From Candidatus Omnitrophota bacterium (GTDB taxonomy: Bacteria > Omnitrophota > Gorgyraeia > 1-14-0-20-64-10): a stretch of DNA of 64,000 nucleotides. The notes below the pieces were generated by a model that saw only the letters and a program-made list of their open reading frames with translations, did no database searches and had not been told where the DNA came from. Positions within the stretch are counted from its first letter, which is position 1, and the number at the start of each line of letters is the position of its first letter. Positions 1 through 64,000 of this stretch are shown here, one piece after another. The DNA lies in assembly GCA_023818695.1 (NCBI GenBank), contig JAMWCF010000001.1, positions 467,306 through 531,305 of the forward strand. The letters run 5' to 3'. A program made the position numbers and the translations under genes.

Positions 1-196
1 TAATCACACTGACATTGCCAGGAAAATCCGACTCGCTGACCCCCTGGCCGGGGACCCTTCTGGGCGTGATCAGAAGTTCACCTAAAGAAACCGGCTCCTG
101 ATCGTCGACGGCAGGAACATCGGCGCCGGATACCGGTGCAGCACAAAGGAAGAGAAGAAACGCGCAGAGTGACGCGAGAGCTGGAAAGTTTTTCAT
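1..196 (-). CDS. TonB-dependent receptor, N-terminal fragment (runs off left edge)
   Basis: Minus-strand ATG at 196-194. Translation MKNFPALASLCAFLLFLCAAPVSGADVPAVDDQEPVSLGELLITPRRVPGQGVSESDFPGNVSVI shows a signal peptide then a plug-domain-like start. Absent from the ORF track because it is open at the edge. Preceded by a B12 riboswitch. Confidence 0.6.
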   Translation of the reverse strand, partial: MKNFPALASLCAFLLFLCAAPVSGADVPAVDDQEPVSLGELLITPRRVPGQGVSESDFPGNVSVI

Positions 197-289
197 GCGA
201 TACCCCCTCGGGATGTGCGGCGATCGGAAGCGGATGGAAAAGGAGAGAATGGAGCCCCTTTCCCACGAAGGAACTTCCTTTCAACCACG

Positions 290-480
290 GTGTCGGACGC
301 CGCGAGGTCTCCTGGCTCTCCCGCTCTTTCGCACGCCTTCCCATCCGCCCTTGACGGCGGCGGACAGTGGCTTCACCTATGCGCGAAAGGAACCTCTTCG
401 TCCTTCGGACGAAGGCGGGACTACAGTGGCGGGGCCGCGCCGGCTTTCGACCGGCTTCCCTCACACGGAGTCACCAATTG
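290..480 (-). promoter_or_regulatory. Cobalamin (B12) riboswitch leader of the TonB-receptor gene
   Basis: Minus strand reads AGGGAAGCCGGTCGAAAGCCGGCGCGGCCCCGCCACTGTAG, then GATGGGAAGGCG, then the B12-box-like GAGAGCCAGGAGACCTCGC. These match the conserved cores of the cobalamin riboswitch as I recall them. A GAGGGGG Shine-Dalgarno lies 6 nt before the ATG. Confidence 0.7.
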
Positions 481-524
481 TGGTGATCTTTTTACCACCG
501 CCCGAACGGACGGTCAAGTAAAAT

Positions 525-3500
525 TTACGCAGAGATGAGAAGTGCTTCCTGGCCGTTGATATCGAAGGTCGTGTAAGTGCTGATCCGCTGGAAGTGCCGC
601 AGGTCAGTCAGAAGATTCAGCAGCTCAAAGACACCGAACAGGCGGCGAAGATTGGAGGTTTCCAGCAAGAGGATAGTCGAGCCGGTCAGCTGTTCTTTCC
701 GTATCTGCACGGCCCTGCCGTAAGAGGCCTCATCCAGAGCCGCGTGGATGACAACCGAATCTTGAAGGGCCGCATCGATCACCTGCAACGCCCTAGAAGG
801 ATCGGCTGGGACGAACCGGACCCGCCGGGCGGCCTCCTGCGGGGAGATCAGCAAGGCCCCTGCAACCGCGTTGATCAGCAACCCCATGTCATCCAGCGGA
901 ATGAGGGCTTCGCTGACCAGGACAATTGGCTCGCTTTCCTCGGAGACAAATTGCCAACTACGCCCCGAAAGGAGGTTCGGCTGGTCCCGCCGGGAGATGA
1001 TGAAATCGGCCTCCGGCAGGAAGATCCTCGACCTGCTCCCTATCTCAACAACAGACCGGCCGTCAGGGCGGATGATCCCGGAAAACCGGTTCCCAAAAAG
1101 GGATCCGAAACGTCCCAGATTCGGTTCGATCTCTGGGTCGGCCGTAAGCTGGAAGAGCCCCTCCAAACCGGCCTGTGCCGTGACACCGGGGGTCTTTCTG
1201 CCCGGCGCAACCCAGATGAAGGGCTGTCCCCCTTGAGACCGGGGCATGATGAAAACCATTTGCGGGCTCAAGTTGGAGAGAGAGATCGCCTGCCGGACGT
1301 TCCCGGAAATGAAGGTCTTCGCTTCCGACTCTTCCATGGGAAGATCCCGCTGGGCAACCGGGTTTAGCCCCGCGTCCAAAAAGACAATACTGGAGAAACG
1401 GCCTGTCTGGGCAATTGCCACCAGCTCATCAATCGCTTGCTGCTCCTCCCGACCTCGGGAGAGATAAAGCTCCAGTTCACCCTGCATCCACAAGCGCGGA
1501 AGGGAGGTCCCGTACCGATCCGATTCCCTGGCAAAATACCAGGCCCGCCCCGACAGGAAATCGGCGGCACGCCGAAAATAGCCGGCCGTTTCTGACGTAT
1601 CATCGGGGGGAAACGTCCGGCGCAGCGCCTCCGCCAGAATAAAACTGCCCACAGCGGCAAAGTTTGCCACGGCGACCGCTGAATCATCACCACCCACAAA
1701 CGCCGCCTCCCTGACATCATCGGAGACCGGCTCCGTGAAACGGCCTATGACGGTACCGCGCACTGATGCGCCGAAGCTGTTCGCATCCACAAGCTGGACA
1801 GTTCCTGTCCCGGCCTGCGGGTCCATCGACAGGATCACCCGGCGTCCCAATTCTGTTAATTGGGCCGGCCGCAGCTGCGTTTCCCCTGGAGCAGCCAAAA
1901 AGGCGAAGACTCCCATCCGGTAAAGGGGGGAGTTCGATTGGATGAGAGTTCGCGTTACGCCGTCCCAGTCTCCTGCGGCAATCCGGTCCTGCACCTGCGT
2001 CACAACCAACCGAAACCCTTCGGCCATCGGGTCCGCCAAGACAATCCCCGCCAGACCGGACAAACGCCGCGCTTCATCGGCAATGGCCCGAATGGCCGCA
2101 TCATCACCAAGGGGCCTGCCCGGAGCGTTAGCCAGATCAATCAGAACCATCATGGCGCGGGTTCGATCGGTGGCCGCTCCCACGAGAACCATCCCCTGCT
2201 GAATGTTCAAATCAAACCGGGCACTCACCCAGGCCAGAAACAGAACGGCTCGCGCCAGGTCGGGATCCACCGTCGGCTGGTATTGAGAGGACAGCCCGAC
2301 CAGCCCCTGCCGCGCCTGATCGAAATCAAGGCCCCCTTCCAGAAAGCGGGTTAAGAACGGGACAATCTCCAGATGGAGTTTCGATGCCCGAACCACATCG
2401 GAAGCGACGCGGGAGCGGACCAATTCCTCCGGATGGGCCGGTTTTCCCTCTCCTGGTGTTATCTCCTCTAGACCGGCCGATGCAAGCAAATCGCCGACCC
2501 GGTCGAATATCGTGGTGAGAACCCCGGCAGGCAGCGGTTCCTGCGCCGCGGCGAAGGCGGCGGATCCCCTTCCGACATTTACGGGTGCATATCGCTCGCT
2601 CAAGAGTCCCAAACCGACCGCCGGATTCCCGCGCCACCGTGGTGGAAGAACCCCCTGCTCCCGGTTCCCTTCCCTGCGCTCGGGCTGTTCCCTGGGAGCC
2701 GGCCGCTCGCCTGGCCTGCGCCTCTGGAACAGGAAGCTGCTGTGAGGATCCACTCCGATGAAGCCGACCCGGCTGCGATCCTGCATGAGGCGGGAAACGG
2801 TCAACGCGGTCGCGGAGGAGGCCATCCCCCTTAAGGTGGTGAACAGGTGGACGAAAACGGTGGAGTAAGGCAGCCCATCCCCCTCGTAAATCTGCGAAAG
2901 GAGAACGACGCTATCATAAATGGCTTGAGCCCGTCGAAGGGCCTCATCCCGCCGCGCCGTGTCCTGCGTGACCCGGGCAAACTCTACCAAGTAATGGATA
3001 TAGCCGAAGGCCGCCTCCGCCTGGACCATCTGCTCTAGTTTTGGACGCTGATCCCTCGGGACATCCACGTAAGGGTCCTCAAAACCCTGTTGGAAAAAGA
3101 AGATTCCCGTGAAAGGCCTTTGCGCCAGCCGGCGCCGGGCGGCGTCCGAGAAATTGCCGTCCAAAACCAGACCGCTGACCCTCGTGACCACCCGGCCGTC
3201 CCTGTCCTTCGTCCGGAAGTTGTTCCAGACATATTCGATCGCCTGCCAGGCCCTGTCCTCCTCGTACGGCAGGAAGACCTGGGCCACCCAGGTGTTGTTG
3301 TCCACTGCCACGGAGCGATTGAGCGTTCCGTCCCCTCTCATGGCGGTGACAAAATGATCGTCCACCCACGCCTTCTCCCAGATGGCGTTCAAGAGCACTT
3401 CATGACGCCGGGCCAGCTCCCGGATGAACGCCTCCCGGCCCTCCAGTCGGGCCTGATCCATGACGTTGGCCGCCATCCGGTAAACATCCACAAGATCCGC

Positions 3501-4607
3501 GTTGTGCTCGAAGATAACGTCCACCAATGTTTGGTTGGGATTCCCTTCATAGACTCTATAGCCGGCCTCATCCAGGGTATAATTCCGGCCTGTTCTGGGG
3601 TTCCTGGTGTCCAGCAGGGTGTTGTATTTCATCGCCTGGATCAAACCGTACCGCGGATCTCCCTCTTTCATCACCTGCATCTCAAAGACAAGACGCCGCA
3701 GCAGGCCATTGACCCACTCCAGATGGCGCAACGCCTCTTCCCGAACATCCCTGTCATCGGACCGGAGGGCCTTTTCCACGTAGGCATAGATCGCTTTCAT
3801 AGCCCACAGCGTGTTGCCCATGGGGGCCCGGGGATCGATCCAGGAATCCTCGATGGTGTTGTAGGAGAAATGCCATCCGCCGGTGAAACCGAGGGCCTCC
3901 TCATCCCTGCCTATCTCGACCAAAGCACGGATGGCCCTCCTGGCCTCCCCCATTCTGTCGGCGGCGATGTCGTCCAAAATACCGAGTGCGGAATCGTAAA
4001 CCCAGACCCGTCCGCCGGTGGCTAGAAAACGAGTCTGCGCCCAGTTCGGATTCCTTTCGTCCACCGCGTAGCTTTGGAAAAGACCGTTGAAATCAAACCC
4101 CTCAAAAGCCCTGCCTCGCAAACACCTGTATTCGGCCAGCCTGGCCTCCGGAATGTTAGCCACCCGGACCCGGGGCCTGTCGGAAATCCGCTGGCGGTTC
4201 AGGAACCTTGTATTGTTGCTGATCAGCCCCTCGTTGACGATCGCTCGGATCCGTCCGTTCAAACGGGCCTCAGCGGCCGGATCCCGCCCCTGCGGCGGCG
4301 CCTGCCCGGGTCCCTGCCCCCCCTGATGAATCCGATCCTGCCGCACCGCCGGCTTCCATAAAGACTCAAAAGCACCGACAAGGTAGGTACCGAAGAGGGC
4401 ATAGAAAGCGCCCCTCAAAAAACCTCGGCGAGTCAACCACGGAGTCGCCCCTTCACCGCCAAGCGATCTCTCGAGTTCCTCCAATCCGGCCGATTCGGCG
4501 GGTTGACCTGGTCTCAAACCGTAAACAGACGACGGCGCCGCCAGGCAGAGGATCACAAGAAGCGCTCCCAGACGTTGTAACTCGCTGTTTTTTCGGGAAA
4601 TAGCCAT
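525..4607 (-). CDS. Very large (~1360 aa) secreted or membrane-anchored hypothetical protein; N-terminal half may be an (alpha/alpha)-barrel, glycoside-hydrolase-like fold
   Basis: Uninterrupted ORF. The ATG at 4607 gives MAISRKNSELQRLGALLVILCLAAPSSVYG, which looks like a signal peptide. The track start at 4628 is a GTG inside a hairpin. I recognise no family with confidence. Confidence 0.75.
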   Translation of the reverse strand: MAISRKNSELQRLGALLVILCLAAPSSVYGLRPGQPAESAGLEELERSLGGEGATPWLTRRGFLRGAFYALFGTYLVGAFESLWKPAVRQDRIHQGGQGPGQAPPQGRDPAAEARLNGRIRAIVNEGLISNNTRFLNRQRISDRPRVRVANIPEARLAEYRCLRGRAFEGFDFNGLFQSYAVDERNPNWAQTRFLATGGRVWVYDSALGILDDIAADRMGEARRAIRALVEIGRDEEALGFTGGWHFSYNTIEDSWIDPRAPMGNTLWAMKAIYAYVEKALRSDDRDVREEALRHLEWVNGLLRRLVFEMQVMKEGDPRYGLIQAMKYNTLLDTRNPRTGRNYTLDEAGYRVYEGNPNQTLVDVIFEHNADLVDVYRMAANVMDQARLEGREAFIRELARRHEVLLNAIWEKAWVDDHFVTAMRGDGTLNRSVAVDNNTWVAQVFLPYEEDRAWQAIEYVWNNFRTKDRDGRVVTRVSGLVLDGNFSDAARRRLAQRPFTGIFFFQQGFEDPYVDVPRDQRPKLEQMVQAEAAFGYIHYLVEFARVTQDTARRDEALRRAQAIYDSVVLLSQIYEGDGLPYSTVFVHLFTTLRGMASSATALTVSRLMQDRSRVGFIGVDPHSSFLFQRRRPGERPAPREQPERREGNREQGVLPPRWRGNPAVGLGLLSERYAPVNVGRGSAAFAAAQEPLPAGVLTTIFDRVGDLLASAGLEEITPGEGKPAHPEELVRSRVASDVVRASKLHLEIVPFLTRFLEGGLDFDQARQGLVGLSSQYQPTVDPDLARAVLFLAWVSARFDLNIQQGMVLVGAATDRTRAMMVLIDLANAPGRPLGDDAAIRAIADEARRLSGLAGIVLADPMAEGFRLVVTQVQDRIAAGDWDGVTRTLIQSNSPLYRMGVFAFLAAPGETQLRPAQLTELGRRVILSMDPQAGTGTVQLVDANSFGASVRGTVIGRFTEPVSDDVREAAFVGGDDSAVAVANFAAVGSFILAEALRRTFPPDDTSETAGYFRRAADFLSGRAWYFARESDRYGTSLPRLWMQGELELYLSRGREEQQAIDELVAIAQTGRFSSIVFLDAGLNPVAQRDLPMEESEAKTFISGNVRQAISLSNLSPQMVFIMPRSQGGQPFIWVAPGRKTPGVTAQAGLEGLFQLTADPEIEPNLGRFGSLFGNRFSGIIRPDGRSVVEIGSRSRIFLPEADFIISRRDQPNLLSGRSWQFVSEESEPIVLVSEALIPLDDMGLLINAVAGALLISPQEAARRVRFVPADPSRALQVIDAALQDSVVIHAALDEASYGRAVQIRKEQLTGSTILLLETSNLRRLFGVFELLNLLTDLRHFQRISTYTTFDINGQEALLISA

Positions 4608-4637
4608 AATAAAAAATATACCCGTCACAGCGGGTAT
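4608..4637 (-). terminator. Hairpin plus U-tract downstream of pcm (intrinsic terminator or attenuator)
   Basis: Minus strand reads ATACCCG-CTGTGA-CGGGTAT followed by ATTTTTTATT. The U-tract abuts the ATG of the next gene. Confidence 0.5.
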
Positions 4638-4684
4638 TTTCCAATGAGATTTCTAAATATTTATAATATTAACTATTCGCTATT

Positions 4685-5344
4685 CTAGGATAGCGGAAAC
4701 CCTTCCCCGTCATCATCCGAAGAAACCTCCCCATCCCTCCATCCATGCGACCCGATCAGCGGAACAAAAATGCACCTGGCCGCCTCTCTGGCGATCGATC
4801 TCCCCTTCTCCCGGCAAACCAGAATCAGCTTCTGTTGCCTCAAATCACCCACGGGGATCACGAAACGCCCCCCCTCCTTCAACTGGAGAAGAAGAGGCTC
4901 CGGCAAGAGCGGAGCGGAAGCGGCAACCAGAATGGCGTCGAACGGGGCCTCCTCAAACCATCCCTCCGAACCGTCCCCGACCTTCAACGTGACATTCCTG
5001 TATCCCAACTCCGTTAAAACCTCTTCGGCCCTGTGGGAAAGCTCTCCGATCCGCTCAATGCTGTAGACCGAGCGGGCCAACTCGGCCAGAACGGCGGTTT
5101 GATAACCGGAACCGGTTCCGATCTCCAGCACCTTATCTGTGGACTGAATGGCAAGCAGCTCCGTCATGAAGGCGACCATGTAGGGCTGTGAGATCGTTTG
5201 CCCGCAGCCGATCGGGCAGGGACGGTCATCGTAACTGCGATCCCTCATTGGCTCGGGGAGGAAGAGGTGGCGGGGAACCTTTTCCATTGCCGCTATGACA
5301 CGCGGGTCCCGGATTCCGCGTTTGACAAGCTGTTCGGCGACCAT
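4685..5344 (-). CDS. pcm: Protein-L-isoaspartate O-methyltransferase
   Basis: GQTISQPYMVAFMTELL and VLEIGTGSGYQTAVLA SAM-binding motifs. Confidence 0.9.
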   Translation of the reverse strand: MVAEQLVKRGIRDPRVIAAMEKVPRHLFLPEPMRDRSYDDRPCPIGCGQTISQPYMVAFMTELLAIQSTDKVLEIGTGSGYQTAVLAELARSVYSIERIGELSHRAEEVLTELGYRNVTLKVGDGSEGWFEEAPFDAILVAASAPLLPEPLLLQLKEGGRFVIPVGDLRQQKLILVCREKGRSIAREAARCIFVPLIGSHGWRDGEVSSDDDGEGFPLS

Positions 5345-5367
5345 CCGCCGGCGCTTTTCTTCGAAGT

Positions 5368-6081
5368 TTATGTCGCTTTGGGGTGCCGTTTCAGACTCCT
5401 TAAGAAGCGGAAAAACCGGACGGTATCCTGGAACGGACGGATGAAGCTTAATTCCCTTCTGTAGACGGAACTGACCGGAATGGACCGGATCCGGAACCCG
5501 GCCCAGGCGGCCGCGACGATAAACTCGGATTCGATCTCAAAGCGATCGGCGGAAAACCGGATCTTCTCCAAAACCGGCCGGGAAACAAGACGGAATCCAC
5601 ACTGCGTGTCCGGAATCCTCTGTTTGGCAATGCGCGAAAGCAGCCAGGACATAAACCAGTTGGTCAGTCTTCTGACCAGCGGCATCCCGTGGGGGTGCCC
5701 CATCCGGTTGCCGACGATCAAATCAGCCATGCCGGCGCCCGCGGCTTCCAAAAAGCGCGGGATCTCCTCCGGCAGGTGCTGTCCGTCGGCGTCCATGAAG
5801 ATAACCCGCTGGTAGCCCCTGCTGAGAACCTCCTCGATTCCCAGGCGCAGGGCCGCCCCCTTGCCGCCATTCGAAGACCTTGAAAGGACCAGCGCCCCCC
5901 CAGCCCGGGCCTGCTGGAACGTATCATCGGTGGAGGCATCGTCTACAACGATGACATCCAACCCCTGCGAACGGATCTTTTCAACGAGCGAACGGATTGT
6001 TTGGGCCGCCTGGTAGGCGGGAATCAGAACACAGGTCTTCAGAACCACCAACAGGACCCTGCAGAAAGGAGGGCTCCCCAA
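5368..6081 (-). CDS. Family 2 glycosyltransferase (polyprenyl-phosphate sugar transferase-like)
   Basis: VLIPAYQAAQTI...VIVVDDASTDDT and FMDADGQH motifs typical of GT2. Confidence 0.8.
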   Translation of the reverse strand: MGSPPFCRVLLVVLKTCVLIPAYQAAQTIRSLVEKIRSQGLDVIVVDDASTDDTFQQARAGGALVLSRSSNGGKGAALRLGIEEVLSRGYQRVIFMDADGQHLPEEIPRFLEAAGAGMADLIVGNRMGHPHGMPLVRRLTNWFMSWLLSRIAKQRIPDTQCGFRLVSRPVLEKIRFSADRFEIESEFIVAAAWAGFRIRSIPVSSVYRRELSFIRPFQDTVRFFRFLRSLKRHPKAT

Positions 6082-6087
6082 CCGACC

Positions 6088-6972
6088 CTAAAGGATGACA
6101 CCGGGGACGTGCTTCCAAAATTCACGGAATCCATACCACTGGGTCGGATATTGGCGGATGTATTTGGCCATGACTTCCAAACATTTCTCGGTCATCTGAC
6201 GCATCGCCTCTTCCCGCGCAACCCCTTCAGGGGCGACGATCGGCTTCTCCAAAATGAGCCGGTAAGAGCCATCCTTTTCCCGGATCATGAACCCGGGCAC
6301 AATGGGGGCCCCTGTCTTGATGCTGAACCCTGCAGGCCCTGTGGGAATCTTAATGGATTTCCCGAACAAAGGCAATTCTATTCCGTGATTGAAGAAATCC
6401 CTGTCCCCCACCAGAGCCAGAATCTCGTTGTTCTCAAGGACAGACATGCACGTCTTAAAAAATTCCCTGGGGCTTTGCCGCTGAACCGGAATGCCTTTCA
6501 CGCCGACCTGGGACCGCTGCGACGTAAAAAAATTGTCCACGTACGGATTCTGGTGTGTTAACACCACAGCGTTAACCGGAAATCCCATCAACGAGAGGAC
6601 GGCGCCGGCCAGCTCGAAGTTCCCCAGATGGGCCGTCAGACCGATCGCTCCCCTTCCCGCCGCCAGGACCCCCCGCATGTGCTCCAATCCTTCGATCCGG
6701 ACCGCCTCTTTGATCTTTTCCGGCGTCAAATGCCCAAAACGGAAAAAATCGACCAGATACATCCCGAAATTCCGGAAAACATCGCGGACCATCTCAACCG
6801 GCACGTGATCCCTCTGCAGAACCGCTGACAGGTTGCTGCGGACCGCTTCCCGATCCGCCCTGAAGCGCCAGCAGGAGTAGTCCGCAACCCGGCACGCCAC
6901 CCAGTAGGAAAACTTCGTCGGCAGAATAAAAGCGGCGGTCGAACCGATGAGATAGAGGAGGTAGAAAAACAC
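6088..6972 (-). CDS. Lysophospholipid / lipid A (LpxL-HtrB-like) acyltransferase family protein
   Basis: AHLGNFELAG (Hx4E catalytic motif), with length and layout like late acyltransferases. Confidence 0.7.
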   Translation of the reverse strand: MFFYLLYLIGSTAAFILPTKFSYWVACRVADYSCWRFRADREAVRSNLSAVLQRDHVPVEMVRDVFRNFGMYLVDFFRFGHLTPEKIKEAVRIEGLEHMRGVLAAGRGAIGLTAHLGNFELAGAVLSLMGFPVNAVVLTHQNPYVDNFFTSQRSQVGVKGIPVQRQSPREFFKTCMSVLENNEILALVGDRDFFNHGIELPLFGKSIKIPTGPAGFSIKTGAPIVPGFMIREKDGSYRLILEKPIVAPEGVAREEAMRQMTEKCLEVMAKYIRQYPTQWYGFREFWKHVPGVIL

Positions 6973-6973
6973 C

Positions 6974-8116
6974 CTACCCTCCCTTCTCCCCCTGGTAGTT
7001 CAAAACAAGGCGGGCTGTATCCAGAGCGGCGTTCGGCTTTCCGATTTTCATGGCCTGGGAAGCCATTACTTTGAGCTCCTCCGGATGTTCGATCAGATGC
7101 TGAACGACACGCGGCATGGAGATCACGTCCTGGGTCAGGCACGCAGCCCGGGATCTGGTCAGAAAATCGGCGTTCTTGATCTCCTGGCCCGGCAAGGGAT
7201 TGAGAATGACCAGCGGCAACCCTTTCGCCAGCGCCTCCGACGTCGTCAGCCCGCCCGGCTTGGTGATGATCATCGAGGCCACACTCATCAGGTCGGAGAT
7301 GAACTCGACGTGCCCGAAAACCTGCACCCTGTGGCGCAGCGTCGGGATAAGCGCGATCAGTTTGTGATAAAGTTTTTCGTTTGAACCGGTCACTACGAGA
7401 AGCTGCATGGGGCGCGGAATGCCGTCGAGCGCCTTCACCGCCTCCAGCATCGGACCCAACCCCTGTCCCCCTCCCATGAGAAGAATGGTTGGAACCTCTT
7501 CTTCCAGCTGAAGGCGTTTCCGGATCGAAGGGACGTGGGGGTGCTCTGAAAACCTGGGGTCAATTGGAATCCCCAGAACATGCACATTTTCAGCGCGAAC
7601 CCGGCGCTCCACCAGCCATTCCCGGCTCTCTTCCACAGGAACGACGTACCCGTCTACCGGATCATGGACCCAGTAAGCGTGAGGGGAAAAATCGGTGATC
7701 ACCCCGTAGAGGGGGATATTCAACCGGTTTTCCTTCTTGTAATCGGCGACCAGACCGCAGGGAAAGGCCTGCGTGCAGACGACGGCGTCCGGCCCGAACT
7801 CCTCCACAAGGGCGGTCAGCCGTGGGGAATCATACCGATGCAGGGCCTGCCTCAACCAATCGGACCGCTTGATAACCTTCGGATTATCATACAGATAGTT
7901 CCACAGTTCAGGTCTCTTCTGGACGACGGAGAGATAGAGCCGGTCGACGATGCGGGCGAGGACGGGGTTGAGATAAGTAAACGTGTCGACGGTCAGGATC
8001 TCTGCGTCCGGCACCAAAAGGCGGATCCCCTTCTCGATCGACTGGGCGGCATGGTAGTGCCCCGACCGGACCGTGATATACATGATAAGAATCTTCTTAC
8101 GCATCGCGCTGACCAT
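6974..8116 (-). CDS. MGDG-synthase-like (GT28, UgtP-type) diacylglycerol glycosyltransferase
   Basis: N-terminus KILIMYITVRSGHYHAAQSIEKG and C-terminus ITKPGGLTTSEALAKGLPLV are typical of this family. The start could instead be 8104. Confidence 0.8.
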   Translation of the reverse strand: MVSAMRKKILIMYITVRSGHYHAAQSIEKGIRLLVPDAEILTVDTFTYLNPVLARIVDRLYLSVVQKRPELWNYLYDNPKVIKRSDWLRQALHRYDSPRLTALVEEFGPDAVVCTQAFPCGLVADYKKENRLNIPLYGVITDFSPHAYWVHDPVDGYVVPVEESREWLVERRVRAENVHVLGIPIDPRFSEHPHVPSIRKRLQLEEEVPTILLMGGGQGLGPMLEAVKALDGIPRPMQLLVVTGSNEKLYHKLIALIPTLRHRVQVFGHVEFISDLMSVASMIITKPGGLTTSEALAKGLPLVILNPLPGQEIKNADFLTRSRAACLTQDVISMPRVVQHLIEHPEELKVMASQAMKIGKPNAALDTARLVLNYQGEKGG

Positions 8117-8146
8117 CCGGAAAAGAAAGGAAGGAAGACACCGCAG

Positions 8147-9334
8147 CTAGGAGGAGATGGAAAGAACCTTCTTGATCTGCCCCAACGCCACTTTCAACCT
8201 CGCCTCCGGCTGAACGACGGCAAAGCGGATGTACCCTTCCCCGTATTCGCCAAAACCGGTCCCCGGAGCCACGACAACGCCCGCTTCGTCAACCAGCAGC
8301 TGGGCAAATTCCAGGGAGGTGAGGCCGCTGAATTTAGGCGGGATGTGTGCCCAGATATAGAAGGTCCCCCTGGGCATGGCCACGTGCCAGCCGAGCTCGT
8401 TCAAACCCTTCACGAAATATTCAAGCCGCGACCTGTACGTTTCCACAAGCTGTTTGACGTAATCCTGGGGGCCGGAGAGAGCCGCAACGGCCGCCTGTTG
8501 GATGGCCGGGAAAATGCCGAAATCGATGTATGATTTCGTTTTTTCCAGGGAGCGGAGGATCTGGGCGTTGCCGACGGCCCAGCCGATGCGCCAACCGGCC
8601 ATGTTATAACTCTTGGAACAGGAATGAAACTCGATGCACTTACCCTCTTTCGCCCCCTTGGCCTGCAGAAGACTCGGCGCCTTATAGCCGTTGAAGACGA
8701 TGTCGGAATAGGCCAAATCGGAACTCACGATCAGGTCCTTGTTTTTGGCCCAATCGACGACCTCCTGATAGAAATCCAAGCCAACGCAGGCGCCTGTGGG
8801 GTTGTGAGGGTAGCTCAAGTGAAAGATTTTGGACATGCGAACGACCTCGCGGCTTAGGGTTTTGAAGTTCGGCTTAAAATCGTTCTCGGGACCGATCGGA
8901 ATGTTGTAAAGAATCCCCCCGGCGATGATGATGCTGTTGGCATGGGGAGGATAGCTCGGGTTCGGGACGAGCCCGATATCGTCGTTGTTCATAAAGGCGA
9001 GGGCCAGGTGGGCGATTCCCTCTTTCGAGCCGATCAGCGGGAGCACCTCCGTCTCGGGGTCCAGCTGCACGCCGAAGCGCTGCGCGTACCAGTCCGCGAT
9101 GGCTTTCCTCAACCGCCGCTCCACGCTGCCAAACGGCCTGGAGTACCTGTGGTTCTCCACATCCTTGACGGCGCGGGCCATCTCTTCCACGACGTGGGGA
9201 GGGGACGGCAGGTCGGGATTGCCCATCCCCAGGTCGACGACATCCAGACCTTTCCCCTTCGCCTTCATCTTCAAATCATCCATGATGGTGAAGAGGTACA
9301 GAGGCAATCTTTTCATCCGGTTCGCTTCAAGCAT
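8147..9334 (-). CDS. Class I/II PLP-dependent aminotransferase (AlaA/DapL-like)
   Basis: LGMGNPD, PHNPTG and SCSKSYNMAGWRIGW (PLP lysine) motifs. Confidence 0.85.
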   Translation of the reverse strand: MLEANRMKRLPLYLFTIMDDLKMKAKGKGLDVVDLGMGNPDLPSPPHVVEEMARAVKDVENHRYSRPFGSVERRLRKAIADWYAQRFGVQLDPETEVLPLIGSKEGIAHLALAFMNNDDIGLVPNPSYPPHANSIIIAGGILYNIPIGPENDFKPNFKTLSREVVRMSKIFHLSYPHNPTGACVGLDFYQEVVDWAKNKDLIVSSDLAYSDIVFNGYKAPSLLQAKGAKEGKCIEFHSCSKSYNMAGWRIGWAVGNAQILRSLEKTKSYIDFGIFPAIQQAAVAALSGPQDYVKQLVETYRSRLEYFVKGLNELGWHVAMPRGTFYIWAHIPPKFSGLTSLEFAQLLVDEAGVVVAPGTGFGEYGEGYIRFAVVQPEARLKVALGQIKKVLSISS

Positions 9335-9339
9335 CTGGC

Positions 9340-10239
9340 CTACTTTCCCGTCATATGAGGCGTTCTTCCCGCGGCAAACGCCTCATAAGCGTTATACGAA
9401 GAACGGACATAAGGACCGCTGGCCACGAAAGAAAAGCCGGCTTCATAAGCCCATTCCTTATATTCTTCAAACTGCTCTAGTATCACAAATTCACCGACAG
9501 GTCTGTGGGCCGGCGTCGGCTGCAGATATTGGCCGATCGTCAGGAAATCACAGCCGACTGATCGCAAATCGCCGATCGTGCGCCGCACCTCTTCTTTGCG
9601 CTCCCCGAGTCCCACCATCAAGCCGCTTTTCGTCCGACATCCGGGCGAAAGCTCCTTGACGGTCTTCAAAACCTGCAGCGAGCGGATGTACTGCGCCTGG
9701 GGACGGACCGCCCTCGTCAGGCGGGGAACCGTCTCTACATTGTGGTTATAAACATCCGGCGCCTCGGCAACCACCAGACCGATCAGCTCCTTCCGGGCAT
9801 GGAAATCCGGTGTCAACACCTCAATCTTCACGCCAGGGGTCCTGGCCCGGATGGCCCGGATGGAGGCCGCGAATAACCCGGCCCCTTCATCCTGGAGATC
9901 GTCGCGCGCCACCGACGTGATCACCACGTACTGGATCCCCAGACGATCGACCGCCTCCGCCAACCGCAACGGCTCCTCCCAGTCCGGAGGGACCGGCTTG
10001 GCCGTTTCCACGGCGCAGAAGGCGCACCGGCGGGTGCATCGGTCGCCCAGAATCATGAAACTGACGTTGCCGTGGGCCCAGCACTCCCCCAGATTTGGGC
10101 ACTTGGCCTCTTCACAAACGGTATGGAGAGCCAGCCCTTTGACGGTCTCTTTGGCATGGCTCCATTGGCCGTGAAAGGAAAGGGGTCTTCGCAGCCAGGC
10201 CGGGAACTTCCCTTCTGCAGACGGCCGAAGGGGAATCAT
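9340..10239 (-). CDS. lipA: Lipoyl synthase
   Basis: [13 protein letters not shown] auxiliary cluster and CTRRCAFC radical SAM motif. Confidence 0.95.
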
Positions 10240-11324
10240 CCCTTTTTCAGTCGCCGCGCAATCGCGGCCGCCATCTCCTTTGTGCCAACGCTGGTTGGGT
10301 CATCTTTGTGGGGCTTCAGGTCATACGTCACATCTCTGCCCTCCTTGACCACGTCCGCGACCGCCTGTTCGAGCCGGCTGGCCGCCGACGTTTCTCCCAG
10401 ATGCCGGAGCATCAGGGCCCCCGACAAAATCGTCGCCATGGGATTCACCTTGTTCAAGCCGGCGTATTTGGGGGCGGAACCATGGACTGGTTCGAAAACA
10501 GCCGCCTTGTCGCCGACATTGGCCCCGGGGGCAACCCCCAGTCCCCCGACGAGGCCTGCGGCCAGATCTGAAAGGATATCGCCGTAGAGGTTCGGCAGGA
10601 CGAGGATGTCGTAATTCTCGGGCCGCTGGACCAGCTGCATGCACATGTTATCGACAAGACGATCCTCGAATTCAACCTTTCCGGCATACCGCTCCGCCAC
10701 CCGCTGGGCTGTCTCCAGAAAAAGACCGTCCGAAAACTTCATGATGTTGGCTTTGTGTACGGCGGTAACCCTCTTGCGGCCGTTTTTCAGCGCATATTCA
10801 AACGCGAACCGAACAACCCGCTCGGTAGCCGAGGCCGAAATCGGCTTCAAAGAGATCGCCGCATCGGACTGAATCGATTTCCCGCCGTGACTCTTGACCC
10901 AGTCGATCAGTTCCTTCACCTCCGACGTCCCGTCGTCATATTCGATCCCGGCGTAGAGATCCTCGGAATTCTCGCGCACGATCACCAAATCAACCTTGTC
11001 GTAATGAGAAGGGATCCCCGGATAGAGACGGCAGGGCCTGACGCACGCGTACAAATCCAAGGCCTGGCGCAGCGCCACATTGACGGAGCGAAATCCCTTT
11101 CCGATGGGCGTCGTGATGGGCCCTTTGAGAGCCACTTTGTTGCGGCGGATCGATTCCAAAAGAGCATCCGGCAGAGGCGTGCCAAAATCGGCGATCGCCT
11201 CCTCGCCCGCCTTGTGGGTTTCCCAGTCGATTTTGACGCCGGTCGCGTCCACGCATACCTTGGCGGCCTCGGCCACCTCGGGACCGATCCCGTCCCCCGG
11301 AATAAACGTCACCTTGTAAGCCAT
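10236..11324 (-). CDS. Isocitrate/isopropylmalate dehydrogenase family enzyme (NAD-IDH or homoisocitrate DH-like)
   Basis: [12 protein letters not shown]-terminus and [19 protein letters not shown] motif. Confidence 0.85.
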
Positions 11325-11325
11325 T

Positions 11326-12489
11326 TCAGCGCAAACTCCCTATGAATTGCTCCAGTCGATTCAATCCTTCCGAGAGCTCTTCCATACTCGCCGCGAAACT
11401 GATCCGGATGAAAGTGTCCCAACCAAATCCCGCACCCGGAATGACAGCCACCTGGAACTCCTTCAGGAATCTCTCCACAAAAACATCCGAGGGCAAGCCC
11501 CCCGATGAAATATCAATAAAGCAATAAAAAGCCCCTTCCGGCCTGACGAAAGATATCCCTTTCATCGCCGACAGTCTCTGAACAATAAAGTCCCGTCTTT
11601 TCCGGAACTCCTCAACCATTCCCTTCACCGGCGCCTGGTCCCCGGTGAGTGCCGCCAGCGCGGCCCGCTGGCTGATCGAAGAAGGGCAGGAAGTGGAATG
11701 ATCCTGAAGGCGCGCCGCCGCCTGCACCACGTCTGTCGGACCCGCCAGATAACCGATCCGCCAACCGGTCATGGAATAGGCCTTGGAAACACCATCGACA
11801 ACCGCCGTCCTCTCGTATAAATCCGGAGAAACGGCCGCGATGGAATAGTGCTTGACGCCGTAGACGAGCTGACTGTAAATTTCATCGCTGATGACCCACA
11901 GCCCCCTCGCCGCGGCGACTTTGGCTATTTCCTTGAGCAGTTTTTCATCCAGAACCGCCCCGGTCGGATTGGAGGGGGAGTTCAGGATCAGACATTTGGT
12001 GCGGGAGGTGCATGCTTTCGACAAAACCTCCGGGTCAGGCAGGAAACCGCTGTGGGGGCTTGTGCGGATCTCCACCGGCGTGGCCCCCGCCAGCCGAACC
12101 ATCTCCGGGTAACTCACCCAATAAGGGGAAAGGATCAGAACCTCATCGCCCTCCTGCACGAGAACCTGCAGCAGGTTATAAATCGCTTGCTTGGCTCCAC
12201 ACGTGACGGCGATCTGCTCGGGACGGTAGGTCAGCCCCCTGTCACCGGCCAGTGTCCGGCTGATAGCGGCTTTCAGTTCAGGGGTTCCGGTGGTGGGAGT
12301 GTACTTCGTGAAACCCTCTTGGATGGCGCGGACAGCGGCGGCTTTGACCGGTTCCGGAGTGTCGAAATCCGGTTCCCCTGCCGCCAGAGGAATAACCTTC
12401 TTTCCCTGCGCCTTTAATTCACGGGCAAGCGCTGTGATCCGCAGGGTAGAGGACGGCTGAACCGCTTGAATTCGCTCCGTGAGCGTCAT
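11326..12489 (-). CDS. aspC: Aspartate aminotransferase (class I)
   Basis: [16 protein letters not shown]..., [18 protein letters not shown] and [13 protein letters not shown]. Start moved to the ATG at 12489. The track's Arg-rich 70-aa extension is antisense to the rplQ tail. Confidence 0.85.
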
Positions 12490-12502
12490 CGAATTCCGGC
12501 TT

Positions 12503-13150
12503 TTACTCTTTCTGTCTGTTTTTAAAGAACCTTCGAAGCCCGCCGATGAAACCCTTGGGTTTCTCTTCTGCCGCTTCCTTCTCCGGAGATTCCTTTGCCG
12601 GGGGATTCGACGGCTGCTCCGCCGCGGGAGCTTCCTCCTCGGCCTTCGGAGGACGCGGCGAGGGTTTTTCCTCTTCCTTCTCGGAAGAAACCGCCTCATC
12701 CTCTTCGCCGCGCTTCGGACCTGGCTTCCAAAACCGCCGCGCGGGAGCTATATCCTTCTTCCCTTTGGCCTTCTTCTCCTCCGTGGGCGCGGGGGCGCGC
12801 TCTACCAGCTCAATCACGGCCAACGAAGCGCCGTCCCCTGCCCGGAACCCGCCGTGCACAATCCTGGTGTATCCTCCCGGACGACTGGCGAACCGGGGCG
12901 CCACATCGGAAAAAAGGCGATGGACCGAACGGGAATCGTTCAAAAGGCGAATGGCCTGGCGCCGGTCGGCCAAAGACCCCTTCTTCCCGAGCGTGATCAA
13001 CCGCTCTACCAGGCGCTGTGTCTCCTTGGCTCTGGCAAAAGTCGTCTCAATCCGCTCATGCGCGATGAGGGCCTGCGCCAGACTTTGGACTGTCGCCTTC
13101 CTCCAGCTTCTGGAGCGGGCGAGATTGCGTGTATAAACTGCATGCGGCAT
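12503..13150 (-). CDS. rplQ: 50S ribosomal protein L17 with a ~95-aa Lys/Glu/Pro-rich C-terminal extension
   Basis: The L17 core is RNLARSRSWRKATVQSLAQALIAHERIETT...GGYTRIVH, followed by a low-complexity tail. Confidence 0.9.
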   Translation of the reverse strand: MPHAVYTRNLARSRSWRKATVQSLAQALIAHERIETTFARAKETQRLVERLITLGKKGSLADRRQAIRLLNDSRSVHRLFSDVAPRFASRPGGYTRIVHGGFRAGDGASLAVIELVERAPAPTEEKKAKGKKDIAPARRFWKPGPKRGEEDEAVSSEKEEEKPSPRPPKAEEEAPAAEQPSNPPAKESPEKEAAEEKPKGFIGGLRRFFKNRQKE

Positions 13151-13177
13151 GGAACTATCCTTTCAGCGGGTTGCCTC

Positions 13178-14176
13178 TTAAACAGAGCTGCTGATCTGAT
13201 CGATCGTTTTCTGCTCCAGCTTCATGCCGAGGTTCAAACCCATTTTTTTCAATATTTCCTGGATTTCGGAAAGAGATTTCTTGCCGAAGTTCCTGAACTT
13301 CAACATTTCCGTCTCGGACTTTACGACAAGATCCGCTATGGTCTTGATCTTTGCTTCCCGGAGACAATTGGCGGCCCTGACCGACAGCTCCAACTCCGTC
13401 ACTGGCAGCCGGAGCTTCTCCATAACGTCGGGCGGGAGGGACTCCTCCTCTTCCGCCATCTCCTCCGACGGCAGTTCGCCGAAAGCGGTGAACACATCCA
13501 TGTGCTTCTGGAAAATATGGGCGGCCGTCAGCAACGCCTCCTTGGGGTTTAAAGCCCCGCTTGTCGTGATTTCCAGTATCAGCCGCTCATAATCCGTCAT
13601 CTGCCCGACACGGGTGTTCTCCACGTAAAAGTTGACTTTCCTCACAGGACTGAAGATCGAATCGATCGCGATCACGCCGATCGGCTGGGATTCCTTCCTG
13701 TTGCGCTCGGCGGAAACGTATCCCCTGCCGACGCCGACCTCCATCTCCATCAAAAAGTCGGTGGCCTTCGTCAGGGTGGCGATATGAAGATCAGGATTCA
13801 GGACCTCCACCGTCTCGTCCGTCTGGATGTCGGCGGCGGTGATCTCCCCTTTCTTCTCCGTCTTGATGACCAGCGTTTTGGGGGAGCGCGTGTGGGACCG
13901 GAGGACGAGATGTTTCACGTTCATGATGATCTGCGGAACATCCTCGACCACGCCCGGAATGGACGAAAACTCGTGCAAAGCGCCGTTAAACTTGACGGAG
14001 GTGACGGCCGCTCCTTCCAAAGAAGACAGCAGAACCCTTCTTAAAGAGTTCCCGACGGTCGTTCCGTATCCCCGCTCAAAAGGTTCCGCGATAAATTTCC
14101 CGAAAGTTGACGTGTAGGTGGAATCATCGCACTCCACCTTGGAAGGCATCTGGAAATCTCTCCATGCGATACCCAT
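13178..14176 (-). CDS. rpoA: DNA-directed RNA polymerase subunit alpha
   Basis: Conserved N-terminal and C-terminal domain sequence (ELELSVRAANCL) and position after rpsD. Confidence 0.95.
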   Translation of the reverse strand: MGIAWRDFQMPSKVECDDSTYTSTFGKFIAEPFERGYGTTVGNSLRRVLLSSLEGAAVTSVKFNGALHEFSSIPGVVEDVPQIIMNVKHLVLRSHTRSPKTLVIKTEKKGEITAADIQTDETVEVLNPDLHIATLTKATDFLMEMEVGVGRGYVSAERNRKESQPIGVIAIDSIFSPVRKVNFYVENTRVGQMTDYERLILEITTSGALNPKEALLTAAHIFQKHMDVFTAFGELPSEEMAEEEESLPPDVMEKLRLPVTELELSVRAANCLREAKIKTIADLVVKSETEMLKFRNFGKKSLSEIQEILKKMGLNLGMKLEQKTIDQISSSV

Positions 14177-14232
14177 TCAAAGACCTCCTTCTGTAACCGT
14201 TCTTTGGCTTATGAAGACCGAAGATAACGCCG

Positions 14233-14859
14233 CTATTTCGAGTACAACTCGACGATAAGCTGTTCCTGTATCGGGAACTGCACATCCGCTCTCGCAGGAA
14301 TCCCCGTCACCGTCCCGACCGGATCTTCCGGATGCCTGTCCAGCCATGGCGGAAGAGGCCTGTCCTTCGTCAGCTCCCGGATCTCCCTGACCGATTTCAG
14401 AAAACCTTCCGACCCGACCAGACGGATGGTCTGCCCGGGTTTGACGGGAAACGAGGGGACGGAGGTCCTACGGTCGCCGACGAACACATGACCGTGTCGG
14501 ACCATCTGCCGCGCCTGGGGTCTGGAGGCCGCGAATCCCAATCGGAAGATGACGTTGTCAAGCCGGCGCTCCAGAAGTTCCAAAAGCTTTTCGCCGGTCA
14601 CCCCTTTTGAGCGGGATGCGCGCTCGAAAACGACCCGGAACTGCTTCTCCAGCAGGCCGTACATCCGCTTGACTTTCTGCTTCTCCTGCAGCTGGAGACC
14701 GTAATCGGTCATCTTAATCCTCTTCTGACCATGCTGGCCCGGCGGGAAACCCCTCTTGTTGAACGGGCACTTCTCGGTCATGCACTTGGTCCCCTTCAGA
14801 AAAAGCTTCATCCCTTGGCGCCGGCAAATCCGGCAAGCAGGTCCGTTATAGCGCGCCAT
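14233..14859 (-). CDS. rpsD: 30S ribosomal protein S4
   Basis: [23 protein letters not shown]. Start moved to the ATG at 14859, which overlaps the rpsK TGA by 1 nt. Confidence 0.95.
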   Translation of the reverse strand: MARYNGPACRICRRQGMKLFLKGTKCMTEKCPFNKRGFPPGQHGQKRIKMTDYGLQLQEKQKVKRMYGLLEKQFRVVFERASRSKGVTGEKLLELLERRLDNVIFRLGFAASRPQARQMVRHGHVFVGDRRTSVPSFPVKPGQTIRLVGSEGFLKSVREIRELTKDRPLPPWLDRHPEDPVGTVTGIPARADVQFPIQEQLIVELYSK

Positions 14860-15242
14860 CAGACCCGCCTTCTCTTGGGAGGACGGCACCCGTTGTGCGG
14901 AACAGGCGTAACATCCCGGATTATCGTGATCGTCAAGCCGGCGGCCTGAAGCGCGCGCACGGCCGATTCCCTTCCGGAACCTGGCCCCTTCACATAAACT
15001 TCCACTTCCCTCACTCCCATGCTCATGGCCTTCCGAGCGCAGTCCTCCGCCGCCACCTGCGCGGCAAACGGCGTCGCCTTCTTGGAACCGCTGAATTTCA
15101 CGGTACCGGTCGAAGACCAGCACAGCGTGTTCCCCTGCTTATCCGTGATCGTCACGATGGTATTGTTGAACGTAGCCTGGATATGCGCCACGCCGCTGGA
15201 CACCTGGACCTTTTGCTTCTTCTTTGGTTTTCCTTCCGCCAT
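14859..15242 (-). CDS. rpsK: 30S ribosomal protein S11
   Basis: [18 protein letters not shown] motif and operon position. Confidence 0.95.
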
Positions 15243-15262
15243 CTCGCTTCTCTCCTTCCGGC

Positions 15263-15646
15263 TTATTTACTCACAGGACCTTTTTTCTTCATGCCGACTC
15301 CCGGCCGCGGACCTTTCCGGGTCCGCGCATTGGTATGGGAGCGTTGTCCGCGCACAGGCAGACCGCGGCGGTGCCTTAATCCCCGATAGGAACCGATGTC
15401 GATATACCGTTTGATGTTCTGGGAAACCTCCCTCTTGAGATCTCCTTCCACCTTGTATCCCTGGGCAATGACCGACGTGATCCGCGTGATCTGATCTTCC
15501 GACAGGTCCTTGGCCCGGATCTGCGGTTCGATCTGCGCCTTGCTCAAAATCTCCCTGGCCAGCGATGGGCCAACTCCATACAGATAGGTCAGCGCGACAT
15601 CAATCCTTTTGCCCTTCGGCAAATCGACTCCAACAATACGTGGCAT
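15263..15646 (-). CDS. rpsM: 30S ribosomal protein S13
   Basis: [26 protein letters not shown]. Confidence 0.95.
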
Positions 15647-15650
15647 TGCT

Positions 15651-15764
15651 CTATCCCTGCCTTTGCTTGTGTCGCGGATTCGTGCAGATGACCCGGATCA
15701 CCCGCTTGCGCTTAATGATCCGGCAGCGCTCACAAATCCTCTTCACGGATGGTTTCACCTTCAT
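15651..15764 (-). CDS. rpmJ: 50S ribosomal protein L36
   Basis: Hand translation gives [37 protein letters not shown] (37 aa). Too short for the ORF track. Confidence 0.9.
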
Positions 15765-15774
15765 GGCGTCCTCT

Positions 15775-15996
15775 TTAAGTTCGCATCCGGAACGTGATGC
15801 GGCCTCTCGTCAAATCGTATGGGGACAGCTCCACCGTCACCTTGTCCCCTGGCAATATCCGGATAAAATGCATCCTCATTTTTCCTGCGACGTGAGCCAA
15901 AATCTGATGGCCGTTCTCCAGTTCCACCCGGAACATGGCGTTCGGCAGCGCTTCCACAACCGTTCCCTCTACCTGAATAGCTTCTTCTTTTGGCAT
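15775..15996 (-). CDS. infA: Translation initiation factor IF-1
   Basis: [30 protein letters not shown]. Start moved to 15996, overlapping the map 3' end by 28 nt. Confidence 0.95.
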
Positions 15997-16736
15997 TCGG
16001 TTAAAATCTCCGGTGCCCCGCTTGTCACGGCGACGGTATGCTCGAAATGGGCGGCCAGCTTTCCGTCCTTCGTCACTGCCGTCCACCCATCCGGAAGGAT
16101 TTCAATCTCGGGTCCTCCCTGGTTCACCATCGGCTCAATCGCCAAAACCATTCCTTCCTTCAGACGGGGACCGGATCCCGGCTTCCCGTAATTCGGGATC
16201 TGCGGCAATTCATGCAGCTGCGTCCCGATGCCGTGACCCACAAATTCCCTGACGACGGAATACCCCTTCGACTCCACCGCCTGCTGGACCGCGTGGGAGA
16301 TATCCGAAAGCCGGTTCCCCGTCGTCGCCATGGCGATGCCAGCCGCCAGGGACTCTTCCGTCACCTGCAGCAGCCGGGCCGCCTCCGCGGTGATCTGTCC
16401 CACGGGAACCGTAATAGCCGCATCCCCGTAATACCCGTCCACAACCACCCCGACATCGAGCCCCACGATGTCCCCTTCTTTCAGGCGGCGCTGCGAGGGG
16501 ATCCCGTGGACAACCTCCTCGTTGATCGAGGTGCAGATATGCGCCGGGAACCCCCTGTACCCTTTAAAAGCGGGTTTGCTTTTCCGCTGGATCATCAGGC
16601 GCAGCGCCAGTTCATCCAGCTCCAAAGTGCTGATGCCCGGCCTGACCGCTTCCCGAAGGGCCTCCAAAATCTCCCCTACCACCCGGCCGGCCCGTCTCAT
16701 GATCTGCAACTGACTTGGACTCTTCAGTTCGATCAT
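15969..16736 (-). CDS. map: Methionine aminopeptidase type I
   Basis: Conserved metal-ligand context ([27 protein letters not shown]). Confidence 0.95.
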
Positions 16737-17404
16737 GACACCGCGTCCGCCAACCCTTCTTCTTTCAGGAGGCCCATCAGCGCGCCGTATTCCTCCTCCA
16801 CCTCCTGATCCCCTGGAATGGTCCGCAATTTTCCCTGGGAACGGTAAAAATCAAGCAACGGTCCCGTCTCCGCCTCGTAAACCTCAAGCCGTTTTCTGAT
16901 CGTTTCCGGCCGGTCATCGGGCCGGGTGATCAACGAGGAACCGCAGCGATCGCACACCCCGGGCCGGCGCGGCGGGATCCTCGTGACGTGGTAATTGATT
17001 CTGCATGTTTCGCACACGCGCCTGCCTGCCAACCGCTCCACCACCACCGCCGGAGCAATCTGAAAATCAACAGCCAGATCGACCGGCTTGTGTCCCTTCT
17101 GCCGGAAGAGGGAGTCGATGGCCTCGGCCTGCTCCTTTGTCCTGGGAAAACCATCCAGCACGAAGGAACAATTGTTCCCCAACCGCTCAATCCGGTTGAG
17201 AATCAGGCCGCAGATCAGGTCATCCGGTACCAGCACTCCCGCCTTCATGTATCGGCTGGCCTCTGTCCCCAAGGAATCCCCTTTGCGCAGGGCCTCCCGG
17301 AGAAGATCCCCGCTGGAGAGATGCGAAATCCCAAGCCGCTCCTCGAGCAGCGAGGCGACCGTCCCTTTGCCGGCTCCCGGAGCTCCTAAGAAGACAAGGC
17401 GCAT
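16733..17404 (-). CDS. adk: Adenylate kinase (zinc-lid type)
   Basis: MRLVFLGAPGAGKGT P-loop; lid CETC...CDRC. Start moved to 17404. Confidence 0.9.
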   Translation of the reverse strand: MRLVFLGAPGAGKGTVASLLEERLGISHLSSGDLLREALRKGDSLGTEASRYMKAGVLVPDDLICGLILNRIERLGNNCSFVLDGFPRTKEQAEAIDSLFRQKGHKPVDLAVDFQIAPAVVVERLAGRRVCETCRINYHVTRIPPRRPGVCDRCGSSLITRPDDRPETIRKRLEVYEAETGPLLDFYRSQGKLRTIPGDQEVEEEYGALMGLLKEEGLADAVS

Positions 17405-17414
17405 CAGCCCGACC

Positions 17415-18764
17415 TTAACGTCGAGCCCTAAGCTTCCCATGACTCAAAAATCCCTCATAGTTGCGCATCAGCAGGAACGATTCCACCTGCCTCATCGTAT
17501 CCAGCAGAACACCAACGATGATCAGAAGGCTCGTTCCGCCGAAAAAACTCGCAACGATATAGGGGATTCCAAGCCATCGGCCGATCAGATCCGGAAAAAC
17601 CGCGATGCCGGCCAAGAAGATAGCCCCCGGAAGCGTAATCCTCGTCAGCAATCTGTCAAAGAACTCTGCCGTCGGCTGTCCCGGTCGAATCCCCGGAACG
17701 AAACCGCCGTACTTCTTCATGTCGTCCGCCACGTTGACCGGATTAAAAGCGATCGCCGTGTAAAAGTACGAAAAAAAGATGATCAACCCCATATAGAACA
17801 GGGTGTAGAGCGCGTGCCCCTGCGTCAACCACCTTGCGAAATCATTCAGAAGCTGGATCCCGGTGAACCCTGCCAGCGTTGCCGGAAACAGCAAAATCGA
17901 CTGCGCGAAGATGATTGGAATCACACCGGCGTGATTCACCCGGATGGGGATATAGCTGGTCTGCCCGCTGTACACACGCCGTCCCACCATCCGCCGTCCG
18001 TACTGGACCGGGACCCGCCGCTGTCCCTGGGTGATAGCGATGATAAGAACAATCACCGCCGCCATGATCAATACCATCACGACCAGCGTGAACGGCTGAA
18101 TCTGACGCTGGGTCGGGGAGGTCGGCGACAGCAGGATGACGAGCTGCCGGATCGCCGACGGAAGGGCCGACAGGATGCCCGAGGTAATCAAAATGGACAT
18201 CCCGTTGCCGATGCCGTAAGCGCTCACCTGCTCGCCCAGCCACATGATGAACGCCGTTCCACTGGCCAGAGTCACGATGGTCAGGGCCCGGAATCCCCAT
18301 CCGGGATCCTGGACCATCAGAATCCCTTCAAAATTCCCCGGGTTTTCCAGCCAGAGACTGATGAACAGGGCCTGCATAATGCCCAGACCAACCGTCAGGT
18401 ACCTCGAATACTGATTGATCTTCCGCCTGCCGGCTTCCCCCCCCTCCTTTGCCAGCTGCTCCAGGTGTGGAAAAACAACCACCAGCAACTGCATGATGAT
18501 GGAAGCCGATATGGCCGGCATGATCCCCAGCGCAAAAATCGTCATGTTGGAAAGCCCACCGCCGCTGAAAAGGTCCATCACGGTGAACAGGGTGCCTCCC
18601 AATTGCTGGCTCATGTTGTCAAAGAACTCCCGCAGCGCCTGTCCATTGATACCGGGCAGCGGGATGTAATTGCCGAGGCGGTAAACGGCAATCAAACCCA
18701 GCGTCAGAAAAATCCGGTTTCGAAGCTCCTGGATCTTAAAGCTGTTGACCAGTGCCTGGAGCAT
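17415..18764 (-). CDS. secY: Preprotein translocase subunit SecY
   Basis: Ten-TM profile, conserved SecY sequence and operon position. Confidence 0.95.
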   Translation of the reverse strand: MLQALVNSFKIQELRNRIFLTLGLIAVYRLGNYIPLPGINGQALREFFDNMSQQLGGTLFTVMDLFSGGGLSNMTIFALGIMPAISASIIMQLLVVVFPHLEQLAKEGGEAGRRKINQYSRYLTVGLGIMQALFISLWLENPGNFEGILMVQDPGWGFRALTIVTLASGTAFIMWLGEQVSAYGIGNGMSILITSGILSALPSAIRQLVILLSPTSPTQRQIQPFTLVVMVLIMAAVIVLIIAITQGQRRVPVQYGRRMVGRRVYSGQTSYIPIRVNHAGVIPIIFAQSILLFPATLAGFTGIQLLNDFARWLTQGHALYTLFYMGLIIFFSYFYTAIAFNPVNVADDMKKYGGFVPGIRPGQPTAEFFDRLLTRITLPGAIFLAGIAVFPDLIGRWLGIPYIVASFFGGTSLLIIVGVLLDTMRQVESFLLMRNYEGFLSHGKLRARR

Positions 18765-19234
18765 TATAAAATCAGCTCGGTCCTGCCGCCCGCCGCGGCG
18801 ATTTTTTCCAACGCCGACTTAGAAAAACCGTGCGCCTTGACAGTCAGCGCATGCGTCACACTGCCGTCCCCGAGGATTTTGATTCTTGACGCGAGCGATT
18901 GAATCAACCCCGCCTCTTTTAAAGCCACCGGATCGATCACAACATCCGGTTTAAAGGATTTCAACGATTCCAGGTTCACAATCTCCCTTTTAAACCGAGG
19001 CGTATGGCGAAACCCCCTCTTGGGTATTCGCCGGATCAAAGGCATCGTTCCGCCGGCAAAATCAGGCGGAATACCCGGACCCGAACGGGCCCGCTGGCCC
19101 TTATGACCTTTTCCGGATGTCTTGCCGTGCCCGGAAGATTCCCCGAAACCAAGCCGTTTTGTTCTGCGGACAGCCCCGCGCGGGGGCTTCAATCCCCCCA
19201 AGGCGACCCTCTTCGAATTGGCGGGCTGCGTCAT
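18764..19234 (-). CDS. rplO: 50S ribosomal protein L15
   Basis: [22 protein letters not shown]-type motif. Confidence 0.95.
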
Positions 19235-19818
19235 GGTGCACCGATCCCTTCATGATTGTCGTCCGATTTCCTTCTGGCTATCGCATCTTTCGGAAACTCT
19301 AAACCGCGAAATCCCTCCACCGTGGCCCGCACGAGGTTGATCTGGTTGTTGGACCCGATCGACTTGGTCAAGATATCCTTGATGCCGGCCGCCTCGCAAA
19401 CCGCCCGGACGGTCCCGCCGGCGATAATGCCGGTCCCGGGACCGGCCGGCTTCAGCAAAACCTGCGATGAAGCGTATTCCCCCACCGTTTCGTGCGGAAT
19501 GGTGTGTCCCTTCATGGGAACCTTGAACATCGCTTTCTTGGCCATCCCAAGTCCCTTGCGGATGGCATCCGCCACCTCATTGGCCTTTCCCAAAGCCCAG
19601 CCGACATTCCCTTCACCATCGCCGACAATGACCAAGGCGCTGAAGGACAGCCGCTTGCCACCCTTGGTCACCTTCGCGACGCGGTTGATGGCGACCACTT
19701 TCTCAACCATGTTGCCCTGCTGATCCTGCTGCTGTCCACCTGATCTGCGATGCTGAAGACCGCCACCCTGCCCTCCCGCCGGTCCCTTTCGCTGCGTCTC
19801 TCTCGCTTCTGCCGTCAT
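19231..19818 (-). CDS. rpsE: 30S ribosomal protein S5 (with ~35-aa Gly/Gln-rich N-terminal extension)
   Basis: [33 protein letters not shown]. Overlaps the rplO start, so no rpmD lies between them. Confidence 0.95.
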
Positions 19819-19822
19819 GTTG

Positions 19823-20191
19823 TCAAAACTCCAATCCTTGAGCCCGGGCTGAATCGGCCAACGCCTTCACCCGGCCGTGATAAAGGTATCCGCCCCGGTC
19901 AAAAACGACCTTCTTAATCCCGGCCATTTTAGCCGCATTGGCAACCTCTTCCCCCAGTTTTTTGGCGGCCTCCACGTTGCCTCCCTTTTTATACTTTTTC
20001 TTGAAATCGGGGTGGGCGGTGGAGCGCATCAAAAGCGATTTGCCGCTCAAATCATCGATAATCTGCGCGTAAAGGTGAAGATCGGAGCGTCTGACCACCA
20101 ACCGCGGACGTTCGGAGGTGCCAGTGACCTTCTTGCGCACGCGGGCATGCCTGCGCGCTCTTCTCAATTCCCTGTTGGAGTATGCCGACAT
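19823..20191 (-). CDS. rplR: 50S ribosomal protein L18
   Basis: [20 protein letters not shown]...[17 protein letters not shown]. Confidence 0.95.
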
Positions 20192-20203
20192 CGAAAGTGC
20201 TCC

Positions 20204-20740
20204 TTAAGCGACTGCCTTGCCCGCTTTCCGGCGGACCACTTCACCCACATAGCGGATTCCCTTGCCCTTGTACGGCTCCGGCGGAGCGACGCCCCTGATC
20301 TTGGCCGCCAGCAGACCGACCAATGCCTTATCCGCCCCTTTGACGAAAACCTGCGTCGGCTTGGGTACTTCGATCGTGATGCCCGGCGGGATCGCGAAGA
20401 CAACCGGGTGGGTAAAACCGACATAAAGCTCCAACTTGCCGGCGGAAACCTGCGCTCGGAAACCGACCCCCTGAATCTCCAGTTCCTTGACATAGCCGTC
20501 CGAAACCCCTTTGACCATGTTATAGACAAGGGATCTCGTCAGGCCGTGAAGCGCTTTCGCTTTTTCGGTCTCGACTTCCCGCTTGACCACCAGTTTGTCA
20601 TCCGCCTTTTCAACGGCGATTCCAGCCGGAACCTGGTGGGACAGCTTCCCTTTGGGTCCTTCCACATCCACCCGTCCCTGCTGAAGGTTCACCTTGACCT
20701 GGGACGGCAGGGTGATCGGCAATCTACCGACCCGCGACAT
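20204..20740 (-). CDS. rplF: 50S ribosomal protein L6
   Basis: MSRVGRLPITLPSQVKV. Start moved to 20740. Confidence 0.95.
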   Translation of the reverse strand: MSRVGRLPITLPSQVKVNLQQGRVDVEGPKGKLSHQVPAGIAVEKADDKLVVKREVETEKAKALHGLTRSLVYNMVKGVSDGYVKELEIQGVGFRAQVSAGKLELYVGFTHPVVFAIPPGITIEVPKPTQVFVKGADKALVGLLAAKIRGVAPPEPYKGKGIRYVGEVVRRKAGKAVA

Positions 20741-20754
20741 GGCCTTTTCCTCCG

Positions 20755-21159
20755 TTACCATACATAGCAAAGCACCTCCCCGCCGACGCCCTCCTGGCGG
20801 GCCTGGTTGTCTGTCAGAACACCCTTGGGGGTAGAAAGGATAGCCACCCCTATCCCGGAAAGCACCTTGGGAACCCGAGATTTCTGGACGTAAATCCGCA
20901 ATCCCGGCTTGGAAACCCTCTTGACGTGGCGCAGAAGCGGCTTTCTATTTTTCCCGAGGTACTTCAAATAGATGCGCAGCGTTCCCTGCGCGGTGCCCTC
21001 TTTCAAAAGACGCCAATTCTGTATGAAGCCTTCCTGCTTAAGGGATTCCACGATGGCCGAGGCCAGTTTGGAAGCGGGCACGTCCACCTGCGCCCGCCCG
21101 GCCTGATTGGCGTTTCGAATCGCCACCAACATATCCCCGATAGGATCCGTTAAACTCAT
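20755..21159 (-). CDS. rpsH: 30S ribosomal protein S8
   Basis: MSLTDPIGDMLVAIRNA. Confidence 0.95.
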   Translation of the reverse strand: MSLTDPIGDMLVAIRNANQAGRAQVDVPASKLASAIVESLKQEGFIQNWRLLKEGTAQGTLRIYLKYLGKNRKPLLRHVKRVSKPGLRIYVQKSRVPKVLSGIGVAILSTPKGVLTDNQARQEGVGGEVLCYVW

Positions 21160-21185
21160 CGCTCTGTCTTCTCTTTCGTTTTAAT

Positions 21186-21371
21186 CTACCAGCTCGCTTT
21201 GACCACACCTGGAATTTCAGCCCGGTGGGCCATCTCACGGAAACAGATGCGGCAGAGCTGAAACTTCCTGTAAACGGCGGCCGCGCGGCCGCAGCGCAAG
21301 CAACGGCTGTATTTCCGAACCTGAAACTTCGGCTTGCGCTTCCAACGCTCAACCTGACTCTTCTTCGCCAT
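21186..21371 (-). CDS. rpsN: 30S ribosomal protein S14 type Z (zinc-binding)
   Basis: 61 aa with CLRCGR...CRIC. Confidence 0.95.
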
Positions 21372-21373
21372 CT

Positions 21374-21955
21374 TTAAGACTTGCCTCTTTGTTTGAACGG
21401 CAACCCCAAATGCTGCAGAAGCTCCAAGGATTCTTCCCGCGTCTTGGCCGTTGTGCAGATAATCACATCCATTCCCTGAACCCGACTAACTTTATCGAAT
21501 TCGATCTCCGGAAAGATCAGCTGCTCGGTCAAACCGAAGGCGAAATTCCCACCCTGATCAAACCCTTTCGGCTCCAAACCCCGGAAATCCCGAATCCGAG
21601 GCATCGCGATGCTGGTCAGCCGATCGAAAAATTCGTACATCCGAGCCCGGCGCAACGTCACTTTCAACCCCACCGGGTTGCCTTTTTTAATCTTGAAGTT
21701 CGATATGGCGATTTTCGCCCGGGTGATAACCGGCTTCTGTCCCGTAATCAGCCCAAGCTCCACGGCGGCCTGTTCCACCAGTTTGACATCCTGGGCCCCC
21801 ACGCCGATCCCCATGTTGATGACAATCTTTGTCAGCCGGGGGACCTCCATGATGTTGCGGTAGCCGAACTTCTTCATCAAGGCCGGAGCGATCTCCTTCC
21901 GGTACTTTAAAAGCAACCGCGGAGGGGTGTTCACCACTTCAACCGCTTGGGCCAT
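21374..21955 (-). CDS. rplE: 50S ribosomal protein L5
   Basis: [30 protein letters not shown]. Start moved to 21955. Confidence 0.95.
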
Positions 21956-22266
21956 CAGAAACTCTCCTCGCACTTCCTGCAGATCCGCGCCTTAGAACCG
22001 TCGGGCATCACTTTGAACCCGACACGGACTCCCTGCTTACAGCGCGGGCACAGGGGCATTACCTTCCCCACCGGCAGAGGGCTTTCCTTCTCGAGAATGG
22101 CCCCTTGCGGCGCGTTCTGCGACTTTCTTGTGTGCCGCTTGATCAAATTGACCCCTTCCACCAGCACCCGGCCGTCGGAAGGGTACACGCGCAGGACCTT
22201 TCCCTTCTTCCCGCGGTTTTTGCCGCTCAACACCACCACCTGGTCGTCCCGCTTGACTCGAAACAT
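21955..22266 (-). CDS. rplX: 50S ribosomal protein L24 (with CxxC...CxxC C-terminus)
   Basis: KOW motif VKRDDQVVVLSGKNRGKKGKV. Confidence 0.95.
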   Translation of the reverse strand: MFRVKRDDQVVVLSGKNRGKKGKVLRVYPSDGRVLVEGVNLIKRHTRKSQNAPQGAILEKESPLPVGKVMPLCPRCKQGVRVGFKVMPDGSKARICRKCEESF

Positions 22267-22269
22267 CGC

Positions 22270-22638
22270 TTAAATCGCCTCCGGGGCCAGCGAAATGATT
22301 TTAGTAAACTGTTTTTCCCTCAATTCCCTCGCCACGGGTCCGAAAATCCGGGTTCCCCGAGGATTCTTTTGGGCGTCGATGATAACGATCGCGTTCGAAT
22401 CGAAACGGATGTACGAACCATCGACCCTGTGGATCGGCTGCCGGGTGCGCACAACCACGGCCTCCACCACCTCTCCCTTCTTGATCGCCGAATCAGGCGC
22501 CACTTCCTTGACGTTCGCTTTGATGATGTCCCCGACTTCAGCCCACAGCTTCCCGTGCCGGTGGAGCACCCCTATCATGGACGCGCGTTTGACGCCGGTA
22601 TTGTCAGCGATATCCAAAATAGACCGCATCCGGATCAT
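22270..22638 (-). CDS. rplN: 50S ribosomal protein L14
   Basis: [17 protein letters not shown]. Start moved to 22638, with an ATGA overlap with rpsQ. Confidence 0.95.
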
Positions 22639-22907
22639 CGGGCCGCCTCCACCGCTTCCTTCTTCACGCCGCGGTTGACGATCTCCACGAGACGCCACCG
22701 CTTATCTTTGGAAAGGGGCCTCGTCTCCTCGATGCGGACCTCGTCTCCAGCATGGGCCTCCGAGTTCGGGTCATGGACCTTGTATTTTTGAAAACGCCTG
22801 ATGACACGCTTGTATTTCGGATGACTGACAACGCGGGTCACCCGAACCACCAGGGTCTTCATCATCCGGTCAGAAACCACCGTCCCAACCAGTTGTTTGC
22901 GTGCCAT
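22635..22907 (-). CDS. rpsQ: 30S ribosomal protein S17
   Basis: [18 protein letters not shown]...HPKYKR. Confidence 0.95.
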
Positions 22908-22908
22908 G

Positions 22909-23139
22909 TCAATTCTTCCTTCCTGAAGAAGCGGCGTCCTTCTGCGTTTCCGCGGGTTCGTTCAACAAAGTCAGCACCCTGGCGATGTCCCGGCGGAGCA
23001 GCCGGAACCGGTGCGTCTTGTCGACCTTGCCGGCAGCCGCCTGCATTCTTAAATCCAGCAGTTCCTTTTTCATACCCGCCAGCTTCTGCTTCAACTCTTC
23101 TGTGTTCATCGCCCCGAAATCCACCGTCGTCTTCGCCAT
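22909..23139 (-). CDS. rpmC: 50S ribosomal protein L29
   Basis: ELKQKLAGMKKELLDLRMQ, plus operon position. Confidence 0.9.
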   Translation of the reverse strand: MAKTTVDFGAMNTEELKQKLAGMKKELLDLRMQAAAGKVDKTHRFRLLRRDIARVLTLLNEPAETQKDAASSGRKN

Positions 23140-23151
23140 GCTCGTTTCCTT

Positions 23152-23574
23152 TTAACCGGCCATCGTGGAACGGGAAATAAACCGGGTCCGCAGCGGCAGC
23201 TTCACCGCCGCCAGGCGCAAAGCCGTCCTGGCCAATTCTTCCGGGATTCCCTCCATTTCAATAAGCACTTTCCCTCGCCGGACGACCGCCACCCAGAACT
23301 CCGGCATCCCTTTGCCTTTCCCCATGCGGGTTTCGGCCGGCTTTTTCGTCACCGGCTTGTCCGGGAAAACCCGCATGTAGACCCGTCCCCCGCGCCGAAT
23401 ATGCCGCGTGAGGGCGACCCTGGCGGCCTCCAGCTGGGTGTTGGTAATCCAGCCGTTCTCAAGGGACTGGATCCCGAATTCCCCGAAATTCATGAGGTAG
23501 CCGCGCGTCGCTAATCCCGCCCGGTTGCGCCGCTGGGCTTTCCTGTATTTAACCCTCTTGGGAATGAACGCCAC
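23152..23574 (-). CDS. rplP: 50S ribosomal protein L16
   Basis: [12 protein letters not shown]...MGKGKG. Confidence 0.95.
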
Positions 23575-23578
23575 GTGA

Positions 23579-24286
23579 CTATCCTTTCAAAGGCGCCTGT
23601 TGTTCCGGATAACGCAGCTCCGCCGCTTCATCCCGCTGGCCCGACGCCGCCTGTTTTTGAGATGGGGCCTCCTCCTTGTAAATCCACGCCTTCACGCCAA
23701 TGGCGCCGTAAGTGGTCCTCGCCTCACAAAAACCGAAGTCGATATCCGCCCGAAAAGTCCCCAGAGGTATCTTGCCCTCCCTGTAGCTCTCGACGCGGGA
23801 CATCTCGGCGCCGCCCAACCGCCCGGCGCACCGAATCCGGACCCCCTTGCCTCCCGAGGTCATCGCCACCTGAACAGCCCGCTTCATGGCCCTCCGAAAA
23901 CCGATCTGCTTCTCCAACTGGAAAGCGACGTTCTCGGCGATCAACTGAGCATCGATAGCCGGATTCTTAACCTCTTTGATGTCAATCGCCATTTCGCGGC
24001 CGGTCTTCGCATGCAGCTCTTCCCGCAGCCGGTCGATGTCGGCCCCGCGGCGGCCTATGATGATCCCGGGGCGCGCGGAATGGATGATGACCCGAACCTT
24101 GCTGGGGGTCCGCTCAATCTCAATCTTTGAAATCGCCGCGTTTGAAAGACTCTTCTTGATATGATGCCGGATTTTCTCGTCTTCCATCAACAGCCGGCCG
24201 AAACTCTGTTTTTTGGAAAACCAGCGGGAGTTCCATGTCCGGTTGATCTGCAGCCGGTTGGCCAGCGGGGGTACCTTATGACCCAT
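23579..24286 (-). CDS. rpsC: 30S ribosomal protein S3
   Basis: [23 protein letters not shown] and a KH domain. Confidence 0.95.
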
Positions 24287-24632
24287 CGGTCGCCTTTCCT
24301 TTCTTCACATCCAATTCAATCGTTAAATGGGAAAACTTCTTCCGGATGATGACCCCTCTTCCCATCGACGCCGCCCGGAGCCGTTTCATGACGGGCCCCT
24401 GATCTGTCATGATCTTGGAGATCACCAACTGCTCCTCCGTCCAGGCGCCGCCGCGCGTCGCATTGGTTACGGCGCTGCGAAAAACCTTCTCGATCGGCCG
24501 GGCGGCCCCCTTCGGCAAGTGCCGCAGGAGAGCGCCGGCCCGGGGAACGTCGAGCCCGCGGATCAATCTCGCCACCGCCCGAATCTTGCGGGGAGCCACC
24601 GGAATGTATTTGCCCTTCGCTTGTGAAATCAT
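24276..24632 (-). CDS. rplV: 50S ribosomal protein L22
   Basis: VAPRKIRAVARLIRG. Confidence 0.95.
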   Translation of the reverse strand: MISQAKGKYIPVAPRKIRAVARLIRGLDVPRAGALLRHLPKGAARPIEKVFRSAVTNATRGGAWTEEQLVISKIMTDQGPVMKRLRAASMGRGVIIRKKFSHLTIELDVKKGKATDGS

Positions 24633-24664
24633 CTTCTTCGATACCCCTGCTTAAGCATCAACCA

Positions 24665-24952
24665 TTACGTGGGAGAAGGCGGCTTGGTGACACCCTTGAC
24701 CCCATGCTTCTTGAATATCCGAGTCGGAGCAAATTCACCCAGCTTATGTCCCACCATGTTCTCCGTAATGAAAACAGGCAGAAACTTCGCCCCGTTATGG
24801 ACCAGGAAAGTAAACCCTACAAACTCCGGAGTGACCGTCGACCGCCTGGACCAGGTCTTGATCGGTTTTCGGTCCCCTCCCTTGATCATCTTTTCGATCT
24901 TTTCCAGCAGATGCTGGTCCACGAAAGCCCCTTTTTTCGTTGATCGTGACAT
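24665..24952 (-). CDS. rpsS: 30S ribosomal protein S19
   Basis: [19 protein letters not shown]...[11 protein letters not shown]. Confidence 0.95.
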
Positions 24953-24954
24953 CC

Positions 24955-25782
24955 TTACCGCCGCCGTTTCACAATGTATTTGTTAGAAGTCTTCCGTTTA
25001 TGCCGCGTCTTAAATCCTTTTGTCCCCCATCCCCAGGGAGAAACAGGATGAGGGTTCCCTTGGCCGGACTTGCCTTCGCCGCCGCCGTGCGGATGATCGT
25101 GCGGGTTCATCGCGATGCCGCGTACATTCGGCCGGCGCCCCAGCCAGCGGCTCCGGCCGGCTTTGCCTAAGGAGATGGTGTTGTGCTCTTCATGGCCCAG
25201 CTGGCCGATGGTGGCGTAGCAGTTCTGGGCGACCATCCGTATTTCCCCGGAAGGCAGCCGCAGCGTCACCAGCTCCCCCTCCTTGGCCAATAACTGCGCT
25301 ACCCCGCCGGCGGAGCGGACCATCTGCCCCCCCCTGCCCGGCTGTAGCTCAATGTTGTGCACCATCGTTCCCAGAGGGATGTTTTTCAATGGCAGGGCGT
25401 TCCCGGTTGCAATCTCTGCCCCTTCCCCCGCCATGATCTGGGCACCCACCGTCAGTTCTTTCGGGGCCAAAATGTACCGACGCTCCTGATCCGCGTACTC
25501 GACCAGGGCCAACCGCGCAGATCGGTTTGGATCGTATTCGATGGCGACGACGCGGGCCGGCATATCCCTCTTATCCCGTTTGAAGTCGACCAGACGAATC
25601 ATCCTCTTATGGCCGCCGCCGCGGTGCCTGGCCGTCACCCGGCCCCGGTTGTTGCGTCCGCCGGTCCGTTGGCGGGGAGCCAACAGCCGTTTCTCCGGTT
25701 CACTTTTTGTGATCTCCTCGAAGGAGGCCGTTGTCATGTGCCTCCGGGAAGGCGTGTATGGTTTGTATGTTTTAACAGGCAT
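24955..25782 (-). CDS. rplB: 50S ribosomal protein L2
   Basis: [17 protein letters not shown]...HPHGGGEG. Start moved to 25782. Confidence 0.95.
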
Positions 25783-26066
25783 TAGGTCGCCACCTCGAGC
25801 TTGGACCCTTCCGCCAAGGTCACCACGGCCCTCTTCCAGTTGGAACGCAGTCCCCACCGGTAACGGACCCGCAACGGCTTGCCGGGCATATTGCTGGTGC
25901 TGACCTTCTCTACCTTCACCTTAAAAAGATCCTCCACGGCCCGCTTGATCTCAGGCTTAGTCGCCTTCACATCCACGGCGAAGAAGTATTTTCGATGCTT
26001 TTCCAGACCGGTCCCCTTCTCCGTTCTCATCAACTCCTTGATAACATCCGCCGATAACCTGTTCAT
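25782..26066 (-). CDS. rplW: 50S ribosomal protein L23
   Basis: Sequence and operon position ([20 protein letters not shown]). Confidence 0.95.
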
Positions 26067-26683
26067 GCGACCACCCCCTCCAACTCCTTCAATCCCTGTG
26101 CGCTCAAAACCAGACGGGGATGGGCCAGCACATCGTAGCAGTTCAGATCCCGGGCCGGTTTGACCGACACCAGAGGGATATTCCTGGCAATCCGGGCGAG
26201 CTGCGTGTTCGGCTGATCCACTACCAGCAGCGCGCCGCCCGACACGCGCAGCTTTTTCAACAGCTGGGCTAAAGACTTCGTCTTCGGTTCCAATCCCTCA
26301 AAAGATTCCACGGCCAGCATGGCCTTCTCGGAAACCTTGACCCGCAGGCTGTTCACCAGAGCTTTCCGACGGATAGCGGCCGGCAGGGAGTACCTGTATT
26401 CCCTCGGATGCGGCCCGAAAACGATGCCGCCCTTGCGCCAGATCGGCGAACGGATCGTCCCATGCCTGGCCTGCCCGGTATGCTTTTGCCTCCACGGCTT
26501 CTTCCCGCCACCCCGGACCTCGCCACGGGTCTTCGTGTCGGCGTTGCCCTCCCGCTGGTTTGCCAAATACATCCGCACCGCCTGCCACAAGATGTCCTGG
26601 CTCACAGGCCCTTCCAAGGCAGCCGGCAGAGAAAGCTCCCCGACGACTTTCCCTTCCAGGTTGTGAAGCTCAATCGAAGGCAT
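26063..26683 (-). CDS. rplD: 50S ribosomal protein L4
   Basis: RGGGKKPWRQKHTGQARHGTIRSPIWRKGG. Confidence 0.95.
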   Translation of the reverse strand: MPSIELHNLEGKVVGELSLPAALEGPVSQDILWQAVRMYLANQREGNADTKTRGEVRGGGKKPWRQKHTGQARHGTIRSPIWRKGGIVFGPHPREYRYSLPAAIRRKALVNSLRVKVSEKAMLAVESFEGLEPKTKSLAQLLKKLRVSGGALLVVDQPNTQLARIARNIPLVSVKPARDLNCYDVLAHPRLVLSAQGLKELEGVVA

Positions 26684-27435
26684 TACTTCTTCGCCCCTCC
26701 TTTGGGAGCGGCAGCCCCCTTCGCCGCGGCGGCTGCCTTGGCGGCAGCCGGCGCCGCTGTCTTCTTCTTAGCCGGTTGCACGATGACGGCCGACGATCTC
26801 GGTTTCTTCCTCGACTTGCGAATGAAGAGGATCCCCTTGTTATGGCCCGGAACAGATCCTTTCACCAAAAGGAGGTGATTTGCGGCGTCGACACGGATCA
26901 CCTCCACCGCCTGCGTCGTGACCCTTCTGGCGGCCATCCGACCCGGCAGGTGGTGCCCTTTGTACACCCGGCCCGGCGTGGTGGTGGAACCGATTGATCC
27001 CGGAGCCCGGTGAGACATCGAACCGTGCGTTTGAGGGCCACCCTTCCAATGCCAGCGCTTCACCCCTCCCTGAAAACCCTTTCCGATCGATGTTCCAGTG
27101 ATGTCCACCCGATCGCCCGGCTTGAAGATGTCGACCGAAACGACAGCGCCGACCTCATACTTCTGGTCTTCGGGCAGCCGAAACTCTCCGAGAACCTGCT
27201 TGACCGTCACGCCCGCTTTCTTGAAATGACCGATGACCGCTTTCGTCATCCTGGCTTCCTTCGCATCCGAGAACCCGAGCTGAACCGCCTTGTAGCCATC
27301 CTTTTCAGGGGACTTGGCTTGCACCACCGTGCAAGGCCCTGCTTCTAGAACGGAAACCGGCACAACACGGCCGTCCGGATGGAAGACGTTCGTCATCCCC
27401 AACTTCCTGCCTATCAATCCGATCCCGGGTTTCAT
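26683..27435 (-). CDS. rplC: 50S ribosomal protein L3 (Ala/Lys-rich C-terminal tail)
   Basis: GLIGRKLGMT...GKGFQGGVKRW. Confidence 0.95.
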   Translation of the reverse strand: MKPGIGLIGRKLGMTNVFHPDGRVVPVSVLEAGPCTVVQAKSPEKDGYKAVQLGFSDAKEARMTKAVIGHFKKAGVTVKQVLGEFRLPEDQKYEVGAVVSVDIFKPGDRVDITGTSIGKGFQGGVKRWHWKGGPQTHGSMSHRAPGSIGSTTTPGRVYKGHHLPGRMAARRVTTQAVEVIRVDAANHLLLVKGSVPGHNKGILFIRKSRKKPRSSAVIVQPAKKKTAAPAAAKAAAAAKGAAAPKGGAKK

Positions 27436-27446
27436 TCCATGCAGTC

Positions 27447-27755
27447 CTATTTGATTTCGACGTCCACGCCGGCCGGAAGATCCAGCTTCCGGAGAGCGTC
27501 GATTGTTTTGGAGGTCGGGTTCATAATGTCCAGCAGCCGCTTATGAGTTTTCATCTGGAACTGCTCCCGTGACTTCTTATCGACATGAGGGGACCGCAGA
27601 ACGGTGTAGATCTCCCTGCGAGTCGGAAGGGGGATTGGTCCCGACACCTCCGCCCCGGTCCGCCGCGCGGATTCCACAATCTCCGCCATCGACTGATCCA
27701 GCAGACGATGGTCGTAAGCCTTTAATTTGATCCTGATCTTGCGTTCACCAGACAT
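27447..27755 (-). CDS. rpsJ: 30S ribosomal protein S10
   Basis: [16 protein letters not shown]. Confidence 0.95.
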
Positions 27756-27764
27756 AGTCCCCTC

Positions 27765-29864
<2,100 letters not shown>

Positions 29865-29877
29865 CGTCTTCCCATTA

Positions 29878-30348
29878 TTACCACCGGTAATGACTGAAAG
29901 CCTTGTTGGCTTCAGCCGACCGGTGCATATCGTCTTTCTTCTTGACCGCGGAACCCTGCCCCTGGTAGGCCGCCATAAACTCTTCCGCCAACCGGTCCTT
30001 CATCGGCTTGCCGGTCCGGCTCCTGGCGAAATCGCGCAGCCACCGCATGGCCAGAAAAGTTCCCCGGTCCTGCCGGACCTCCACGGGGACCTGATAGGTG
30101 GCCCCTCCCACCCGGCGCGCCTTTACTTCCACATGGGGGCGGGCGTTTTCCAGCGCCTTCTGAAAAACTTCAAGCCGGTTCTCGACCTTCAACTTTTCCG
30201 CCGCCATATCCAGCGCGTCGTAAACGATTCTCTCGGCAATCGATTTCTTGCCCCTCATCATCGTCATGTTGATGAACTTCTGAACGGCCCGCGAATTGTA
30301 TTTCGCGTCCGGAAGAGACTGTCTTTTCCCAGACTGTTTCTTGCGCAC
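29878..30348 (-). CDS. rpsG: 30S ribosomal protein S7
   Basis: [29 protein letters not shown] start at 30348 lies 4 nt after the rpsL stop. The track's upstream extension overlaps rpsL. Confidence 0.9.
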
Positions 30349-30352
30349 TTTT

Positions 30353-30730
30353 TTATTCCTTCGGCCTTTTGGCCCCGTATTTCGACCTCGACTTGCGGCG
30401 GTTGTTGACGCCAGCCGAGTCCAAGGTCCCGCGGACGATGTGGTAGCGGACCCCCGGCAAATCCTTGACGCGCCCACCGCGCACCAGAACGATCGAGTGC
30501 TCCTGGAGATTATGCCCCTCGCCCGGAATGTAGGCGGTCACTTCCGTTTTATTCGTCAGACGCACGCGGGCGATTTTCCGAAGGGCCGAGTTCGGCTTCT
30601 TTGGCGTCATGGTGCGCACCTGGACGCACACGCCGCGGACTTGAGGCCGCGCTTCCAAAGCGGGCGATTTCGAACGCTTTCTTCTCTCTTTTCTTCCTTT
30701 GCGGATCAGCTGCGCGATTGTCGGACACAT
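30353..30730 (-). CDS. rpsL: 30S ribosomal protein S12
   Basis: [11 protein letters not shown]...[10 protein letters not shown]. Confidence 0.95.
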
Positions 30731-30736
30731 GGCCGG

Positions 30737-33700
30737 TTAAGTATTTTCCTCCCCGTTGTCTGCCTTTTCCGCCTCCGGCAAAGTCTCCTGCGGCGGCTCC
30801 TCTGGAGCGTGCTTGACCACCTCCATGTGACTGTGGTCTGCGAAACCGGTCCCCACAGGCACCAGGTGCCCCATGATGACGTTCTCCTTCAATCCCACCA
30901 GATCGTCCCTCTTCCCGGAGGCAGCCGCCTCCGTCAGGATCCGAGTGGTTTCCTGAAAGCTGGCGGCCGAGATGAAGCTCTCGGTGGACAGGGAGGCCTT
31001 GGTGATCCCTAAGAGCAGCTGCGTCGCGGAAGCCGGCTTTCCGCCCCTCTTCGACACCCGTTCGTTCTCCTCCTGGAAGCGCCACTTGTCGACCTGGCTG
31101 CCGACCAGGAACTCCGTGTCCCCGGCGTCATCGATGCGCACCTTGCGCAGCATCTGGCGGACGATCACCTCGATATGCTTGTCGTTGATCCGCACGCCCT
31201 GAAGGCGGTACACCTCCTGGATCTCATTGACGAGGTACTCCTGCAGCTTTTTGTCCCCTCCGATCCGGAGGATGTCCTGCGGGACGATCGGCCCGTCGAT
31301 CAGCGGCTGGCCCGATACCACCCAGTCTCCCTTGTAGACATTCAGGTGCTTTCCATGTGGGATCACATACTCCCGCTTCATGCCGGTCGGGCTCTTGATG
31401 ATAACCCTGCGCTGTCCCTTCTTCGCTTCACCGAACTCGACCACTCCGTCGATTTCGCTGATGATGGCCGGATCTTTAGGGCGACGGGCCTCAAACAGCT
31501 CCGCCACGCGGGGCAGACCGCCGGTGATGTCTTTCGTCTTCGTCATTACGCGCGGAGTCTTCGCCAGCAGGTCCCCGGCCTCCACCTTCTGGCCGTCCTT
31601 CACGACCACATGAGCGCCGGCCGGAATCGGATAGATCGCCAAAACCTCCCCCTGGTTGTCCTCAAGCACCAGTTGGGGATGGAAATCGCCCCTGTGCTCC
31701 ATCACGATCCGGTCGGGAAGGCCGGTCGTCGGGTCGATGTCCGTCCGCACGGTGATCCCCTCCTTCAGATCCTCGAACCGAACCTTTCCGCCACCTTCCG
31801 TCAGAATCGGGACGGTGTACGGGTCCCACCGGATAAAAACTTCATCCTTGTTGATCTTGTCCCCATCCACGTGCTTCAGGATGGCCCCGGAAGGCACGAC
31901 GTACCGCTCCAGCTCCCTGGCGTTCTCATCATTGATGGAAACCTGGCCGTTGCGGTTGAGAACCACGTAATCCTTGCCCTTCTGAACGTAGCGGACATTG
32001 TGTAACTTCAAAAATCCTTTGTTCTTGGCCTTGATCTGGGAGGTTTCCACAACCCGGAAAGCGGTCCCGCCGATGTGGAATGTCCTCATCGTCAGCTGGG
32101 TTCCCGGTTCGCCGATCGACTGGGCGGCGACGATCCCGACCGCCTCCCCCAAATCGACCAACCGGCCGGTGGCGAGATCTCGGCCGTAACATTTCACACA
32201 CACGCCGCGTTTCGATTCGCAGGTCAGGACCGACCGGATCCGGATCTTCTCGATGCCGGCCTGTTCAATCTTCTCGGCGATCTCTTCCGTGATCTCATTA
32301 CCCGCCTCGATGATGATGGTGTCGGTGATGACATCGGCGATGTTATCCAGCACGACGCGGCCGATGATCCTCTCTTTCAAAGGCACCACCACCTCATCTC
32401 CCTCCACGATGGCGCTGATCAGAATCCCGTTCAGAGTGCCACAGTCAACCTCCGACACCGACACATCCTGCGCCACATCGACCAGACGGCGCGTCAGGTA
32501 GCCGGAGTCGGCGGTCTTCAGCGCCGTGTCGGCCAACCCTTTGCGGGCCCCGTGGGTTGATATGAAATACTCCAGCACGGTCAGCCCCTCCCGAAAATTG
32601 GCGGTGATCGGACTCTCGATGATTTCACCGGACGGCTTGGCCATGAGCCCTCGCATCCCCGCCAGCTGACGGATCTGCTGCTTGGAACCCCGGGCGCCGG
32701 AATCGGCCATGAGATAGACGGAGTTGAACGGATCCATCTCGGTGAAAATTAAGTCGGACACCTTGTCGGTGGCGTGCGTCCAGATGTCGATGACCTTGTT
32801 GTAGCGCTCGCCATCGGTGATCAAACCCTTGCGGTACTGGTCTTCCACCTGGGCAACTTCCGCCCGGGCGTCCTGGATGATTCGGCTTTTGTCCTTCGGA
32901 ATCTGCAGGTTGTCCACGCAGATGGACAATCCTCCGCGCGTGGCCATCTCAAAACCCAGGCGCTTGAGGACATCCAGCGTCTTGACGGTTTCCGTGTGCC
33001 CGAACTGTTTGTAGACCTGAATCACCAGGTCGCTCAAGGCCTTCTTATCCATCACATGGTTCTGGAAAGGGATCTTCACGGGCAGCTGGCTGTTAAAATA
33101 GATCCTCCCCACCGACGTTTCGATCCACTGGCCGTTGTCCCAGTATTTGACTTTCGTGTGAAGCGTCACATCTCCCTCTTCATACGCCAGAAGGGCCTCT
33201 TCCGCGGAACCGAAGGCGGCCCCCTCCCCTTTCGCCTTATTCTGGATACGCGTCAGATACGAACAACCCAAGACGATATCCTGGGTCGGAGTGACGATCG
33301 GCTGGCCGTTGGACGGGGAAAAGATGTTGTTGGTAGACATCATCAGCAGCCGCGCTTCCATCTGTGCCTCGATGGAAAGAGGAACATGGACCGCCATCTG
33401 GTCGCCGTCGAAATCGGCGTTGAAGGCGGTGCAAACCAGCGGATGGATCTTGATGGCTTTCCCTTCGATCAGGATCGGCTCAAAGGCCTGAATCCCGAGT
33501 CGGTGAAGTGTGGGCGCCCGGTTGAGCATCACCGGATGGTCCCGGATGACCTCTTCCAAGATATCCCACACCTCCAGACGAGCCCTTTCCACCATCCGCT
33601 TGGCCGATTTGATGGTATGGACGAACCCGCGCTCACGCAGCTTCTTGATGATGAACGGTTCGAACAGCTCCAGCGCCATCTTTTTCGGCAGACCGCACTG

Positions 33701-34873
33701 ATGGAGCTTCAGCTCAGGCCCGATGACGATGACGGAACGGCCTGAATAATCGACCCTCTTTCCCAGCAAGTTCTGCCGAAAGCGGCCTTGCTTGCCCTTG
33801 AGCATGTCGGCGAGCGACTTCAAGGGGCGGTTGCCGGCTCCCAGGACGGGGCGGCCGTGCCGGCCGTTGTCGAAGAGGGCGTCCACCGCCTCTTGGAGCA
33901 TCCTCTTCTCGTTGCGAACGATCACGTCCGGCGCCTTGAGCTCGATCAATTTCTTGAGTCGGTTGTTCCTGTTGATGACGCGGCGGTACAGATCGTTCAG
34001 ATCGGAGGTGGCGAAGCGTCCGCCGTCCAGCGGGACCAGCGGCCGCAGGTCCGGTGGGATCACCGGAATCACCGTCAGCACCATCCAATCCGGCTTGTTG
34101 CCGGATTTCCGGTAGCTGTCGACGACCTTCAGGGTCTTCACCAACTTCTTCTGGGCCTGCTCCCCTTTGGCCGTCTTCAGGTCCCTCTTGGCCTTCTCGA
34201 CGATTTTGTCGAGATCCATATCCTTCAAAAGCATACGAACTGCCTCCGCCCCCATGGCCGCCTTGAAGCCATGACCGAATTTTTTCACGGACTCCTGATA
34301 GCGCTCCTCGGAAAGCAACTCCTTCTTGCGCAGCGGCGTGTCTCCTGGATCCACCACGACGTATTCCTCGTAGTAGATCACCCTCTCCAGATCCCGGAGA
34401 TTCATGTCCAGAATGGTGCTCAAGCGGCTCGGGATCGCCTTGAAAAACCAGATGTGGGTGACGGGAGCGGCCAGTTCGATGTGACCCATCCGCTCGCGCC
34501 GGACATTCGAACGGGTGACCTCCACGCCGCAGCGGTCGCAGATGATCCCCTTATGCTTGACCCGTTTGTACTTGCCGCAGTTGCACTCCCAGTCTTTGGT
34601 CGGTCCGAAGATCTTCTCGCAGAACAGTCCGTCCTTTTCCGGCTTCAGGGTCCTGTAATTGATGGTCTCGGGCTTTCGGACCTCACCGCGGGACCAGGAA
34701 CGGATCACTTCCGGAGAGGCCAGACGGATCGTGATGGCGTCAAAAGCGACCGATTCCTCTTCGGGGCCGGCTTCAGGGGTGACAATCCCCAGCCCGCGGG
34801 CCGCCCGTTCGATCTGTTCCCGGCTGGCCGGCTCTCCGGCTGTCGGATGAAGCTCTTTGGTCTTTTCGCTCAT
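30737..34873 (-). CDS. rpoC: DNA-directed RNA polymerase subunit beta'
   Basis: NADFDGDQM catalytic motif; 1378 aa. Confidence 0.97.
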
Positions 34874-37800
34874 CTATGACTCCCGCCGTTCTGTCCGTAT
34901 ATCCAGACCCAGGCTTTGCAGTTCCTTGACCAAAACATTGAACGATTCCGGAGTTCCCGGCTTCAGCGCATGCTCTCCTTTGACGATCGACTCGTAAATC
35001 CGGGTCCGGCCCACCACATCATCCGATTTGACGGTCAGCAGTTCCTGCAGGGTATAAGCGGCGCCGTACGCCTCCAGCGCCCACACTTCCATCTCGCCAA
35101 AACGCTGTCCGCCGAACTGGGCCTTGCCTCCCAGCGGCTGCTGGGTCACGAGGGAATAGGGGCCGATCGACCTGGCATGGATCTTGTCGTCCACCAGATG
35201 GGCCAGCTTCATCATGTAGATGTAGCCCACCGTCACCTTCTGGTCGAACTCCTTGCCCACCATGCCGTCGCGCAAAACAATCTGTCCATCCTCGGGCAGA
35301 CCCGCCTCTTTCAAAAGCTTCTTGACCTCGGATTCGCGCGCGCCGTCGAAGACAGGCGAAGAGATCTGCAGCCCCAGCGCTTTGGCCGCCCAGCCCAGAT
35401 GTGTTTCCAGGATCTGTCCCACGTTCATGCGAGAGGGAACACCCAGCGGATTGAGCACAATTTCCACGGGGGTGCCGTCCGGCAAGAACGGCATATCCTC
35501 TTCCGGCAGAATCTTGGCAATCACTCCCTTATTTCCATGGCGGCCCGCGATCTTGTCCCCCACCTGCACTTTCCGCTTGGAAGCCACGTAGACGACGACC
35601 TTCTTCAAAACCCCCGGCGGCAGCTCGTCACCCCGCTTGAGCTGCTCGATCTCCCTGTTTTCCTCATAACTGATCTCATCCAGCTGATCGTTCAGGAACC
35701 GCAGTGACCGGCGCACCTCCTCCTCTTTCTCCTTGTCCGCCAGCCGGATCTCCTCCAAATCGGCGTTTTCGAGCTTGGCGAGGTCGGACGCCTTAACCGT
35801 GTGCCCCTGTGAAATCAGCGGGTTCCCCGAGTCCTGGTCGACAATGGCGTTTTCCAGCTTCTGCCCGACGATGAGCCGGCTCAAGGCCTTCAGGCGTTCC
35901 TTCTTCAAGCTCTTGATCTGGGATTGGTACCTCTTATGGATCGCCTCGATCTTGGTCTGCTCCTCGGCGATCTCTTCCTTGGATCTCGGCTTCGGCTTTT
36001 TCCGGCTGAAGACCCTGACATCCACGATGATTCCCTCGACCCCCGGCGGCACCACCAGCGAAGCATCCCGGACGTCACCGGCCTTCTCTCCGAAGATCGC
36101 CCTCAACAGACGCTCTTCCGGGGACTGCTCGGTTTCCGATTTCGGGACCACCTTGCCGACCAGGATGTCGCCGGGATGCACCTCCGCCCCGATGCGAATG
36201 ATCCCATTCTCATCCAAGTCCTTCAGGGCATCCTCCCCAACATTCGCAATGTCGCGGGTGATCTCTTCGTTCCCTAAGCGGGTGTCCCGGGCCTCGATCT
36301 CGAACTCCTCGATATGGACGGAGGTAAAGACGTCTTCTTTCACAAGACGCTCGCTGATGAGAATGGCGTCCTCGAAGTTGTATCCCCGCCAGGACATGAA
36401 GGCAACCAGCAGGTTACGGCCCAAAGCCAGCAGACCGTTGTCCGTCCCGGCCCCGTCGGCGATCACCTGCCCCTTTTTCACCTTCTCGCCCACTTTGACC
36501 AGCGGCCGCTGGTTGATGCTGGTGTTGGCGTTGGAGCGCTGAAACTTCCGAAGCGGGTAAACGCGACGGTCGATGACGATCTGATCCGACTGCACTTCCT
36601 TGACAACCCCCGCCTCTTCGGCTACCACGACGGTGCCTGAATCAACCGCCACCGGCTGCTCCATCCCAGTGCCGATCAGAGGGGCTTCCGGAAACAGCAG
36701 AGGAACCGCCTGACGCTGCATGTTGGAACCCATCAACGCCCTGTTCGCGTCATCATGCTCCAGGAAAGGAATTAAGGAAGCGGCGACGGAAACCAGCTGT
36801 TTGGGGGAGATGTCCTTAAAGTTCACTTCCTCCGCCGGAATCGTCGGGAAATTCCCGCGGTGGCGGCACAGCACCAGCTTTTCGCTGAAACGACCAACCA
36901 GATTGTCGCCTCCCCTGGCGCTCTCCACGGGGGCGTTGGCCTGGGCGATCCGGTAGCGGTCCTCTTCGTCAGCGGAGAGGTACTTCACCGATTCCTTCAC
37001 CCGGCCCTTCTCCACTTCAAAGTAGGGGGTTTCGATAAAACCGAACGAATTGACGCGGGCATAGGTGGAGAGACTGGCGATCAAGCCGATGTTCGGGCCT
37101 TCCGGCGTTTCAATCGGACAGATCCGGCCGTAGTGGGAATAATGGACGTCGCGCACCTCGAAACCGGCCCGCTTCCTGGAAAGCCCGCCCGGCCCGAGCG
37201 CGGAGAGCCGCCGTTTGTGGGTCAACTCCGCCAGGGGGTTGGTTTGGTCCAGAAACTGCGACAACTGGGAGCGGCCGAAAAAGTCCCGGATCAAGCTCGA
37301 AACCAGCTTGGCGTTGACCAGTTGATGCGGCATGACGGCGTCCAGATCGTAGATGCCCATCCTTTCGCGAACCGACCGCTCCACCCTCGCTAAAGCCATC
37401 CGGAACTGGTTCTGGAGAAGCTCGCACACCGTCCGAATCCTCCGGGAACCCAGATGATCGATATCATCCACATCCCCCTGGCCGGCCTTGAGGTTCAGCA
37501 GGTATTTGAGGGTTTCCAGGACGGTCTGCGGGTCCAGGACCCGGTCGTTCAGGTCCCTCTTCATGCCGAGCTTCCGGCTCAAGATGTAGCGCCCCACCCG
37601 GCCCAGGTCGTAGCGCTTCGGGTCCAGGTAGAGCCGTTCCAGCAAAGATTTCGCAGAGGTCAGCGTCGCTGGATCGCCCGGTCGGAGCTTGCGGAAGATG
37701 TCCAGGACGGAATCGTCGGCGGACCGCAGCCGGTCCTTCTCGAAAGTCCGTATGACCTCCGGGACGATCCTTTCCAAAACGTGGACCTCCCGGATCTCGG

Positions 37801-38590
37801 AGTTCCACATCATGGTCAGATGCTCCTTGGCCAGCTTTTCGAAACGGGGGATCAAAACGGCCTGCGTCTGGGGATCGATGACATCCACAGCGAGAGTCCT
37901 GCCGACCAGGTCTTTGAGGTCCGTCAGCTCCTGCGCCTTGACCGTCTGGACGCCGCACAGCGCCTGAAGGATCTGCTCATCGGTGCCGGCGCCGATGGCC
38001 CGCAGGAAGGTGGTGGCCAGAACTTTCCTTCTCCTGTCGATCAGCGCGTGAAGCGTATCGGTCAGATCAAACTCAAACTCCAGCCATGCTCCACGGTAAG
38101 GGATGATCCGGGCGGTGTACATCCTCTTGCCGTTGGGATGGATCTCCTCTTCGAAAAAGACGCCTGGTGAACGGTGCAGCTGGCTGACGACCACCCGCTC
38201 ATCCCCGTTGATCACGAAGGTGCCTGTCGGAGTCATCAGCGGGATGTCTCCGAGATAGACCTCCTGCTCCCTCATCTCCTTGGGTGTCCGCAGGCGGAGC
38301 TTCACGCCCAGGGGAGCGGCATAGGTCAATCCACGGCGCTGCGATTCGGCTTGATCGTACTTCGGCTTGCCAATGGTGTAGTAGAGATACTCCAGCCGGT
38401 AGGTCCCGTCCGGGTTCTCGATCGGAAAGATCTCCTGGAAAACCTCCTGCAATCCCTTGTTCTCCCGCCGGGTTCTCGGAACATCCATCTGCAGGAATTC
38501 CTTGAAGGAATCCGTTTGGATTTCCAGAAGGTACGGAAGATTGAATTTTTCGGAGATTCGTCCGAAATCCTTCTTTGTCATGACAGCCAT
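34874..38590 (-). CDS. rpoB: DNA-directed RNA polymerase subunit beta
   Basis: Conserved beta-subunit blocks (GRHGNKGV, etc.); 1238 aa. Confidence 0.97.
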
Positions 38591-38620
38591 TGGGCCCTCT
38601 CCCTCAAAGAACCGGTCCGG

Positions 38621-39013
38621 TTACTTTAGCTCGACCTTGGCACCCGCAGCTTCCAGTTTCTCTTTCATCGTCTTGGCTTCGTCCTTAGTGGCGCCGGCCT
38701 TGATCGGCTTCGGGGCGCTGTCCACAAGGTCCTTGGCTTCCTTCAACCCGAGGGTGGTCACTTCGCGCAGCGCTTTAATGACGTTAATCTTGTTGGCGCC
38801 CACTTCGGCGAGAATGACATCAAAGGAATCCTTCTCCTCGGCCGCAGCCGCTCCGGGCGCCGCGCCGGCGGCACCACCGGCGACCGCCACAGGGGCCATC
38901 GCCGCGGCGGAAACGCCGAATTTCTCCTCGATTCCTTTCACCAGATTGTTCAAATCGAGAACCGACCAGCTTTCGATCGATTCCAGAACGTCGTTCACCG
39001 TTACCTTCGCCAT
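38621..39013 (-). CDS. rplL: 50S ribosomal protein L7/L12
   Basis: [34 protein letters not shown]...LKEAKDLV. Start moved to 39013. Confidence 0.95.
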
Positions 39014-39053
39014 TGTCGTACTCTCCTTCTTTCTTTGGACACCGCGTGCTAAA

Positions 39054-39647
39054 TTATGAAGCCGGTTTCTCCTGCTTCCCTTCCTTTTCCCGCTTCTGGG
39101 CCAGCGCCTTGAAGGCCAGAGCCGCTTCCCGGATCGGGGCCTGCAAGACCACCGCCAGGTTCCTGATGGGCCCCTGCAGAAGACCGGCCAGCTGGGATAG
39201 CAGCACCTCCCGGGACGGCAGCTTGGAGAGGGCAATCAGCTGATCTTTCGAATAAAACTGGCCCTCTAGGATCCCTCCCTGGATGACAAATCCTTCATGA
39301 TCCTTCTGAAAGGTGGCCAACAGCTTGCAGACCTTCGCCGCGTCCCCCTTCACCGGGGAGATCGCGCAGGTCCCTTCAAACAGTTTCTCCATATCCTGCC
39401 ACCCCTGCTCACGGCAGAGGATCCTGGAGATGCTGTTCTTGGCGATCATGAAGTTGGAGTCGATATCGCGCAGCGAAAAGCGCAGCCGGTTCAACTCCCG
39501 GGCCGGCACCTTCTGGACGCTGCTAACCACCACGGCGCCGGACGCTTCCACCTGGGCTTTCAATTCCCGGTAAATCGAAGACCGCGCCAATATCCCGGCA
39601 CGGATCTTATTCGGTGCGGCAGACACTGCTTCGGTCTTCGGGTTCAT
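39054..39647 (-). CDS. rplJ: 50S ribosomal protein L10
   Basis: Position between rplA and rplL, with L10-like sequence. Confidence 0.9.
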
Positions 39648-40339
39648 AACTCGGGCCTCCCTTCGGCCGGATCCACCTTCACGCCGGGACCCATCGTGGA
39701 AGAAAGAGCCACGCTCTTGACGTACCTTCCTTTTACAGCAGGCGGTCTGGCCTTCCAGATCGCTTCCAGAACACTCCGGCCGTTGGCCTCAATCGCCTCG
39801 GGCGGGAAAGAAAGCTTACCTATCCCCAAGTGGATGTCCCCCTGCTTGTCGATCTTGAACTCCACTTTCCCCCTCTTGGCATCCTGGACCGCTCTGGCGA
39901 CATCCGGCGTGACGGTCCCAGTCTTGGGGCTTGGCATCAGACCCTTGGGTCCCAAGACCTTACCCAGCTTCCCGACCTCTTTCATGAGATCCGGCGTCGA
40001 AATGACGACGTCAAAATCGGTCCATCCGCCCTGCACCTTCGCCAACAGATCCTCGGCCCCAACATAATCGGCTCCTGCCTCTTTCGCGGCCCGCTCGGCA
40101 TCCCCTTTGGCGAAAACAAGGATTTTGACTGTTTTGCCGGTGCCGTGGGGCAGAACAACGGTGCCCCGCACCATCTGATCGGTCTGCTTGATATCGACGT
40201 CCAGATCGACGGAAAGCTCCACCGTCTGGTCAAACTTGACCGGCGGCGCCTGCTTGATCAACCCCACCGCTTCTTTCAGCGAATAAAACGGTTTGCTCCT
40301 GTCCACCACCGCCGAAACGGCCTTCATCCTCTTGCTCAT
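39644..40339 (-). CDS. rplA: 50S ribosomal protein L1
   Basis: [15 protein letters not shown]...LPHGTGK. Confidence 0.95.
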
Positions 40340-40761
40340 CCGGTCACCTCGATCCCCATCGAGCGGGCTGTCCCTTCCACCATCTTGATCGCCTGCTCAA
40401 GGGAGGGAGTGTTCAAGTCCTGCACCTTCTTCTGGGCAATCTCCCTCAACTGCGTCCGCGTCACCTTGCCGACCTTCTCTCGGTTGGGCGTCCCCGACGC
40501 CTTGGCCAGGCCCGCCGCCCGCTTCAAAAGCACGGAAGCCGGCGGACTCTTGATGATGAAGGTGAAACTTCGGTCCTCGTAGGCGGTGATCACGACCGGC
40601 AGAACGAGCCCTTCCTGCCCCTTCGATTGCGCGTTGAACTGCTTACAGAACTCCATGATGTTCAACCCGTGGGAACCCAGGGCGGGACCGACAGGAGGGG
40701 CCGGGTTCGCCGCCCCGGCGGGGCAATAAAGTTTGATGAGTGCTTTGACCTTTTTCGCCAT
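40336..40761 (-). CDS. rplK: 50S ribosomal protein L11
   Basis: [29 protein letters not shown]. Confidence 0.95.
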
Positions 40762-40763
40762 TC

Positions 40764-41294
40764 TTACACCTTTTCAACCTGCCAGTATTCCAGCTCCACC
40801 GGTGTCGCTCGCCCGAAGATGGTAACCATCACCTTGAGCTTGCCCTTCTCCGGATTGATCTCCTCCACCAGGCCGTTGAAGTTGCTGAACGGCCCCTCCG
40901 TGATCCGGACCGATTCCCCCCGGTCGAAAACAACCTTGGGGATCGGTTTTTCCATCTTCTCCTGCGAGGACTGCAGGATCTGATCCACTTCCTGCTCGCT
41001 TAAGGGGATCGGCCGGTTGCCGGACCCCACGAACCCCGCCACCCCGGGGATCGTCTTGATGAAGCCCCAGTTTTCGTCAGACATGTTCATCTGGATCAGG
41101 ACGTAGCCGGGGAAAACCCGGCGCTCCGAGATCTTCTTCTTCCCGCCTTTGACCTCGGAGATCTTCTCCATCGGAACGAGAACCTGCGTTACCTGTCCCT
41201 GGAACTGACCGGCGTCGATCGCTTTCTGAAGCGACACCCTGACCCTCTCTTCCTGCCCGGTCAGGGTATGAATCACAAACCACTGGGATTCCAT
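40764..41294 (-). CDS. nusG: Transcription termination/antitermination factor NusG
   Basis: [17 protein letters not shown] domain and a KOW ([16 protein letters not shown]). Start moved to 41294. Confidence 0.93.
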
Positions 41295-41296
41295 TG

Positions 41297-41482
41297 CTAA
41301 CGCATGATCCAACTCATTAAACCAGCGCATACCCAATCAAAAAGAGCGATGATGGCCGACAGAAGCACCATCGTCACCACGACAACCTTGGCCGATTCCA
41401 GCAATTCCTGCGGAGAGGCCCAGGAAACCTGGCCGAGTTCGTTCCGGACATCTCTTAAAAATGCCGCCGTCTTTCGAATCAT
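41297..41482 (-). CDS. secE: Preprotein translocase subunit SecE
   Basis: FLRDVRNELGQVSWASPQEL plus a single TM. Start moved to 41482. Confidence 0.88.
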   Translation of the reverse strand: MIRKTAAFLRDVRNELGQVSWASPQELLESAKVVVVTMVLLSAIIALFDWVCAGLMSWIMR

Positions 41483-41596
41483 CGCCTCATCCCGAAAAAG
41501 AAAAAAACGATCCCCCTTGGGTACTCCCAAGAATGTTCAGATCGCCTGATTAGGAACGGACAACAGCGGGAAACGCCGCCTGTGCCGGCCAACATA

Positions 41597-41670
41597 CAGG
41601 CCTGGAGGGATTTGAACCCCCAACCATCGGATTTGGAGTCCGTTGCTCTACCAGTTGGAGCTACAGGCCT
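41597..41670 (-). tRNA. tRNA-Trp (anticodon CCA)
   Basis: Hand-folded cloverleaf: acceptor AGGCCTG/CAGGCCT, D-stem GCTC/GAGC, anticodon loop CTCCAAA, T-arm GGGGG-TTCAAAT-CCCTC. No encoded CCA. Confidence 0.9.
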
Positions 41671-41818
41671 ACTTTGTTTCGCGGTGGAGGGTGTGGATCC
41701 GGCAAAACCGGCAGTACTTCTTCAGTTCCAAACGATCCGTGTGCAAGCGCTTATTCCTCTTCGTCGTATAATTCCGCCGGCTGCACTGCGTACACGCCAT
41801 GGTGATAATTTCCCGCAT
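41669..41818 (-). CDS. rpmG: 50S ribosomal protein L33
   Basis: Hand translation gives [49 protein letters not shown] (49 aa). Below the ORF-track cutoff. Confidence 0.9.
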
Positions 41819-41870
41819 TTACGGATCCCCCTCGCTGAAACACCCACCGCAATAACAAACGCGCTTGGTT

Positions 41871-43064
41871 TTACGCGATAATCTCCGTCACGACGCCCGC
41901 TCCAACCGTCTTGCCCCCTTCCCGGATAGCGAACCGAAGTCCTTTCTCCATGGCGATCGGAGAGATCAACTCCACGTCCACGTTGGCGTTGTCACCGGGC
42001 ATGACCATCTCCACCCCTTTGGCAAGCGTGGCCACGCCGGTCACATCGGTCGTCCGGAAATAAAACTGGGGCCGGTAGCCGGTAAAGAACGGCGTGTGGC
42101 GGCCCCCTTCTTCCTTCGTCAAAGCGTACACTTCGGCCTTGAATTTCTTGTGAGGCGTGATCGAACCGGGCGCGGCTAAAACCATGCCCCGCTCCAAGTC
42201 CTTCTTGTCGATCCCGCGCAGCAGAACCCCGACATTGTCACCGGCCTGCCCCTCATCCAGAAGCTTTCGGAACATCTCGATACCGGTGACGACCGTCTTG
42301 GTCGGCTTGTCACGCAGCCCCACGATCTCCACTTCATCATTAAGCTTGACCTTGCCGCGCTCGATGCGGCCCGTGCCAACGGTCCCGCGGCCGGTGATCG
42401 AAAAAACGTCCTCCACGGCCATCAAAAGCGGCTTGTCGATCTCCCGCTTGGGGGTCGGGATAAACTCATCCACCGCCTTGATGAGATCGTGGATGCTCTT
42501 CTCCCCCTCCGGATCCCCCTGAGCCGCCTTCATGGCGCTGCCCCGGATGATCGGTGTCTTGTCGCCCGGAAACTGGTACTTGGTCAGCAGGTCGCGAACC
42601 TCCATCTCCACCAGGTCCAGCAATTCCTTGTCATCAACTAGATCGCACTTATTAAGGAAGACCACGATCGCCGGCACGCCGACCTGGCGGGCAAGCAGAA
42701 TGTGCTCGCGGGTCTGAGGCATCGGCCCGTCCGGCGCGCTGACAACAAGAACGGCGCCATCCATCTGGGCGGCGCCGGTGATCATGTTCTTGATGTAGTC
42801 GGCATGACCAGGACAGTCCACATGAGCGTAATGCCGGTTGGCCGATTCGTATTCCACGTGCGCGATGCTGACGGTCAAAATCTTGCTCGCATCGCGTACG
42901 ACGCCGCCTTTGGCGATATCGGCATAGTCCCTCACCTCGGCTTGACCGGTCTTGGAAAGTACCTTCGTAATGGCGCTGGTCAGCGTCGTTTTTCCATGAT
43001 CCACATGGCCGATGGTTCCGATGTTGACATGGGTTTTCTTACGCTCAAACTTTTCCTTTGCCAT
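41871..43064 (-). CDS. tuf: Elongation factor Tu
   Basis: [11 protein letters not shown] and DCPGHADY motifs; 397 aa; GGAGGAGAGG Shine-Dalgarno upstream. Confidence 0.97.
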
Positions 43065-43159
43065 CGTGGCCTCTCCTCCAAAAGGAAATACGGATACCTC
43101 GTGGGTATCTCATGTTCAGTTGACAACACAAATCGAAAAGAAAAACACCCGACACTTTA

Positions 43160-43232
43160 AGCTGGAGACGGGAATTGAACCCGTGACCCCGTCCTTACCA
43201 AGGACGTGCTCTACCAACTGAGCTACTCCAGC
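43160..43232 (-). tRNA. tRNA-Thr (anticodon GGT)
   Basis: Cloverleaf GCTGGAG...anticodon loop TTGGTAA...CTCCAGC. Confidence 0.9.
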
Positions 43233-43285
43233 AAGACAGCTGCTGGGCTTACCAAACCGCCAAAATTATAGGTGCAAAATACTTC

Positions 43286-43313
43286 ATTCTAACGAGATAG
43301 CAACTATTGTCAA
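43286..43313 (-). promoter_or_regulatory. Sigma70-type promoter candidate upstream of tRNA-Thr(GGT)-tuf
   Basis: Minus strand reads TTGACA, a 16-nt spacer, then TAGAAT, in an AT-rich tRNA spacer. Confidence 0.5.
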
Positions 43314-43352
43314 GAAAAAATATTATGGTTTTGTTACGCGGCAGGATTATAA

Positions 43353-43423
43353 AGCGGGTGACGGGAATCGAACCCGTATAACCTGCTTGGAAGGCAGGTA
43401 CTCTACCATTGAGTTACACCCGC
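43353..43423 (-). tRNA. tRNA-Gly (anticodon TCC)
   Basis: Cloverleaf GCGGGTG...anticodon loop CTTCCAA...CACCCGC. Confidence 0.9.
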
Positions 43424-43497
43424 ATCGTGAGCTGAATTTCGAGAAACTCTTAACTCGCCACCCGACACTGACTATCTATCACATAGAACAGAAGTTC

Positions 43498-43580
43498 TGG
43501 GCAGGAGAGGGTTCGAACCTCTGTAGGCTTGCGCCAGCAGATTTACAGTCTGCCCTCGTTGGCCGCTTGAGTACCTGCCC
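43498..43580 (-). tRNA. tRNA-Tyr (anticodon GTA), long variable arm
   Basis: Cloverleaf GGGCAGG...anticodon loop CTGTAAA...variable arm TGGCGCAAGCCTAC...CCTGCCC. Confidence 0.9.
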
Positions 43581-43866
43581 ATAAGAACGTTTTATTGTAC
43601 GCACTCAAAAGGATGAAAACAAGCCGGCTTACATTCAACAAAACCAATTGAATTTTTTGGAGTACTGAATCCTGGCTTTTTGTCCGTTCTTCGGAACTGC
43701 GAGGCGAAGTGTCATCGCGCCTTTACGCATCTGCCGCGAGTGGCGTACTTTGCTTGGATCCGAATAAACTTTCCCTCCCTCTCCGCAGCAAGATCGTATC
43801 TGTTGTTCTCCCCGTAAGGGATAAGGATGCGCCACCCGTTGCATCTATTTATCGATGATCAAACCA

Positions 43867-43939
<73 letters not shown>

Positions 43940-43947
43940 AAAGTCAT

Positions 43948-44778
43948 TTATTTCCGGGCAACCCGGCGGAAGGCCGCTGGCAGAAACCTTAAAACATCTC
44001 CGGCGGTCAAGGAGGTCTCCCCTACCTCCTTAGCGGCGAGATCGCCAGCCAGCCCGTGCAGGTAGACCCCAGCTCTCGCCGCTGTGAAGGGATCGCACCC
44101 CTGCCCGATCAGGGCGGCGATCACGCCGGTCAGCACGTCCCCCATGCCGGCAGTGGCCATACCGGGATTGCCGGTGCTGTTGAGATAGGTCCGGCCAACC
44201 GGCGAAGCGACGATCGTTTTGTGGCCCTTGAGAACCACCACAGCATTAAGCCGTTTCGCCGTCTGGAGAGCGGTCTTCTTCCTGTTTGCCTGAACCTTTG
44301 AAACGGCTGTACCCAGAAGGTTCGCCATCTCACCCGGATGGGGGGTCAAGACCATCCCGCCCGCCCCGCTAGGACGCGACAGCTTTTTCAGACCTTTGAG
44401 CGCGATAATCCCATCAGCGTCCACCACCATCGGCTGTGTGGCGCTTCTGACCAGCCGCCGGACCAGAGCTTTCGGGCGGGCGGCGCGGGAGAGACCGGGG
44501 CCCAGCGCGATCACATCCGCTTTCTGAAGGAGCTGCGGCAGGCGCTGCGTCGGGTGGACCATGATCTCCGGCGGAGCTTTGCAGGCGGCGATCGGATAGA
44601 TCTCTTTCGACACCGCCAGCGAGACCAACCCAGCGCCGGAACGAAGCGCCGCTTCAACGCAGAGGATTGGCGCCCCGACATACCCGACAGCACCGCCGAT
44701 CACCAGAACGTGGCCGTAATCTCCTTTATGAGATCCCGGGCGCCTGGACAGGAGGCGCTTCGGCAGAGCCGGCTTCAT
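43948..44778 (-). CDS. nnrD: ADP-dependent NAD(P)H-hydrate dehydratase (YjeF C-terminal kinase-fold)
   Basis: GSHKGDYGHVLVIGG and GTGDVLTG-like (GMGDVLTGVIAAL) motifs. Start moved to 44778, with an ATGA overlap with acpS. Confidence 0.85.
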   Translation of the reverse strand: MKPALPKRLLSRRPGSHKGDYGHVLVIGGAVGYVGAPILCVEAALRSGAGLVSLAVSKEIYPIAACKAPPEIMVHPTQRLPQLLQKADVIALGPGLSRAARPKALVRRLVRSATQPMVVDADGIIALKGLKKLSRPSGAGGMVLTPHPGEMANLLGTAVSKVQANRKKTALQTAKRLNAVVVLKGHKTIVASPVGRTYLNSTGNPGMATAGMGDVLTGVIAALIGQGCDPFTAARAGVYLHGLAGDLAAKEVGETSLTAGDVLRFLPAAFRRVARK

Positions 44779-45146
44779 GGCTTGCAGGCCAGCGCCATCG
44801 CTACCGCATGTTCCTTGGTGTGTGTCAAGGAAAGCTGGATATCCAGCCGGGCCCAGCGGTTCATGGTCCCTTTCAACACCACCTTCGGCTGGCCGCTGGA
44901 GGCATGGACGATCTCCACATCTTTCCATTCCAAACCCAGCCCTTTGGGGGCGCCGAGCGCCTTGACCACCGCCTCCTTGGCGGCAAACCGGACGGCCAGA
45001 TGCTGGAGGAACTGTTTACGGCCCTTAGCGTAAGCCAGCTCACGGGGGGTAAAGAGCCGGTTCAAGAAACGGTCCCCCCATTTCTCAACCGATTTTTTGA
45101 ACCGCTGGACTTCGACGAGGTCGACACCGGTGCCGATCACCTTCAC
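44775..45146 (-). CDS. acpS: Holo-[acyl-carrier-protein] synthase
   Basis: IGTGVDLVEVQRF...FAAKEAVVKALG. Confidence 0.9.
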   Translation of the reverse strand: MKVIGTGVDLVEVQRFKKSVEKWGDRFLNRLFTPRELAYAKGRKQFLQHLAVRFAAKEAVVKALGAPKGLGLEWKDVEIVHASSGQPKVVLKGTMNRWARLDIQLSLTHTKEHAVAMALACKP

Positions 45147-45865
45147 GAAGAGTCCTCCCGGATCAGACCAATCATCTCCCGAACCGCCTGGTGGATCCCC
45201 ACCCCGATAGCCCTGGCCACGATGGAGAAGCCGATGTTGAGCTCCTCGATCCCCTCGATCGCCGCCACCGCTCTAACATTATCATAATCTAGGCCGTGGC
45301 CCGCCGCCACGATCAGCCCGCGGGAGCGGGCTTCCCTCACCGACGATTTCAGCTGCTGGAGGCACCGGGTGCGCTCGGCGGCGGATCCGGCGTCGGCGTA
45401 GGAGCCAGTATGCAGTTCCACTATCGGCACCTCCATCTTCTGCGCCAGAGCAATCTGAACCGGATCCGGATCGATAAAAAGGGAGACCCGGATCCCGGCT
45501 TTCCTCATCCGCGCAACGGCCCGCTCGACGCGGGACCATTCCCTTTTTAAGTTCAGGCCCCCTTCGGTGGTCAGTTCCTGCCGGCGTTCAGGGACAAGGG
45601 TCGCCCGCTCCGGCTTCAGGCGACAGGCAATTCGGACGATATCCGGATGAGCCCCCATCTCCAGATTCAGGGGAATCGTGAGAACCTTCTTCGCGGCCCA
45701 CAGATCCCTCTCCTGGATGTGGCGGCGGTCCTCCCGCAGATGGCAGACGATGCTGTCGCAGCCGGCCTGCTGGGCCGCCGCCGCGGCCCACACCGGATCT
45801 GGCACTTTTCCGCCCCTGGCCTGTCTTATCGTCGCCACATGATCCACGTTTACGCCGAGCCGCAT
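45143..45865 (-). CDS. pdxJ: Pyridoxine 5'-phosphate synthase
   Basis: LGVNVDHVATIRQARG...HLREDRRHI. Confidence 0.93.
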   Translation of the reverse strand: MRLGVNVDHVATIRQARGGKVPDPVWAAAAAQQAGCDSIVCHLREDRRHIQERDLWAAKKVLTIPLNLEMGAHPDIVRIACRLKPERATLVPERRQELTTEGGLNLKREWSRVERAVARMRKAGIRVSLFIDPDPVQIALAQKMEVPIVELHTGSYADAGSAAERTRCLQQLKSSVREARSRGLIVAAGHGLDYDNVRAVAAIEGIEELNIGFSIVARAIGVGIHQAVREMIGLIREDSS

Positions 45866-45872
45866 GGGACCC

Positions 45873-46715
45873 TCACGAGAAGCGGACCGCGTCCGCCATC
45901 TTCACCACCTGGCTCATGACCGCCACATCATGCACTCGGACAATGTCGGCGCCCAAAGAGGCGCAGATGGTGACCGCCGCCGCTGTCCCGAAAAGCCGGT
46001 CCTGCACAGGAAGACCCAGAACCGACTGGATGAAAGATTTTCTGGAGGGACCCATAACGACCGGAAAACCCAATGCCTTGAAGCGGGGAATCTCTTTGAG
46101 CAGGCGCAGGTTGTCGCCGGGACGCTTCCCGAACCCGATGCCGGGATCAATGAGGATCTTCTGATCGCTGATGCCGGCTTCCCGCGCTTTCCGGACGGCT
46201 GTTTTGATCTCGGATAAGACCTCCGGGATCAGCCGCCGGTAGGCCGGCTTGACCTGCATGGTGCGGGGCGTGCCGCGCATGTGCATGAGGACGACCGGCA
46301 CACCGGCCTGCGCAACAACGGGTCCCATGTCGGGGTCCCGCAGCGCGGTCACGTCGTTGACCAGCGAGGCGCCGCTTTCAAGGGCGATCCGGGCTACGAC
46401 CGCTTTGGAGGTATCGATGGAGATCGGTATCTTCAACCGCTTTGAAAGCCGTTCGATCACCGGGATCACCCGGCGCAGCTCTTGTCGGACGGAAACCGGC
46501 TGCGCGCCGGGACGGGTGGACTCCCCTCCGATATCGACGATATCCGCTCCTTCCGCTTCCATCTGAAGGGCTTTGGCGACCGCTTTGGACGGGCTGGCAT
46601 AGCGACCGCCGTCGCTGAAGGAGTCCGGCGTCACGTTAAGGATCCCCATGAGGAGGGTTCTCTGACCAAGGGGCAAACGGAAACGTCCGCAGGAAAGGAA
46701 AGAAACCGACATCAA
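45873..46715 (-). CDS. folP: Dihydropteroate synthase
   Basis: MGILNVTPDSFSDGG...DIGGESTRPG. Confidence 0.93.
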   Translation of the reverse strand: MMSVSFLSCGRFRLPLGQRTLLMGILNVTPDSFSDGGRYASPSKAVAKALQMEAEGADIVDIGGESTRPGAQPVSVRQELRRVIPVIERLSKRLKIPISIDTSKAVVARIALESGASLVNDVTALRDPDMGPVVAQAGVPVVLMHMRGTPRTMQVKPAYRRLIPEVLSEIKTAVRKAREAGISDQKILIDPGIGFGKRPGDNLRLLKEIPRFKALGFPVVMGPSRKSFIQSVLGLPVQDRLFGTAAAVTICASLGADIVRVHDVAVMSQVVKMADAVRFS

Positions 46716-46748
46716 ACCCCCAACGTACTCAACAAAGGGCGACCAGGT

Positions 46749-48695
46749 TTATCCGGAAATGGATTCGGTCTCTCCGGCAGATTCTTGTTTTAACTCCGAG
46801 GGAGGCCCTTGCATCACGATCCGCTTCGCTTCGTCCCCGTCGATGACCTCTTTTTCCAAGAGAGTCTCTGCCAGCTTTTCGAGACGGTCTTTGTACTGGG
46901 CGACGATCGCCTTCGCCTGCTTGTGGGCATCCTCGACGATCCGGCGGATCTCCTGGTCGATCAGAACGGCGGTCTGGTCCGAGTAGTTCTTCTCCTCCAC
47001 GATGTCCCGCCCCAGGAAAACCATCCCTTCCCGCCGCCCGTAGGTCAAAGCCCCGAGACTGTCACTCATCCCGTAGCGGGTCACCATCTGGCGCGCCGTC
47101 TCCGTCGCCACCTCCAGGTCGTTCTGGGCGCCGGTGGTGATCTCGCTGAAAATCAGCTCCTCTGCCGCCCGTCCTCCCAGCATGACGGCCAGCTTCGCCA
47201 AAAGCTCCTTGCGGGTGGTGATGTACCGGTCCTCCAGCGGCATCTGCATCGTATAGCCCAGCGCCGCCGCCCCGCGGGGGATGATCGATATCTTGTGGAC
47301 AGGATCGGTCCCCGGTACCATGATCGACACCAGGGCGTGGCCGGCCTCGTGATACGCTACGATCTTCTTCTCATAAGGGGAGATCACGCGGGATTTCCGT
47401 TCCGGTCCGGCCATCACCCGCTCGATCGCCTCCTCCATCTCCTTCATGGTCACCGTCTCCTTGTCCCGGCGGGCGGCCAGCAGGGCCGCCTCGTTGGCCA
47501 GGTTGGCCAGATCCGCTCCGGAGAAACCGGGCGTCTGGCGAGCAATCGATTTCAGGTCGACGGCGGGATCCAGCTTGACCTTCCGGACATGGACCTTTAG
47601 GATCTCCTCCCGGCCGACCAGGTCCGGCCGGTCCACGACGATCTGACGGTCAAACCGGCCGGGCCGCAGAAGAGCCGGATCCAGAACGTCCGGCCGGTTG
47701 GTGGCAGCCAGAAGGATCACCCCCTCCTGGGTGTTGAAGCCATCCATCTCGACCAAAAGGGCGTTGAGGGTTTGCTCCCTTTCATCGTGGCCGCCGCCGA
47801 TGCCGGCAAACCGCTGGCGGCCGACCGCGTCAATCTCGTCAATGAAGATGATGCACCCCCGGGTGGAGGTCTTGGCCGACTTCTTCGCCTGTTCGAAGAG
47901 GTCCCGCACACGGGAAGCCCCCACGCCGACGAACATCTCCACGAAGTCGGAACCGCTGATCGAAAAGAATGGCACCCCCGCCTCCCCGGCCACCGCTTTG
48001 GCCAGCAAGGTTTTCCCGCAGCCAGGCGGACCCAGCAGGAGAACCCCTTTAGGGATCTTCCCTCCCAGCTTCTGGAATTTCTTCGGGTCCTTCAGGAATT
48101 CAATGACCTCCTGGAGCTCCTCCTTGGCCTCCCGGACCCCGGCCACATCCTCGAAAGTGACCTTCTTCCCCTCCTCCTCCGGCAAAACCTCCTTGGCCCG
48201 GCTCTTGCCGAAAGAGAGCAATCGTCCGCCCCCTCCCTGCGCTCCCCGGTAAAGGAGGAACCAGAAGGCGCCGAGGAACAGGAAAGGCCCTGCCAGGTTG
48301 AAAAGGAAATTCAACCAGAAGGACCCTTTGGCCGACTCCACACGGAAATCGGGAACTTTTTCCCTCAAGAGGCGGATCATGTCCGGGTCCTGCTGGGGTA
48401 TCACCACTTCAAAACGCTTGCGGTCGAACGTCTCGCCCCGGATCAGGTTGTCCATCAGAACGACGGTGCGGATCCTCTGGGCGGTGTCGTTGTTGGCAAC
48501 CCAGGAATAGAACTCGCTGTAGGAGATCTCCTGCGGGACCCCCTTCATGGTCAGGGCCCCGAACCAGTACATGTAGAAGAGAACAAAAAAGATCCCCCCA
48601 AACACAAACCACCGGAACATCCTCTGATTCGGTCTGTTCGGAGGAGTCGGCGGTGCGGACGGCAACGGCGTTTTTCCACCTTCAAGTGTCGGCAT
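46749..48695 (-). CDS. ftsH: ATP-dependent zinc metalloprotease FtsH
   Basis: GPPGCGKT Walker A, an AAA second-region-of-homology (SRH) motif, and HEAGHA zinc site. Confidence 0.97.
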
Positions 48696-48752
48696 ACTTT
48701 TCCCTTTTTAAGACAATGATTGAGTCTACCAGATTCTGGGATTGAATTCAGC

Positions 48753-48766
48753 TTATTTCCGTCGAA
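48753..48766. repeat. Flanking direct repeat (target-site-duplication-like), left copy
   Basis: ttatttccgtcgaa here versus ttattcccgtcgaa at 61502-61515 (13 of 14 identical). It copies the last codons and stop of tilS. Confidence 0.6.
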
Positions 48767-49285
48767 GTGTCAAACCAAAATAGAAATGTCTGGTTTTAAT
48801 GCTTTGCTTTAAGGTTTGAAGCTCTGGAGAGTTAAGGGGCTGGGTTAGCTTCATCGTTACACGCACATCTTTTTTCGCCACGGATGATCTGCCGCCGGCT
48901 TGCGGGCCATCTGCGGGAAGAACCGGCTGATCGTCCAGATGAACGACTCCGGCTTAGCCTTGGGCTGAATCGGAATCGGCCGATAGGCCAGCTCCTTGCC
49001 CTCATGCAAAACACGCATCCGGCCCTGGGGACTGATCGTCACCGCCACCCCCTGCTTGGCCAAGGGACGTAGATCAGACGGCCACACCTGCCGCGTGCTC
49101 AACTCCACAAGCGGCTGCCTCAACCTGCGTCGTCTGCTTCTTTAAGACCGCTTCAAGAACTGGAAGCCTTCGAAGCTCCTTCTGGCTCATCGTGACAACG
49201 TCCTCGTTCATAATACCCTCCTGTCTTCCAACAAGAGGACATTTTTACTTTGGTAGAACCGGACATTCTCACTTTGGTATTACAC
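48767..49285 (-). mobile_element. Internally deleted IS derivative (ISNCY/rve-type transposase remnant), copy 1
   Basis: 48775-49285 is identical by eye to 60991-61501, and the track ORFs are identical at an offset of 12216. Imperfect terminal inverted repeats: gtgtcaaaccaaaatagaaatgtctgg versus the reverse complement of ccggacattctcactttggtattacac. Encodes only an HTH N-terminus (MSQKELRRLPVLEAVLKKQTTQVEAA), a frameshift, then a C-terminal tail (...VLHEGKELAYRPI...ADHPWRKK). Confidence 0.8.
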
Positions 49286-49315
49286 AACTTCCAGAACTTC
49301 TGTTCTGTCGGTGGC

Positions 49316-51109
49316 TTATCGGTTCTGTGGGCCGGGGAGGATGCTGAGGAGATAATCCTGGCTGGCGGGCTTAACGAGGAAGCCGTCGGCCCCCATCTCC
49401 TTGGCTTTCTCGCGGTACTCGGGAAAATCGCAGGCGGTGATCAGGAAGACGGGCCTCTCGGGGAAGATTCTCTTTGCCTCCTGAAGAATACCGAAGCCAT
49501 CCGGGGAAACCCCTGTGGATCCGTCGCCCCTGAGGAGGATTTCCGAAAGGATGACATCGGGCTGATGCTCCTTGAGAAGCGCCAACGCTTGCGGCCCGCT
49601 GGTGGCCGTCCAACACGTGATGCCTCGCGCCTCGAAGATGAGGCGTACGGTTTCCAGGGTTTCTTTCTCGGAGTCTACGATCAGGATGCTGGCCGCCGAG
49701 GGGGCTTTCCTTGCTGGCCTGGGAAGTTCATCGGAAATCACCGATGGCCTCGCCGCCTGTGGGGAGGCCGGAAGGTCCGACTGCCGCAGCGGGAACGTGA
49801 GGGTCACGGTGGTGCCAGCCCCCACCTGGCTCTCCACCTGGATCGCCGCATTGTGGGCCCTCAGGATGTTCTGGACGATGGCCAACCCCAGGCCGGAACC
49901 TTTTTCCTTCGTGGTGTAGAACGGGGCGAAGATGAGCGGGATCTGGTTCTCCGGGATGCCGGATCCGGTGTCGCGGACCTTGACGACCAAGGCCTTCTCG
50001 TTGGGGAAGGCAACGATGTCCAGGAGGCCCGGTTTCTCGCCAGGGGGTGACATCGCCTCGATGGCGTTGTTGAACAAGTTCAGGAACACCTGCTTCATCT
50101 GATCCCGGTCTGCCTCGACGGTAACACCGTTGGGGCTGTAGCCCTTTCGCACCTCGATGTGGCTGCGGTCCAGATCGTTCTCCAGCAGGGCCAGCACGCT
50201 GTCGATCGTTCCGCTGATCTCGATCGGCTTGAAGTCCGGCGCCTTGGGTCTGGAATACACCATGAGCTGCCGGACCAGGTCGTTGATCCGCTCCGCCTCC
50301 GCCTGGGCAAGCTTGGCGAAGCGGTTGCGGAAATCCGGGTCATCGTATTTCTCCGGCAGCATCTCGAAGAAGCCAAGGATCGCCTGCAGGGGATTCTTGA
50401 TCTCATGGGCCATGTCGGCGGCGAACTTGCCGATCGTTCCCATCCGCTCGGAGTGGAGCAGCTGATCGCGGGTGTCGCGCAGTTCCTCGTAGGCCTGGGC
50501 GTTCTCGATCGCCCAGGCCGCCTGGGAAGCCAGCGCGGAGAAGATGGCCAGGTCGTCCTGATCGTACAGGTCGCCGGTGAGTTTCTCACCGAGGACGAGG
50601 AAACCCTGCAGCTTGCCCTCCCTGAAACTGGGAACGCAGACGGCGGCCTGCAAGCGTTCCATCTCCCAGAGTGCGCGTTTGAGCGCGGGGATTTCCTTGT
50701 GCTCCTTGCTCCTGGGTCGTCGCTTGGGCTCCGCTGGGTGTTCCTCCTTCAGCTCGTTATAGACGAGCGGTTCCTTGCACTGGGTGAGGAGAGTAACCAG
50801 AGCCGACGACTCCTCGATGCAGAGTTCGCCAACCGGCTTGCGGAATTTGCCGTGGGAGGTGGCGACAGTGAAGCCGGGTTCAGTCTTGTTTCTGAGGAAA
50901 ATCGTGACGTGGGCGGCCCGCGTATTGCTGGCGGTCACCCGGGCGATGAGGTTGAGCAGCCGCGGCAGGTTCCGGATCCGGGTCATCCCGAGGCTAGCGG
51001 CTCTCAAGATTTCCTGGTAGCGCCGCCGCTGCCGGGAGAGTAACCGGTGCCGCAGCCGCCGGCGGAACCGGCGGAGCCGTTGAGTCAGACTGGCCAGAGG
51101 ATGGGGCAC
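49316..51109 (-). CDS. Hybrid sensor histidine kinase: GAF-HisKA-HATPase_c plus a C-terminal receiver-like domain
   Basis: H-box FAADMAHEIKNPL, N-box LFNNAIEAM, G-boxes VRDTGSGIP and GSGLGLAIV. The C-terminal REC-like domain has DVILSEILL where LLD is expected. Confidence 0.9.
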   Translation of the reverse strand: MPHPLASLTQRLRRFRRRLRHRLLSRQRRRYQEILRAASLGMTRIRNLPRLLNLIARVTASNTRAAHVTIFLRNKTEPGFTVATSHGKFRKPVGELCIEESSALVTLLTQCKEPLVYNELKEEHPAEPKRRPRSKEHKEIPALKRALWEMERLQAAVCVPSFREGKLQGFLVLGEKLTGDLYDQDDLAIFSALASQAAWAIENAQAYEELRDTRDQLLHSERMGTIGKFAADMAHEIKNPLQAILGFFEMLPEKYDDPDFRNRFAKLAQAEAERINDLVRQLMVYSRPKAPDFKPIEISGTIDSVLALLENDLDRSHIEVRKGYSPNGVTVEADRDQMKQVFLNLFNNAIEAMSPPGEKPGLLDIVAFPNEKALVVKVRDTGSGIPENQIPLIFAPFYTTKEKGSGLGLAIVQNILRAHNAAIQVESQVGAGTTVTLTFPLRQSDLPASPQAARPSVISDELPRPARKAPSAASILIVDSEKETLETVRLIFEARGITCWTATSGPQALALLKEHQPDVILSEILLRGDGSTGVSPDGFGILQEAKRIFPERPVFLITACDFPEYREKAKEMGADGFLVKPASQDYLLSILPGPQNR

Positions 51110-51123
51110 GGCTCCCTCCGGGT

Positions 51124-51495
51124 TCAGGCCTTTCCGGAATCAAGGAGGGCCCGGACCTGGGTCAGGATCTTCTGCTGCCGAAACGGCTTGGTGATGTAGT
51201 CGTCGGCCCCGAGGTTGATCGCCTCGGTGGCCACGTCGGTGGCCTCGTAGCCGGTGATGATGACGACCCGGACGCCGGGCTTGAGCTCCTTGATCCTGCG
51301 CAGCGCCTCCAGTCCGTTCATCTTCGGCATCTTGATGTCCATGATCGCTATGGCGGGGTCGTTGGCCCTGACGTGCTCGACCGCCTCCTCGCCGTTGGCC
51401 GCGAAGGAGAGCTCGTACTCGCCGCCCAGCATGTGCTTCAGGGTTTCCCGGACTCCCTCCTCGTCGTCGCAGATCAGGATGTTCGCCTTCTTCAT
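51124..51495 (-). CDS. Single-domain response regulator (CheY-like, canonical residues)
   Basis: ILICDDEE, AIMDIKMPKMNG, VIITG and ITKP. Confidence 0.9.
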   Translation of the reverse strand: MKKANILICDDEEGVRETLKHMLGGEYELSFAANGEEAVEHVRANDPAIAIMDIKMPKMNGLEALRRIKELKPGVRVVIITGYEATDVATEAINLGADDYITKPFRQQKILTQVRALLDSGKA

Positions 51496-51509
51496 CGTTC
51501 CCTCCGTCG

Positions 51510-52064
51510 TTAGAGCACAACCGGATTGGTGACGGAGATGAGCTTCGCCACGTGCCGGTTGGCGTTCGAGAGATGGTGGGGCATTGAGGCGTCCAGGTAC
51601 AGAGTGCTGCCCTGGGAGATCCGGTAGCTCTCCTCACCCACCCTCACGTCCACATCGCCCTCCAAACCGAAGAGCCACCGCTCGGTCCCCCTGGGGTATT
51701 GCTCCCTCGCCGTCTTTCCGCCGGGCTGGAGGACAATCATCTGCGGCAGCATGTGCTTCCTGGACACCTGGGTGGTCAGAAGGATCGCAGAGGCCTTCTC
51801 GTCGTAGGTGTAGGTCTGCGCCCCTTGGGCCTTGGATTCCAGATACGCCGCTCCCTGGGGTGGCGCCTCCAGGCCCCGGTACAGCTCCGCCACACTGACC
51901 TTCAGGGCTTCTGCGATCTTCTCGATCGTCCTGGCGTTCCCTCCGCCCTTCCCGTTCTCGATGCGGCTCAAGGAGCCGACAGCGACGCCGCTTCGCCTGG
52001 CCAGCTCCCCTATGGCAAGACCCTGCTCCTTCCTGAGTGCCCGGATGCGGGCTCCGAGATCCAT
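51510..52064 (-). CDS. XRE-family HTH transcriptional regulator with C-terminal cupin domain
   Basis: IRALRKEQGLAIGELARRSGVAVGSLSRIENG HTH, with a cupin-like C-terminus (LYLDASMPHHLSN). Confidence 0.85.
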   Translation of the reverse strand: MDLGARIRALRKEQGLAIGELARRSGVAVGSLSRIENGKGGGNARTIEKIAEALKVSVAELYRGLEAPPQGAAYLESKAQGAQTYTYDEKASAILLTTQVSRKHMLPQMIVLQPGGKTAREQYPRGTERWLFGLEGDVDVRVGEESYRISQGSTLYLDASMPHHLSNANRHVAKLISVTNPVVL

Positions 52065-52174
52065 GTTTCACCCCCTTCCGCTCATCCTGAATCGTACTAC
52101 AAAAACGCGAACTTTTCAAAGTGAATCGTCCTCTTTATGAATCATACGCCACTGTCCTGAAGCGTTATATTTAC

Positions 52175-52201
52175 ACAAGTATATATAAATAAATATCTTG
52201 T
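52175..52201. promoter_or_regulatory. Inverted repeat ACAAG-N17-CTTGT in an AT-rich divergent control region (candidate operator)
   Basis: acaagtatatataaataaatatcttgt lies about 110 nt upstream of the XRE-cupin gene. It overlaps a minus-strand TTTATA-N17-TATACT promoter-like pair. Confidence 0.35.
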
Positions 52202-52250
52202 ATAAAATATTCTGTGCCGGAACCATTCAAACAAATATGTGAAATTAATA

Positions 52251-52280
52251 TTGACAAATATTTGAACTATGTGGCATACT
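52251..52280 (+). promoter_or_regulatory. Sigma70-type promoter candidate for the only plus-strand island genes
   Basis: TTGACA, an 18-nt spacer, then CATACT. Confidence 0.4.
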
Positions 52281-52310
52281 CCCCAGTGAGAACATGAAAG
52301 GGACTCCCCG

Positions 52311-52472
52311 ATGTTCAGACGGTGGTACCTCTACTGGCGATGGCTACGGATCAAACGGGTGAAGGTGGGCAGAGCCATTGAGGTGGAACTACCCAGATTC
52401 TCCCGGATGAGCGAATACGCCGCCGGCGACAACTTCCCGGTTCTGTCCAGAACGCTGGTCAGGGCCGAGTAA
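52311..52472 (+). CDS. Possible small ORF (53 aa, Trp/Arg-rich N-terminus)
   Basis: Hand translation gives MFRRWYLYWRWLRIKRVKVGRAIEVELPRFSRMSEYAAGDNFPVLSRTLVRAE. Third codon positions are mostly G/C. No family recognised and no clear SD. Confidence 0.25.
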   Translation: MFRRWYLYWRWLRIKRVKVGRAIEVELPRFSRMSEYAAGDNFPVLSRTLVRAE

Positions 52473-52622
52473 GATTCCGATCAGGGCAAACCCGACGTAA
52501 GAAGCGGGGGCGCAAAGCCGAGGTTCCGCCTCAAACCAGGGGCGGGAGGCCGGGCTGCCGGAATCCATGTGATTCAGGCAGCCCAGCTTTGTCTTCTTCA
52601 TGGGAGGGAGGTGAGAGTCCGT

Positions 52623-52979
52623 ATGGATCGTCAAATGATGGTGAACCTGATCCGAAACGAGGTGGTCGAGAACCCCAAAGGCAAGACCCGGTTCTGGCTC
52701 GTCCGCTGTTTCGAGATCACCGTGCGCCCCGATCGCGTGGTGGAGCTGGATGAGTATGAGGCGTACGAGGTGTGCGAGGGGAAGAACGGCATCGAGGCCT
52801 GCAGCGACCCCTGCGCTGACCTCCGGAGTCTGGCCGGCATGTTCCACGTCGGCCGCAGCGTGATCCACCTGAACGACGGGCGGGTCATCGAGGAGCCATC
52901 CGGCAGAGGCCTGATCAGCGCCAACGGCAGCCGGCCTGAAGTAAAGCAGCAATCTCGGCCGGCCCCAGTTACCGTTTGA
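52623..52979 (+). CDS. Hypothetical protein (118 aa)
   Basis: Strong SD (GGGAGGGAGGTGAGAG) ending 6 nt before the ATG at 52623. Third positions are strongly G/C in this frame, whereas the overlapping minus-strand ORFs look like antisense artefacts. Confidence 0.65.
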   Translation: MDRQMMVNLIRNEVVENPKGKTRFWLVRCFEITVRPDRVVELDEYEAYEVCEGKNGIEACSDPCADLRSLAGMFHVGRSVIHLNDGRVIEEPSGRGLISANGSRPEVKQQSRPAPVTV

Positions 52980-53790
52980 CCAGGTCGTGCTCCAGGGCCG
53001 TTTGGCGAACCAGCGCCATGAAGGCCTGCAGGTCGCCGTCCTTCCACAGGTTGCCCTGCCATTTCTTGGCCGGCAGCAGGTTCAGCAGCCGATCCTCCTC
53101 AGCGTTGGGGTGCATGTAGAGGATGTAGTCCTTCGGCTGACTCGGGCAGTCCAGCAGTTTGCGGATCGCTTCGCCCGGCTCGTTGACCGTCATGGCGTCC
53201 AGCAGGACGATGTCCGGCTGAAGGGCGGTCATGGCCATGACCGCTTGTTCCACATTCGCGGCGTGTTCCACCTTGTAGACCCCTTTGGCCTGGCTGGCGT
53301 CGCCAAGGTGTCTGAGCAGAATGCTGGCGACCGACTCGAACGGCTCGATGAGCAACAGTAGCGCCAGCGGCTCGCCAGGGGAGGCATCCTGAAGTTTCAT
53401 GCCCATCGTTATCTTCTTCAGTTCATCCTCGTCCTTGCGCGTTAGCAGGCGGTCGGCGAATTCGATCAGCTTGTCGGTGGCAAACGGTTTGGTGAAGAAG
53501 GCGTCGCAGCCCAGGGCCCGTACGGCCCGCTCACGCTCCGGGTAGGCGGTCAGCACGATCACCTTAACCTGAGGGGCTTTGGTTTTCACCCGCTTGAGCA
53601 CCTCTTCGCCCGGCAGGCCCGGCATGTGGAGGTCCAGAATCATGAGGTCGGCCGGCTGCCTCGCCAGGATCGCCAGCGCCTCATCCCCCGAGGCCGCGCG
53701 CTGCACCTGGTAGCCCTTCTCCAGGAAAAACTGGGAGAGCACCGAGGTCAGCCGATCCTCGTCGTCCACCAGCAGAATCCGGAACTCCAT
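52969..53790 (-). CDS. Response regulator: canonical REC plus a second degenerate REC-like domain plus a conserved C-terminal helix (paralog 1, intact)
   Basis: ILLVDDED, LMILDLHMPG, VLTA and FTKP. The second half has LLLIEP...DIVLLDAM. The C-terminus is WQGNLWKDGDLQAFMALVRQTALEHDLVKR. Confidence 0.85.
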   Translation of the reverse strand: MEFRILLVDDEDRLTSVLSQFFLEKGYQVQRAASGDEALAILARQPADLMILDLHMPGLPGEEVLKRVKTKAPQVKVIVLTAYPERERAVRALGCDAFFTKPFATDKLIEFADRLLTRKDEDELKKITMGMKLQDASPGEPLALLLLIEPFESVASILLRHLGDASQAKGVYKVEHAANVEQAVMAMTALQPDIVLLDAMTVNEPGEAIRKLLDCPSQPKDYILYMHPNAEEDRLLNLLPAKKWQGNLWKDGDLQAFMALVRQTALEHDLVKR

Positions 53791-53803
53791 CGCGTCGCCC
53801 CCT

Positions 53804-54178
53804 CTACGCCTTCGGCCCGCCGAGCTTCTTCATGAATTCCAGGAGCTTCTCGGGCGGGATCGGTTTGATGGGATAGTCGTCCGCTCCCAATTGCTTGGCC
53901 TTGGCCTGCTTCTCCTCATCAGGGAAGCCGGTGATCATGACGACGTGGGCGACGGGGTGGAGCCTCTTGGCCTCCCGGAGGATGCCGAAACCGTCCATGG
54001 GGCTGTTGTTCAGCTGGACGTCCAGCAGCACGAGGTCCGGCTTGTGTTCCGCGACGATCTTCAGAGCCGCGGTGCTCTCGCCGGCCGTCCAGCAGGTGGC
54101 CCCGTTCATCTCGAAGAGCATCTTCACGACGGTGTCGGCCGCGACCTCCTCGTCGTCAACGACCAGTACGCTCGACAT
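53804..54178 (-). CDS. Single-domain response regulator (CheY-like, canonical residues)
   Basis: VLVVDDEE, LVLLDVQL, MITG and IKP. Confidence 0.9.
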   Translation of the reverse strand: MSSVLVVDDEEVAADTVVKMLFEMNGATCWTAGESTAALKIVAEHKPDLVLLDVQLNNSPMDGFGILREAKRLHPVAHVVMITGFPDEEKQAKAKQLGADDYPIKPIPPEKLLEFMKKLGGPKA

Positions 54179-54497
54179 TCGTCATCCTCTGCTCCAAGTA
54201 TCGCAGCAGATCCGCCACCGTCAACAGTTTTTCCGCCTCCTCGTCCGTGATCTCGATACCGAACTGCTCCTCCACCGCCATCACGAGCTCGACGGCGTCC
54301 AGCGAGTCGATACCCAGGTCCTTCACGAAGTCGGCCTGCGGCGTGATGCCGTTGGGATAGACGCCCAGCTGCTTGGTCAGGATGTCATGCACCTTGGGCC
54401 ACAGGCTCGCACGGAAAACGACGGGCGGCTCCGGGACCTTATGCCAGGGCAGCCGCTGGGAGATCCACTGGCCCATCAGCTTAAGTCGCGTCCCCAT
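54156..54497 (-). CDS. Acyl carrier protein-like protein with ~30-aa N-terminal extension
   Basis: DFVKDLGIDSLDAVELVMAVEEQFGIEITDEEA carries the DSL phosphopantetheine-attachment motif. Confidence 0.8.
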   Translation of the reverse strand: MGTRLKLMGQWISQRLPWHKVPEPPVVFRASLWPKVHDILTKQLGVYPNGITPQADFVKDLGIDSLDAVELVMAVEEQFGIEITDEEAEKLLTVADLLRYLEQRMTNVERTGR

Positions 54498-54578
54498 GGG
54501 TTCTCACTGCACCACCAGGCGATGCTCCAGCGCCGTCCTGCCGATGAGCTGTACCAGCGTCCCCAAGGACTCCTCAGT

Positions 54579-55262
54579 TCAGGGGTCGCCGACCCATCGC
54601 TTACCCGGCACGGAGTCCAGCAGGTGCCGGTTCCTGTCGCCGGCATGCATGAAGAAGACATAGTCCCTGGGCTGAGTCTCGCAGGCGAGCAACCGCTGCA
54701 CCACCTCATCGGGATGGTGCTGCGAGGAGAGAAGCGAGAGATCCGCGACCACGAGATGCGGCTTGTGATCCGCCAGGAGTTTGAGGGCGTGCTCGAGCTG
54801 GGCGGTCCTGAGGATGAAGTACATACCTTCCGCCACCAGCGGATCCCGCAGGAGGCGCATCAGCGCGCGGGTGAGCCCGAGGTCCGGCTCCAGGAGCAGG
54901 ACGTCTGCCCTGGGCCACTCCCTCGCCGGCCCGCCGGATTCCGCCAGCCCGGGCAGGATCTGCTGGACTTCCTCGGCGTCTTTCTCGAGCAGGAACATGC
55001 ACATCGCCTCGACCATCGGCTCCCGAGCCAGGGGCTTTGGCAGTAAGCGGTCGCAGCCGACGGCCCGGAGCTCCCGTTCCTGATCCGGCTCAGCACCTAG
55101 CGCCAGGACCTTTGCCAGGGGCGCATCGGCCCGGACCCGCCGGATCAATGTCAAACCGGAGGGGCCTAGCGTCTCCAGATTGAGGACGAGCAGATCCAGC
55201 TTCGCCCAGCTGAGGATCTGCTCGGCTTCCTCCACGCCGACGATCAGGATCTTGAATTCCAA
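54579..55262 (-). CDS. Degenerate REC-pseudoREC protein (paralog 2); reading frame continues past an in-frame TGA to 54504
   Basis: ILIVGVEE and LLVLNLE replace the DD and D sites. It ends ...GKRWVGDP-TGA. The next 24 in-frame codons encode TEESLGTLVQLIGRTALEHRLVVQ, homologous to the paralog C-termini. Confidence 0.75.
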   Translation of the reverse strand: MEFKILIVGVEEAEQILSWAKLDLLVLNLETLGPSGLTLIRRVRADAPLAKVLALGAEPDQERELRAVGCDRLLPKPLAREPMVEAMCMFLLEKDAEEVQQILPGLAESGGPAREWPRADVLLLEPDLGLTRALMRLLRDPLVAEGMYFILRTAQLEHALKLLADHKPHLVVADLSLLSSQHHPDEVVQRLLACETQPRDYVFFMHAGDRNRHLLDSVPGKRWVGDP

Positions 55263-56104
55263 CGGCCCCTCCTACCGTTTGACCAGCCCGTGCTCCAGGG
55301 CCGTCTTGCGGATGAGCTCCCCAGGGTTTCCAGCTCTCTCTCTTTCCAGGGGTTACCCTGCCAATGCTTGAATGAGAGGGTGTTCAAGACCTGCTGCCGC
55401 TCTGGCGGCAGCGGCCTGTGGAAGTAGAACAGGTAGTCCTTCGGCTGATACTCGCAACTCGTGAGTTGCTTGACGGCATCCGCCGGTGCCGGGACGGTCA
55501 GGAGATCCACCATGACCAGATCCGGGCGCATAGCGAAAAGCACTGTCATCGCCTGCGACAGGTCGTCTGCCCAGCTAAAATGATAGGTGCCGTAGCCTCT
55601 GCCCGGTTCGGGGTGACGCAGGAAATAGATGATGGGTGCGGCGATGTCCTTGACCGGTTCCAGGATCAGGATGTCGGCCAGCGGCTCGCCGGGTGAAGCC
55701 TGCTCCAACTCCTCCGGCATGGTGACCGTCTTGAGCTCCTCCTCATCCTTGCGGGTGAGCAGCGAATCCACTGTGCGGACCAGGCGCTCCATGGCGAATG
55801 GCTTCTGGACGAAGGCGTCGTAGCCGAGGGGTTTCACCTCGTTCTCCCGCTCGGGGAAGGCGGTCACGACGACCACCCGGGTCTGGGGCGCCTTCGCGCG
55901 GATGTGCCTCAGGACATCCGCCCCGGAGAGGCCCGGCATCTGCAGGTCCAGCAGCACCAAGTCCGCCGGCTGCCGGTCGAAGGCCTCCACCGCCTCCTCC
56001 CCGGAGAGCGCCTGCGACACCAGATAACCCTTCTCGAAGAAGATCTCCGTCAGCGTCGAGACGAGACTCTCCTCATCGTCCACCACCAGAATCCGGAACT
56101 CCAT
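55244..56104 (-). CDS. Response regulator REC plus pseudoREC (paralog 3), C-terminus apparently frameshifted
   Basis: ILVVDDEE, LVLLDLQMPG, VVTA and VQKP. After ...WKERELETLG the conserved tail ELIRKTALEHGLVKR-stop (stop at 55272) lies in another frame. Confidence 0.8.
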   Translation of the reverse strand: MEFRILVVDDEESLVSTLTEIFFEKGYLVSQALSGEEAVEAFDRQPADLVLLDLQMPGLSGADVLRHIRAKAPQTRVVVVTAFPERENEVKPLGYDAFVQKPFAMERLVRTVDSLLTRKDEEELKTVTMPEELEQASPGEPLADILILEPVKDIAAPIIYFLRHPEPGRGYGTYHFSWADDLSQAMTVLFAMRPDLVMVDLLTVPAPADAVKQLTSCEYQPKDYLFYFHRPLPPERQQVLNTLSFKHWQGNPWKERELETLGSSSARRPWSTGWSNGRRGRWNSRS

Positions 56105-56500
56105 CTACCCTCCCTTCTTCTTCCGCTCCAGCTCCAGGGCCCCCTCCTGGATCTTCGCCAGGATCTGCTCCATCGGCATCGGCTTGACCAGGTAGTCCCG
56201 GGCGCCTAAGGCCACCGCCTTGTCCCGGAACTCTTGGTCGTCGAACCCGGTGAAGATGTAAACCATCAGGTCCGGGTTCGCCGCCTTGGCCTCCCGGAAC
56301 ACCCGGAACCCGCTCATGTCCGGCAGATCGAGGTTCAGCAGCATCATGTCCGGGCGCTCCTTCTGGGCCAGGGCGATCCCCTCGGCCCCCTTCAGGGCCG
56401 TCACCACATCGAACCCGCCGTAGTCCCGGAACAGCATCTCGACCGTCTGGGCGGTGTCCGGCTCGTTCTCCACGATCAGGATCTTGATCTTATGCGGCAT
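56105..56500 (-). CDS. Single-domain pseudo-receiver (phospho-acceptor Asp replaced by Asn)
   Basis: ILIVENEP and DMMLLNLDLPDMSG align to DD and LLD-L-P-M-G. IFTG and VKP are retained. Confidence 0.8.
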   Translation of the reverse strand: MPHKIKILIVENEPDTAQTVEMLFRDYGGFDVVTALKGAEGIALAQKERPDMMLLNLDLPDMSGFRVFREAKAANPDLMVYIFTGFDDQEFRDKAVALGARDYLVKPMPMEQILAKIQEGALELERKKKGG

Positions 56501-58739
56501 GGCTCGCCTTGTCCTCTTTCAGGGCTGGCAACTGGATGGTGCAGCGGGTCCCCTTGCCGTACTCCGACTCCATGAAAATCCGCCCGCCGTGGGCCATGAG
56601 AATCCGCTTGATGTAGAAAAGCCCCAGCCCATGACCACCGGGCCCCATCCCCTGAGAGGATCCCTTCGTCGTAAAGAGTGGCACAAAAATCTTCTTCTTC
56701 TTGTCCGGCTCTTTGATTCCGATCCCGTTGTCCTCGACGGTGATGATGACTTTGCCGTTCTCCTCCTGCGCCTTCACCACCACCCGCCCGTGGTAGGGCT
56801 CCGGCGGTTCGGGCAGCGCCTTCAGCCGCATCTTGCGGATCCGCTCCTCGACGGCGTCCACCGCGTTGTCGATCACGTTCATGATCGAGTCGTGGATCTG
56901 CGCCGAGTTGCAGGAGATCCTCGGCAGGTTGGTGGAAATCCCGTTGACGATCTCCGGCACCTCCGCCTCCTCCACCACCTTGCCGCGGGCGTGTTTGAAG
57001 CGCACAAACTCGATGGCATCCTGGACCATCGGCAAGATCTCCGCCTGCTGGAACTCGGCCGGGATCGTCTTTGCCAGGCTCATGACTCCCTTGGCGATCT
57101 CGCCGGCCCGGGCGCACTCCTTGCGGATCGACTCGAAGGCCCGCAAAACCCGCGTCAGTCTGGTCAGGTCGAACTCCCCCTTCTTGAGAACCTGCCCCAG
57201 CCAAGACATCGCCTGCCAGCAGAGGTTCTCGATCACCTGGATCCGGTTGCTGTATTGGTGCGAGACGGCGCCGGAAATGTCCAGGGCCATCTGGTCGCGC
57301 TCCCGCTCGACCACCTTTTGCTCCTCCGCCTCGTGAAACCGGGCGTTCTCGATGGCCAGCGCCGCCTGGTTGGCCAGCACCATGAGGAGGTTCAGGTCAT
57401 CCTGCGTCCAGATCCGGCCCGCGCGCTTGTCGCCCAACACGAGGAACCCCAGGAACCGGCGCTGGTGGAAGGCCGGGATCATCACGGAGGCCTTGAACAA
57501 GTCCATCTCCCGGGCCATCTCCCGCCAGTTGGCCGAGAGGGCTTGCTGGTGCAGCCGCAATTCCTCCTTGACTCGTGGGATCCTGACCGTGGAGAGATCC
57601 TTGGCCAGGGTCGAAGTAGCCGCCAGAGCGTCCGGCAGAAAGGAATCCTTCCGGGGTGGGTGATAGCGGCTGGCCTTCTGCCGGTACCGGCCGTCATTGC
57701 CTTCCATCAGGTAGATTGCTGCATGCGAGATGTTCAGGACTGTGACGAGCCGGCGGACGATCTGTTTCAGCAGCGTTTTCTCCCGAAGGAACCGCATCAT
57801 GTCCTGCGAGATGAACCTGAGGTCCTCGTGGGCCTTGTGCTCCTCGGCGAGGAGAAGATTCTCGGTTCTCTTCTGGAAGTACTGGTTGACGTAATGGGCC
57901 GCTGTAGTAAAGATAGCGCATGCAAACCATAACCCTACCCACCAGTTGACTCCGAATGCCTGCTCGAGCTTCGGACGCCATTCAAGAGCGACGAGGAGAG
58001 GCAAGCCCAAAGTGAAAGCATAGACCAGCGCAAAAACCCATGTGCGCCTGATGGCCAAGTTGATGTCCATGAGGCGATGCCGCGTGATGGCGTAGAAAAT
58101 TACGGAGAAAGAAGCCAGGATAAAGAAAGCGCCAATGGGATAGAAATTCATGCCGTAGTTGATGAGGAACTCGATTGCGGAACAACAGAAGAGGATAAAT
58201 GCTATCCACGTAAATTTGGCTTGATTGTGCTTGGTGGCCGTTCTTTGCCCGGAACCTGCCCTCACGGCTACAGTCAGCATCCAAAGGAGGCGCCCAAGCG
58301 TTGCAGCAACGAATAGAACGAGAAGAGGGTGAAGAAACCCGGCCTTCCCATATATTCCCCAGCTGAAAGTATGGTAACCGTCGACGATAAGATCGGTACT
58401 CCACAAGAGAAGGAAAAACAAACCGCTGAAGGTGTAGAGAATCCTCACCACTCGCCCGTCTCGGAGGCGCCATCGGTCCAAGAAATGAGTGACGAAGTGA
58501 AGCGCCGTTACCGGCAAAACAACGATGGATGAGAAGGCAACCCTGACTATTAGTTGCTGCTGTGGGTCTGTAACCAAGAAGTAAGATGCGAACCAGCAGG
58601 CCTGCCAGATGAAGAATTCCAAACACATCAGGGCAAATGTTCGGTTGGATGGGGAATAGCGATTTCGGCTGAAAACCAGGAAAGTGAGGAAGAGGGCTGT
58701 TAGACTTGTGGCGAGTGGCGGGAGAACGTAAAAGGACAT
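56490..58739 (-). CDS. Membrane sensor histidine kinase: N-terminal 7-TM domain, GAF, DHp, HATPase_c
   Basis: About seven hydrophobic helices in the first ~290 aa. GAF region (FLGFLVLGDKRAGRIWTQDDLNLLMVLANQAALAIENA). N-box NVIDNAVDA and G-boxes VEDNGIGI and GLGLFYIKRIL. The H-box is atypical (AVSHQYSN). Confidence 0.88.
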   Translation of the reverse strand: MSFYVLPPLATSLTALFLTFLVFSRNRYSPSNRTFALMCLEFFIWQACWFASYFLVTDPQQQLIVRVAFSSIVVLPVTALHFVTHFLDRWRLRDGRVVRILYTFSGLFFLLLWSTDLIVDGYHTFSWGIYGKAGFLHPLLVLFVAATLGRLLWMLTVAVRAGSGQRTATKHNQAKFTWIAFILFCCSAIEFLINYGMNFYPIGAFFILASFSVIFYAITRHRLMDINLAIRRTWVFALVYAFTLGLPLLVALEWRPKLEQAFGVNWWVGLWFACAIFTTAAHYVNQYFQKRTENLLLAEEHKAHEDLRFISQDMMRFLREKTLLKQIVRRLVTVLNISHAAIYLMEGNDGRYRQKASRYHPPRKDSFLPDALAATSTLAKDLSTVRIPRVKEELRLHQQALSANWREMAREMDLFKASVMIPAFHQRRFLGFLVLGDKRAGRIWTQDDLNLLMVLANQAALAIENARFHEAEEQKVVERERDQMALDISGAVSHQYSNRIQVIENLCWQAMSWLGQVLKKGEFDLTRLTRVLRAFESIRKECARAGEIAKGVMSLAKTIPAEFQQAEILPMVQDAIEFVRFKHARGKVVEEAEVPEIVNGISTNLPRISCNSAQIHDSIMNVIDNAVDAVEERIRKMRLKALPEPPEPYHGRVVVKAQEENGKVIITVEDNGIGIKEPDKKKKIFVPLFTTKGSSQGMGPGGHGLGLFYIKRILMAHGGRIFMESEYGKGTRCTIQLPALKEDKASHAA

Positions 58740-58786
58740 TTTATTCGTCAGAAGTCACGGCCACTCGCATAAACGTGACTTCGGGG

Positions 58787-58942
58787 TCAATACCGTAGTA
58801 CCATTCCACCCATAGTAAATTCCGCTCCATAGGCCAATGCAAAAACCGTGTCGACTCGTTTAATCCTGCCCTCCCGAGCTGCCTCATCCAAATAGACCGG
58901 CATCTCTGCCGACACGAGGTTACCGTATTTCGAGGGCGAATT
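58787..58942 (-). pseudogene. Remnant of a second KAS III-like gene (C-terminal ~50 codons only)
   Basis: In frame directly after the TAA at 58943-58945: NSPSKYGNLVSAEMPVYLDEAAREGRIKRVDTVFALAYGAEFTMGGMVLRY-stop. This parallels the upstream gene's FSRYGNLVSAELPVLLDENMRAGRIKRGQLVLMFTYGAGFTSACAVVRL. Confidence 0.7.
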
Positions 58943-60298
58943 TTAAAGCCTGACTACTGCACAGGCACTGGTGAACCCCGCACCATATGTGAACATGAGC
59001 ACTAGTTGCCCCCGTTTAATTCGACCGGCGCGCATGTTCTCGTCCAACAAGACGGGAAGTTCTGCCGACACGAGATTTCCGTAGCGGGAGAAGTTTTCCA
59101 CCACCTTGTTCTGAGGTACTCCTAAAAGGCCGAGGGAGTACTCAAACAAGAACTTGCTCGGGTAATGCAGAAGGAAGACGTCTATGTCACCGATGGAAAC
59201 CCGTGCTTTCCGAAGCGTCCTGTTAACAAAGGGGATCAGGTGTCGGTCCATTACTTGAAAGAACTCTTCCCGGGCCGGGTTCATGTAGAAATAGCCTTTG
59301 TATTCGTCAGGAATTCCCGGTGGGGTGACGGTCCACGGCAGAGGAGCAAAAATGTGTGTTCCGTATTCCCCTCTGTTCCATAGTTCGCAGGCGAGGATGT
59401 CGCCCTCGCCTGAGGAATCCGCTTCGAGCAGAATGCCACCCGCTCCGTCTCCAAAAATAGCCCTGTGCATCAAGCTTTTAAACGGAAGAGACGAACCTAC
59501 TGTGCTAGCGGCGAGAACCAGAATCGCTTTGTGCCCACCCGCGATGTATCGGCGTGCGATGTCCACCGCACAAAGCCACCCAGAACAAGACATGTTAATC
59601 TCGAAGGCTGGGCAGTGTGCCCCGATCCTGACTTGTACCGTACTTCCCACATCGGGGGCTACTGCATCTCCGGGATTCACTGCACAAATGATCATGTCTA
59701 TGGTCGAGGGGTGCCGTTTCGCCTTGGTCAGGATCGCCTTGGCCACTTCGGCCATCATGCTTGAAGCATTTTGGCCTGGCTGTACGCTCCGCCTCTCAAT
59801 AGCCCCCAACGCACGCTGAATAGTTAAATCTGTGGATTTCAGTCCGTTTGCAATGATGTGGTCGTTCGTTACAATCTTATCGGGAAGAAAGCTGGCGGTG
59901 TGCGCTATCCTTGCAGTTACAGTGCGCCGACCAAAATCCCGCGTGTCCGCCGGGCCACGCGCACCCATAACGAGTTTCGCCACGATGTCTGATCCCGATT
60001 CGAGTATCCGGGAGAACTGGATTCCAGTGAGGTACCCGGAGGCAAAATTCTCAGAAGGTATACCGTTCACGTGATATTGCCAAACAACCACGCCCTCGGC
60101 TTCCACAATCTGAGTGGGGCTGGTTTGTATTTTAAGATTGAGATAACTCTCCTTCGGGAGACTTCTGGGGAGAATGGCGCTTACGCCCCCTTGGCTGAGG
60201 TCCCAAGTAGTGCCCGAACAAGGCTTCTCTGGTGCGCCCTTAAAGACACACGTAACCGGCAGTGCCGTTTTTACTCGACCGACGTGGCGACGTTCCAT
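58943..60298 (-). CDS. PilZ domain fused to a 3-oxoacyl-ACP synthase III (FabH/KAS III-like) domain
   Basis: N-terminal RRHVGR (RxxxR) and DLSQGG (DxSxxG) with ...VVVWQ...GIQF. The C-terminal ~330 aa is thiolase-fold with a candidate Cys-His-Asn triad (NMSCSGW, LLHYPSK, YGNLVSAE). Confidence 0.8.
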   Translation of the reverse strand: MERRHVGRVKTALPVTCVFKGAPEKPCSGTTWDLSQGGVSAILPRSLPKESYLNLKIQTSPTQIVEAEGVVVWQYHVNGIPSENFASGYLTGIQFSRILESGSDIVAKLVMGARGPADTRDFGRRTVTARIAHTASFLPDKIVTNDHIIANGLKSTDLTIQRALGAIERRSVQPGQNASSMMAEVAKAILTKAKRHPSTIDMIICAVNPGDAVAPDVGSTVQVRIGAHCPAFEINMSCSGWLCAVDIARRYIAGGHKAILVLAASTVGSSLPFKSLMHRAIFGDGAGGILLEADSSGEGDILACELWNRGEYGTHIFAPLPWTVTPPGIPDEYKGYFYMNPAREEFFQVMDRHLIPFVNRTLRKARVSIGDIDVFLLHYPSKFLFEYSLGLLGVPQNKVVENFSRYGNLVSAELPVLLDENMRAGRIKRGQLVLMFTYGAGFTSACAVVRL

Positions 60299-60304
60299 TC
60301 TGTT

Positions 60305-60568
60305 CTACCCCGGTTTGTTGCCGCTTAAGTGCCGCTGCAAGAAGTCGATAGTATCTTGGACGGTCACCAGCCTCATGGCTTCATCATCTGGAATTTTGAT
60401 GCCGAACGCTTCCTCTAATTTCATCACCAGCTCAATCCGCTGAAGGGAGTCCGCTCCCAGGTCCTCTGCGATTTTTTTCTCTGGAAGTACTTCTTCCACC
60501 TTAACCTTCAATTCTTCCGAGAGGGTCACTCTGGCCTTCTCGGCTATTTGAGAGGCAGTTAGCACCAT
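60305..60568 (-). CDS. Acyl carrier protein
   Basis: EDLGADSLQRIELVMKLEEAFGIKIPDDEA (DSL motif); 87 aa. Ends 6 nt before the PilZ-KASIII start. Confidence 0.88.
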   Translation of the reverse strand: MVLTASQIAEKARVTLSEELKVKVEEVLPEKKIAEDLGADSLQRIELVMKLEEAFGIKIPDDEAMRLVTVQDTIDFLQRHLSGNKPG

Positions 60569-60630
60569 TTCACTCTCTCGAGCACATCCGGTTCCATGCC
60601 CACCGATGAAGAACGAAAGCTATAAAGAGC

Positions 60631-60654
60631 AAAAACGGCCGGACACATCCGGCC
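60631..60654 (-). terminator. Rho-independent terminator after the HTH gene
   Basis: Minus strand reads GGCCGGA-TGTG-TCCGGCC followed by GTTTTTGCTCTTT, starting 2 nt after the TGA stop. Confidence 0.7.
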
Positions 60655-60656
60655 AC

Positions 60657-60935
60657 TCATGAGTTCTGTCCTCTCTTGGACTTTTTCAGGCGCTTCTTTG
60701 CGGTCAACCCGCTTGCTTTGGTGTAGGTTTTATCGAGAAACTGGTCCACCGCCCGTCGCACCGCCCGGCTCTTTGGCGACCTACCGTACTTGAGCCAACG
60801 GTAGACGGACATCGAATGGACACCGATCTCATGGCCCAGCTCATCGTAGCTAAGCCCTCGGCGCTTTTTGATTTCCCGAAGTTTTTCGATCTGATCGACT
60901 GACACATTATGGGAGTGTAGCAAAAGCATACACAA
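60657..60935 (-). CDS. Small HTH DNA-binding protein (XRE or transposase-OrfA-like)
   Basis: RRGLSYDELGHEIGVHSMSVYRWLKYG helix-turn-helix with a basic C-terminus. Lies adjacent to the IS end. Confidence 0.7.
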   Translation of the reverse strand: MCMLLLHSHNVSVDQIEKLREIKKRRGLSYDELGHEIGVHSMSVYRWLKYGRSPKSRAVRRAVDQFLDKTYTKASGLTAKKRLKKSKRGQNS

Positions 60936-60957
60936 AAGTCAAACTTTCTCAGTCTCG

Positions 60958-61501
60958 CTGTCAAACCAAAACAGAAATGTCCGGTATTCCCCAAAATAGA
61001 AATGTCTGGTTTTAATGCTTTGCTTTAAGGTTTGAAGCTCTGGAGAGTTAAGGGGCTGGGTTAGCTTCATCGTTACACGCACATCTTTTTTCGCCACGGA
61101 TGATCTGCCGCCGGCTTGCGGGCCATCTGCGGGAAGAACCGGCTGATCGTCCAGATGAACGACTCCGGCTTAGCCTTGGGCTGAATCGGAATCGGCCGAT
61201 AGGCCAGCTCCTTGCCCTCATGCAAAACACGCATCCGGCCCTGGGGACTGATCGTCACCGCCACCCCCTGCTTGGCCAAGGGACGTAGATCAGACGGCCA
61301 CACCTGCCGCGTGCTCAACTCCACAAGCGGCTGCCTCAACCTGCGTCGTCTGCTTCTTTAAGACCGCTTCAAGAACTGGAAGCCTTCGAAGCTCCTTCTG
61401 GCTCATCGTGACAACGTCCTCGTTCATAATACCCTCCTGTCTTCCAACAAGAGGACATTTTTACTTTGGTAGAACCGGACATTCTCACTTTGGTATTACA
61501 C
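60958..61501 (-). mobile_element. Internally deleted IS derivative, copy 2 (complete ~50-bp left terminal repeat)
   Basis: Identical to copy 1 over 511 bp. Its left end carries two tandem ~20-bp motifs (ccaaaacagaaatgtccgg and ccaaaatagaaatgtctgg) that mirror the two at the right end. Copy 1 lacks 25 bp here. Confidence 0.8.
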
Positions 61502-61515
61502 TTATTCCCGTCGAA
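61502..61515. repeat. Flanking direct repeat (target-site-duplication-like), right copy; equals the tilS 3' end
   Basis: ttattcccgtcgaa abuts the IS end. Its reverse complement is TTCGACGGGAATAA, the last tilS codons plus TAA. Confidence 0.6.
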
Positions 61516-62527
61516 GAACCAGCCGGCCTTTCGGATCAATCTCCGCCCGGAACCGATGCGGCAGGTCTAGGGGGCCCTTCCTCTTGCCATCCGCCAGATG
61601 ATTCAGAGAAACCCAATGGCGGTGCCGGAAACCGCTGCGGTCCCCCTGCAAACGGGCTACCCCGTGGCGCAGGATCCCCATCCGCAGGCCGGCCGGAACC
61701 GACAGGAGGGCCCTCCTGTCGAAGTGGACTGCCCCGGAACCCACGCGGGCACTCCTTTTAAACTGCCGGGCCGCCTCCTCCTGCAGCCAGCCGAAATCCT
61801 CCCGCACGATATCGGCCAGCTGTGCTAGATGGTACCGCAGGGATCCGCTGTACCGGCGCTCCAGAAAAGGGATCAGCTCCCGGCGGACCCTGTTCCTGAA
61901 GAACCGAGTCGACCGGTTCGACCGGTCTTCCCTCGGCCGGATTTTCCTCTCTTTCAAAAAGTTCGCAATCTCTTTTTTCGTCGAGCTGATCATCGGCCGG
62001 ATAATCCGCAGTCCCCTCGAATGGCCGTTGTTCTGCCCGTTGACGGACCTCACCGGCGGAATCCCCATCAACCCGGTCGTCCCGGTCCCCCGAAGCAGCC
62101 ACATCAGCACCGTCTCCGCCTGATCGTCCAGGGTGTGCCCCACGGCGATCACCCGGCACCTTGTGCGCCTAGCCAGCGCCGTGAGGGCCTCGTACCTAGC
62201 CCGGCGGGCCGTCTCTTCCGGAGAAATCCCCGGCTGCTTCTTGACCCTCCGACGCAGAACAGTCACCGGAATTCCAAGCCGCTTGCCAAGGGAGCGGACG
62301 AATCGCTCTTCCCTTTTCGCGGCCGACGGGCGCAGCCCGTGGTTCACATAAGCGGCGGCGAGGGAGAGCCGCAGCACCCCCCTTAACTCCGAGAGGAGAA
62401 TCAGCAAGGCGGTCGAATCCGGCCCGCCGGAAACCGCCGCCAGAACCCTCTCTCTGGGCTTGAGCATCTCAAACCGTTCGATCGTTGCCCTGACTTTCTC
62501 GATCAGCATAGCTCCATCATAGGCCAA
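61502..62527 (-). CDS. tilS: tRNA(Ile)-lysidine synthase
   Basis: PP-loop [11 protein letters not shown]; 341 aa. Confidence 0.9.
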
Positions 62528-62574
62528 AAAAAATCGGTTGGATATATAGACAATTGTCTGCTATTCTATCTTCC

Positions 62575-64000
62575 ATGGCGATCGCGTTGAGACGGGTTTG
62601 GAACCCTCCGAACCCTTATCTGACACAAGAGCGGGAACTGCTGGGGCAACCCCCGACCGCTGAACTCGAGGTGTACGAAGATGACTCCGACTCCATCCTC
62701 TCCCACAATGAATCCCCTGACATCGGTTTCCGCTGGAGCATCAACCCTTACCGGGGATGCTTCCATGCCTGCGCCTACTGCGTATCGGGCGATACCCCCA
62801 TCGCATTGGCAAACGGCCGCACAAAGACCATCGCGAACATTCGGGTAGGGGATGAGATTTACGGAACCGTCTTGTGCGGCAGATACCGCCGTTTCGTAAA
62901 AACGCCTGTACTGGCTCACTGGAGTGTTGTTAAACCGGCGTACCGCATCACACTTGAAGATGGAACCCAACTCATCGCCAGCGCCGACCATCGGTTTCTA
63001 ACAAACCGAGGATGGAAACATGTCACCGGCATACAGCACGGACAAACCAGACGACCGCACCTGACAATCGGAAACGAACTGCTCGGCACGGGTCAATTTA
63101 CAGCACCGCCCGAAGAAGATGCCGAATATCAGAAAGGATACCTGTGTGGCTTAATCCGGGGAGACGGATTGCTGGCCTCATACAATTACGATGGACGCCG
63201 ACGCGCTAACGATACCCAACACCAGTTTCGACTCGCACTTATCGATCTGGAAGCTCTGCATCGGGCGCGTCGATACCTGCTGACATTTGAGGTACCCACC
63301 CATGAGATTTTATTTCAACGAACAGTTGAGAAACACCAAGAGATGCGCGCGATTCGTACCAATGCTCGTTCCCATTTTGAACGAGTCTGTGAGATTGTCC
63401 GGTGGCCTGCGGCTGCGGACATCAACTGGTGCAAGGGTTTCCTGGCCGGCATTTTCGATGCGGAAGGCAGCTACAGTCGCGGGATCTTCCGGATCCACAA
63501 CACAAACCCCGATATCATTGCCTGCATCACCGACAGCTTCCGGCGATTCCGTTTCGACTACGCGGTCGAAAAAAGACCCGGCACCAACAGGCCTGTTTAT
63601 GTCGTCCGCCTGCGCGATGGTCTCACGGAACACCTGCGATTCTTCCAGACAACCGGCCCGGCCATTGCCCGGAAGAAAGATATTGCAGGTCAAGCAATCA
63701 AGAACAACGCCCGTCTACGCGTGGTCTCCATCGAGAAACTCGGGGTTTCAAAACGGATGTTTGACATCACCACCGGCACAGGGGACTTCATCGCCAACGG
63801 CGCCGTCAGCCACAACTGCTACGCTCGGCCGACGCACGAGTATCTGGGTCTGGGCGCTGGGACGGATTTCGAGAGGAAGATCTTCGTCAAGAAAAACGCG
63901 CCCCGACTCCTGGAGCAAGCGTTCCGCCGTCCCTCCTGGCGAGGAGAGCGGATTGTCTTTTCCGGTGTTACTGACTGCTATCAGCCTCTGGAGGCATCCT
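62575..64000 (+). CDS. Radical SAM protein (SplB/COG1533, PA0069-like family) interrupted by an intein; 3' end beyond the window
   Basis: Hand translation from the ATG at 62575: [15 protein letters not shown]...[29 protein letters not shown], then the intein, then [36 protein letters not shown]...[12 protein letters not shown]. No stop occurs before 64000, so it is absent from the ORF track. Confidence 0.85.
62779..63816 (+). other. Intein (346 aa) with LAGLIDADG homing-endonuclease domain
   Basis: Block [11 protein letters not shown], block [21 protein letters not shown] motifs [10 protein letters not shown] and [12 protein letters not shown]-terminal [10 protein letters not shown] followed by the +1 Cys. 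Confidence 0.85.

Follow-up and report, generated by a model that had tools for sequence, protein, structure and literature searches.

In the genome of a Candidatus Omnitrophota bacterium, a 12,733-bp composite unit (positions 48768-61500 of the window, the 64,000-nucleotide stretch of DNA analysed here) separates tilS from ftsH. Two directly oriented, non-autonomous IS1202-family deletion derivatives enclose its 11.7 kb of cargo. We favour, with modest confidence, an origin in which the whole unit arrived in one transposase-catalysed event acting on its two outermost ends.

Two matching IS remnants bracket the unit

The left remnant occupies positions 48768-49284 (517 bp, minus strand) and the right remnant 60959-61500 (542 bp, minus strand). 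A base-by-base comparison confirmed the identical 511-bp core that had been claimed for two direct repeats when the sequence was read on its own: window 48775-49285 equals 60991-61501, and the preceding TGTCAAA is also common to both copies. The sole difference between them is one 25-bp subterminal unit, present in the right copy and missing from the left. Both copies start with TGTCAA and end with ATTACA, and their terminal inverted repeats, rightly described beforehand as imperfect, match at 19 of 26 positions. The right copy retains both subterminal units at both ends, the doubled units standing 25 nt apart (CCAAAACAGAAATGTCCGG / CCAAAATAGAAATGTCTGG and CCAAAGTGAGAATGTCCGG / CCAAAGTAAAAATGTCC). 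This layout recurs in the related elements L082, L083, L168 and L169. The left copy has only one of the two units at its low-coordinate end, and the 25 bp by which the copies differ represent a binding-site unit lost on the left, not one gained on the right. The limits of the copies follow from L082, which starts at TGT and departs from the window sequence immediately outside it, together with the published description of the family (PMC10132070). The sequence-only reading had placed the repeats at 48767-49285 and 60958-61501; their existence stands, and the TGT...ACA tips correct the limits to those given above.

The transposase remains were scored against a profile of 12 full-length relatives (428 positions). 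The N-terminal HTH aligned with profile positions 2-42 at E=6e-13; the C-terminal tail, beyond a frameshift, aligned with positions 348-411 at E=2.7e-9. This arrangement had been correctly recognised from the letters. About 305 codons have gone. As these include the whole catalytic (DDE) core, the earlier claim that neither copy can encode a transposase also holds.

The IS1202 family was recently defined and its transposition mechanism is little studied. Its transposase is a large DDE enzyme of 394-507 aa, and a glutamine seventh after the catalytic glutamate is the family hallmark. This Q at E+7 was found in 12 of 12 full-length proteins retrieved via the remnant's closest N-terminal relative, all of which read GR(V/I)E, six residues, Q, then D and R. 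The closest relative itself matches NF033594 (ISNCY; E=7.6e-22). Family elements are further characterised by TGT/ACA tips, imperfect inverted repeats (15-25 matches over 22-29 bp in the published range) and an extra internal transposase-binding site near each end (PMC10132070). Judged on these sequence features, the remnants are internal-deletion derivatives of an IS1202-family (ISNCY) element. A word-index protein search with the remnant returned only its own ORF and one partial protein of 77% identity, and no intact parent transposase; the window likewise lacks a cognate transposase. Proteins of the same MAG are present in the database searched, and the parent transposase may have been missed through MAG incompleteness.

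A 16-bp duplication abuts the outer ends of the pair

Direct repeats of 16 bp flank the pair, at 48752-48767 on the left (CTTATTTCCGTCGAAG) and 61501-61516 on the right (CTTATTCCCGTCGAAG). They abut the outer tips and agree at 15 of 16 positions, the mismatch lying at 48758; the chance of at least 15 matches in 16 at fixed abutting positions is ~1e-8. The sequence-only reading had described this as a flanking 14-mer with one mismatch; the direct repeat and the mismatch were correct, and the length is 16 bp. It had also identified the right repeat as the last tilS codons and stop, and the right repeat does hold these codons together with the stop (TAA is the reverse complement of 61502-61504). 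A duplication belonging to each copy singly was sought at both the left and the right copy and none was found; the inner flanks, reading CAACTTCCAGAACTTC and ACTTTCTCAGTCTCGC, do not duplicate one another. The composite-transposon-like signature proposed for this region is borne out by a duplication at the outer ends only.

Both neighbouring genes are intact. The upstream flank, tilS (61502-62509, minus strand; 335 aa; Pfam ATP_bind_3, E=9e-50), is complete to its last residue, relatives aligning over residues 1-335, and the exact protein is on record. Downstream, ftsH (46749-48695, minus strand; 648 aa; Pfam Peptidase_M41, AAA and FtsH_ext) is also complete; its product is 70-83% identical to FtsH of Omnitrophota relatives and has the N-terminus MPTLEGGK, as they do. 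The host is an uncultured member of the Omnitrophota, and tilS and ftsH are both essential genes. The insertion point is 1 nt past the tilS stop and upstream of an extended -10-like motif, TGGTAGACT (48723-48731, minus strand), which lies between the insertion and ftsH. The pattern TGnTAnAnT is present in the tilS-ftsH junction of 20/20 relatives, compared with 1.3% of random 260-nt window segments, and is a putative ftsH promoter. The insertion may have been tolerated between essential genes because tilS is complete and the promoter-like motif stays attached to ftsH. Excision of the unit restores the arrangement of tilS stop followed by ftsH, as anticipated, with 56 nt to the ftsH ATG in place of the ~70 nt first estimated.

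The junction was surveyed in those Omnitrophota-like relatives, 21 in all, whose sequence continues for 500 nt or more past tilS. In all but one, ftsH starts 26-174 nt after tilS, in keeping with the earlier proposal of an insertion into an ancestral tilS-ftsH junction. The 16-mer was absent from all of the relatives' junctions, which excludes the possibility that the flanking repeat is a conserved intergenic motif. Because tilS and ftsH are adjacent in 20/21 relatives and the 16-mer is absent there, we conclude that the 12.7-kb unit is a derived insertion. The empty sites come only from relatives at about 43-55% TilS identity (nearest about 50%); no same-species empty site, closer genome or second copy of the whole unit was found.

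The cargo: a compositional mosaic with a c-di-GMP theme

Domain content bears out the signalling/ACP/KASIII cluster previously named as the cargo. A hybrid histidine kinase with GAF-HisKA-HATPase-receiver domain matches (49316-51109, minus strand; 597 aa) is followed by a single-domain response regulator (123 aa) and an XRE-HTH/cupin regulator (184 aa), which together occupy 51124-52064 (minus strand). A c-di-GMP-I riboswitch aptamer (52475-52562, plus strand) matches the full-length Rfam model RF01051 (1-87) and scores 46.3 bits, above the gathering score of 35. It is flanked by a 53-aa ORF (52311-52472) and a 118-aa ORF (52623-52979), neither of which has a Pfam match. Five receiver-domain proteins (273, 124, 227, 286 and 131 aa) and an ACP (113 aa) are encoded at 52969-56500 (minus strand), a segment that holds an old internal duplication of ~2.3 kb (repeat families D2, D4 and D16, spacing about 2303-2319 nt).

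Beyond this segment lie a 7TM-GAF histidine kinase (56490-58739, minus strand; 749 aa; Pfam HisKA_7TM, GAF and HATPase_c) and a PilZ-KASIII (FabH-like) fusion (58943-60298, minus strand; 451 aa; Pfam PilZ, ACP_syn_III and ACP_syn_III_C; NCBIfam FabH subfamily, E=1.7e-55), which appears to retain the Cys/His/Asn catalytic positions. In frame, and immediately past the PilZ-KASIII stop, is the 3' remnant of a second KASIII gene (58787-58927, minus strand; direct repeat D12; translation YGNLVSAEMPVYLDEAAREGRIKR...), which marks a recombination joint within the cargo. An ACP (87 aa) and a small XRE-type HTH protein (60305-60935, minus strand) complete the set, with a promoter-like site consisting of TTGACT (60937-60942), N14 and TGCTACACT (60914-60922). 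By count, the cargo has two ACPs, two histidine kinases with GAF domains and seven proteins with receiver domains, the hybrid kinase being one of the seven.

The cargo departs from the flanks in composition: its tetranucleotide correlation is 0.897, compared with 0.951-0.979 for same-sized chunks; its GC3 falls partly outside the flank range and differs between blocks. Transcription is co-directional with tilS and ftsH except for one small unit. A related MAG holds a homologous module comprising a PilZ-KASIII protein (60% identical), a 7TM-GAF kinase, a receiver protein and an ACP, and this module adjoins neither tilS nor ftsH. An integrase-type genomic island was considered and rejected, as the cargo proteins contain no integrase or recombinase domain and the target is the tilS/ftsH spacer rather than a tRNA or att-type site.

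Origin of the unit

In the single event that we favour, either the composite would have transposed as a whole or a cargo-bearing circle with one copy would have undergone replicative fusion, yielding the same product. A staggered cut with the nicks 16 bp apart, 1 nt past the tilS stop, would have given the 16-bp duplication on repair. Since both copies lack the DDE core, the transposase would have been supplied in trans, from a full-length element. The left copy would have lost one 25-bp binding-site unit after insertion. Both the single-event origin and the trans-acting enzyme are what we infer from the structure as it stands. Against a single event is the presence of one duplication mismatch despite zero substitutions over 511 bp between the copies, a combination with a best-case probability of ~0.01 under equal neutral rates, which calls for gene conversion, a repair error or strain polymorphism.

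Homologous recombination, which we consider unlikely, offers another route: a solo remnant would have inserted first, creating the 16-bp duplication, and a circle carrying the cargo and one homologous copy would then have crossed in at the 511-bp core. This gives exactly the observed structure, two direct copies with the old duplication outside, and needs no transposase action on the 12.7-kb unit. It also explains the 25-bp difference, with the resident one-unit copy by ftsH and the incoming two-unit copy by the cargo, and the cargo shows mosaicism from recombination in its own right, in the KASIII 3' remnant at a joint and in blocks of differing GC3. However, as the inner flanks are not a duplication, the supposed circle bore no simply inserted copy, and its source is unexplained because it would have no replication or transfer genes. 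Zero core divergence demands very recent copies in any case.

Less probable again is an assembly error, whereby the genome has a single remnant at tilS/ftsH and a separate copy accompanies the cargo, at another location or as a 12.2-kb circle. The assembler would in that case have walked a collapsed 511-bp repeat node twice. Three of the four junctions (all but that between ftsH and the left copy) are matched by independent Logan contigs with zero mismatches, the tilS-side junction of the right copy by L001 and its cargo-side junction by L165. The SRR27730039 Logan contigs break off precisely 30 nt inside the shared core (L165 corresponds to window 49256-61020 and L001 runs from 61472), so the collapsed node has two entries and two exits. 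In a de Bruijn graph of this form both resolutions are Eulerian, and a solo insertion would account for the 16-bp duplication just as well. Since short-read contigs stop inside the repeats, the order tilS, copy, cargo, copy, ftsH comes from the MAG contig only. That contig, however, was submitted at 697 kb and traverses both copies, which normally needs pair or long-read support. Furthermore, no third or fourth unique flank was seen entering the repeat, the remnant's 88-aa ORF occurs on one contig only in the protein collection, and the cargo and tilS Logan contigs were each found again in three samples. A 12.2-kb circle without any replication gene would also be an implausible replicon.

That the cluster is ancestral at this site and the remnants are separate later insertions at its edges is very improbable: the largely co-directional cargo and the homologous module of the related MAG would suit it, but that module is away from tilS and ftsH, tilS is directly followed by ftsH in 20/21 relatives, separate insertions would each bear a duplication whereas the sole duplication spans the pair, and, with the tilS stop inside the duplicated 16-mer, the end of tilS adjoined the region upstream of ftsH when the insertion took place.

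Discussion

The tilS-ftsH island is a well-preserved case of an already known mobile structure, and its mechanism is not new. Tn5, Tn9 and Tn10 likewise have cargo between IS copies, in direct or inverted orientation, and a target duplication beyond the outer ends of the pair; one or both of those IS copies encode an active transposase, whereas neither copy does in the island. Unresolved cointegrates of the IS26/IS6 family and of Tn7 without TnsA also present two identical direct copies around donor DNA with the duplication outside. The IS1202-family transposase resembles TnsB and has no encoded TnsA partner, as in TnsA-less Tn7; unlike these replicative cointegrates, the island shows no evidence for a replicative pathway. 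TIME-COMPs are composite-like units bounded by two non-autonomous Tn3-derived miniature elements (PMC4133298; PMC13367494). As in the island, two transposase-less copies bracket unrelated genes, with one outer duplication and a transposase acting in trans. In contrast to the island, TIME-COMPs belong to the Tn3 family, with 5-6 bp duplications and 38-bp repeats, and their mobility was shown with trap plasmids, whereas that of the island is inferred from one insertion.

The island shares TGT...ACA tips, 19/26 inverted repeats, a second internal binding site and a 16-bp duplication with the ISTde1 subgroup, and its remnant HTH and C-terminal tail are homologous to ISNCY/IS1202-type proteins. The copies differ from elements of the subgroup in measuring 517-542 bp and having no catalytic core. 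We judge the subgroup to be of ISTde1 type from the 16-bp duplication length only, as seen at one insertion event. Duplications of the 16-17 bp class have been reported for 67 elements, and for ISCARN53/62/63, ISTde1 and others. Members of the ISTde1 subgroup include ISTde1, ISCARN53/62/63, ISShha1, ISVbsp4 and others (PMC10132070; 10.1101/2022.12.17.520857). The 16-17 bp subgroup is reported from many environmental phyla, and the hosts that the preprint names in its main text do not include Omnitrophota (10.1101/2022.12.17.520857). Composite or miniature (MITE) IS1202-family derivatives are not mentioned in the text of either source (PMC10132070; 10.1101/2022.12.17.520857).

For ISKpn21, which belongs to another IS1202-family subgroup, reports of circular IS forms suggest copy-out-paste-in. 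Read outward, the tip farther from the transposase start is TTGACA both here and in an Acidithiobacillus caldus megaplasmid element; the proximal tip reads TGTAAT. A copy-out circle keeping one flank copy between its abutted ends would form TTGACA-N16/17-TGTAAT, a near-consensus junction promoter that would drive the transposase. We regard it as doubtful that the 16-17 bp duplication of the ISTde1 subgroup is tied to this promoter geometry and that the island is the first mobilisation of a large cargo as a unit by the IS1202 family. If true, the cargo mobilised would be a c-di-GMP-sensing acyl-synthesis and two-component module, in a host from a candidate phylum.

The value of the island is that of a documented example and a lead on its cargo, with current understanding not overturned. 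It is a cleanly delimited accessory insertion in the Omnitrophota, a phylum known almost only from metagenomes, with the donor element family and the target site resolved to the base. It shows the IS1202 family in two situations that are new for it, namely miniature non-autonomous derivatives and a composite-type structure with a 16-bp duplication. The cargo is a candidate portable module joining c-di-GMP to acyl or lipid chemistry.

Two direct copies of an IS1202-family remnant bound the tilS-ftsH unit

Two direct repeats sharing an identical 511-bp core had been proposed from the sequence alone, and both a gapless repeat search and pairwise alignment confirmed them: positions 48775-49285 are identical to 60991-61501. 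Both cores are preceded by the same seven bases, TGTCAAA, and the sole difference between the copies in the pairwise alignment is a 25-bp stretch found in the right copy only. [quoted passage not shown] Taking TGT and ACA as the tips, the left copy occupies 48768-49284 (517 bp) and the right copy 60959-61500 (542 bp).

With the tips so placed, the one-mismatch direct repeat outside the pair, originally read as a 14-mer, stands but is 16 bp long. It abuts the outer tip of the left copy as CTTATTTCCGTCGAAG (48752-48767) and that of the right copy as CTTATTCCCGTCGAAG (61501-61516). The two agree at 15/16 positions (chance ~1e-8 at fixed positions), with T at 48758 facing C at 61507. No duplication belongs to either copy individually; the inner flanks were also considered as a second duplication and rejected, being alignable only with several gaps. 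Under equal neutral rates, one mismatch in the duplication alongside zero change in the 511-bp cores is expected with a probability of ~0.01 at best; the mismatch would be explained by gene conversion acting between the two copies, by faulty repair when the unit inserted or by polymorphism among strains.

On the minus strand, TGTAATACC opens each copy, and two units ~25 nt apart, CCAAAGTGAGAATGTCCGG and CCAAAGTAAAAATGTCC, lie near this start. These are followed by a ribosome-binding site, 45 codons of an HTH protein, a frameshift and ~65 codons of a C-terminal tail, while the far end comprises two further units and then TTGACA. The strings TGTAATACCAAAGTGAGAATGTCCGG and TGTCAAACCAAAACAGAAATGTCCGG would serve to recognise additional copies of the element. 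The C-terminal tail alone was recognised by neither Pfam nor NCBIfam and required a custom profile, which was built from 12 full-length proteins retrieved in an exhaustive search with P0002, a partial protein that is the nearest N-terminal relative of the remnant (77% identical). The remnant aligned to two separate parts of this profile, positions 2-42 (E=6e-13) and 348-411 (E=2.7e-9) of 428, including the conserved ADHPWRKK motif, in agreement with the earlier description of a shattered transposase (HTH N-terminus, frameshift, C-terminal tail). Since only these positions are covered, ~305 codons, comprising the whole catalytic core, are gone, and neither copy can encode a transposase, as the sequence-only reading had held. 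The parent element would have been ~1.45 kb.

P0002 matches the ISNCY family transposase model NF033594 of NCBIfam (E=7.6e-22). A glutamine seven residues after the catalytic glutamate, a hallmark of the IS1202 family (Harmer, Pong and Hall, PMC10132070), is present in 12/12 full-length relatives; the catalytic motif of the remnant itself is deleted. The terminal inverted repeats match at 19/26 positions, inside the published family range. A doubled binding site close to each end is a further family feature, and the elements from Paracoccus, A. caldus and Ralstonia have it too, which shows that the 25-bp difference reflects a unit lost from the left copy rather than an insertion in the right. 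The elements thus agree with the IS1202 family in every defining feature open to testing, namely their tips, their inverted repeats, the internal binding sites and the class of duplication. Subgroups of this family are distinguished by duplication lengths of 5-6, 16-17 and 27-28 bp, and the 16-17 bp (ISTde1) subgroup is present across many environmental phyla. The element fits the ISTde1 subgroup, judged by the 16-bp duplication of this one insertion and not by phylogeny.

Neither the remnant nor P0002 retrieved a full-length parent transposase in word-index searches, and the relatives yielded by the exhaustive search with P0002, mostly fragments, showed no more than 40-66% identity over the 103-aa N-terminal query. 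Neither the window nor a search of a protein database that includes the proteins of this MAG yielded an intact parent, so the composite structure may now be immobile. The plasmid-borne element of A. caldus showed no target duplication. On the Ralstonia megaplasmid (L169, ~370-2130) two different IS1202-family elements lie in tandem; the first has a 5-bp duplication, TGAGT, which places it outside the 16-17 bp subgroup and resembles the description of the ISAba32 subgroup.

The target site is an empty tilS-ftsH spacer in relatives

An NCBI MAG called Candidatus Omnitrophica bacterium carries the 88-aa remnant ORF and the PilZ-KASIII protein of the cargo on a 697-kb contig. The exact TilS protein, read from the ATG at 62509, is also on record. 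Exact-protein look-ups returned no record for FtsH (three candidate start codons, one mis-chosen) or the 88-aa ORF. Among 185,579 species genomes and JGI metagenomes, the best TilS relatives were Omnitrophota-type MAGs at only 43-55% identity, with none above 55% in the collections scanned. Twenty-one such loci, several identical or near-identical to one another, include 500 nt or more of DNA downstream from tilS, and in 20 of them ftsH starts 26-174 nt past the tilS match; in more distant relatives it lies 0.5-1.7 kb downstream. The suspected ancestral adjacency of tilS and ftsH is thereby borne out, with empty sites in relatives that are all at 43-55% TilS identity.

The 16-mer is absent from every close tilS-ftsH junction and so is not a conserved spacer motif, the reading under which the repeat would have been no duplication at all. 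What these junctions do share is an extended -10-like motif, TGnTAnAnT, found in 20/20 (L002-L011 and L085-L097) versus 1.3% of random segments. Its consensus, including the window, is about ATCTGGTAnACTA; the window's own version, TGGTAGACT, lies on the minus strand at 48723-48731, between the left duplication and ftsH, and is probably the ftsH promoter. A consensus promoter and terminator scan around the left copy gave nothing over shuffled expectation. The alignment of TilS with its relatives runs to the last residue and FtsH shares its MPTLEGGK start with its relatives, so the insertion is cleanly intergenic. Its position, 1 nt past the tilS stop codon and on the upstream side of the putative ftsH promoter, would make it tolerable between two essential genes.

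In the remaining locus (L095 1364-1951, TilS 47% identical), tilS and a promoter-like motif are followed by an XRE-type HTH gene in place of ftsH, the contig ending after 587 nt; the same spacer may here have received another insertion independently. Separately, the ftsH match of several relatives (L005, L006, L009 and L010) is interrupted by ~1.2 kb that looks like an intein or other in-gene insertion. In the present organism, a radical-SAM gene upstream of tilS (7866-9935 of L001, a Logan contig matching the window) has a Pfam Intein_splicing match.

The cargo is c-di-GMP-themed and mosaic

The cargo between the copies spans 11,674 bp. The minus strand encodes a small XRE-type HTH protein, an ACP, a PilZ-KASIII fusion and a 7TM-GAF histidine kinase, together with a second ACP and an HTH-cupin regulator. 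Of seven receiver domains, one is on a hybrid GAF kinase and three are on proteins (52969-53790, 54579-55262 and 55244-56104, minus) whose C-terminal halves of ~140-175 aa have no Pfam match; two of these three are paralogous, having arisen by an old ~2.3-kb duplication within the cargo, whose repeat families lie 2303-2319 nt apart. On the plus strand, opposite to the cargo genes, a full-length c-di-GMP-I riboswitch (52475-52562; RF01051, 46.3 bits) is flanked by a 53-aa ORF (52311-52472, no Pfam match), itself preceded by an AT-rich divergent promoter region (52065-52310), and by a 118-aa ORF (52623-52979, no family match). The PilZ-KASIII fusion (58943-60298, minus) is FabH-like, with the Cys, His and Asn positions apparently present, and recurs in many top-scoring relatives (211 found, mostly metagenomic); a literature search found no paper linking PilZ with KASIII. 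Together with the two ACPs and the riboswitch, this fusion suggests acyl chemistry that would be under c-di-GMP control.

Overall, the cargo has the same G+C content as the flanks, but other measures set it apart. Compared with the rest of the window, it has a tetranucleotide correlation of 0.897, versus 0.951-0.979 for 13 chunks of the same size, and GC3 is 0.82-0.95 across the block running from HK597, the hybrid kinase, to RR131, a receiver protein of 131 aa, 0.58-0.65 for PilZ-KASIII, ACP and HTH, and 0.52-0.80 across 32 ORFs outside the cargo. Directly past the PilZ-KASIII stop, and in frame, a second KASIII gene has left a 3' remnant (YGNLVSAEMPVYLDEAAREGRIKR..., 58787-58927, minus). Because its position coincides with the GC3 jump between blocks, this remnant marks an internal recombination joint, and the differing blocks and the remnant together show that the cargo is itself a recombination mosaic. 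A related MAG has a homologous module (PilZ-KASIII 60%, 7TM-GAF kinase 34% and ACP 48% identical, plus a receiver protein) at a site away from tilS and ftsH; thus, the gene set is of a type found in this bacterial group and not obviously foreign.

Origin of the unit

The order is duplication, copy, cargo, copy, duplication, with the copies in direct orientation and lacking individual duplications. Three histories give this structure, each of which would need a transposase supplied in trans. In the first, a composite would have transposed through its outer ends; in the second, a circle carrying one copy would have fused replicatively. A single transposase-mediated event of either kind is the reading we favour, with moderate confidence, because the duplication has the length expected of the family, the copies are identical and the inner flanks hold no duplication. 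The composite-transposon-like insertion of a signalling/ACP/KASIII cluster first envisaged is thus supported and sharpened. The third history, in which a circle bearing the cargo and one copy recombined homologously into a resident solo copy, neatly explains the 25-bp difference between the copies, though we regard it as unlikely.

We rate lower still an assembly artefact, in which a solo copy between tilS and ftsH coexists with a 12.2-kb circle. Logan contigs of SRR27730039 match the window with zero mismatches but end 30 nt into the shared core (L165 corresponds to 49256-61020; L001 begins at 61472); the core is one collapsed node in the short-read graph, which resolves either as assembled or into the solo copy and circle. 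Three of the four copy junctions are confirmed by these contigs, the ftsH-side junction being carried by the MAG contig alone. Against the artefact, the circle would have no replication functions, no additional flanks are seen entering the repeat, and the MAG contig runs through both copies.

The movement of IS1202-family elements is little known; circular forms suggesting copy-out-paste-in have been reported for ISKpn21. The tip distal to the transposase start (48768-48773 and 60959-60964) reads TTGACA outward, as does the right end of L168 (A. caldus megaplasmid), and the proximal tip reads TGTAAT. Speculatively, abutted ends separated by a 16-17 bp flank could form a junction promoter, TTGACA-N16/17-TGTAAT, whose -10 would lack the usual A at position 2.

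TIME-COMPs, in which two non-autonomous miniature elements derived from Tn3 bound a composite-like unit, have been found by experiment to mobilise the intervening DNA (PMC4133298, PMC13367494). The tilS-ftsH unit is likewise bounded by two non-autonomous miniature elements, but it involves a different transposase family and its movement is inferred from a single insertion. What gives it value is chiefly the host phylum, the occurrence of miniature and composite forms in an IS family defined only recently and the c-di-GMP theme of the cargo: the architecture is of a known kind, and the miniature and composite forms are an extension of the IS1202 family.

Follow-up and report, generated by a model that had tools for sequence, protein, structure and literature searches.

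An apparently lineage-specific premature TGA at a tryptophan codon in one of three tandem receiver-like paralogues of a Candidatus Omnitrophota bacterium

Genes and features at the locus

The window considered here, by which we mean throughout the whole 64-kb stretch of DNA that was analysed, holds three tandem paralogues, all on the minus strand, the second of which is interrupted by an in-frame TGA. The features on which the argument depends are as follows.

41597..41670, minus strand: tRNA-Trp, anticodon CCA, with an A27/A43 mismatch ('4-bp anticodon stem'), in the tuf-tRNATrp-nusG-rplK position
52969..53790, minus strand: paralogue 1, 273 aa, intact; the family reference, with a receiver (REC) domain, a long linker helix and a second (βα)5 domain
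54156..54497, minus strand: acyl-carrier-protein (ACP) gene, directly downstream of paralogue 2 and sharing its frame
54504..54506, minus strand: ancestral TGA stop of paralogue 2, in the place where the orthologues also stop
54507..54578, minus strand: tail of 24 in-frame sense codons, TEESLGTLVQLIGRTALEHRLVVQ, coding for α5 of the second receiver-like domain, either as a relic or only on readthrough
54579..54581, minus strand: premature TGA of paralogue 2, which is TGG (Trp) in all four orthologues
54579..55262, minus strand: paralogue 2 as now read (P0001), 227 aa, annotated as a hypothetical protein (NC910_02750)
55244..56104, minus strand: paralogue 3, now a 286-aa ORF, with a 1-nt deletion at ~55319-55322

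The minus strand reads AAG CGA TGG GTC GGC GAC CCC TGA ACT GAG GAG at the premature stop, so the nascent chain there ends in Asp-Pro (GAC CCC) and the base following the stop (+4) is A. At the 3′ end of the tail it reads CTG GTG GTG CAG TGA GAA CCC ATG. On this re-reading, the coordinates and sequence that the first-pass annotation gave for both TGAs, the 24-codon tail and the distance to the ACP gene prove to be exact. The ATG of the ACP gene (54495-54497) lies 6 nt, or two codons, past the TGA at 54504-54506 and in the frame of paralogue 2. We considered whether this shared frame is significant, but the phasing is not conserved at one of the orthologous loci described below (L004) and is therefore probably a coincidence. 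A second natural TGA on the minus strand (27765-27767), the stop of a 699-aa ORF discussed below, also has the next gene in frame, after three codons rather than two, and readthrough of UGA at either of these natural stops would make fusion proteins.

Several other features surround the paralogues. A c-di-GMP-I riboswitch (RF01051, 46.3 bits; window 52475-52562, plus strand) immediately precedes a small ORF on the plus strand (52569/52623-52979), which lacks a Pfam match and is convergent with paralogue 1. The neighbourhood also includes a GAF hybrid kinase (49316-51109), a 7TM-GAF histidine kinase (56490-58739) and a PilZ-KASIII fusion (58943-60298); in L001 the PilZ-KASIII gene has a further ACP gene called on its upstream side. 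Towards the left end, a cobalamin riboswitch (RF00174, 59.9 bits; window 305-461, minus strand) overlaps a probably spurious 128-aa ORF (78-464), and the gene that it regulates would sit at or past the window edge. Elsewhere in the window we take the 699-aa ORF to be EF-G (fusA) and the gene after it to be rpsJ, and there are two ORFs of RNA polymerase size, an identification that is likewise our reading.

A small family of tandem receiver-like proteins

Pfam detects only the N-terminal REC domain in these proteins, with a match of 2e-28 for paralogue 1 and a partial one for paralogue 2 (profile positions 32-109 only). The AlphaFold2 (AF2) prediction for paralogue 1, which drew on 33 family members and has a mean pLDDT of 89, shows a pair of (βα)5 units connected by a long helix, and the best matches among solved structures (Foldseek, ~285 columns) are PleD chains (E = 6e-14). 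In the model W249, the residue corresponding to the TGA position, lies in the loop that connects β5 to α5 in the second unit, and residues 251-267, the equivalent of the tail, form helix α5 (pLDDT 92-95). The tail thus corresponds in the model to α5 of the second domain, which resembles a PleD receiver, and the premature TGA would accordingly be predicted to remove a whole secondary-structure element from a compact fold.

The family is tiny, with 33 clusters among 5.8 billion proteins, and its members are 272-284 aa long apart from two shorter entries that are cut N-terminally. Full-length members end in ...TALEHxLVKR or LVVQ, the sole exception among the 33 clusters being paralogue 2 of the window (P0001), and none of the other members ends at the position of the premature stop. 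The alignment of the three C-termini on which the first-pass annotation was founded could be reproduced, with Trp at the stop position in paralogue 1 and in paralogue 3 of the window. Its description of this Trp as conserved holds within the paralogue-1 and paralogue-2 subfamilies and for some paralogue-3 genes, but not across the family, where W, F, L, Q, Y or E is found; the position is hydrophobic, and Trp is not invariant.

The premature stop is derived

Syntenic loci were found in an NCBI MAG (L002), an ENA assembly (L003, identical in sequence to the JGI locus L005), a groundwater MAG (L004) and JGI metagenomes (L006-L009), with the gene order histidine kinase, REC, paralogue 3, paralogue 2, ACP, REC and paralogue 1. 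The codon at the stop position is TGG in L002, L003/L005, L004 and L006, and the 24-codon tail is also in place there, with equal length, the LVVQ ending and the final TGA all shared. The comparison of orthologues for TGG versus TGA that the first-pass annotation had proposed as a check thus gives TGG at four of four loci, none of them terminating at this position, which points to one G-to-A transition on the window branch. To judge from these loci, the premature TGA is derived and seen only in this lineage. Scanning genome collections yielded one locus and scanning metagenomes five, and a protein search for closer strains returned no match between 100 % and 70 % identity. Every relative found is a distant orthologue with TGG, and these relatives set no closer limit on when the TGA arose.

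The conservation that had been claimed for the tail is well above chance: of its 24 residues it shares 17 with the L002 orthologue and 17 with that of L003, a proportion close to the identity of the whole protein (67-70 %). The first-pass annotation had also stressed that the TGA falls exactly on a Trp codon. The fact stands, though it is no special sign, being the expected look of a nonsense transition. Paralogue 2 has 19 single-transition routes to a stop, 8 of them at Trp codons, and 9 single-base routes to TGA, 4 of them from TGG; TGG-to-TGA is among the commonest nonsense routes.

Relaxed constraint and further lesions

Paralogue 2 of the window carries other derived changes. It starts with TTG (55260-55262) where its orthologues have ATG, an in-frame deletion of 25 codons (junction ~55235/55236) has removed α1-β2-α2 of the receiver, and the phospho-acceptor Asp has become Asn (AAT, 55179-55181). 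The orthologues are themselves atypical receivers, with A-G in place of the acidic pair. Substitutions unique to the window branch number 51 nonsynonymous to 28 synonymous, compared to 19 to 26 on the L002 branch (Fisher p = 0.023), a result of modest significance that has this single branch for comparison. Pairwise dN/dS is ~0.30 against the window and 0.10-0.26 among the other orthologues. Assuming roughly three nonsynonymous sites per synonymous site, we estimate dN/dS on the window branch at ~0.6, a value below 1 that speaks against paralogue 2 having been neutral for the whole branch. Constraint on the gene appears to be relaxed, though still present. This further damage, along with the TGG and matching tail at four other loci, bears out the recent nonsense mutation that the first-pass annotation had listed among its options.

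Within the tail the window branch has three amino acid replacements (R>G, V>I and H>R) and three synonymous changes, and the comparison of body with tail (p = 0.66) has no statistical power with 24 codons. The replacements are mild and there is no second lesion, which is also the expectation under continued translation. Another lineage has lost the gene outright. At L007 (2650-3497) and L008 (JGI Ga0066640 / Ga0066639) the orthologue of paralogue 2 is a plain pseudogene, with a frameshift after ...EPELTLARTL and a 3′ end replaced by unrelated sequence after ...HSGDK; the ACP gene is absent downstream, and the disrupted product (P0004, 157 aa) is found on 6 contigs. This loss is independent of the lesion in the window. 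Taken alone, the premature TGA is nothing out of the ordinary for a paralogue in decay.

A neighbouring lesion in paralogue 3 was passed over in the first-pass annotation. The orthologues have CTGGGAGAGCTC where the window has CTGGGGAGCTC, with 1 nt lost, and the conserved tail ELIRKTALEHGLVKR-TAG (stop 55272-55274) now lies in the -1 frame, its conserved C-terminal helix being swapped for 24 unrelated residues. The resulting ORF runs into paralogue 2 at its TTG start, and the two share 19 nt. Paralogue 3 is intact, at 277 aa, in five independent orthologous sequences (six loci, as L003 and L005 are the same), and by this comparison the deletion is lineage-specific and falls in the tail that matches the one cut off in paralogue 2. 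A programmed -1 frameshift was considered at this site and rejected: the fold scores z = +0.7, there is no canonical slippery heptamer, and the orthologues carry one more base. In annotations, paralogue 2 ought to carry a flag for disruption and paralogue 3 one for a frameshift.

Are the lesions artefacts?

A sequencing or assembly error was one of the options raised in the first-pass annotation, and the source is a metagenome-assembled genome in which two lesions fall inside 750 nt. A Logan per-run assembly (SRR27730039), produced by another pipeline, matches window positions 49256-61020 with 0 mismatches in 11,765 nt, the TGA and the neighbouring frameshift included, though a contig with zero differences over 11.7 kb may derive from a shared population or even from shared reads; it is recorded in 3 samples. 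This base-for-base agreement argues against an error of assembly or polishing. The premature TGA is a substitution rather than a homopolymer error, long ORFs are intact across the surrounding 64 kb, the two of RNA polymerase size, the 699-aa ORF and EF-Tu among them, and the other derived changes in paralogue 2 cannot be errors of such a type. An error is thus unlikely, and we see only a very slight chance that the TGA arose in sequencing or assembly, or is a minority variant that the assembler fixed, in a population that really has TGG.

The genetic code and known recoding signals

Among the 56 non-overlapping ORFs of at least 100 aa in the window (58.7 % GC), 28 stop at TAA, 15 at TGA and 13 at TAG, a small sample that is probably rich in ribosomal and translation genes. 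A TGA share of this size looks low for such a GC content. The 699-aa ORF is among those with a TGA stop, EF-Tu is confirmed by Pfam, and long conserved-looking ORFs run uninterrupted. The tRNA-Trp of the window has the anticodon CCA, and no UCA-anticodon tRNA-Trp occurs in the 64 kb. A table 4-like code with UGA reassigned to Trp is ruled out by the 15 of 56 TGA stops and the CCA anticodon: the genetic code is standard. The window contains no other TGA with a conserved in-frame extension.

When the 91 nt around and after the premature TGA are folded, they do no better than shuffles (z = -0.8) as a candidate stimulatory structure, and no Rfam family reaches threshold nearby; of possible stimulatory features, the site has just the generic weak context Asp-Pro-UGA-A. 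Insertion of selenocysteine was rejected, given that no SECIS-like structure is seen (the same z = -0.8) and that none of the residues found in homologues at the stop position is Cys, which argues against it. A conserved recoding site was likewise rejected, with TGG in all four orthologous loci and the stop absent from other family members; the premature TGA is not a conserved recoding signal.

The tryptophan tRNA and the termination context

In the anticodon stem of the window tRNA-Trp (ACGGA/UCCGA) the bases at canonical positions 27 and 43, at the top of the stem, are both A and cannot pair; the loop is CUCCAAA (7 nt), and both A9 and G24 are present (no A9C, no G24A). All 74 nt of the tRNA agree with the entry GCA_023818695.1 JAMWCF010000001.1.trna15 (PMC13092985, Suppl. 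Table 5), which is marked '4 bp AS, no, no, A/A' and classed as Omnitrophota; Koll11; order 1-14-0-20-64-10; genus JAMWCF01. By its sequence it has every trait of the class that Fakih et al. (NAR 2026; PMC13092985) named 'Blastocrithidia-like 4-bp anticodon-stem tRNA-Trp(CCA)'. The A/A feature is shared by a second Omnitrophota genome of this order (GCA_002787095.1).

Decoding of UGA by 4-bp-stem tRNA-Trp was earlier shown in trypanosomatids and ciliates, and an over-expressed C27A tRNA-Trp raises readthrough of a UGA reporter in E. coli ~2.5-fold, though the effect at native levels in the tRNAs' own hosts is stated to be untested (PMC13092985). Genomes with a 4-bp-stem tRNA-Trp alone tend toward fewer UGA stops (PMC13092985), an association that the stop usage of the window (15/56 TGA) fits. 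The mechanism proposed is C:A pairing at the third codon position (PMC13092985), which would insert Trp at the window UGA. In E. coli, Asp-Pro as the last two residues is among the poorest termination contexts and promotes tmRNA tagging (PMC3985003). Given the unpaired 27:43 of the tRNA-Trp and the Asp-Pro-UGA-A context, partial Trp insertion is plausible, and would restore the ancestral residue; the predicted tryptic peptide across the UGA would then be WVGDPWTEESLGTLVQLIGR. The first-pass annotation had suggested leaky readthrough, and the tRNA and the Asp-Pro context seem to make it more plausible mechanistically than could be known then, with no sign of its being selected or programmed. 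With its ancestral tail intact, and in a host that has a 4-bp-stem tRNA-Trp, this TGG-to-TGA mutation at a poor terminator offers a concrete natural test case for readthrough by such a tRNA.

Weighing the explanations

The stop is probably a lineage-specific nonsense transition in a redundant and already degenerating paralogue, with the tail as a young relic. A single G-to-A transition (TGG to TGA) would have struck, in this lineage, one of three tandem paralogues whose products have a REC followed by a second PleD-like receiver-fold domain without an output domain. It would have cut helix α5 off the second domain, in a copy that was already under relaxed constraint, and the 24 downstream codons would look conserved because there has been too little time for them to decay. 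On this reading paralogue 2 is better seen as turning into a pseudogene, or as a copy whose output is strongly reduced, than as a recoding device. A fraction of ribosomes may still place Trp at the UGA and so yield the ancestral full-length protein of 252 aa, in which case partial readthrough would be a by-product that softens the effect of the mutation, and not a selected feature. A rather unlikely alternative is that paralogue 2 is in use and that the tRNA-Trp(CCA) decodes UGA often enough for a working full-length protein, the outcome being two isoforms or simply less full-length protein, with the TGA tolerated or even maintained. The tail is intact, the residue inserted would be the ancestral Trp, and a TGA share that looks low for the GC content fits the association reported for such tRNAs. 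Likewise the A27/A43 mismatch places the tRNA in the Blastocrithidia-like list, and C27A lifts UGA readthrough in E. coli (PMC13092985), though the effect is modest, ~2.5-fold over a low background and with over-expression (PMC13092985). The weak Asp-Pro-UGA-A terminator would help, and tmRNA tagging of truncated Asp-Pro products would favour the full-length form (PMC3985003). Set against this, the stop occurs in no orthologue and no other family member, neither a stimulatory RNA structure nor an Rfam element accompanies it, and paralogue 2 shows other degenerative changes and relaxed constraint; the 3 nonsynonymous to 3 synonymous changes in the tail are uninformative.

We would go further only tentatively, and consider it quite doubtful, that the TGA is a natural in-host substrate of a 4-bp-stem tRNA-Trp(CCA) in a free-living, standard-code Omnitrophota (Koll11) bacterium. 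Re-insertion of Trp would make TGG-to-TGA partly self-suppressing, so that such mutations would be tolerated and accumulate. If true, this would be an 'ambiguous intermediate' stage toward UGA=Trp reassignment, caught at a single gene. It is highly unlikely that the truncated 227-aa protein is itself functional, as a neofunctionalised pseudo-receiver without need of α5, and that the tail is dead sequence. Judging from the model, removal of α5 from a (βα)5 fold would expose a sheet face and normally destabilise the domain, the 25-codon deletion also takes α1-β2-α2 from the first domain, and in E. coli ending in Asp-Pro favours the tagging of a protein for degradation (PMC3985003). This truncated form is also absent from all other family members. 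In its favour, the body still has a dN/dS below 1, the orthologues of paralogue 2 were already atypical receivers in their acidic pair, and the loss of the equivalent helix from paralogue 3 could reflect loss of a shared interaction mediated by α5.

Comparison with known systems

The proteins resemble PleD-type tandem receivers in having an N-terminal Pfam REC, a long linker helix and a second (βα)5 domain. They differ from PleD in having no GGDEF or any other output domain, and in forming a family of 33 clusters with a specific ...W.G[ND]P[WF]...TALEHGLVKR tail.

The coat/A1 system of phage Qβ is a case of programmed UGA readthrough by tRNA-Trp in bacteria. The likeness would lie in a UGA read at low frequency by a near-cognate tRNA-Trp to give a C-terminally extended second product. 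However, the Qβ stop and extension are conserved and essential, whereas the stop in the window is unique to one genome and its 'extension' is no more than the C-terminus of the ancestral protein. Blastocrithidia and Zinderia have reassigned UGA across their genomes; in the window, by contrast, UGA is a normal stop (15/56 ORFs), and a single in-frame UGA with a conserved extension occurs in 64 kb.

The closest parallel to the nonsense transition that we favour is a pseudogene arising by nonsense mutation. Like such pseudogenes, paralogue 2 has a derived stop absent from its orthologues, extra lesions, relaxed constraint and an independent loss in another lineage, and its downstream codons are still recognisable, as expected of a recent event. 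It differs from an ordinary nonsense pseudogene in that the body of the gene is not yet fully neutral, and in that the tRNA of the host may partly suppress exactly such a mutation.

Follow-up and report, generated by a model that had tools for sequence, protein, structure and literature searches.

A PilZ domain fused to a non-FabH KAS III in a kinase-linked locus of Omnitrophota: a candidate signal-switched condensing enzyme

The stretch of DNA analysed here (the window; 64,000 nucleotides of contig JAMWCF010000001.1 from a Candidatus Omnitrophota bacterium) encodes a 451-aa protein which, judged from its sequence, consists of a PilZ domain and a non-FabH KAS III with a complete catalytic triad, joined by a flexible linker, and which on balance probably forms a signal-switched 'mini' fatty-acyl/polyketide synthase. 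The most conserved neighbour of its gene is a 7TM-GAF histidine kinase encoded downstream, missed in the original prediction, and this linkage changes the picture from an enzyme with an acyl carrier protein (ACP) to an enzyme within a two-component signalling operon, the KAS III, kinase and receiver genes usually forming one apparent operon. In the proposed mechanism the KAS III would catalyse a priming Claisen condensation on a dedicated ACP, committing carbon to a special lipid-like product, and c-di-GMP binding by the N-terminal PilZ domain would switch this condensation on or off allosterically; the adjacent kinase/receiver system would belong to the same circuit, with condensing enzymes as signalling outputs. 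Within this scheme we infer c-di-GMP binding by the PilZ-KAS III, the direction of its regulation, its substrates, its product and the fate of that product. The original prediction had read the protein as a condensing enzyme carrying a PilZ domain, and none of the in silico tests that could have overturned this interpretation (HMM matches, triad columns, family rarity) went against it.

The 451-aa ORF (58943..60298, minus strand) is present exactly as first described (ORF listing), and inspection of the reading frame leaves its ATG as the sole possible start because the stop-to-stop frame opens 2 codons upstream. The features of the locus are collected in Table 1. The PilZ, KAS III and ACP assignments rest on matches to profiles and structures whose strength lies well beyond chance, and are no coincidence of motifs. 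The linker is predicted to be disordered (pLDDT <50 for residues 115-125 in the AF2 model), and at its position the family alignment shows an insertion of 0-40 residues.

Table 1. Features of the PilZ-KAS III locus, with positions in the window
Feature	Position	Strand	Evidence
Hybrid GAF-HisKA-HATPase-REC kinase; island edge, membership uncertain	49316..51109	-	Pfam
HTH (XRE)-cupin regulator	51510..52064	-	HTH_3 50 bits, Cupin_2 37 bits
Receiver with C-terminal region outside named families	52969..53790	-	PF00072 99.2 bits
Stand-alone receiver protein	53804..54178	-	PF00072 76.1 bits
ACP2, GIDSL, amid receiver genes	54156..54497	-	PF00550 58.6 bits; TIGR00517 88.9 bits
Degenerate receiver-domain protein, paralogue of both proteins with REC and C-terminal region	54579..55262	-	PF00072 32 bits
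Receiver domain with ~150-aa C-terminal region outside named families	55244..56104	-	PF00072 92.2 bits, residues 5-112 only
Stand-alone response-regulator receiver protein	56105..56500	-	PF00072 83.7 bits
HisKA_7TM-GAF-HATPase_c sensor histidine kinase	56490..58739	-	Pfam
51-codon relic of P0007-type PilZ-KAS III C-terminus	58790..58942	-	In frame, directly 3' of stop codon
KAS III (FabH-fold) domain, residues 126-451 and stop	58943..59923	-	PF08545, PF08541, PDB alignments, Foldseek
Interdomain linker (residues 114-125), flexible	59924..59959	-	Low pLDDT and length variation among relatives
PilZ domain (residues 1-113)	59960..60298	-	PF07238, family conservation, PDB profile matches, AF2 and Foldseek
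ACP1, 87 aa, GADSL phosphopantetheine site	60305..60568	-	PF00550 50.7 bits; TIGR00517 78.8 vs cutoff 70.45
Terminator-like hairpin, 11-bp stem (6 GC) and T-run, just 3' of HTH gene	60633..60658	-	Pattern match only
Small HTH (XRE-like) regulator gene, 5' of ACP1	60657..60935	-	Pfam HTH_31/HTH_3, below cutoffs

A PilZ domain had been proposed for residues 1-110 and was recovered with Pfam (PF07238 over residues 3-100; score 30.0 bits, gathering cutoff 22.5, E 7e-7), a match that is also precomputed for most family members. The signatures on which that proposal was built are R4-x3-R8 (RHVGR), a canonical RxxxR, and D33-L-S35-Q-G-G38, a DxSxxG whose first residue lies 25 after R8 and so within the 20-30 expected of the type, whilst W73, G92 and F95 of the proposed VVVW...GIQF segment are invariant among 33 family members. 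Across the 33 full-length members R4 and R8 are conserved at a level of at least 90% and G38 is invariant, all three being invariant in the PilZ-only subset (19 sequences), and the pair of motifs occurs in 23 of 24 unique long N-termini. Of the unique locus proteins 18/24 keep the strict Ser of DxSxxG, as do 32/49 of the database proteins; in roughly one quarter to one third of the fused proteins it gives way to T, H, N, G or C, and some of the proteins so altered may not bind c-di-GMP, which counts against the signal-switched synthase reading. An AF2 model of residues 1-116 (pLDDT 88.9) bore out the PilZ fold of a six-stranded beta-barrel and a C-terminal helix, with strands predicted over residues 14-98 and the helix at about 100-113, and the best 48 PDB matches of the model (Foldseek) were all PilZ domains, mostly c-di-GMP-bound structures. 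When the family PilZ profile was searched against the PDB it matched YpfA/MotI, CeSA, Alg44 and YcgR with the motifs aligned, RxxxR falling on RRQYVR of MotI/YpfA.

The PilZ domain of the 451-aa protein is therefore placed by us, as a prediction, in the canonical c-di-GMP-receptor type, for which we infer binding. A different role, that of a non-binding protein-protein adaptor like the Xanthomonas PilZ, docking for example the KAS III to the kinase or a receiver, seems distinctly improbable: non-binding PilZ domains exist, XC1028-type structures were also among the PDB matches of the family profile, the DxSxxG Ser varies in part of the family and no diguanylate cyclase is seen in the window, but both motifs of the 451-aa protein are canonical and correctly spaced, the conservation of R4, R8 and G38 is not expected for a non-binding domain, and the closest structural matches are c-di-GMP complexes.

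The KAS III domain was likewise found with Pfam (PF08545, 46.6 bits; PF08541, 78.2 bits), and the suspected triad of C238 (MSCSGW), H378 (LLHYPS) and N408 (YGNLVSAE) falls on the C112/H244/N274 columns of FabH in phmmer alignments with three solved FabH structures. Column statistics showed C238, H378 and N408 to be invariant throughout the family, together with the clade signatures H-x-P-S381 and an invariant E413 beside the Asn loop. In Foldseek the domain superposes on E. coli FabH with a TM of 0.9 at 28% identity, and its scores against the curated FabH models of NCBIfam fall below their cutoffs (NF006829, 188.2 vs 249; TIGR00747, 165.9 vs 292.1).

Residues by which FabH contacts its substrates are substituted clade-wide in the column statistics (W32, R36, R151, N247 and R249). 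R249, reportedly the centre of the basic ACP-docking patch of FabH, is present in 41/51 generic FabHs; the 451-aa protein has F383 and most of the clade Pro. Of the others, W32 and R151 form the CoA adenine stack and R36 and N247 make phosphopantetheine contacts in FabH (PMC4606726). Their positions hold T159 (W in 48/51 generic FabHs), L276 (R in 45/51), A163 (R in 37/51) and S381 (N in 46/51), respectively. Since it has lost the CoA-adenine clamp, the KAS III probably accepts ACP-bound substrates and not acyl-CoA, and the non-FabH specificity first suspected from the His context is upheld by the family-wide HxPS and the loss of the CoA- and ACP-contact residues.

We rejected a housekeeping FabH to which a PilZ domain was added, with c-di-GMP tuning bulk fatty-acid initiation, as very unlikely indeed. 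The closest family and structure matches are FabH, the triad is complete and small Omnitrophota genomes may hold a single KAS III; however, both score cutoffs are missed, the contact residues listed above are gone, and the window holds no fab cluster around the gene, whose neighbours are an ACP and the kinase. Moreover, the gene is xenologously replaceable, it is missing in almost every sequenced species, and its clade relatives accompany a KS/CLF set or glycosyltransferases. A second reading of the enzyme, as an acyltransferase or chain-joining enzyme (CerJ/ChlB-, DpsC-, CorB/MxnB- or OleA-like) with the two ACPs of the window as substrates, appears quite unlikely. It would suit the loss of CoA-binding residues, the Ser in place of N247, the invariant E413 by the Asn loop and the two ACP genes of the cassette, and CerJ, ChlB3, CorB, '4v2p ketosynthase' and DpsC are among the PDB sequence matches, but these score 36-87 bits vs 100-127 bits for FabHs, the full Cys-His-Asn triad is a condensing configuration, and ACP2 occurs only in the window and L001 lineages.

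The original prediction gave the PilZ-KAS III its own ACP, and this stands for the window, in which the stop codon (TAG) of ACP1, with its GADSL site, is followed after 6 nt by the ATG of the 451-aa gene (junction sequence). As a general rule it did not hold: only 8/19 unique fused loci have an ACP on the upstream side and a P0008/P0010 subclade is without one, so that the ACP was rejected as the defining partner. The ACP of the closest relative (L111) may be truncated. The kinase-RR-ACP order in which ACP2 is found occurs also in L001.

The neighbour that does recur is the kinase. A 7TM kinase lies within 400 nt of the KAS gene in 27/32 unique close-KAS loci vs 5/38 more-distant KAS genes, and in the close loci it follows immediately downstream with a median gap of 23 nt; the linkage was seen again in independent gene tables. 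A receiver gene is found 3' of the kinase in six further loci (L001, L003, L005, L045, L065 and L080), and the HTH-cupin regulator, which closes the cassette at its distal side, recurs as homologues at the cassette ends of L005, L065 and L080. Two negative results from the window weigh against the signal-switched synthase reading, namely that it contains neither product-defining genes for a KS, CLF, ketoreductase, dehydratase, thioesterase or exporter nor, over its full 64 kb, any ORF with a GGDEF or HD-GYP motif.

The relic directly behind the 451-aa gene has 46/51 residues identical with the C-terminus of P0007, compared with 28/51 for the C-terminus of the 451-aa protein itself. Locus L110 aligns at 79.5% nt across the relic, the spacer and the start of the kinase (window 58930-57727), and the relic is missing from L111 and L112. 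On comparison of these sequences the relic is taken as the scar of a gene replacement, in which the synthase was apparently swapped for a 45%-identical allele and the old kinase was kept. Retention of the old kinase speaks against the signal-switched synthase reading, and with the synthase replaced in this way the two need not be a co-adapted pair. An assembly chimera is an unlikely source of the relic, since a k-mer join gives a seamless hybrid and not a whole gene with a duplicated C-terminal fragment. Low GC was rejected as an import marker, as the stretch of 0.50-0.55 GC (57.8-61.0 kb) includes the 7TM region of the resident kinase, which is common to L110.

The family comprises ~50 clusters at 90% identity, and the PilZ-KAS III fusion was found in 2/185,579 species genomes, with ~6 fused-length clusters among 1.84 billion 50%-identity representatives. 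It is thus rare in databases and, as had been surmised, no common annotated family, the source annotation reading only 'PilZ domain-containing protein'. The architecture also appears to be undescribed, as the original prediction had supposed: two PilZ censuses record partners of the glycosyltransferase, GGDEF, EAL and chemoreceptor types and name no acyl, ketoacyl or thiolase partners, and the architecture was not found in literature on PilZ with ketoacyl/FabH, HisKA_7TM ligands, KAS III with a sensor kinase or Omnitrophota PilZ. The KAS III clade comes from bacteria of Omnitrophota, Elusimicrobiota and similar groups that have not been cultured, and the physiology of Omnitrophota and their relatives is almost entirely unexplored.

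The defining genomic feature of the clade is the 7TM-GAF histidine kinase with receiver proteins directly downstream. PilZ was rejected for this role in the kinase-linked clade, as short unfused forms interleave with fused ones in a rough NJ tree; P0035 and P0059 carry other N-terminal domains. With its patchy distribution in this clade, PilZ is an accessory to the KAS-kinase unit rather than essential, and this patchiness is a further point against the signal-switched synthase reading. The input domains differ by subclade, with PilZ on the KAS III in one and, in an unfused sister subclade in which KS, CLF, ACP and KAS III adjoin the kinase, a receiver domain on the inactive CLF-like partner. 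The set of KS, catalytically dead CLF-like partner and ACP is confined to seven loci (L080, L065, L059, L009, L074, L090 and L063); in L065 a protein that joins REC to ketoacyl-synt (100 bits for Response_reg) is encoded immediately 5' of ACP-KS-KAS III-kinase. The KS of these unfused relatives retains Cys-His-His, whilst the REC-fused KS-like partner is without all three.

HD-GYP and solo PilZ genes occur within the cassettes of L001, L005 and L080, and in L001 LolA-like and MacB/FtsX ABC genes sit between KAS and kinase, a hint of export. A kinase-less sister clade adjoins glycosyltransferases and a methyltransferase, neighbours that suggest structural glycolipid synthesis. Two further accounts of the locus were considered. 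In the first, the PilZ-KAS III and ACP would make a hydrophobic, fatty-acid-derived signal sensed by the 7TM or GAF domain of the adjacent kinase, as in an autoinducer-type, quorum-sensing-like pair of the CqsA/CqsS or RpfF/RpfC/RpfG kind, and c-di-GMP would control the output of signal; this account, which narrows down the signal-switched synthase reading, is rather unlikely. It would account for the tight, conserved adjacency of synthase and kinase with tiny gaps, for a 7TM membrane domain without assigned ligand, for the Rpf-like arrangement of L005, L080 and L001, with REC proteins and HD-GYP phosphodiesterases encoded downstream, and for the exporter and LolA-like genes of L001; KAS III-family enzymes also make signals elsewhere, and the PDB matches include PqsD and PqsBC. 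Against it, the swap of a 45%-identical synthase with the kinase kept is unexpected of a co-specific pair unless the product is the same family-wide, and REC on the CLF-like subunit points to a synthase downstream of the kinase, although feedback would be compatible with this. Extended to the cassette as a whole, namely a new cell-cell or self-signalling system of Omnitrophota and Elusimicrobiota with a KAS III/ACP lipid signal, a 7TM-GAF kinase receptor and gating by PilZ/c-di-GMP in one lineage and by phosphorylation of the REC on the CLF-like subunit in another, the claim is decidedly doubtful; were it true, the signal synthase would carry a modular plug-in input, in a loop that ties lipid signalling to two-component and c-di-GMP control.

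The choice of primer, and with it the type of chain, lies with KAS III enzymes, as is established from FabH biology. The second account, membrane remodelling, builds on this: the 7TM kinase would sense the physical or chemical state of the membrane by DesK-type logic and the KAS III would alter the starter units or acyl make-up of membrane or envelope lipids, with c-di-GMP as a lifestyle input (sessile vs free). The kinase is polytopic, the neighbours of the kinase-less sister clade fit, and the LolA-like and ABC genes of L001 could traffic an envelope lipid, but the dedicated ACP(s), and the KS/CLF in relatives, are typical of dedicated secondary lipid pathways and not of bulk membrane synthesis, no PlsX/Y/C-like acyltransferase is linked and the family is rare and patchy, so that we regard it as rather unlikely.

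The closest known systems each match the locus in part. With E. coli FabH (PDB 1EBL/1HN9) the 451-aa protein has in common the thiolase/KAS III fold, the Cys-His-Asn triad columns and, likely, Claisen condensation with an ACP-borne extender; it differs in the N-terminal PilZ, the fixed H-x-P-S and E413, and in the setting of its gene, next to a dedicated ACP gene and a sensor-kinase gene and outside a fab operon. Known PilZ-fused enzymes control polysaccharide secretion; beyond these, PilZ is described as acting on motors, chemoreceptors, transcription factors and the enzymes of c-di-GMP turnover themselves. The cellulose synthase BcsA and the alginate co-polymerase Alg44 likewise hold a canonical PilZ in one polypeptide with a biosynthetic module, their c-di-GMP-bound PilZ domains are among the structural matches of the 451-aa protein's PilZ, and the same logic would be expected, second-messenger binding licensing a committed biosynthetic step. 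The step differs, however, being polysaccharide polymerisation there and a proposed carbon-carbon condensation on an ACP here, and the PilZ here is N-terminal on a flexible linker rather than C-terminal and packed against the gating loop of a glycosyltransferase. With PilZ on a KAS III, the making of carbon-carbon bonds in biosynthesis of lipid or polyketide type would come under the direct control of c-di-GMP, and the comparison with REC on the CLF-like subunit suggests that bacterial signalling can act on condensing enzymes directly and post-translationally, as its outputs. The small system of an ACP, one enzyme and c-di-GMP suits direct in vitro work.

The Rpf/DSF (RpfF-RpfC-RpfG, the last REC-HD-GYP), CqsA/CqsS and LqsA/LqsS (alpha-hydroxyketone) systems share with the locus a biosynthetic enzyme beside a polytopic kinase and receivers, and Rpf also the HD-GYP c-di-GMP phosphodiesterases seen in several family cassettes, a likeness drawn from the general background on these systems and from PMC3376566. 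The enzyme here is a KAS III, in contrast to a crotonase (RpfF) or a PLP-dependent acyltransferase (CqsA/LqsA), and Pfam and NCBIfam gave KAS III/thiolase-type families only for the 451-aa protein, none of CqsA/LqsA or RpfF type; c-di-GMP would, moreover, act on the synthase itself. Pairing with HisKA_7TM, an orphan sensor class, offers a concrete candidate, open to experiment, for the input or the target of such kinases. Of the type II PKS/aryl-polyene minimal set, KS-alpha, CLF, ACP and KAS III are all present in the unfused sister subclade, whereas the window has ACP(s) and KAS III only; the relatives also differ in the receiver domain of their CLF-like subunit and in the joining of the set to a two-component system, for neither of which was a description found in the literature. 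PqsD/PqsBC (Pseudomonas quinolone signal) and DarB/StlD similarly divert a KAS III fold to signalling or secondary lipids, but are much more distant than FabH (PqsD 94-98 bits and PqsC ~50 bits in the PDB search; DarB/StlD models weak NCBIfam matches to the 451-aa protein) and are without a PilZ domain or kinase neighbour.

At the upstream edge of the locus a mobile element was sought, and the ORFs at 60704-61339 and 62566-62991 had no Pfam matches. The small HTH regulator has a homologue at the equivalent position in L027, L035, L045, L047 and L105 (probe scores 67-115). The hairpin that follows its gene is one of a number of terminator-like sites whose count in the region is not above shuffle expectation; from this pattern match, ACP-PilZ-KAS is predicted to begin a separate transcript.

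PilZ-KAS, the 451-aa protein of the window, joins a PilZ domain (residues 1-113) through a short linker (114-125) to a KAS III domain (126-451). The ORF listing and the junction sequence (...GGG TAG aacaga ATG...) bore out the predicted ORFs and their sizes, with 6 nt separating the stop codon of the upstream ACP gene from the PilZ-KAS ATG, which is the sole possible start codon. The upstream product (ACP1), predicted to be a dedicated carrier protein with a GADSL site, matched both PP-binding and TIGR00517 above cutoff and is, from its sequence, a bona fide ACP. At NCBI a protein identical to PilZ-KAS, encoded on a 697-kb contig, is named ‘MAG: PilZ domain-containing protein [Candidatus Omnitrophica bacterium]’.

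Positions of the features discussed (window coordinates unless a locus or PilZ-KAS residues are named)
Feature	Position	Strand	Details
folP	45873..46715		
ftsH	46749..48695	(-)	
Receiver paralogue	52969-53790	(-)	N-terminal receiver, ~150-aa C-terminal region
ACP2, AcpP-like	54156..54497	(-)	TIGR00517 88.9 bits
Receiver paralogue	54579-55262	(-)	N-terminal receiver, ~150-aa C-terminal region
Receiver paralogue	55244-56104	(-)	N-terminal receiver, ~150-aa C-terminal region
HisKA_7TM-GAF-HATPase_c kinase	56490..58739		Next gene downstream of PilZ-KAS; Pfam
KAS III C-terminus relic	58790..58942	(-)	51 codons, in frame directly after PilZ-KAS stop
PilZ-KAS ORF	58943..60298	(-)	451 aa
PilZ (PF07238)	PilZ-KAS residues 3-100		30.0 bits, cutoff 22.5 (Pfam)
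ACP_syn_III	PilZ-KAS residues 232-306		46.6 bits, cutoff 24 (Pfam)
ACP_syn_III_C	PilZ-KAS residues 362-450		78.2 bits, cutoff 26.6 (Pfam)
ACP1 ORF	60305..60568	(-)	87 aa; PP-binding 50.7 bits; TIGR00517 78.8 bits, cutoff 70.45; GADSL site
tilS	61502..62527	(-)	
REC-fused CLF-like subunit	L065 6900-8501; L059 1979-3610; L090 6937-8490		N-terminal Response_reg 100 bits, ketoacyl-synt 64 bits
Sister-clade locus	L072 9944-15245 (and related Acidobacteriota/Hydrogenedentota loci)		KAS III, then GT1/GT28-like glycosyltransferase, GT2 glycosyltransferase, methyltransferase

The two PilZ signatures originally read at the N-terminus, R4-x3-R8 and D33-x-S35-x-x-G38, are intact and canonical in order and spacing, and PF07238 matched above its cutoff. 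When 33 full-length members of the family were aligned, G38, W73, G92 and F95 proved invariant and R4 and R8 at least 90% conserved, the two arginines being invariant as well in the PilZ-only subset (n = 19 sequences). Among the 24 unique long N-termini encoded at genomic loci, 23 had both motifs, 18 of these with the strict Ser. A profile of the family N-terminus searched against the PDB retrieved MotI/YpfA, cellulose synthase, Alg44, YcgR, PP4397 and BcsA, all experimentally studied PilZ domains whose motifs lined up with those of the family. The AF2 model of residues 1-116 (pLDDT 88.9) comprised a beta-barrel and a C-terminal helix, and its top 48 Foldseek matches in the PDB were exclusively PilZ domains, the majority solved with c-di-GMP bound, in agreement with the HMM assignment of the N-terminal ~110 aa.

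In the KAS III domain, phmmer alignments to solved FabHs placed C238, H378 and N408 on the FabH C112/H244/N274 columns, as expected of the proposed Cys-His-Asn triad, and none of the three varies among 24 PilZ-fused and 18 unfused members of the clade. The model of the whole protein (pLDDT 87.5, linker 115-125 disordered) superposed on E. coli FabH with a TM of 0.9, and a structure search with it found no solved chain spanning both domains. Judged by motifs and models, the PilZ and KAS III domains both look functional. The suspicion of a non-FabH specificity was also strengthened. With scores of 188 and 166, PilZ-KAS missed the curated FabH cutoffs of 249 and 292, respectively, and five FabH positions were replaced when compared with 51 generic FabHs, using an E. 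coli sequence whose triad contexts match the PDB alignments. R249, reportedly the centre of the FabH ACP-docking patch (R in 41/51), is F383 here and Pro in most of the clade. W32 (W in 48/51) and R151 (R in 45/51), which stack on the CoA adenine, are T159 and L276, and the phosphopantetheine contacts R36 (R in 37/51) and N247 (N in 46/51) are A163 and S381 (PMC4606726). An H-x-P-S motif and a Glu at the FabH S279 position (E413) are fixed across the clade. Although fold and triad are shared with FabH, the sequence is not that of an ordinary FabH, and a housekeeping FabH with an added PilZ domain is, beside these replacements, a highly improbable reading. Priming by a simple acyl-CoA bound FabH-style is improbable, and ACP-bound substrates are plausible.

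The family is rare and undescribed. A word-indexed search gave ~45 clusters (90% identity) carrying PF07238, PF08545 and PF08541, at 36-85% identity and in all cases of metagenome or MAG origin. When 1.84 billion representatives at 50% identity were searched exhaustively, only ~7 clusters exceeded 350 bits, ~6 of which had the length of the fusion; below these, scores dropped to 120-150 bits, as for generic FabHs. Only 2 of 185,579 species-representative genomes encoded the fusion, both of them MAGs, one from Elusimicrobia and one carrying the label Planctomycetia. In two published PilZ censuses the common partners are glycosyltransferase, GGDEF, EAL and chemoreceptor domains, with zero occurrences of acyl, ketoacyl, FabH or thiolase, and we found no description of a PilZ-KAS III architecture in the literature.

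The conserved partner of PilZ-KAS is a sensor kinase. Around 110 loci were probed with the window's own proteins, counting unique loci with at least 700 nt downstream: a 7TM kinase lay within 400 nt of close KAS genes (probe score ≥296) in 27 of 32 loci, vs 5 of 38 for more distant ones (<296), with a median KAS-kinase gap of 23 nt. Five close loci were exceptions: L001, where the kinase lies 4.6 kb downstream past inserted LolA-like and MacB/FtsX exporter genes; L005, where it is adjacent according to Pfam and was missed by the probe; and three sister-clade loci. Gene tables of distant family members also have the same kinase directly following the KAS gene. The KAS gene belongs to a conserved, apparent operon with a two-component system. 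The proposed dedicated ACP neighbour held for the window's lineage and failed as a family rule, with an ACP gene upstream in no more than 8 of the 19 unique fused loci. In L111, an 85%-identical relative, the upstream ACP is recognisable over its C-terminal half alone, without the DSL region (1-330), which could reflect a truncated ACP or a short-metagenomic-contig artefact. The two papers found to mention HisKA_7TM report no ligand for it. L024 and L093, one from a MAG labelled Patescibacteria group, represent a KAS III lineage at greater distance (probe scores 232-243), again with a weak HisKA_7TM match after the KAS gene, and the pairing may predate the present clade or extend beyond it.

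Downstream of the kinase, the window encodes five receiver-domain proteins, ACP2, an HTH-cupin regulator and a hybrid kinase. None of the five receiver proteins has a DNA-binding output domain; the C-terminal region of the three paralogues has no Pfam match and is possibly a degenerate second receiver. ACP2 sits among the response-regulator genes, an unusual site for an ACP, its 3' end overlapping the start of the next receiver gene, and the kinase-RR-ACP order recurs in L001 (16544-16810). Between PilZ-KAS and the kinase, L001, from a 60%-identical relative, carries LolA-like (TP_0789-like) genes, a MacB/FtsX permease, an ABC ATPase and a 389-aa unknown (9304-13945), which suggests that a lipid product is exported or trafficked.

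All kinase-linked KAS III genes fell in one clade of a rough NJ tree, with PilZ-fused and short forms interleaved. Two of its members, P0035 (488 aa) and P0059 (452 aa), have other N-terminal extensions in place of PilZ, one that weakly matches LuxD-like Acyl_transf_2 (20.7 bits) and one that is a signal-peptide-like hydrophobic N-terminus. In one monophyletic subclade without the fusion, the genes run KS-like - ACP - KS - KAS III - kinase; the KS keeps Cys-His-His and its KS-like partner lacks all three, which makes them a CLF-type pair. Directly upstream of ACP-KS-KAS III-7TM kinase in L065, L059 and L090, the catalytically dead CLF-like subunit is itself fused to a receiver (REC) domain, a REC-KS architecture of which we found no description in the literature. 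One lineage would therefore place a c-di-GMP receptor on KAS III and the other a phospho-receiver on the KS partner, and no other observation argues as strongly for condensing machinery as a direct output of signalling. The overall picture goes beyond that first proposed, to a rare family in which condensing enzymes fused to signal domains go together with an orphan class of sensor kinase. Cassettes of L001, L005 and L080 also contain HD-GYP phosphodiesterase and solo PilZ genes. A kinase-less sister clade (Acidobacteriota, Hydrogenedentota and others) has the same non-FabH residue set (HQPS, E at FabH S279, without W32/R151) and adjoins glycosyltransferases and a methyltransferase, not fab genes; such loci may encode an uncharacterised glycolipid pathway.

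PilZ-KAS would be a variant of two known kinds, PilZ-regulated enzymes and KAS III enzymes diverted from fatty-acid synthesis. We somewhat favour a mechanism in which c-di-GMP binding to PilZ would allosterically switch the condensation that primes synthesis of a dedicated lipid or polyketide-like product. This product would either feed back on the neighbouring 7TM kinase, an Rpf/Cqs-like reading that we consider rather unlikely, or remodel the envelope, which appears similarly doubtful. As far as computation can test, the original observation and its interpretation stand.

The relic downstream of PilZ-KAS matched the C-terminus of P0007, a family protein only 45% identical overall to PilZ-KAS, at 46/51 positions vs 28/51 for the C-terminus of PilZ-KAS itself, with YGAGFT decayed to YGAEFT. 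L110, the P0007 contig (ACP-PilZ-KAS-kinase), aligned with window positions 58930-57727 at 79.5% nt identity over relic, spacer and kinase start, with no alignment past the present PilZ-KAS stop codon. The relic is absent from the closest relatives, L111 and L112 (67% aa identity), where the kinase starts at or overlaps the KAS stop, and the homology of L111 to the window stops at 58940. The relic, the L110 match and the relic-free L111 and L112 together indicate that the window is a recombinant. We infer a xenologous replacement, in which an ACP-PilZ-KAS segment of the type of family protein P0002 displaced most of a resident P0007-type gene while leaving the resident kinase in place. The tilS and ftsH-folP-pdxJ genes are often neighbours in bacteria; here a ~13-kb signalling island lies between them, holding an HTH gene, ACP1, PilZ-KAS, the kinase, receivers, ACP2, HTH-cupin and hybrid kinase, and GC is 0.50-0.55 across 57.8-61.0 kb vs ~0.62-0.66 on the flanks.

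What the first reader, a model, noticed from the sequence alone, without database searches (positions are those of the whole stretch)
62575..64000. LAGLIDADG intein inserted inside the CxxxCxxC iron-sulfur motif of a radical SAM enzyme (gene missed by the ORF track)
The plus-strand frame from the ATG at 62575 is open to the window end. The host sequence reads ...[14 protein letters not shown] | [10 protein letters not shown]...(346 aa)...[10 protein letters not shown] | [11 protein letters not shown].... Splicing would regenerate C-FHA-C-AY-C, so the intein sits between the second and third cluster-ligating cysteines. The +1 nucleophile Cys is itself the third [4Fe-4S] ligand. All splicing blocks and both LAGLIDADG motifs ([17 protein letters not shown]) look intact, which suggests an active, possibly still-homing element. 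The enzyme cannot bind its cluster until it is spliced.
Basis: partly seen in the sequence, partly recalled or inferred. Interest (0 to 1): 0.75.

Follow-up and report, generated by a model that had tools for sequence, protein, structure and literature searches.

The report
Homing-endonuclease intein splitting a radical-SAM motif
A self-splicing protein insert (an intein carrying its own DNA-cutting enzyme) sits between the second and third iron-sulfur cysteines of a DNA-repair-type radical SAM enzyme; it is real and looks intact, but it belongs to a widespread, already catalogued kind.

Summary
The + frame from ATG 62575 is open to the window end. Residues 69-414 (nt 62779-63816, 346 aa) are a canonical class-1 intein with a two-motif LAGLIDADG endonuclease. 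It lies between ...GCFHACAY and CYARPTHEY.... Removing it in silico gives a 343-aa protein that passes NCBI's cutoff for the PA0069 family of radical SAM proteins in one unbroken match. Intein-free homologues (66-74% identical) align straight across the junction, including a syntenic orthologue with an empty site. The exact 689-aa protein is already in NCBI, from a Candidatus Omnitrophica MAG. "SplB/COG1533" inteins are listed among the commonest bacterial inteins (Novikova 2016). NCBIfam holds a curated model (NF038136) for the sister Rv2578c family, which carries a 55-56% identical intein at the same site. At least 502 species-representative genomes encode a relative. New here: relatives of this intein occupy the same CxxxCxx|C position in several other radical SAM families, including phage QueE and peptide maturases. 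The intein is more conserved than its hosts and has a foreign GC3. Splicing, endonuclease activity and any redox or Fe-S gating remain untested inferences.

The parts
62575..62778 (+). N-extein (aa 1-68) of a PA0069-family (COG1533/SplB-like) radical SAM protein. It ends with the first two cluster cysteines: C62 (62758-62760) and C66 (62770-62772, intein position -3), then A67 and Y68.
   Evidence: G61, C62, C66 and Y68 are invariant in 144 homologues. The start codon agrees with the N-termini of homologues.
62779..63816 (+). Complete class-1 intein, 346 aa, from Cys1 (62779-62781) to His345-Asn346 (63811-63816).
   Evidence: The insertion is clean relative to intein-free homologues. The AF2 model's best PDB matches are PI-PfuI, the Tli VMA intein and PI-SceI. 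C1, H71, D129, E229, H345 and N346 are invariant in 16 diverse relatives.
62779..62817 (+). Splicing block A ([13 protein letters not shown]). Cys1 is the nucleophile for the N-S acyl shift.
   Evidence: Cys1 is present in 115 of 116 relatives; G4 and T6 are present in all 116. TIGR01445 matches residues 69-143.
62962..63012 (+). Splicing block B ([17 protein letters not shown]). His71 is invariant; Ser68 stands in place of the usual Thr.
63115..63678 (+). LAGLIDADG homing-endonuclease domain (intein residues about 113-300), made of two alpha-beta-beta-alpha-beta-beta-alpha halves.
   Evidence: DSSP on the AF2 model. Foldseek matches I-DmoI with target TM-score 0.70-0.79 and rmsd about 3 A. 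PF14528 scores 23.0 against a cutoff of 22.5. Mini-intein relatives have this segment precisely deleted (P0126).
63136..63168 (+). LAGLIDADG motif 1, [11 protein letters not shown], with catalytic Asp129.
   Evidence: D129 invariant.
63436..63471 (+). LAGLIDADG motif 2, [12 protein letters not shown], with catalytic Glu229.
   Evidence: E229 invariant. Every residue of the motif is at least 90% conserved in 116 relatives.
63757..63816 (+). Splicing blocks F and G ([20 protein letters not shown]). Includes Asp329, the penultimate His345 and the terminal Asn346.
   Evidence: All 118 junctions that could be scored end in HN.
63817..64000 (+). Start of the C-extein (aa 415-475). Cys415 (63817-63819) is both the +1 splicing nucleophile and the third Cys of CxxxCxxC. 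The gene continues past the window end; by L001 it would run to window-equivalent 64644, 689 aa in all.
   Evidence: C415 is invariant in 144 homologues, with or without the intein.
62548..62559 (.). Perfect palindrome AGACAATTGTCT, 15 nt upstream of the ATG. It is a candidate operator of the host gene and is not part of the intein.
   Evidence: The same AGAC-N4-GTCT box lies upstream of the orthologue in three other Omnitrophota loci (L002, L082/L083, L084/L085). In L002 it lies between a -35-like and a -10-like hexamer.

Best explanation
The 1038-nt insert is a mobile, canonical class-1 intein with an embedded monomeric double-LAGLIDADG homing endonuclease. It sits in the chromosomal gene for a PA0069-family (COG1533, spore-photoproduct-lyase-like) radical SAM enzyme of an Omnitrophota bacterium, exactly between the second and third cysteines of the CxxxCxxC [4Fe-4S] motif.

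Inferred mechanism, from established intein chemistry:
1. The 689-aa precursor is translated.
2. Cys1 attacks the Tyr68 carbonyl (N-S acyl shift).
3. Cys415 (+1) takes over the N-extein by trans-thioesterification.
4. Asn346 cyclises, helped by His345, and releases the intein.
5. An S-N shift leaves a native peptide bond. This recreates C-FHA-C-AY-C in a 343-aa mature enzyme.

At the DNA level, the freed intein's endonuclease (Asp129/Glu229) is expected to cut intein-less alleles at the sequence encoding this motif, which is highly conserved. Repair then copies the intein in (homing). Because the target encodes an indispensable motif, the element is hard to lose. Its relatives have also been able to colonise the same motif in other radical SAM families.

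Shown here: the anatomy, the clean insertion, the family assignments, the predicted fold, conservation of the catalytic residues, presence/absence polymorphism at orthologous loci, and compositional and phylogenetic signs of horizontal origin.

Inferred only: actual splicing, endonuclease activity and target, and the present-day mobility of this particular copy.
For: Insertion and families:
- The insertion is clean and the exteins are continuous with those of intein-free homologues.
- The spliced product passes NF033668 (376.8 against 360) in one stretch, residues 25-343. The unspliced protein matches in two stretches and scores 357.9.
- Intein and LAGLIDADG HMMs hit.

Structure:
- The AF2 precursor model has pLDDT 88.4.
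- Its top PDB folds are endonuclease-bearing inteins (1dq3, 7qsu, 1vde) and I-DmoI, with target TM-score up to 0.79.
- The model of the intein-free orthologue best matches spore photoproduct lyase (4k9r, 4fhf).

Conservation:
- Cys1 is present in 115 of 116 relatives. HN|C is present in all 118 scored junctions. D129 and E229 are invariant in the diverse A1 set.
- Mean pairwise identity of the endonuclease region is 0.578. The C-extein scores 0.585-0.618.

Signs of mobility:
- The syntenic orthologue L082 (tilS | rSAM | ... mnmA-panB-folD) has an empty site that is 54/60 nt identical to the reconstituted site.
- Mini-inteins lacking the endonuclease occur at the same site.
- Across 76 genomes the intein is 52-62% identical to ours. 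Their exteins are 36-64% identical (means 0.56 and 0.42, r=0.22).
- Intein GC3 is 0.595, against 0.796 for its own exteins and 0.737 +/- 0.058 for genes in the window.
- Relatives sit at the same motif in at least 15 extein clusters, including viral contigs.
Against: - There is no experimental evidence of splicing or DNA cleavage for this or any closely related copy.
- Among close relatives, intein and extein identities co-vary (r=0.65). The nearest intein is only about 70% identical, so nothing points to a recent invasion of this genome.
- The comparison sets were chosen by similarity to the query. This inflates the apparent conservation of the intein and flattens its identity range.
- TIGR01443 (intein C-terminal region) scores 15.1, just under its cutoff of 15.6. 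PF14890 is under its cutoff on the whole protein (33.5-34.7 against 35.8).
- Block B has Ser where the consensus has Thr.
Confidence: 0.88

Rival explanations
1. The intein has been co-opted as a conditional switch and is not merely a parasite. In the precursor, Cys1 completes a C62-x3-C66-x2-C69 triad. Under oxidising conditions Cys-3 (C66) and Cys1 form a disulfide, as reported for the Pyrococcus abyssi MoaA intein. Alternatively the triad binds a metal or an Fe-S cluster. Either would block the N-S acyl shift, so the oxygen-labile enzyme matures only when conditions are reducing. This could hold alongside the best explanation.
For: - Cys-3, Cys1 and Cys+1 are essentially invariant.
- Reviews describe a native Cys-3:Cys1 disulfide that controls splicing of the intein in MoaA, which is also an oxygen-sensitive radical SAM enzyme (PMC3922620, PMC10663303).
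- The intein persists across at least 7 phyla and in many radical SAM families at this one motif.
- The host family appears linked to DNA damage. Rv2578c has a LexA ChIP peak (PMC3381160). The orthologue in L084 is adjacent to ruvCAB. A conserved operator-like box lies upstream.
Against: - Cys-3 and Cys+1 are conserved because the host needs them as cluster ligands, so their presence says nothing independent about regulation.
- Many close orthologues, one of them syntenic, do without the intein, so it is not required.
- There are no redox or metal-binding data.
- The AF2 confidence of the Cys loop (below 50 in the precursor; about 83 for the CxxxC block of the mature orthologue) is not informative without cofactors.
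Confidence: 0.2
2. The intein still splices but is an immobile passenger. Its endonuclease is inactive or has lost its targets, and it is inherited vertically within Omnitrophota. It is held in place only because imprecise loss would destroy the Fe-S motif.
For: - The nearest relatives are no more than about 70% identical in the intein. Extein and intein identities correlate among close relatives (r=0.65).
- No near-identical copy was seen in a different host.
- Endonuclease-less mini-inteins at this site show that the endonuclease is dispensable for persistence.
Against: - Both LAGLIDADG motifs and the catalytic Asp and Glu are conserved in most relatives and invariant in the diverse A1 set.
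- The endonuclease region is about as conserved as the host enzyme. This is not expected for a decaying domain.
- The GC3 of the endonuclease region (0.572) is far from the host value.
- The intein is more conserved than the exteins across host families.
Confidence: 0.25
3. The insert is not a functional intein. It could be an assembly chimera, a pseudogene-forming insertion, or a non-splicing Hint-domain fusion that inactivates the radical SAM gene.
For: One relative (P0094) has Arg in place of Cys1, so dead copies do occur.
Against: - The identical sequence occurs in an independent assembly (Logan SRR27730039) and in an NCBI MAG.
- The frame is open throughout, and all splicing residues are intact in this copy.
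- Hundreds of homologues have the same architecture.
- The exteins remain as conserved as in intein-free genes.
Confidence: 0.02

Closest known systems
Intein-containing Rv2578c family radical SAM proteins (NCBIfam NF038136), which correspond to the 'SplB / COG1533' inteins of Actinobacteria listed by Novikova et al. 2016 (PMC4760082, Table 1: 48 inteins)
   Same: The insertion point is the same (CxxxCxx|C...SHN|C[FY]AR). The intein is homologous, 55-56% identical to ours in the bona fide members P0242 and P0243, which score 815 and 882 against the cutoff of 700. It has the same LAGLIDADG architecture. The host superfamily is also the same, COG1533.
   Different: Our host belongs to the sister PA0069 family. 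NF033668 is passed after splicing, while NF038135 scores 218 against 430 and NF038136 scores 474 against 700. The organism is an Omnitrophota MAG, not an actinobacterium. Novikova 2016 lists this intein for Actinobacteria only.
Pyrococcus abyssi MoaA intein ('redox trap'; Callahan et al. 2011 NSMB, as summarised in PMC3922620 and PMC10663303)
   Same: The host is an oxygen-sensitive radical SAM enzyme. There is a native Cys at extein position -3 together with a catalytic Cys1. An insertion at CxxxCxx|C would produce exactly this arrangement.
   Different: I could not verify the exact MoaA insertion point, because the primary paper is not held. That it is the cluster motif rests on my recollection. 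Sequence relatedness between the two inteins was not tested. Redox-dependent splicing is shown for MoaA and is untested here.
PI-PfuI, PI-SceI and the Tli VMA intein (solved endonuclease-bearing inteins), and I-DmoI (monomeric LAGLIDADG endonuclease)
   Same: Hint domain with an inserted double-LAGLIDADG domain. These are the top Foldseek hits (E from 5e-15 to 1e-10). I-DmoI matches with target TM-score 0.70-0.79.
   Different: Sequence identity is only 12-17%. The hosts differ (RNR, V-ATPase). There is no extra DNA-recognition region of the PI-SceI type; at 346 aa this intein is compact.
Inteins at P-loops of unrelated ATPases (Novikova 2016, 'intein clustering')
   Same: Related inteins sit at one short, indispensable cofactor-binding motif in several host families. 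Here the motif is the radical SAM CxxxCxxC. The hosts are COG1533 proteins, QueE, SPASM peptide maturases, B12-binding radical SAM proteins and Gp37/Gp68-like proteins.
   Different: The motif and cofactor are different. I found no description of the radical SAM case in the searchable library. That is only an absence of hits in an incomplete library.

Membership tests
Intein (class 1 protein-splicing element, Hint fold) | In-frame insertion that is absent from homologues, whose sequences are continuous across the site | tested here: met
   MAFFT alignment with 7 intein-free homologues shows ...GCFHACAY|CYARPTHEY... with a 346-aa gap. The spliced product gives one unbroken NF033668 match.
Intein (class 1 protein-splicing element, Hint fold) | Nucleophile at position 1 (Cys/Ser), block B His, C-terminal His-Asn, and a +1 Cys/Ser/Thr | tested here: met
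   Cys1, His71, His345-Asn346 and Cys+1 are present and conserved in 115-118 relatives. Block B has Ser68 in place of Thr.
Intein (class 1 protein-splicing element, Hint fold) | Curated intein HMMs reach their cutoffs | tested here: inconclusive
   TIGR01445 scores 33.5 against 24.5 and passes. PF14890 scores 36.2 against 35.8 on the isolated insert but 33.5-34.7 on the whole protein. TIGR01443 scores 15.1 against 15.6 and just fails. Overall the result is positive but marginal for the generic models. The specific model NF038136 gives E=4e-112 on the window fragment and 8.5e-142 on the full protein.
Intein (class 1 protein-splicing element, Hint fold) | Hint fold with N- and C-terminal splicing halves flanking the endonuclease | tested here: met
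   AF2 model with pLDDT 88.4. The top PDB matches are PI-PfuI, the Tli VMA intein and PI-SceI.
Intein (class 1 protein-splicing element, Hint fold) | Autocatalytic excision and ligation of the exteins | not testable with these tools
   Needs expression followed by SDS-PAGE and mass spectrometry.
LAGLIDADG homing endonuclease (single-chain, two motifs) | Two LAGLIDADG helices, each ending in a catalytic acidic residue | tested here: met
   [10 protein letters not shown]129G and [10 protein letters not shown]229GS. D129 and E229 are invariant in 16 diverse relatives. Both motifs are at least 90% conserved at most positions in 116 relatives.
LAGLIDADG homing endonuclease (single-chain, two motifs) | Tandem alpha-beta-beta-alpha-beta-beta-alpha fold | tested here: met
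   The DSSP pattern spans precursor residues 183-274 and 283-360. I-DmoI matches with target TM-score 0.70-0.79. PF14528 scores 23.0 against 22.5.
LAGLIDADG homing endonuclease (single-chain, two motifs) | Site-specific cleavage of the intein-less allele, leading to homing | not testable with these tools
   Indirect evidence only: empty and occupied orthologous sites, the intein more conserved than its hosts, and a foreign GC3.
PA0069 family radical SAM protein (NCBIfam NF033668; COG1533 'SplB-like') | Whole-protein score at or above the curated cutoff (360) | tested here: met
   The in-silico spliced 343-aa product scores 376.8 bits, residues 25-343 against profile positions 30-348 of 348. 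The unspliced protein scores 357.9 in two stretches.
PA0069 family radical SAM protein (NCBIfam NF033668; COG1533 'SplB-like') | CxxxCxxC cluster motif and the partial TIM-barrel radical SAM fold | tested here: met
   The motif is regenerated as C62-FHA-C66-AY-C415. Pfam PF04055 scores 60.1 from profile position 1 after splicing. The model of the 74%-identical intein-free orthologue best matches spore photoproduct lyase, TM 0.51-0.56.
Intein-containing Rv2578c family radical SAM protein (NCBIfam NF038136) | Whole-protein score at or above 700, with exteins of the Rv2578c family (NF038135 at or above 430) | tested here: not met
   The full protein P0001 scores 473.9 against NF038136 and 211-218 against NF038135. 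True members P0242 and P0243 score 815 and 882. It works like this family but is not a member.
Intein-containing Rv2578c family radical SAM protein (NCBIfam NF038136) | Homologous intein at the CxxxCxx|C site | tested here: met
   P0242 and P0243 read ...GCSH[SA]C[VS]Y|C...SHN|CFARN.... Their inteins are 55-56% identical to ours over all 346 residues.
Redox-trap inteins (P. abyssi MoaA type) | Cys at extein position -3 positioned to form a disulfide with Cys1 | tested here: met
   C66 is at position -3 and is invariant. This is sequence evidence only.
Redox-trap inteins (P. abyssi MoaA type) | Splicing is reversibly blocked by the Cys-3:Cys1 disulfide | not testable with these tools
   Needs biochemistry. 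See the next steps.

The most novel reading that the evidence does not exclude
This intein belongs to a clade specialised on the radical SAM CxxxCxxC motif. The clade has moved between functionally unrelated radical SAM enzymes of bacteria and phages: COG1533 repair-type enzymes, QueE, SPASM peptide maturases and B12-dependent enzymes. It always uses a cluster-ligating Cys as the +1 nucleophile. In the precursor, the intein's own Cys1 mimics the third ligand. Splicing, and hence enzyme maturation, is therefore gated by the redox or Fe-S state of the cell, through a Cys-3:Cys1 disulfide or through metal or cluster binding to the pseudo-motif. This would make it a post-translational checkpoint for oxygen-labile enzymes rather than a pure parasite.
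Probability: 0.15. Interest if true: 0.7.

Novelty: new member of a known kind. Interest (0 to 1): 0.3.

Why it matters
For annotation: the gene is deposited simply as 'radical SAM protein', and its intein makes it narrowly fail its family cutoff (357.9 against 360). Recognising the intein restores the PA0069 assignment.

For intein biology: the case extends the 'SplB/COG1533' intein from Actinobacteria to Omnitrophota. This work also found it in Acidobacteriota, Pseudomonadota, Myxococcota, Planctomycetota and Gemmatimonadota. One intein lineage repeatedly occupies the Fe-S motif of many radical SAM families, phage genes included. This parallels the known clustering of inteins at ATPase P-loops.

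The arrangement Cys-7, Cys-3, Cys1 ... Cys+1 offers a natural system for testing whether Fe-S or redox status gates protein splicing. None of this is surprising to an intein specialist. The element itself is ordinary.

Tried and rejected
1. I tried to read Callahan 2011 (PMC3087850) and Novikova 2014 (PMC4031506) to fix the exact MoaA insertion site. Neither is held, so that parallel stays partly from memory.
2. A sequence search of the PDB with the intein gave only weak hits to mini-inteins: gp41-1 at E=4e-4 and DnaB inteins. There is no close solved relative, so fold comparison was needed.
3. A tblastn search of GenBank phages gave a single weak hit: Virus Rctr197k, 24.7% identity, annotated 'radical SAM protein-like'. 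The IMG/VR viral contigs were far more informative.
4. I compared the AF2 confidence of the Cys loop in the precursor (residues 62-66 below 50) with the intein-free orthologue (block 61-70 averages 83). This might have shown that the precursor cannot form the cluster site. I rejected it as evidence, because AF2 has no cofactors and the following segment is low-confidence in both models.
5. I looked for a recent transfer, meaning near-identical inteins in divergent hosts, among 112 close relatives. None was found. The most discordant pairs differ by only about 14 identity points.
6. I considered whether the host is an Rv2578c-family member, as the top NCBIfam hit suggested. Rejected: the Rv2578c models fail their cutoffs and PA0069 passes.
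7. I considered class-2, class-3 or BIL-type Hint domains. Rejected: Cys1, His-Asn and Cys+1 are all canonical.
8. dN/dS was not attempted. The nearest DNA relatives are about 70% identical at the protein level, so synonymous sites are likely saturated.
9. The third homologous-protein search was left unused. No remaining question justified its cost.
Full report
OBSERVATION. Translating window 62575-64000 on the + strand gives 475 sense codons and no stop. The sequence reads [15 protein letters not shown]...[14 protein letters not shown] | [10 protein letters not shown]...[10 protein letters not shown] | [11 protein letters not shown].... The middle segment is exactly 346 aa, at nt 62779-63816. 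The ORF is absent from the mechanical ORF list only because it runs off the window end. A public contig (L001) is identical to the window over the 2529 nt they share. It shows the whole gene: 689 aa, ending at what would be window position 64644. The same 689-aa protein (P0001, 100% identity) is deposited at NCBI as 'MAG: radical SAM protein [Candidatus Omnitrophica bacterium]'.

WHAT IT IS.
Three lines of evidence show that the insert is an intein.
- Intein-free homologues are abundant. The best 120 hits to the in-silico spliced protein are 62-74% identical, and nearly all are 320-390 aa long. They align without a gap across the proposed junction, [17 protein letters not shown], while the window protein carries a clean 346-aa insertion.
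- After in-silico splicing, the 343-aa product matches NCBIfam NF033668 (PA0069 family radical SAM protein). It does so in one stretch covering profile positions 30-348 of 348, at 376.8 bits against a curated cutoff of 360. The unspliced protein matches in two pieces and scores 357.9. Pfam Radical_SAM likewise matches from profile position 1 only after splicing.
- The insert has every canonical class-1 splicing element. These are Cys1 (block [14 protein letters not shown]), block B with His71, block F ([15 protein letters not shown]) and block G (VSHN) followed by Cys+1.
- Generic intein models hit. TIGR01445 scores 33.5 against 24.5, and PF14890 scores 36.2 against 35.8 on the isolated insert. 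TIGR01443 is just under its cutoff at 15.1 against 15.6.

Between the splicing halves lies a two-motif LAGLIDADG endonuclease: [10 protein letters not shown]129G and [10 protein letters not shown]229GS. PF14528 scores 23.0 against 22.5.

An AlphaFold2 model of the whole precursor was built from 144 aligned homologues (pLDDT 88.4). It shows two alpha-beta-beta-alpha-beta-beta-alpha repeats inside a beta-rich Hint domain. Its best PDB matches are the endonuclease-bearing inteins PI-PfuI, the Tli VMA intein and PI-SceI. The free LAGLIDADG enzyme I-DmoI also matches, with target TM-score 0.70-0.79.

A model of the 74%-identical intein-free orthologue P0122 best matches spore photoproduct lyase (4k9r and 4fhf, TM 0.51-0.56), followed by other radical SAM enzymes.

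THE INSERTION POINT. The motif is C62-F-H-A-C66-A-Y68 | intein | C415. The intein therefore lies between the second and third cluster cysteines. Cys+1 is the third ligand, by homology with the radical SAM superfamily motif, which is established knowledge. C62, C66, Y68 and C415 are invariant in 144 homologues, with or without the intein. C66 is extein position -3.

HOW COMMON AND HOW KNOWN.
- Of the 120 best full-length relatives, 118 show the same C..xC..|C...HN|C[YF]AR architecture. The two exceptions are a truncated gene call and one Cys1-to-Arg variant.
- A search of 1.84 billion representative proteins with the intein alone gave 2027 hits, 282 of them at E<=1e-30.
- A scan of one genome per GTDB species found at least 502 loci. 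Of the best 80, 78 carry the intein at this site in COG1533 genes. The taxa are Omnitrophota, Acidobacteriota, Actinomycetota, Pseudomonadota (including the cultured Microbulbifer magnicolonia), Myxococcota, Planctomycetota and Gemmatimonadota.
- NCBIfam has a curated 'exception' model, NF038136, for 'intein-containing Rv2578c family radical SAM protein'. Bona fide members (P0242 at 815 bits and P0243 at 882 bits, cutoff 700) carry a 55-56% identical intein at the same site.
- Novikova et al. 2016 list 'SplB, COG1533' with 48 inteins among the top bacterial intein hosts, for Actinobacteria only (PMC4760082).
- The window protein itself is not a member of NF038136 (474 against 700). Its exteins are not Rv2578c-family either (218 against 430). 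They belong to the sister PA0069 family.

It is therefore a new member, in a new subfamily and phylum, of a known kind.

EVIDENCE ON MOBILITY.
(a) Occupied and empty alleles exist at orthologous loci. L082 has the same neighbourhood: tilS lies divergently upstream, and a small ORF, mnmA, panB and folD lie downstream. It carries a 345-aa intein-free gene. Its empty site is 54/60 nt identical to the site reconstituted from the window gene, against 73.6% identity for the exteins overall.
(b) Endonuclease-less mini-inteins (155-236 aa) occur at the same site, in both PA0069-type and Rv2578c-type hosts. Together with (a), this covers the stages of the classical homing cycle.
(c) Across 76 genomes, the intein is 52-62% identical to ours and the exteins only 36-64%. 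The means are 0.56 and 0.42, with r=0.22. An element more conserved than its host argues for spread after the host families diverged. The set was chosen by intein similarity, which exaggerates the effect.
(d) Intein GC3 is 0.595. Its own exteins have 0.796, and 19 window genes average 0.737 +/- 0.058.
(e) The endonuclease region is about as conserved as the host enzyme. Mean pairwise identity is 0.578, against 0.585-0.618 for the C-extein. Its catalytic Asp and Glu are invariant in 16 diverse relatives.

Against recent mobility of this copy: the nearest intein is only about 70% identical. Among close relatives, intein and extein identities co-vary with r=0.65.

A WIDER PATTERN FOUND HERE. The flanks of 44 full-length relatives from the representatives search were examined, together with 29 matches from IMG/VR viral contigs. 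Nearly all sit at CxxxCx[YFW]|C of radical SAM proteins that are otherwise unrelated. The hosts fall into at least 15 sequence clusters. After in-silico splicing:
- A viral protein passes the QueE model (L109, TIGR03365, 243 against 206).
- Another passes the CXXX-repeat radical SAM/SPASM peptide-maturase model (L097, TIGR04115, 373 against 350).
- Others are B12-binding BchE/HpnJ-like enzymes (P0284, P0317) and Gp37/Gp68-like ('mobile pair A'-like) proteins (P0261, P0281, L099).
- P0307 carries the intein one cysteine earlier (RGCPYR|C...|CNFC).

In two viral contigs (L101, L106) the same maturase gene carries a second intein. It lies directly before the conserved C-GGG cysteine, which is absent as an insertion site from the orthologues L097, L110 and L102. 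Judging from the SPASM family, this cysteine is probably an auxiliary-cluster ligand. That is an inference.

I found no paper in the searchable library that describes inteins targeting the radical SAM motif. That library is incomplete.

MECHANISM. The best-supported account is the standard one.
- Protein level: N-S acyl shift at Cys1, trans-thioesterification to Cys415, Asn346 cyclisation assisted by His345, then an S-N shift. This regenerates CFHACAYC and a functional PA0069-type enzyme.
- DNA level: the Asp129/Glu229 endonuclease cleaves empty alleles at the conserved motif-coding DNA, and repair copies the intein in.

These steps are inferred from conserved residues and from established intein and LAGLIDADG chemistry. 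None is demonstrated.

It is unproven, and the precursor's pseudo-motif with Cys1 leaves room for other behaviour.

A regulatory reading has a precedent. In the P. abyssi MoaA intein, a Cys-3:Cys1 disulfide blocks splicing until conditions are reducing (PMC3922620, PMC10663303). Here it has no independent support, since the cysteines involved are conserved for the host's sake and many orthologues lack the intein. I give it about 0.2 as an added function.

CONTEXT. The gene sits in ordinary chromosomal surroundings: tilS upstream; rpoBC, fusA, tuf and a tRNA cluster elsewhere in the window. It is not in a mobile island.

A perfect palindrome, AGACAATTGTCT, lies 15 nt before the start codon. The same AGAC-N4-GTCT box precedes the orthologue in three other Omnitrophota loci, regardless of intein status. 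In L002 it lies between -35-like and -10-like hexamers. Two further observations fit with this. M. tuberculosis Rv2578c has a LexA ChIP peak (PMC3381160). In L084 the gene precedes yebC-ruvCAB. Together these suggest, without testing, damage-inducible repression of the host gene.

VERDICT. The element is a typical, probably functional LAGLIDADG intein at a known insertion site, and it is widespread and already catalogued. Its modest value lies in three things:
- the phylogenetic and subfamily extension;
- the evidence that one intein lineage colonises the Fe-S motif across radical SAM families and phages;
- a testable redox or Fe-S gating hypothesis.

Interest 0.3. Novelty: new member of a known kind.

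Noticed in passing
window 62548-62559; also L002 1275-1286, L082 3981-3992, L084 3963-3974: A conserved AGAC-N4-GTCT palindrome lies just upstream of the COG1533 radical SAM gene in four Omnitrophota loci, whether or not the intein is present. In the window it reads TAGACAATTGTCTG, 15 nt before the ATG. In L002 it lies between -35-like TTGACA and -10-like TAGTAT. It is a candidate repressor operator, possibly LexA-like. Only one copy occurs in the 64-kb window.
   Followed up: partly
Loci L087-L112 (IMG/VR viral contigs); proteins P0261, P0281, P0284, P0307, P0317: Relatives of this intein (23-48% identical) sit at the same CxxxCxx|C position in unrelated radical SAM families. These include phage QueE (L109), a CXXX-repeat SPASM peptide maturase (L097), B12-binding BchE/HpnJ-like enzymes and Gp37/Gp68-like proteins. 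P0307 has the insertion one cysteine earlier.
   Followed up: partly
L101 and L106 (viral contigs), downstream of the first intein: The same phage radical SAM/SPASM maturase gene carries a second intein. It is a mini-intein in L106 and bears a LAGLIDADG domain in L101. It lies directly before the conserved C-GGG cysteine, and the orthologues L097, L110 and L102 lack it. Both inteins in this gene therefore use a conserved cysteine as +1; the first is an Fe-S ligand, and the C-GGG cysteine is only presumed (by inference from the SPASM family) to be an auxiliary-cluster ligand.
   Followed up: partly
P0126, P0322, P0359, P0366, P0371, P0378 (database proteins): Mini-inteins of 155-236 aa occur at the same site, with the endonuclease domain precisely deleted. 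One full-length relative (P0094) has Cys1 replaced by Arg and is presumably splicing-dead.
   Followed up: partly
window 58943-60298 (-), with 60305-60568 (-): A 451-aa protein fuses an N-terminal PilZ (c-di-GMP-binding) domain to a FabH/KAS III ketosynthase. It lies next to an 87-aa ACP-like ORF. This is an unusual pairing of a second-messenger receptor with a condensing enzyme.
   Followed up: no
window 52475-52562 (+): A c-di-GMP-I riboswitch (46.3 bits, gathering score 35). The next + strand ORF of at least 250 aa (53895-55046, 383 aa) has no Pfam hit.
   Followed up: no
window 305-461 (-): A cobalamin riboswitch (59.9 bits). It points towards a gene that lies beyond the left edge of the window.
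   Followed up: no
window 525-4628 (-): A 1367-aa ORF with no Pfam match at E<=1e-5.
   Followed up: no
L084 4001-8067 (Omnitrophica JACPAY010000015): In this genome the intein-free orthologue lies immediately upstream of yebC-ruvC-ruvA-ruvB. This is consistent with a DNA-repair role for the PA0069/COG1533 family.
   Followed up: no
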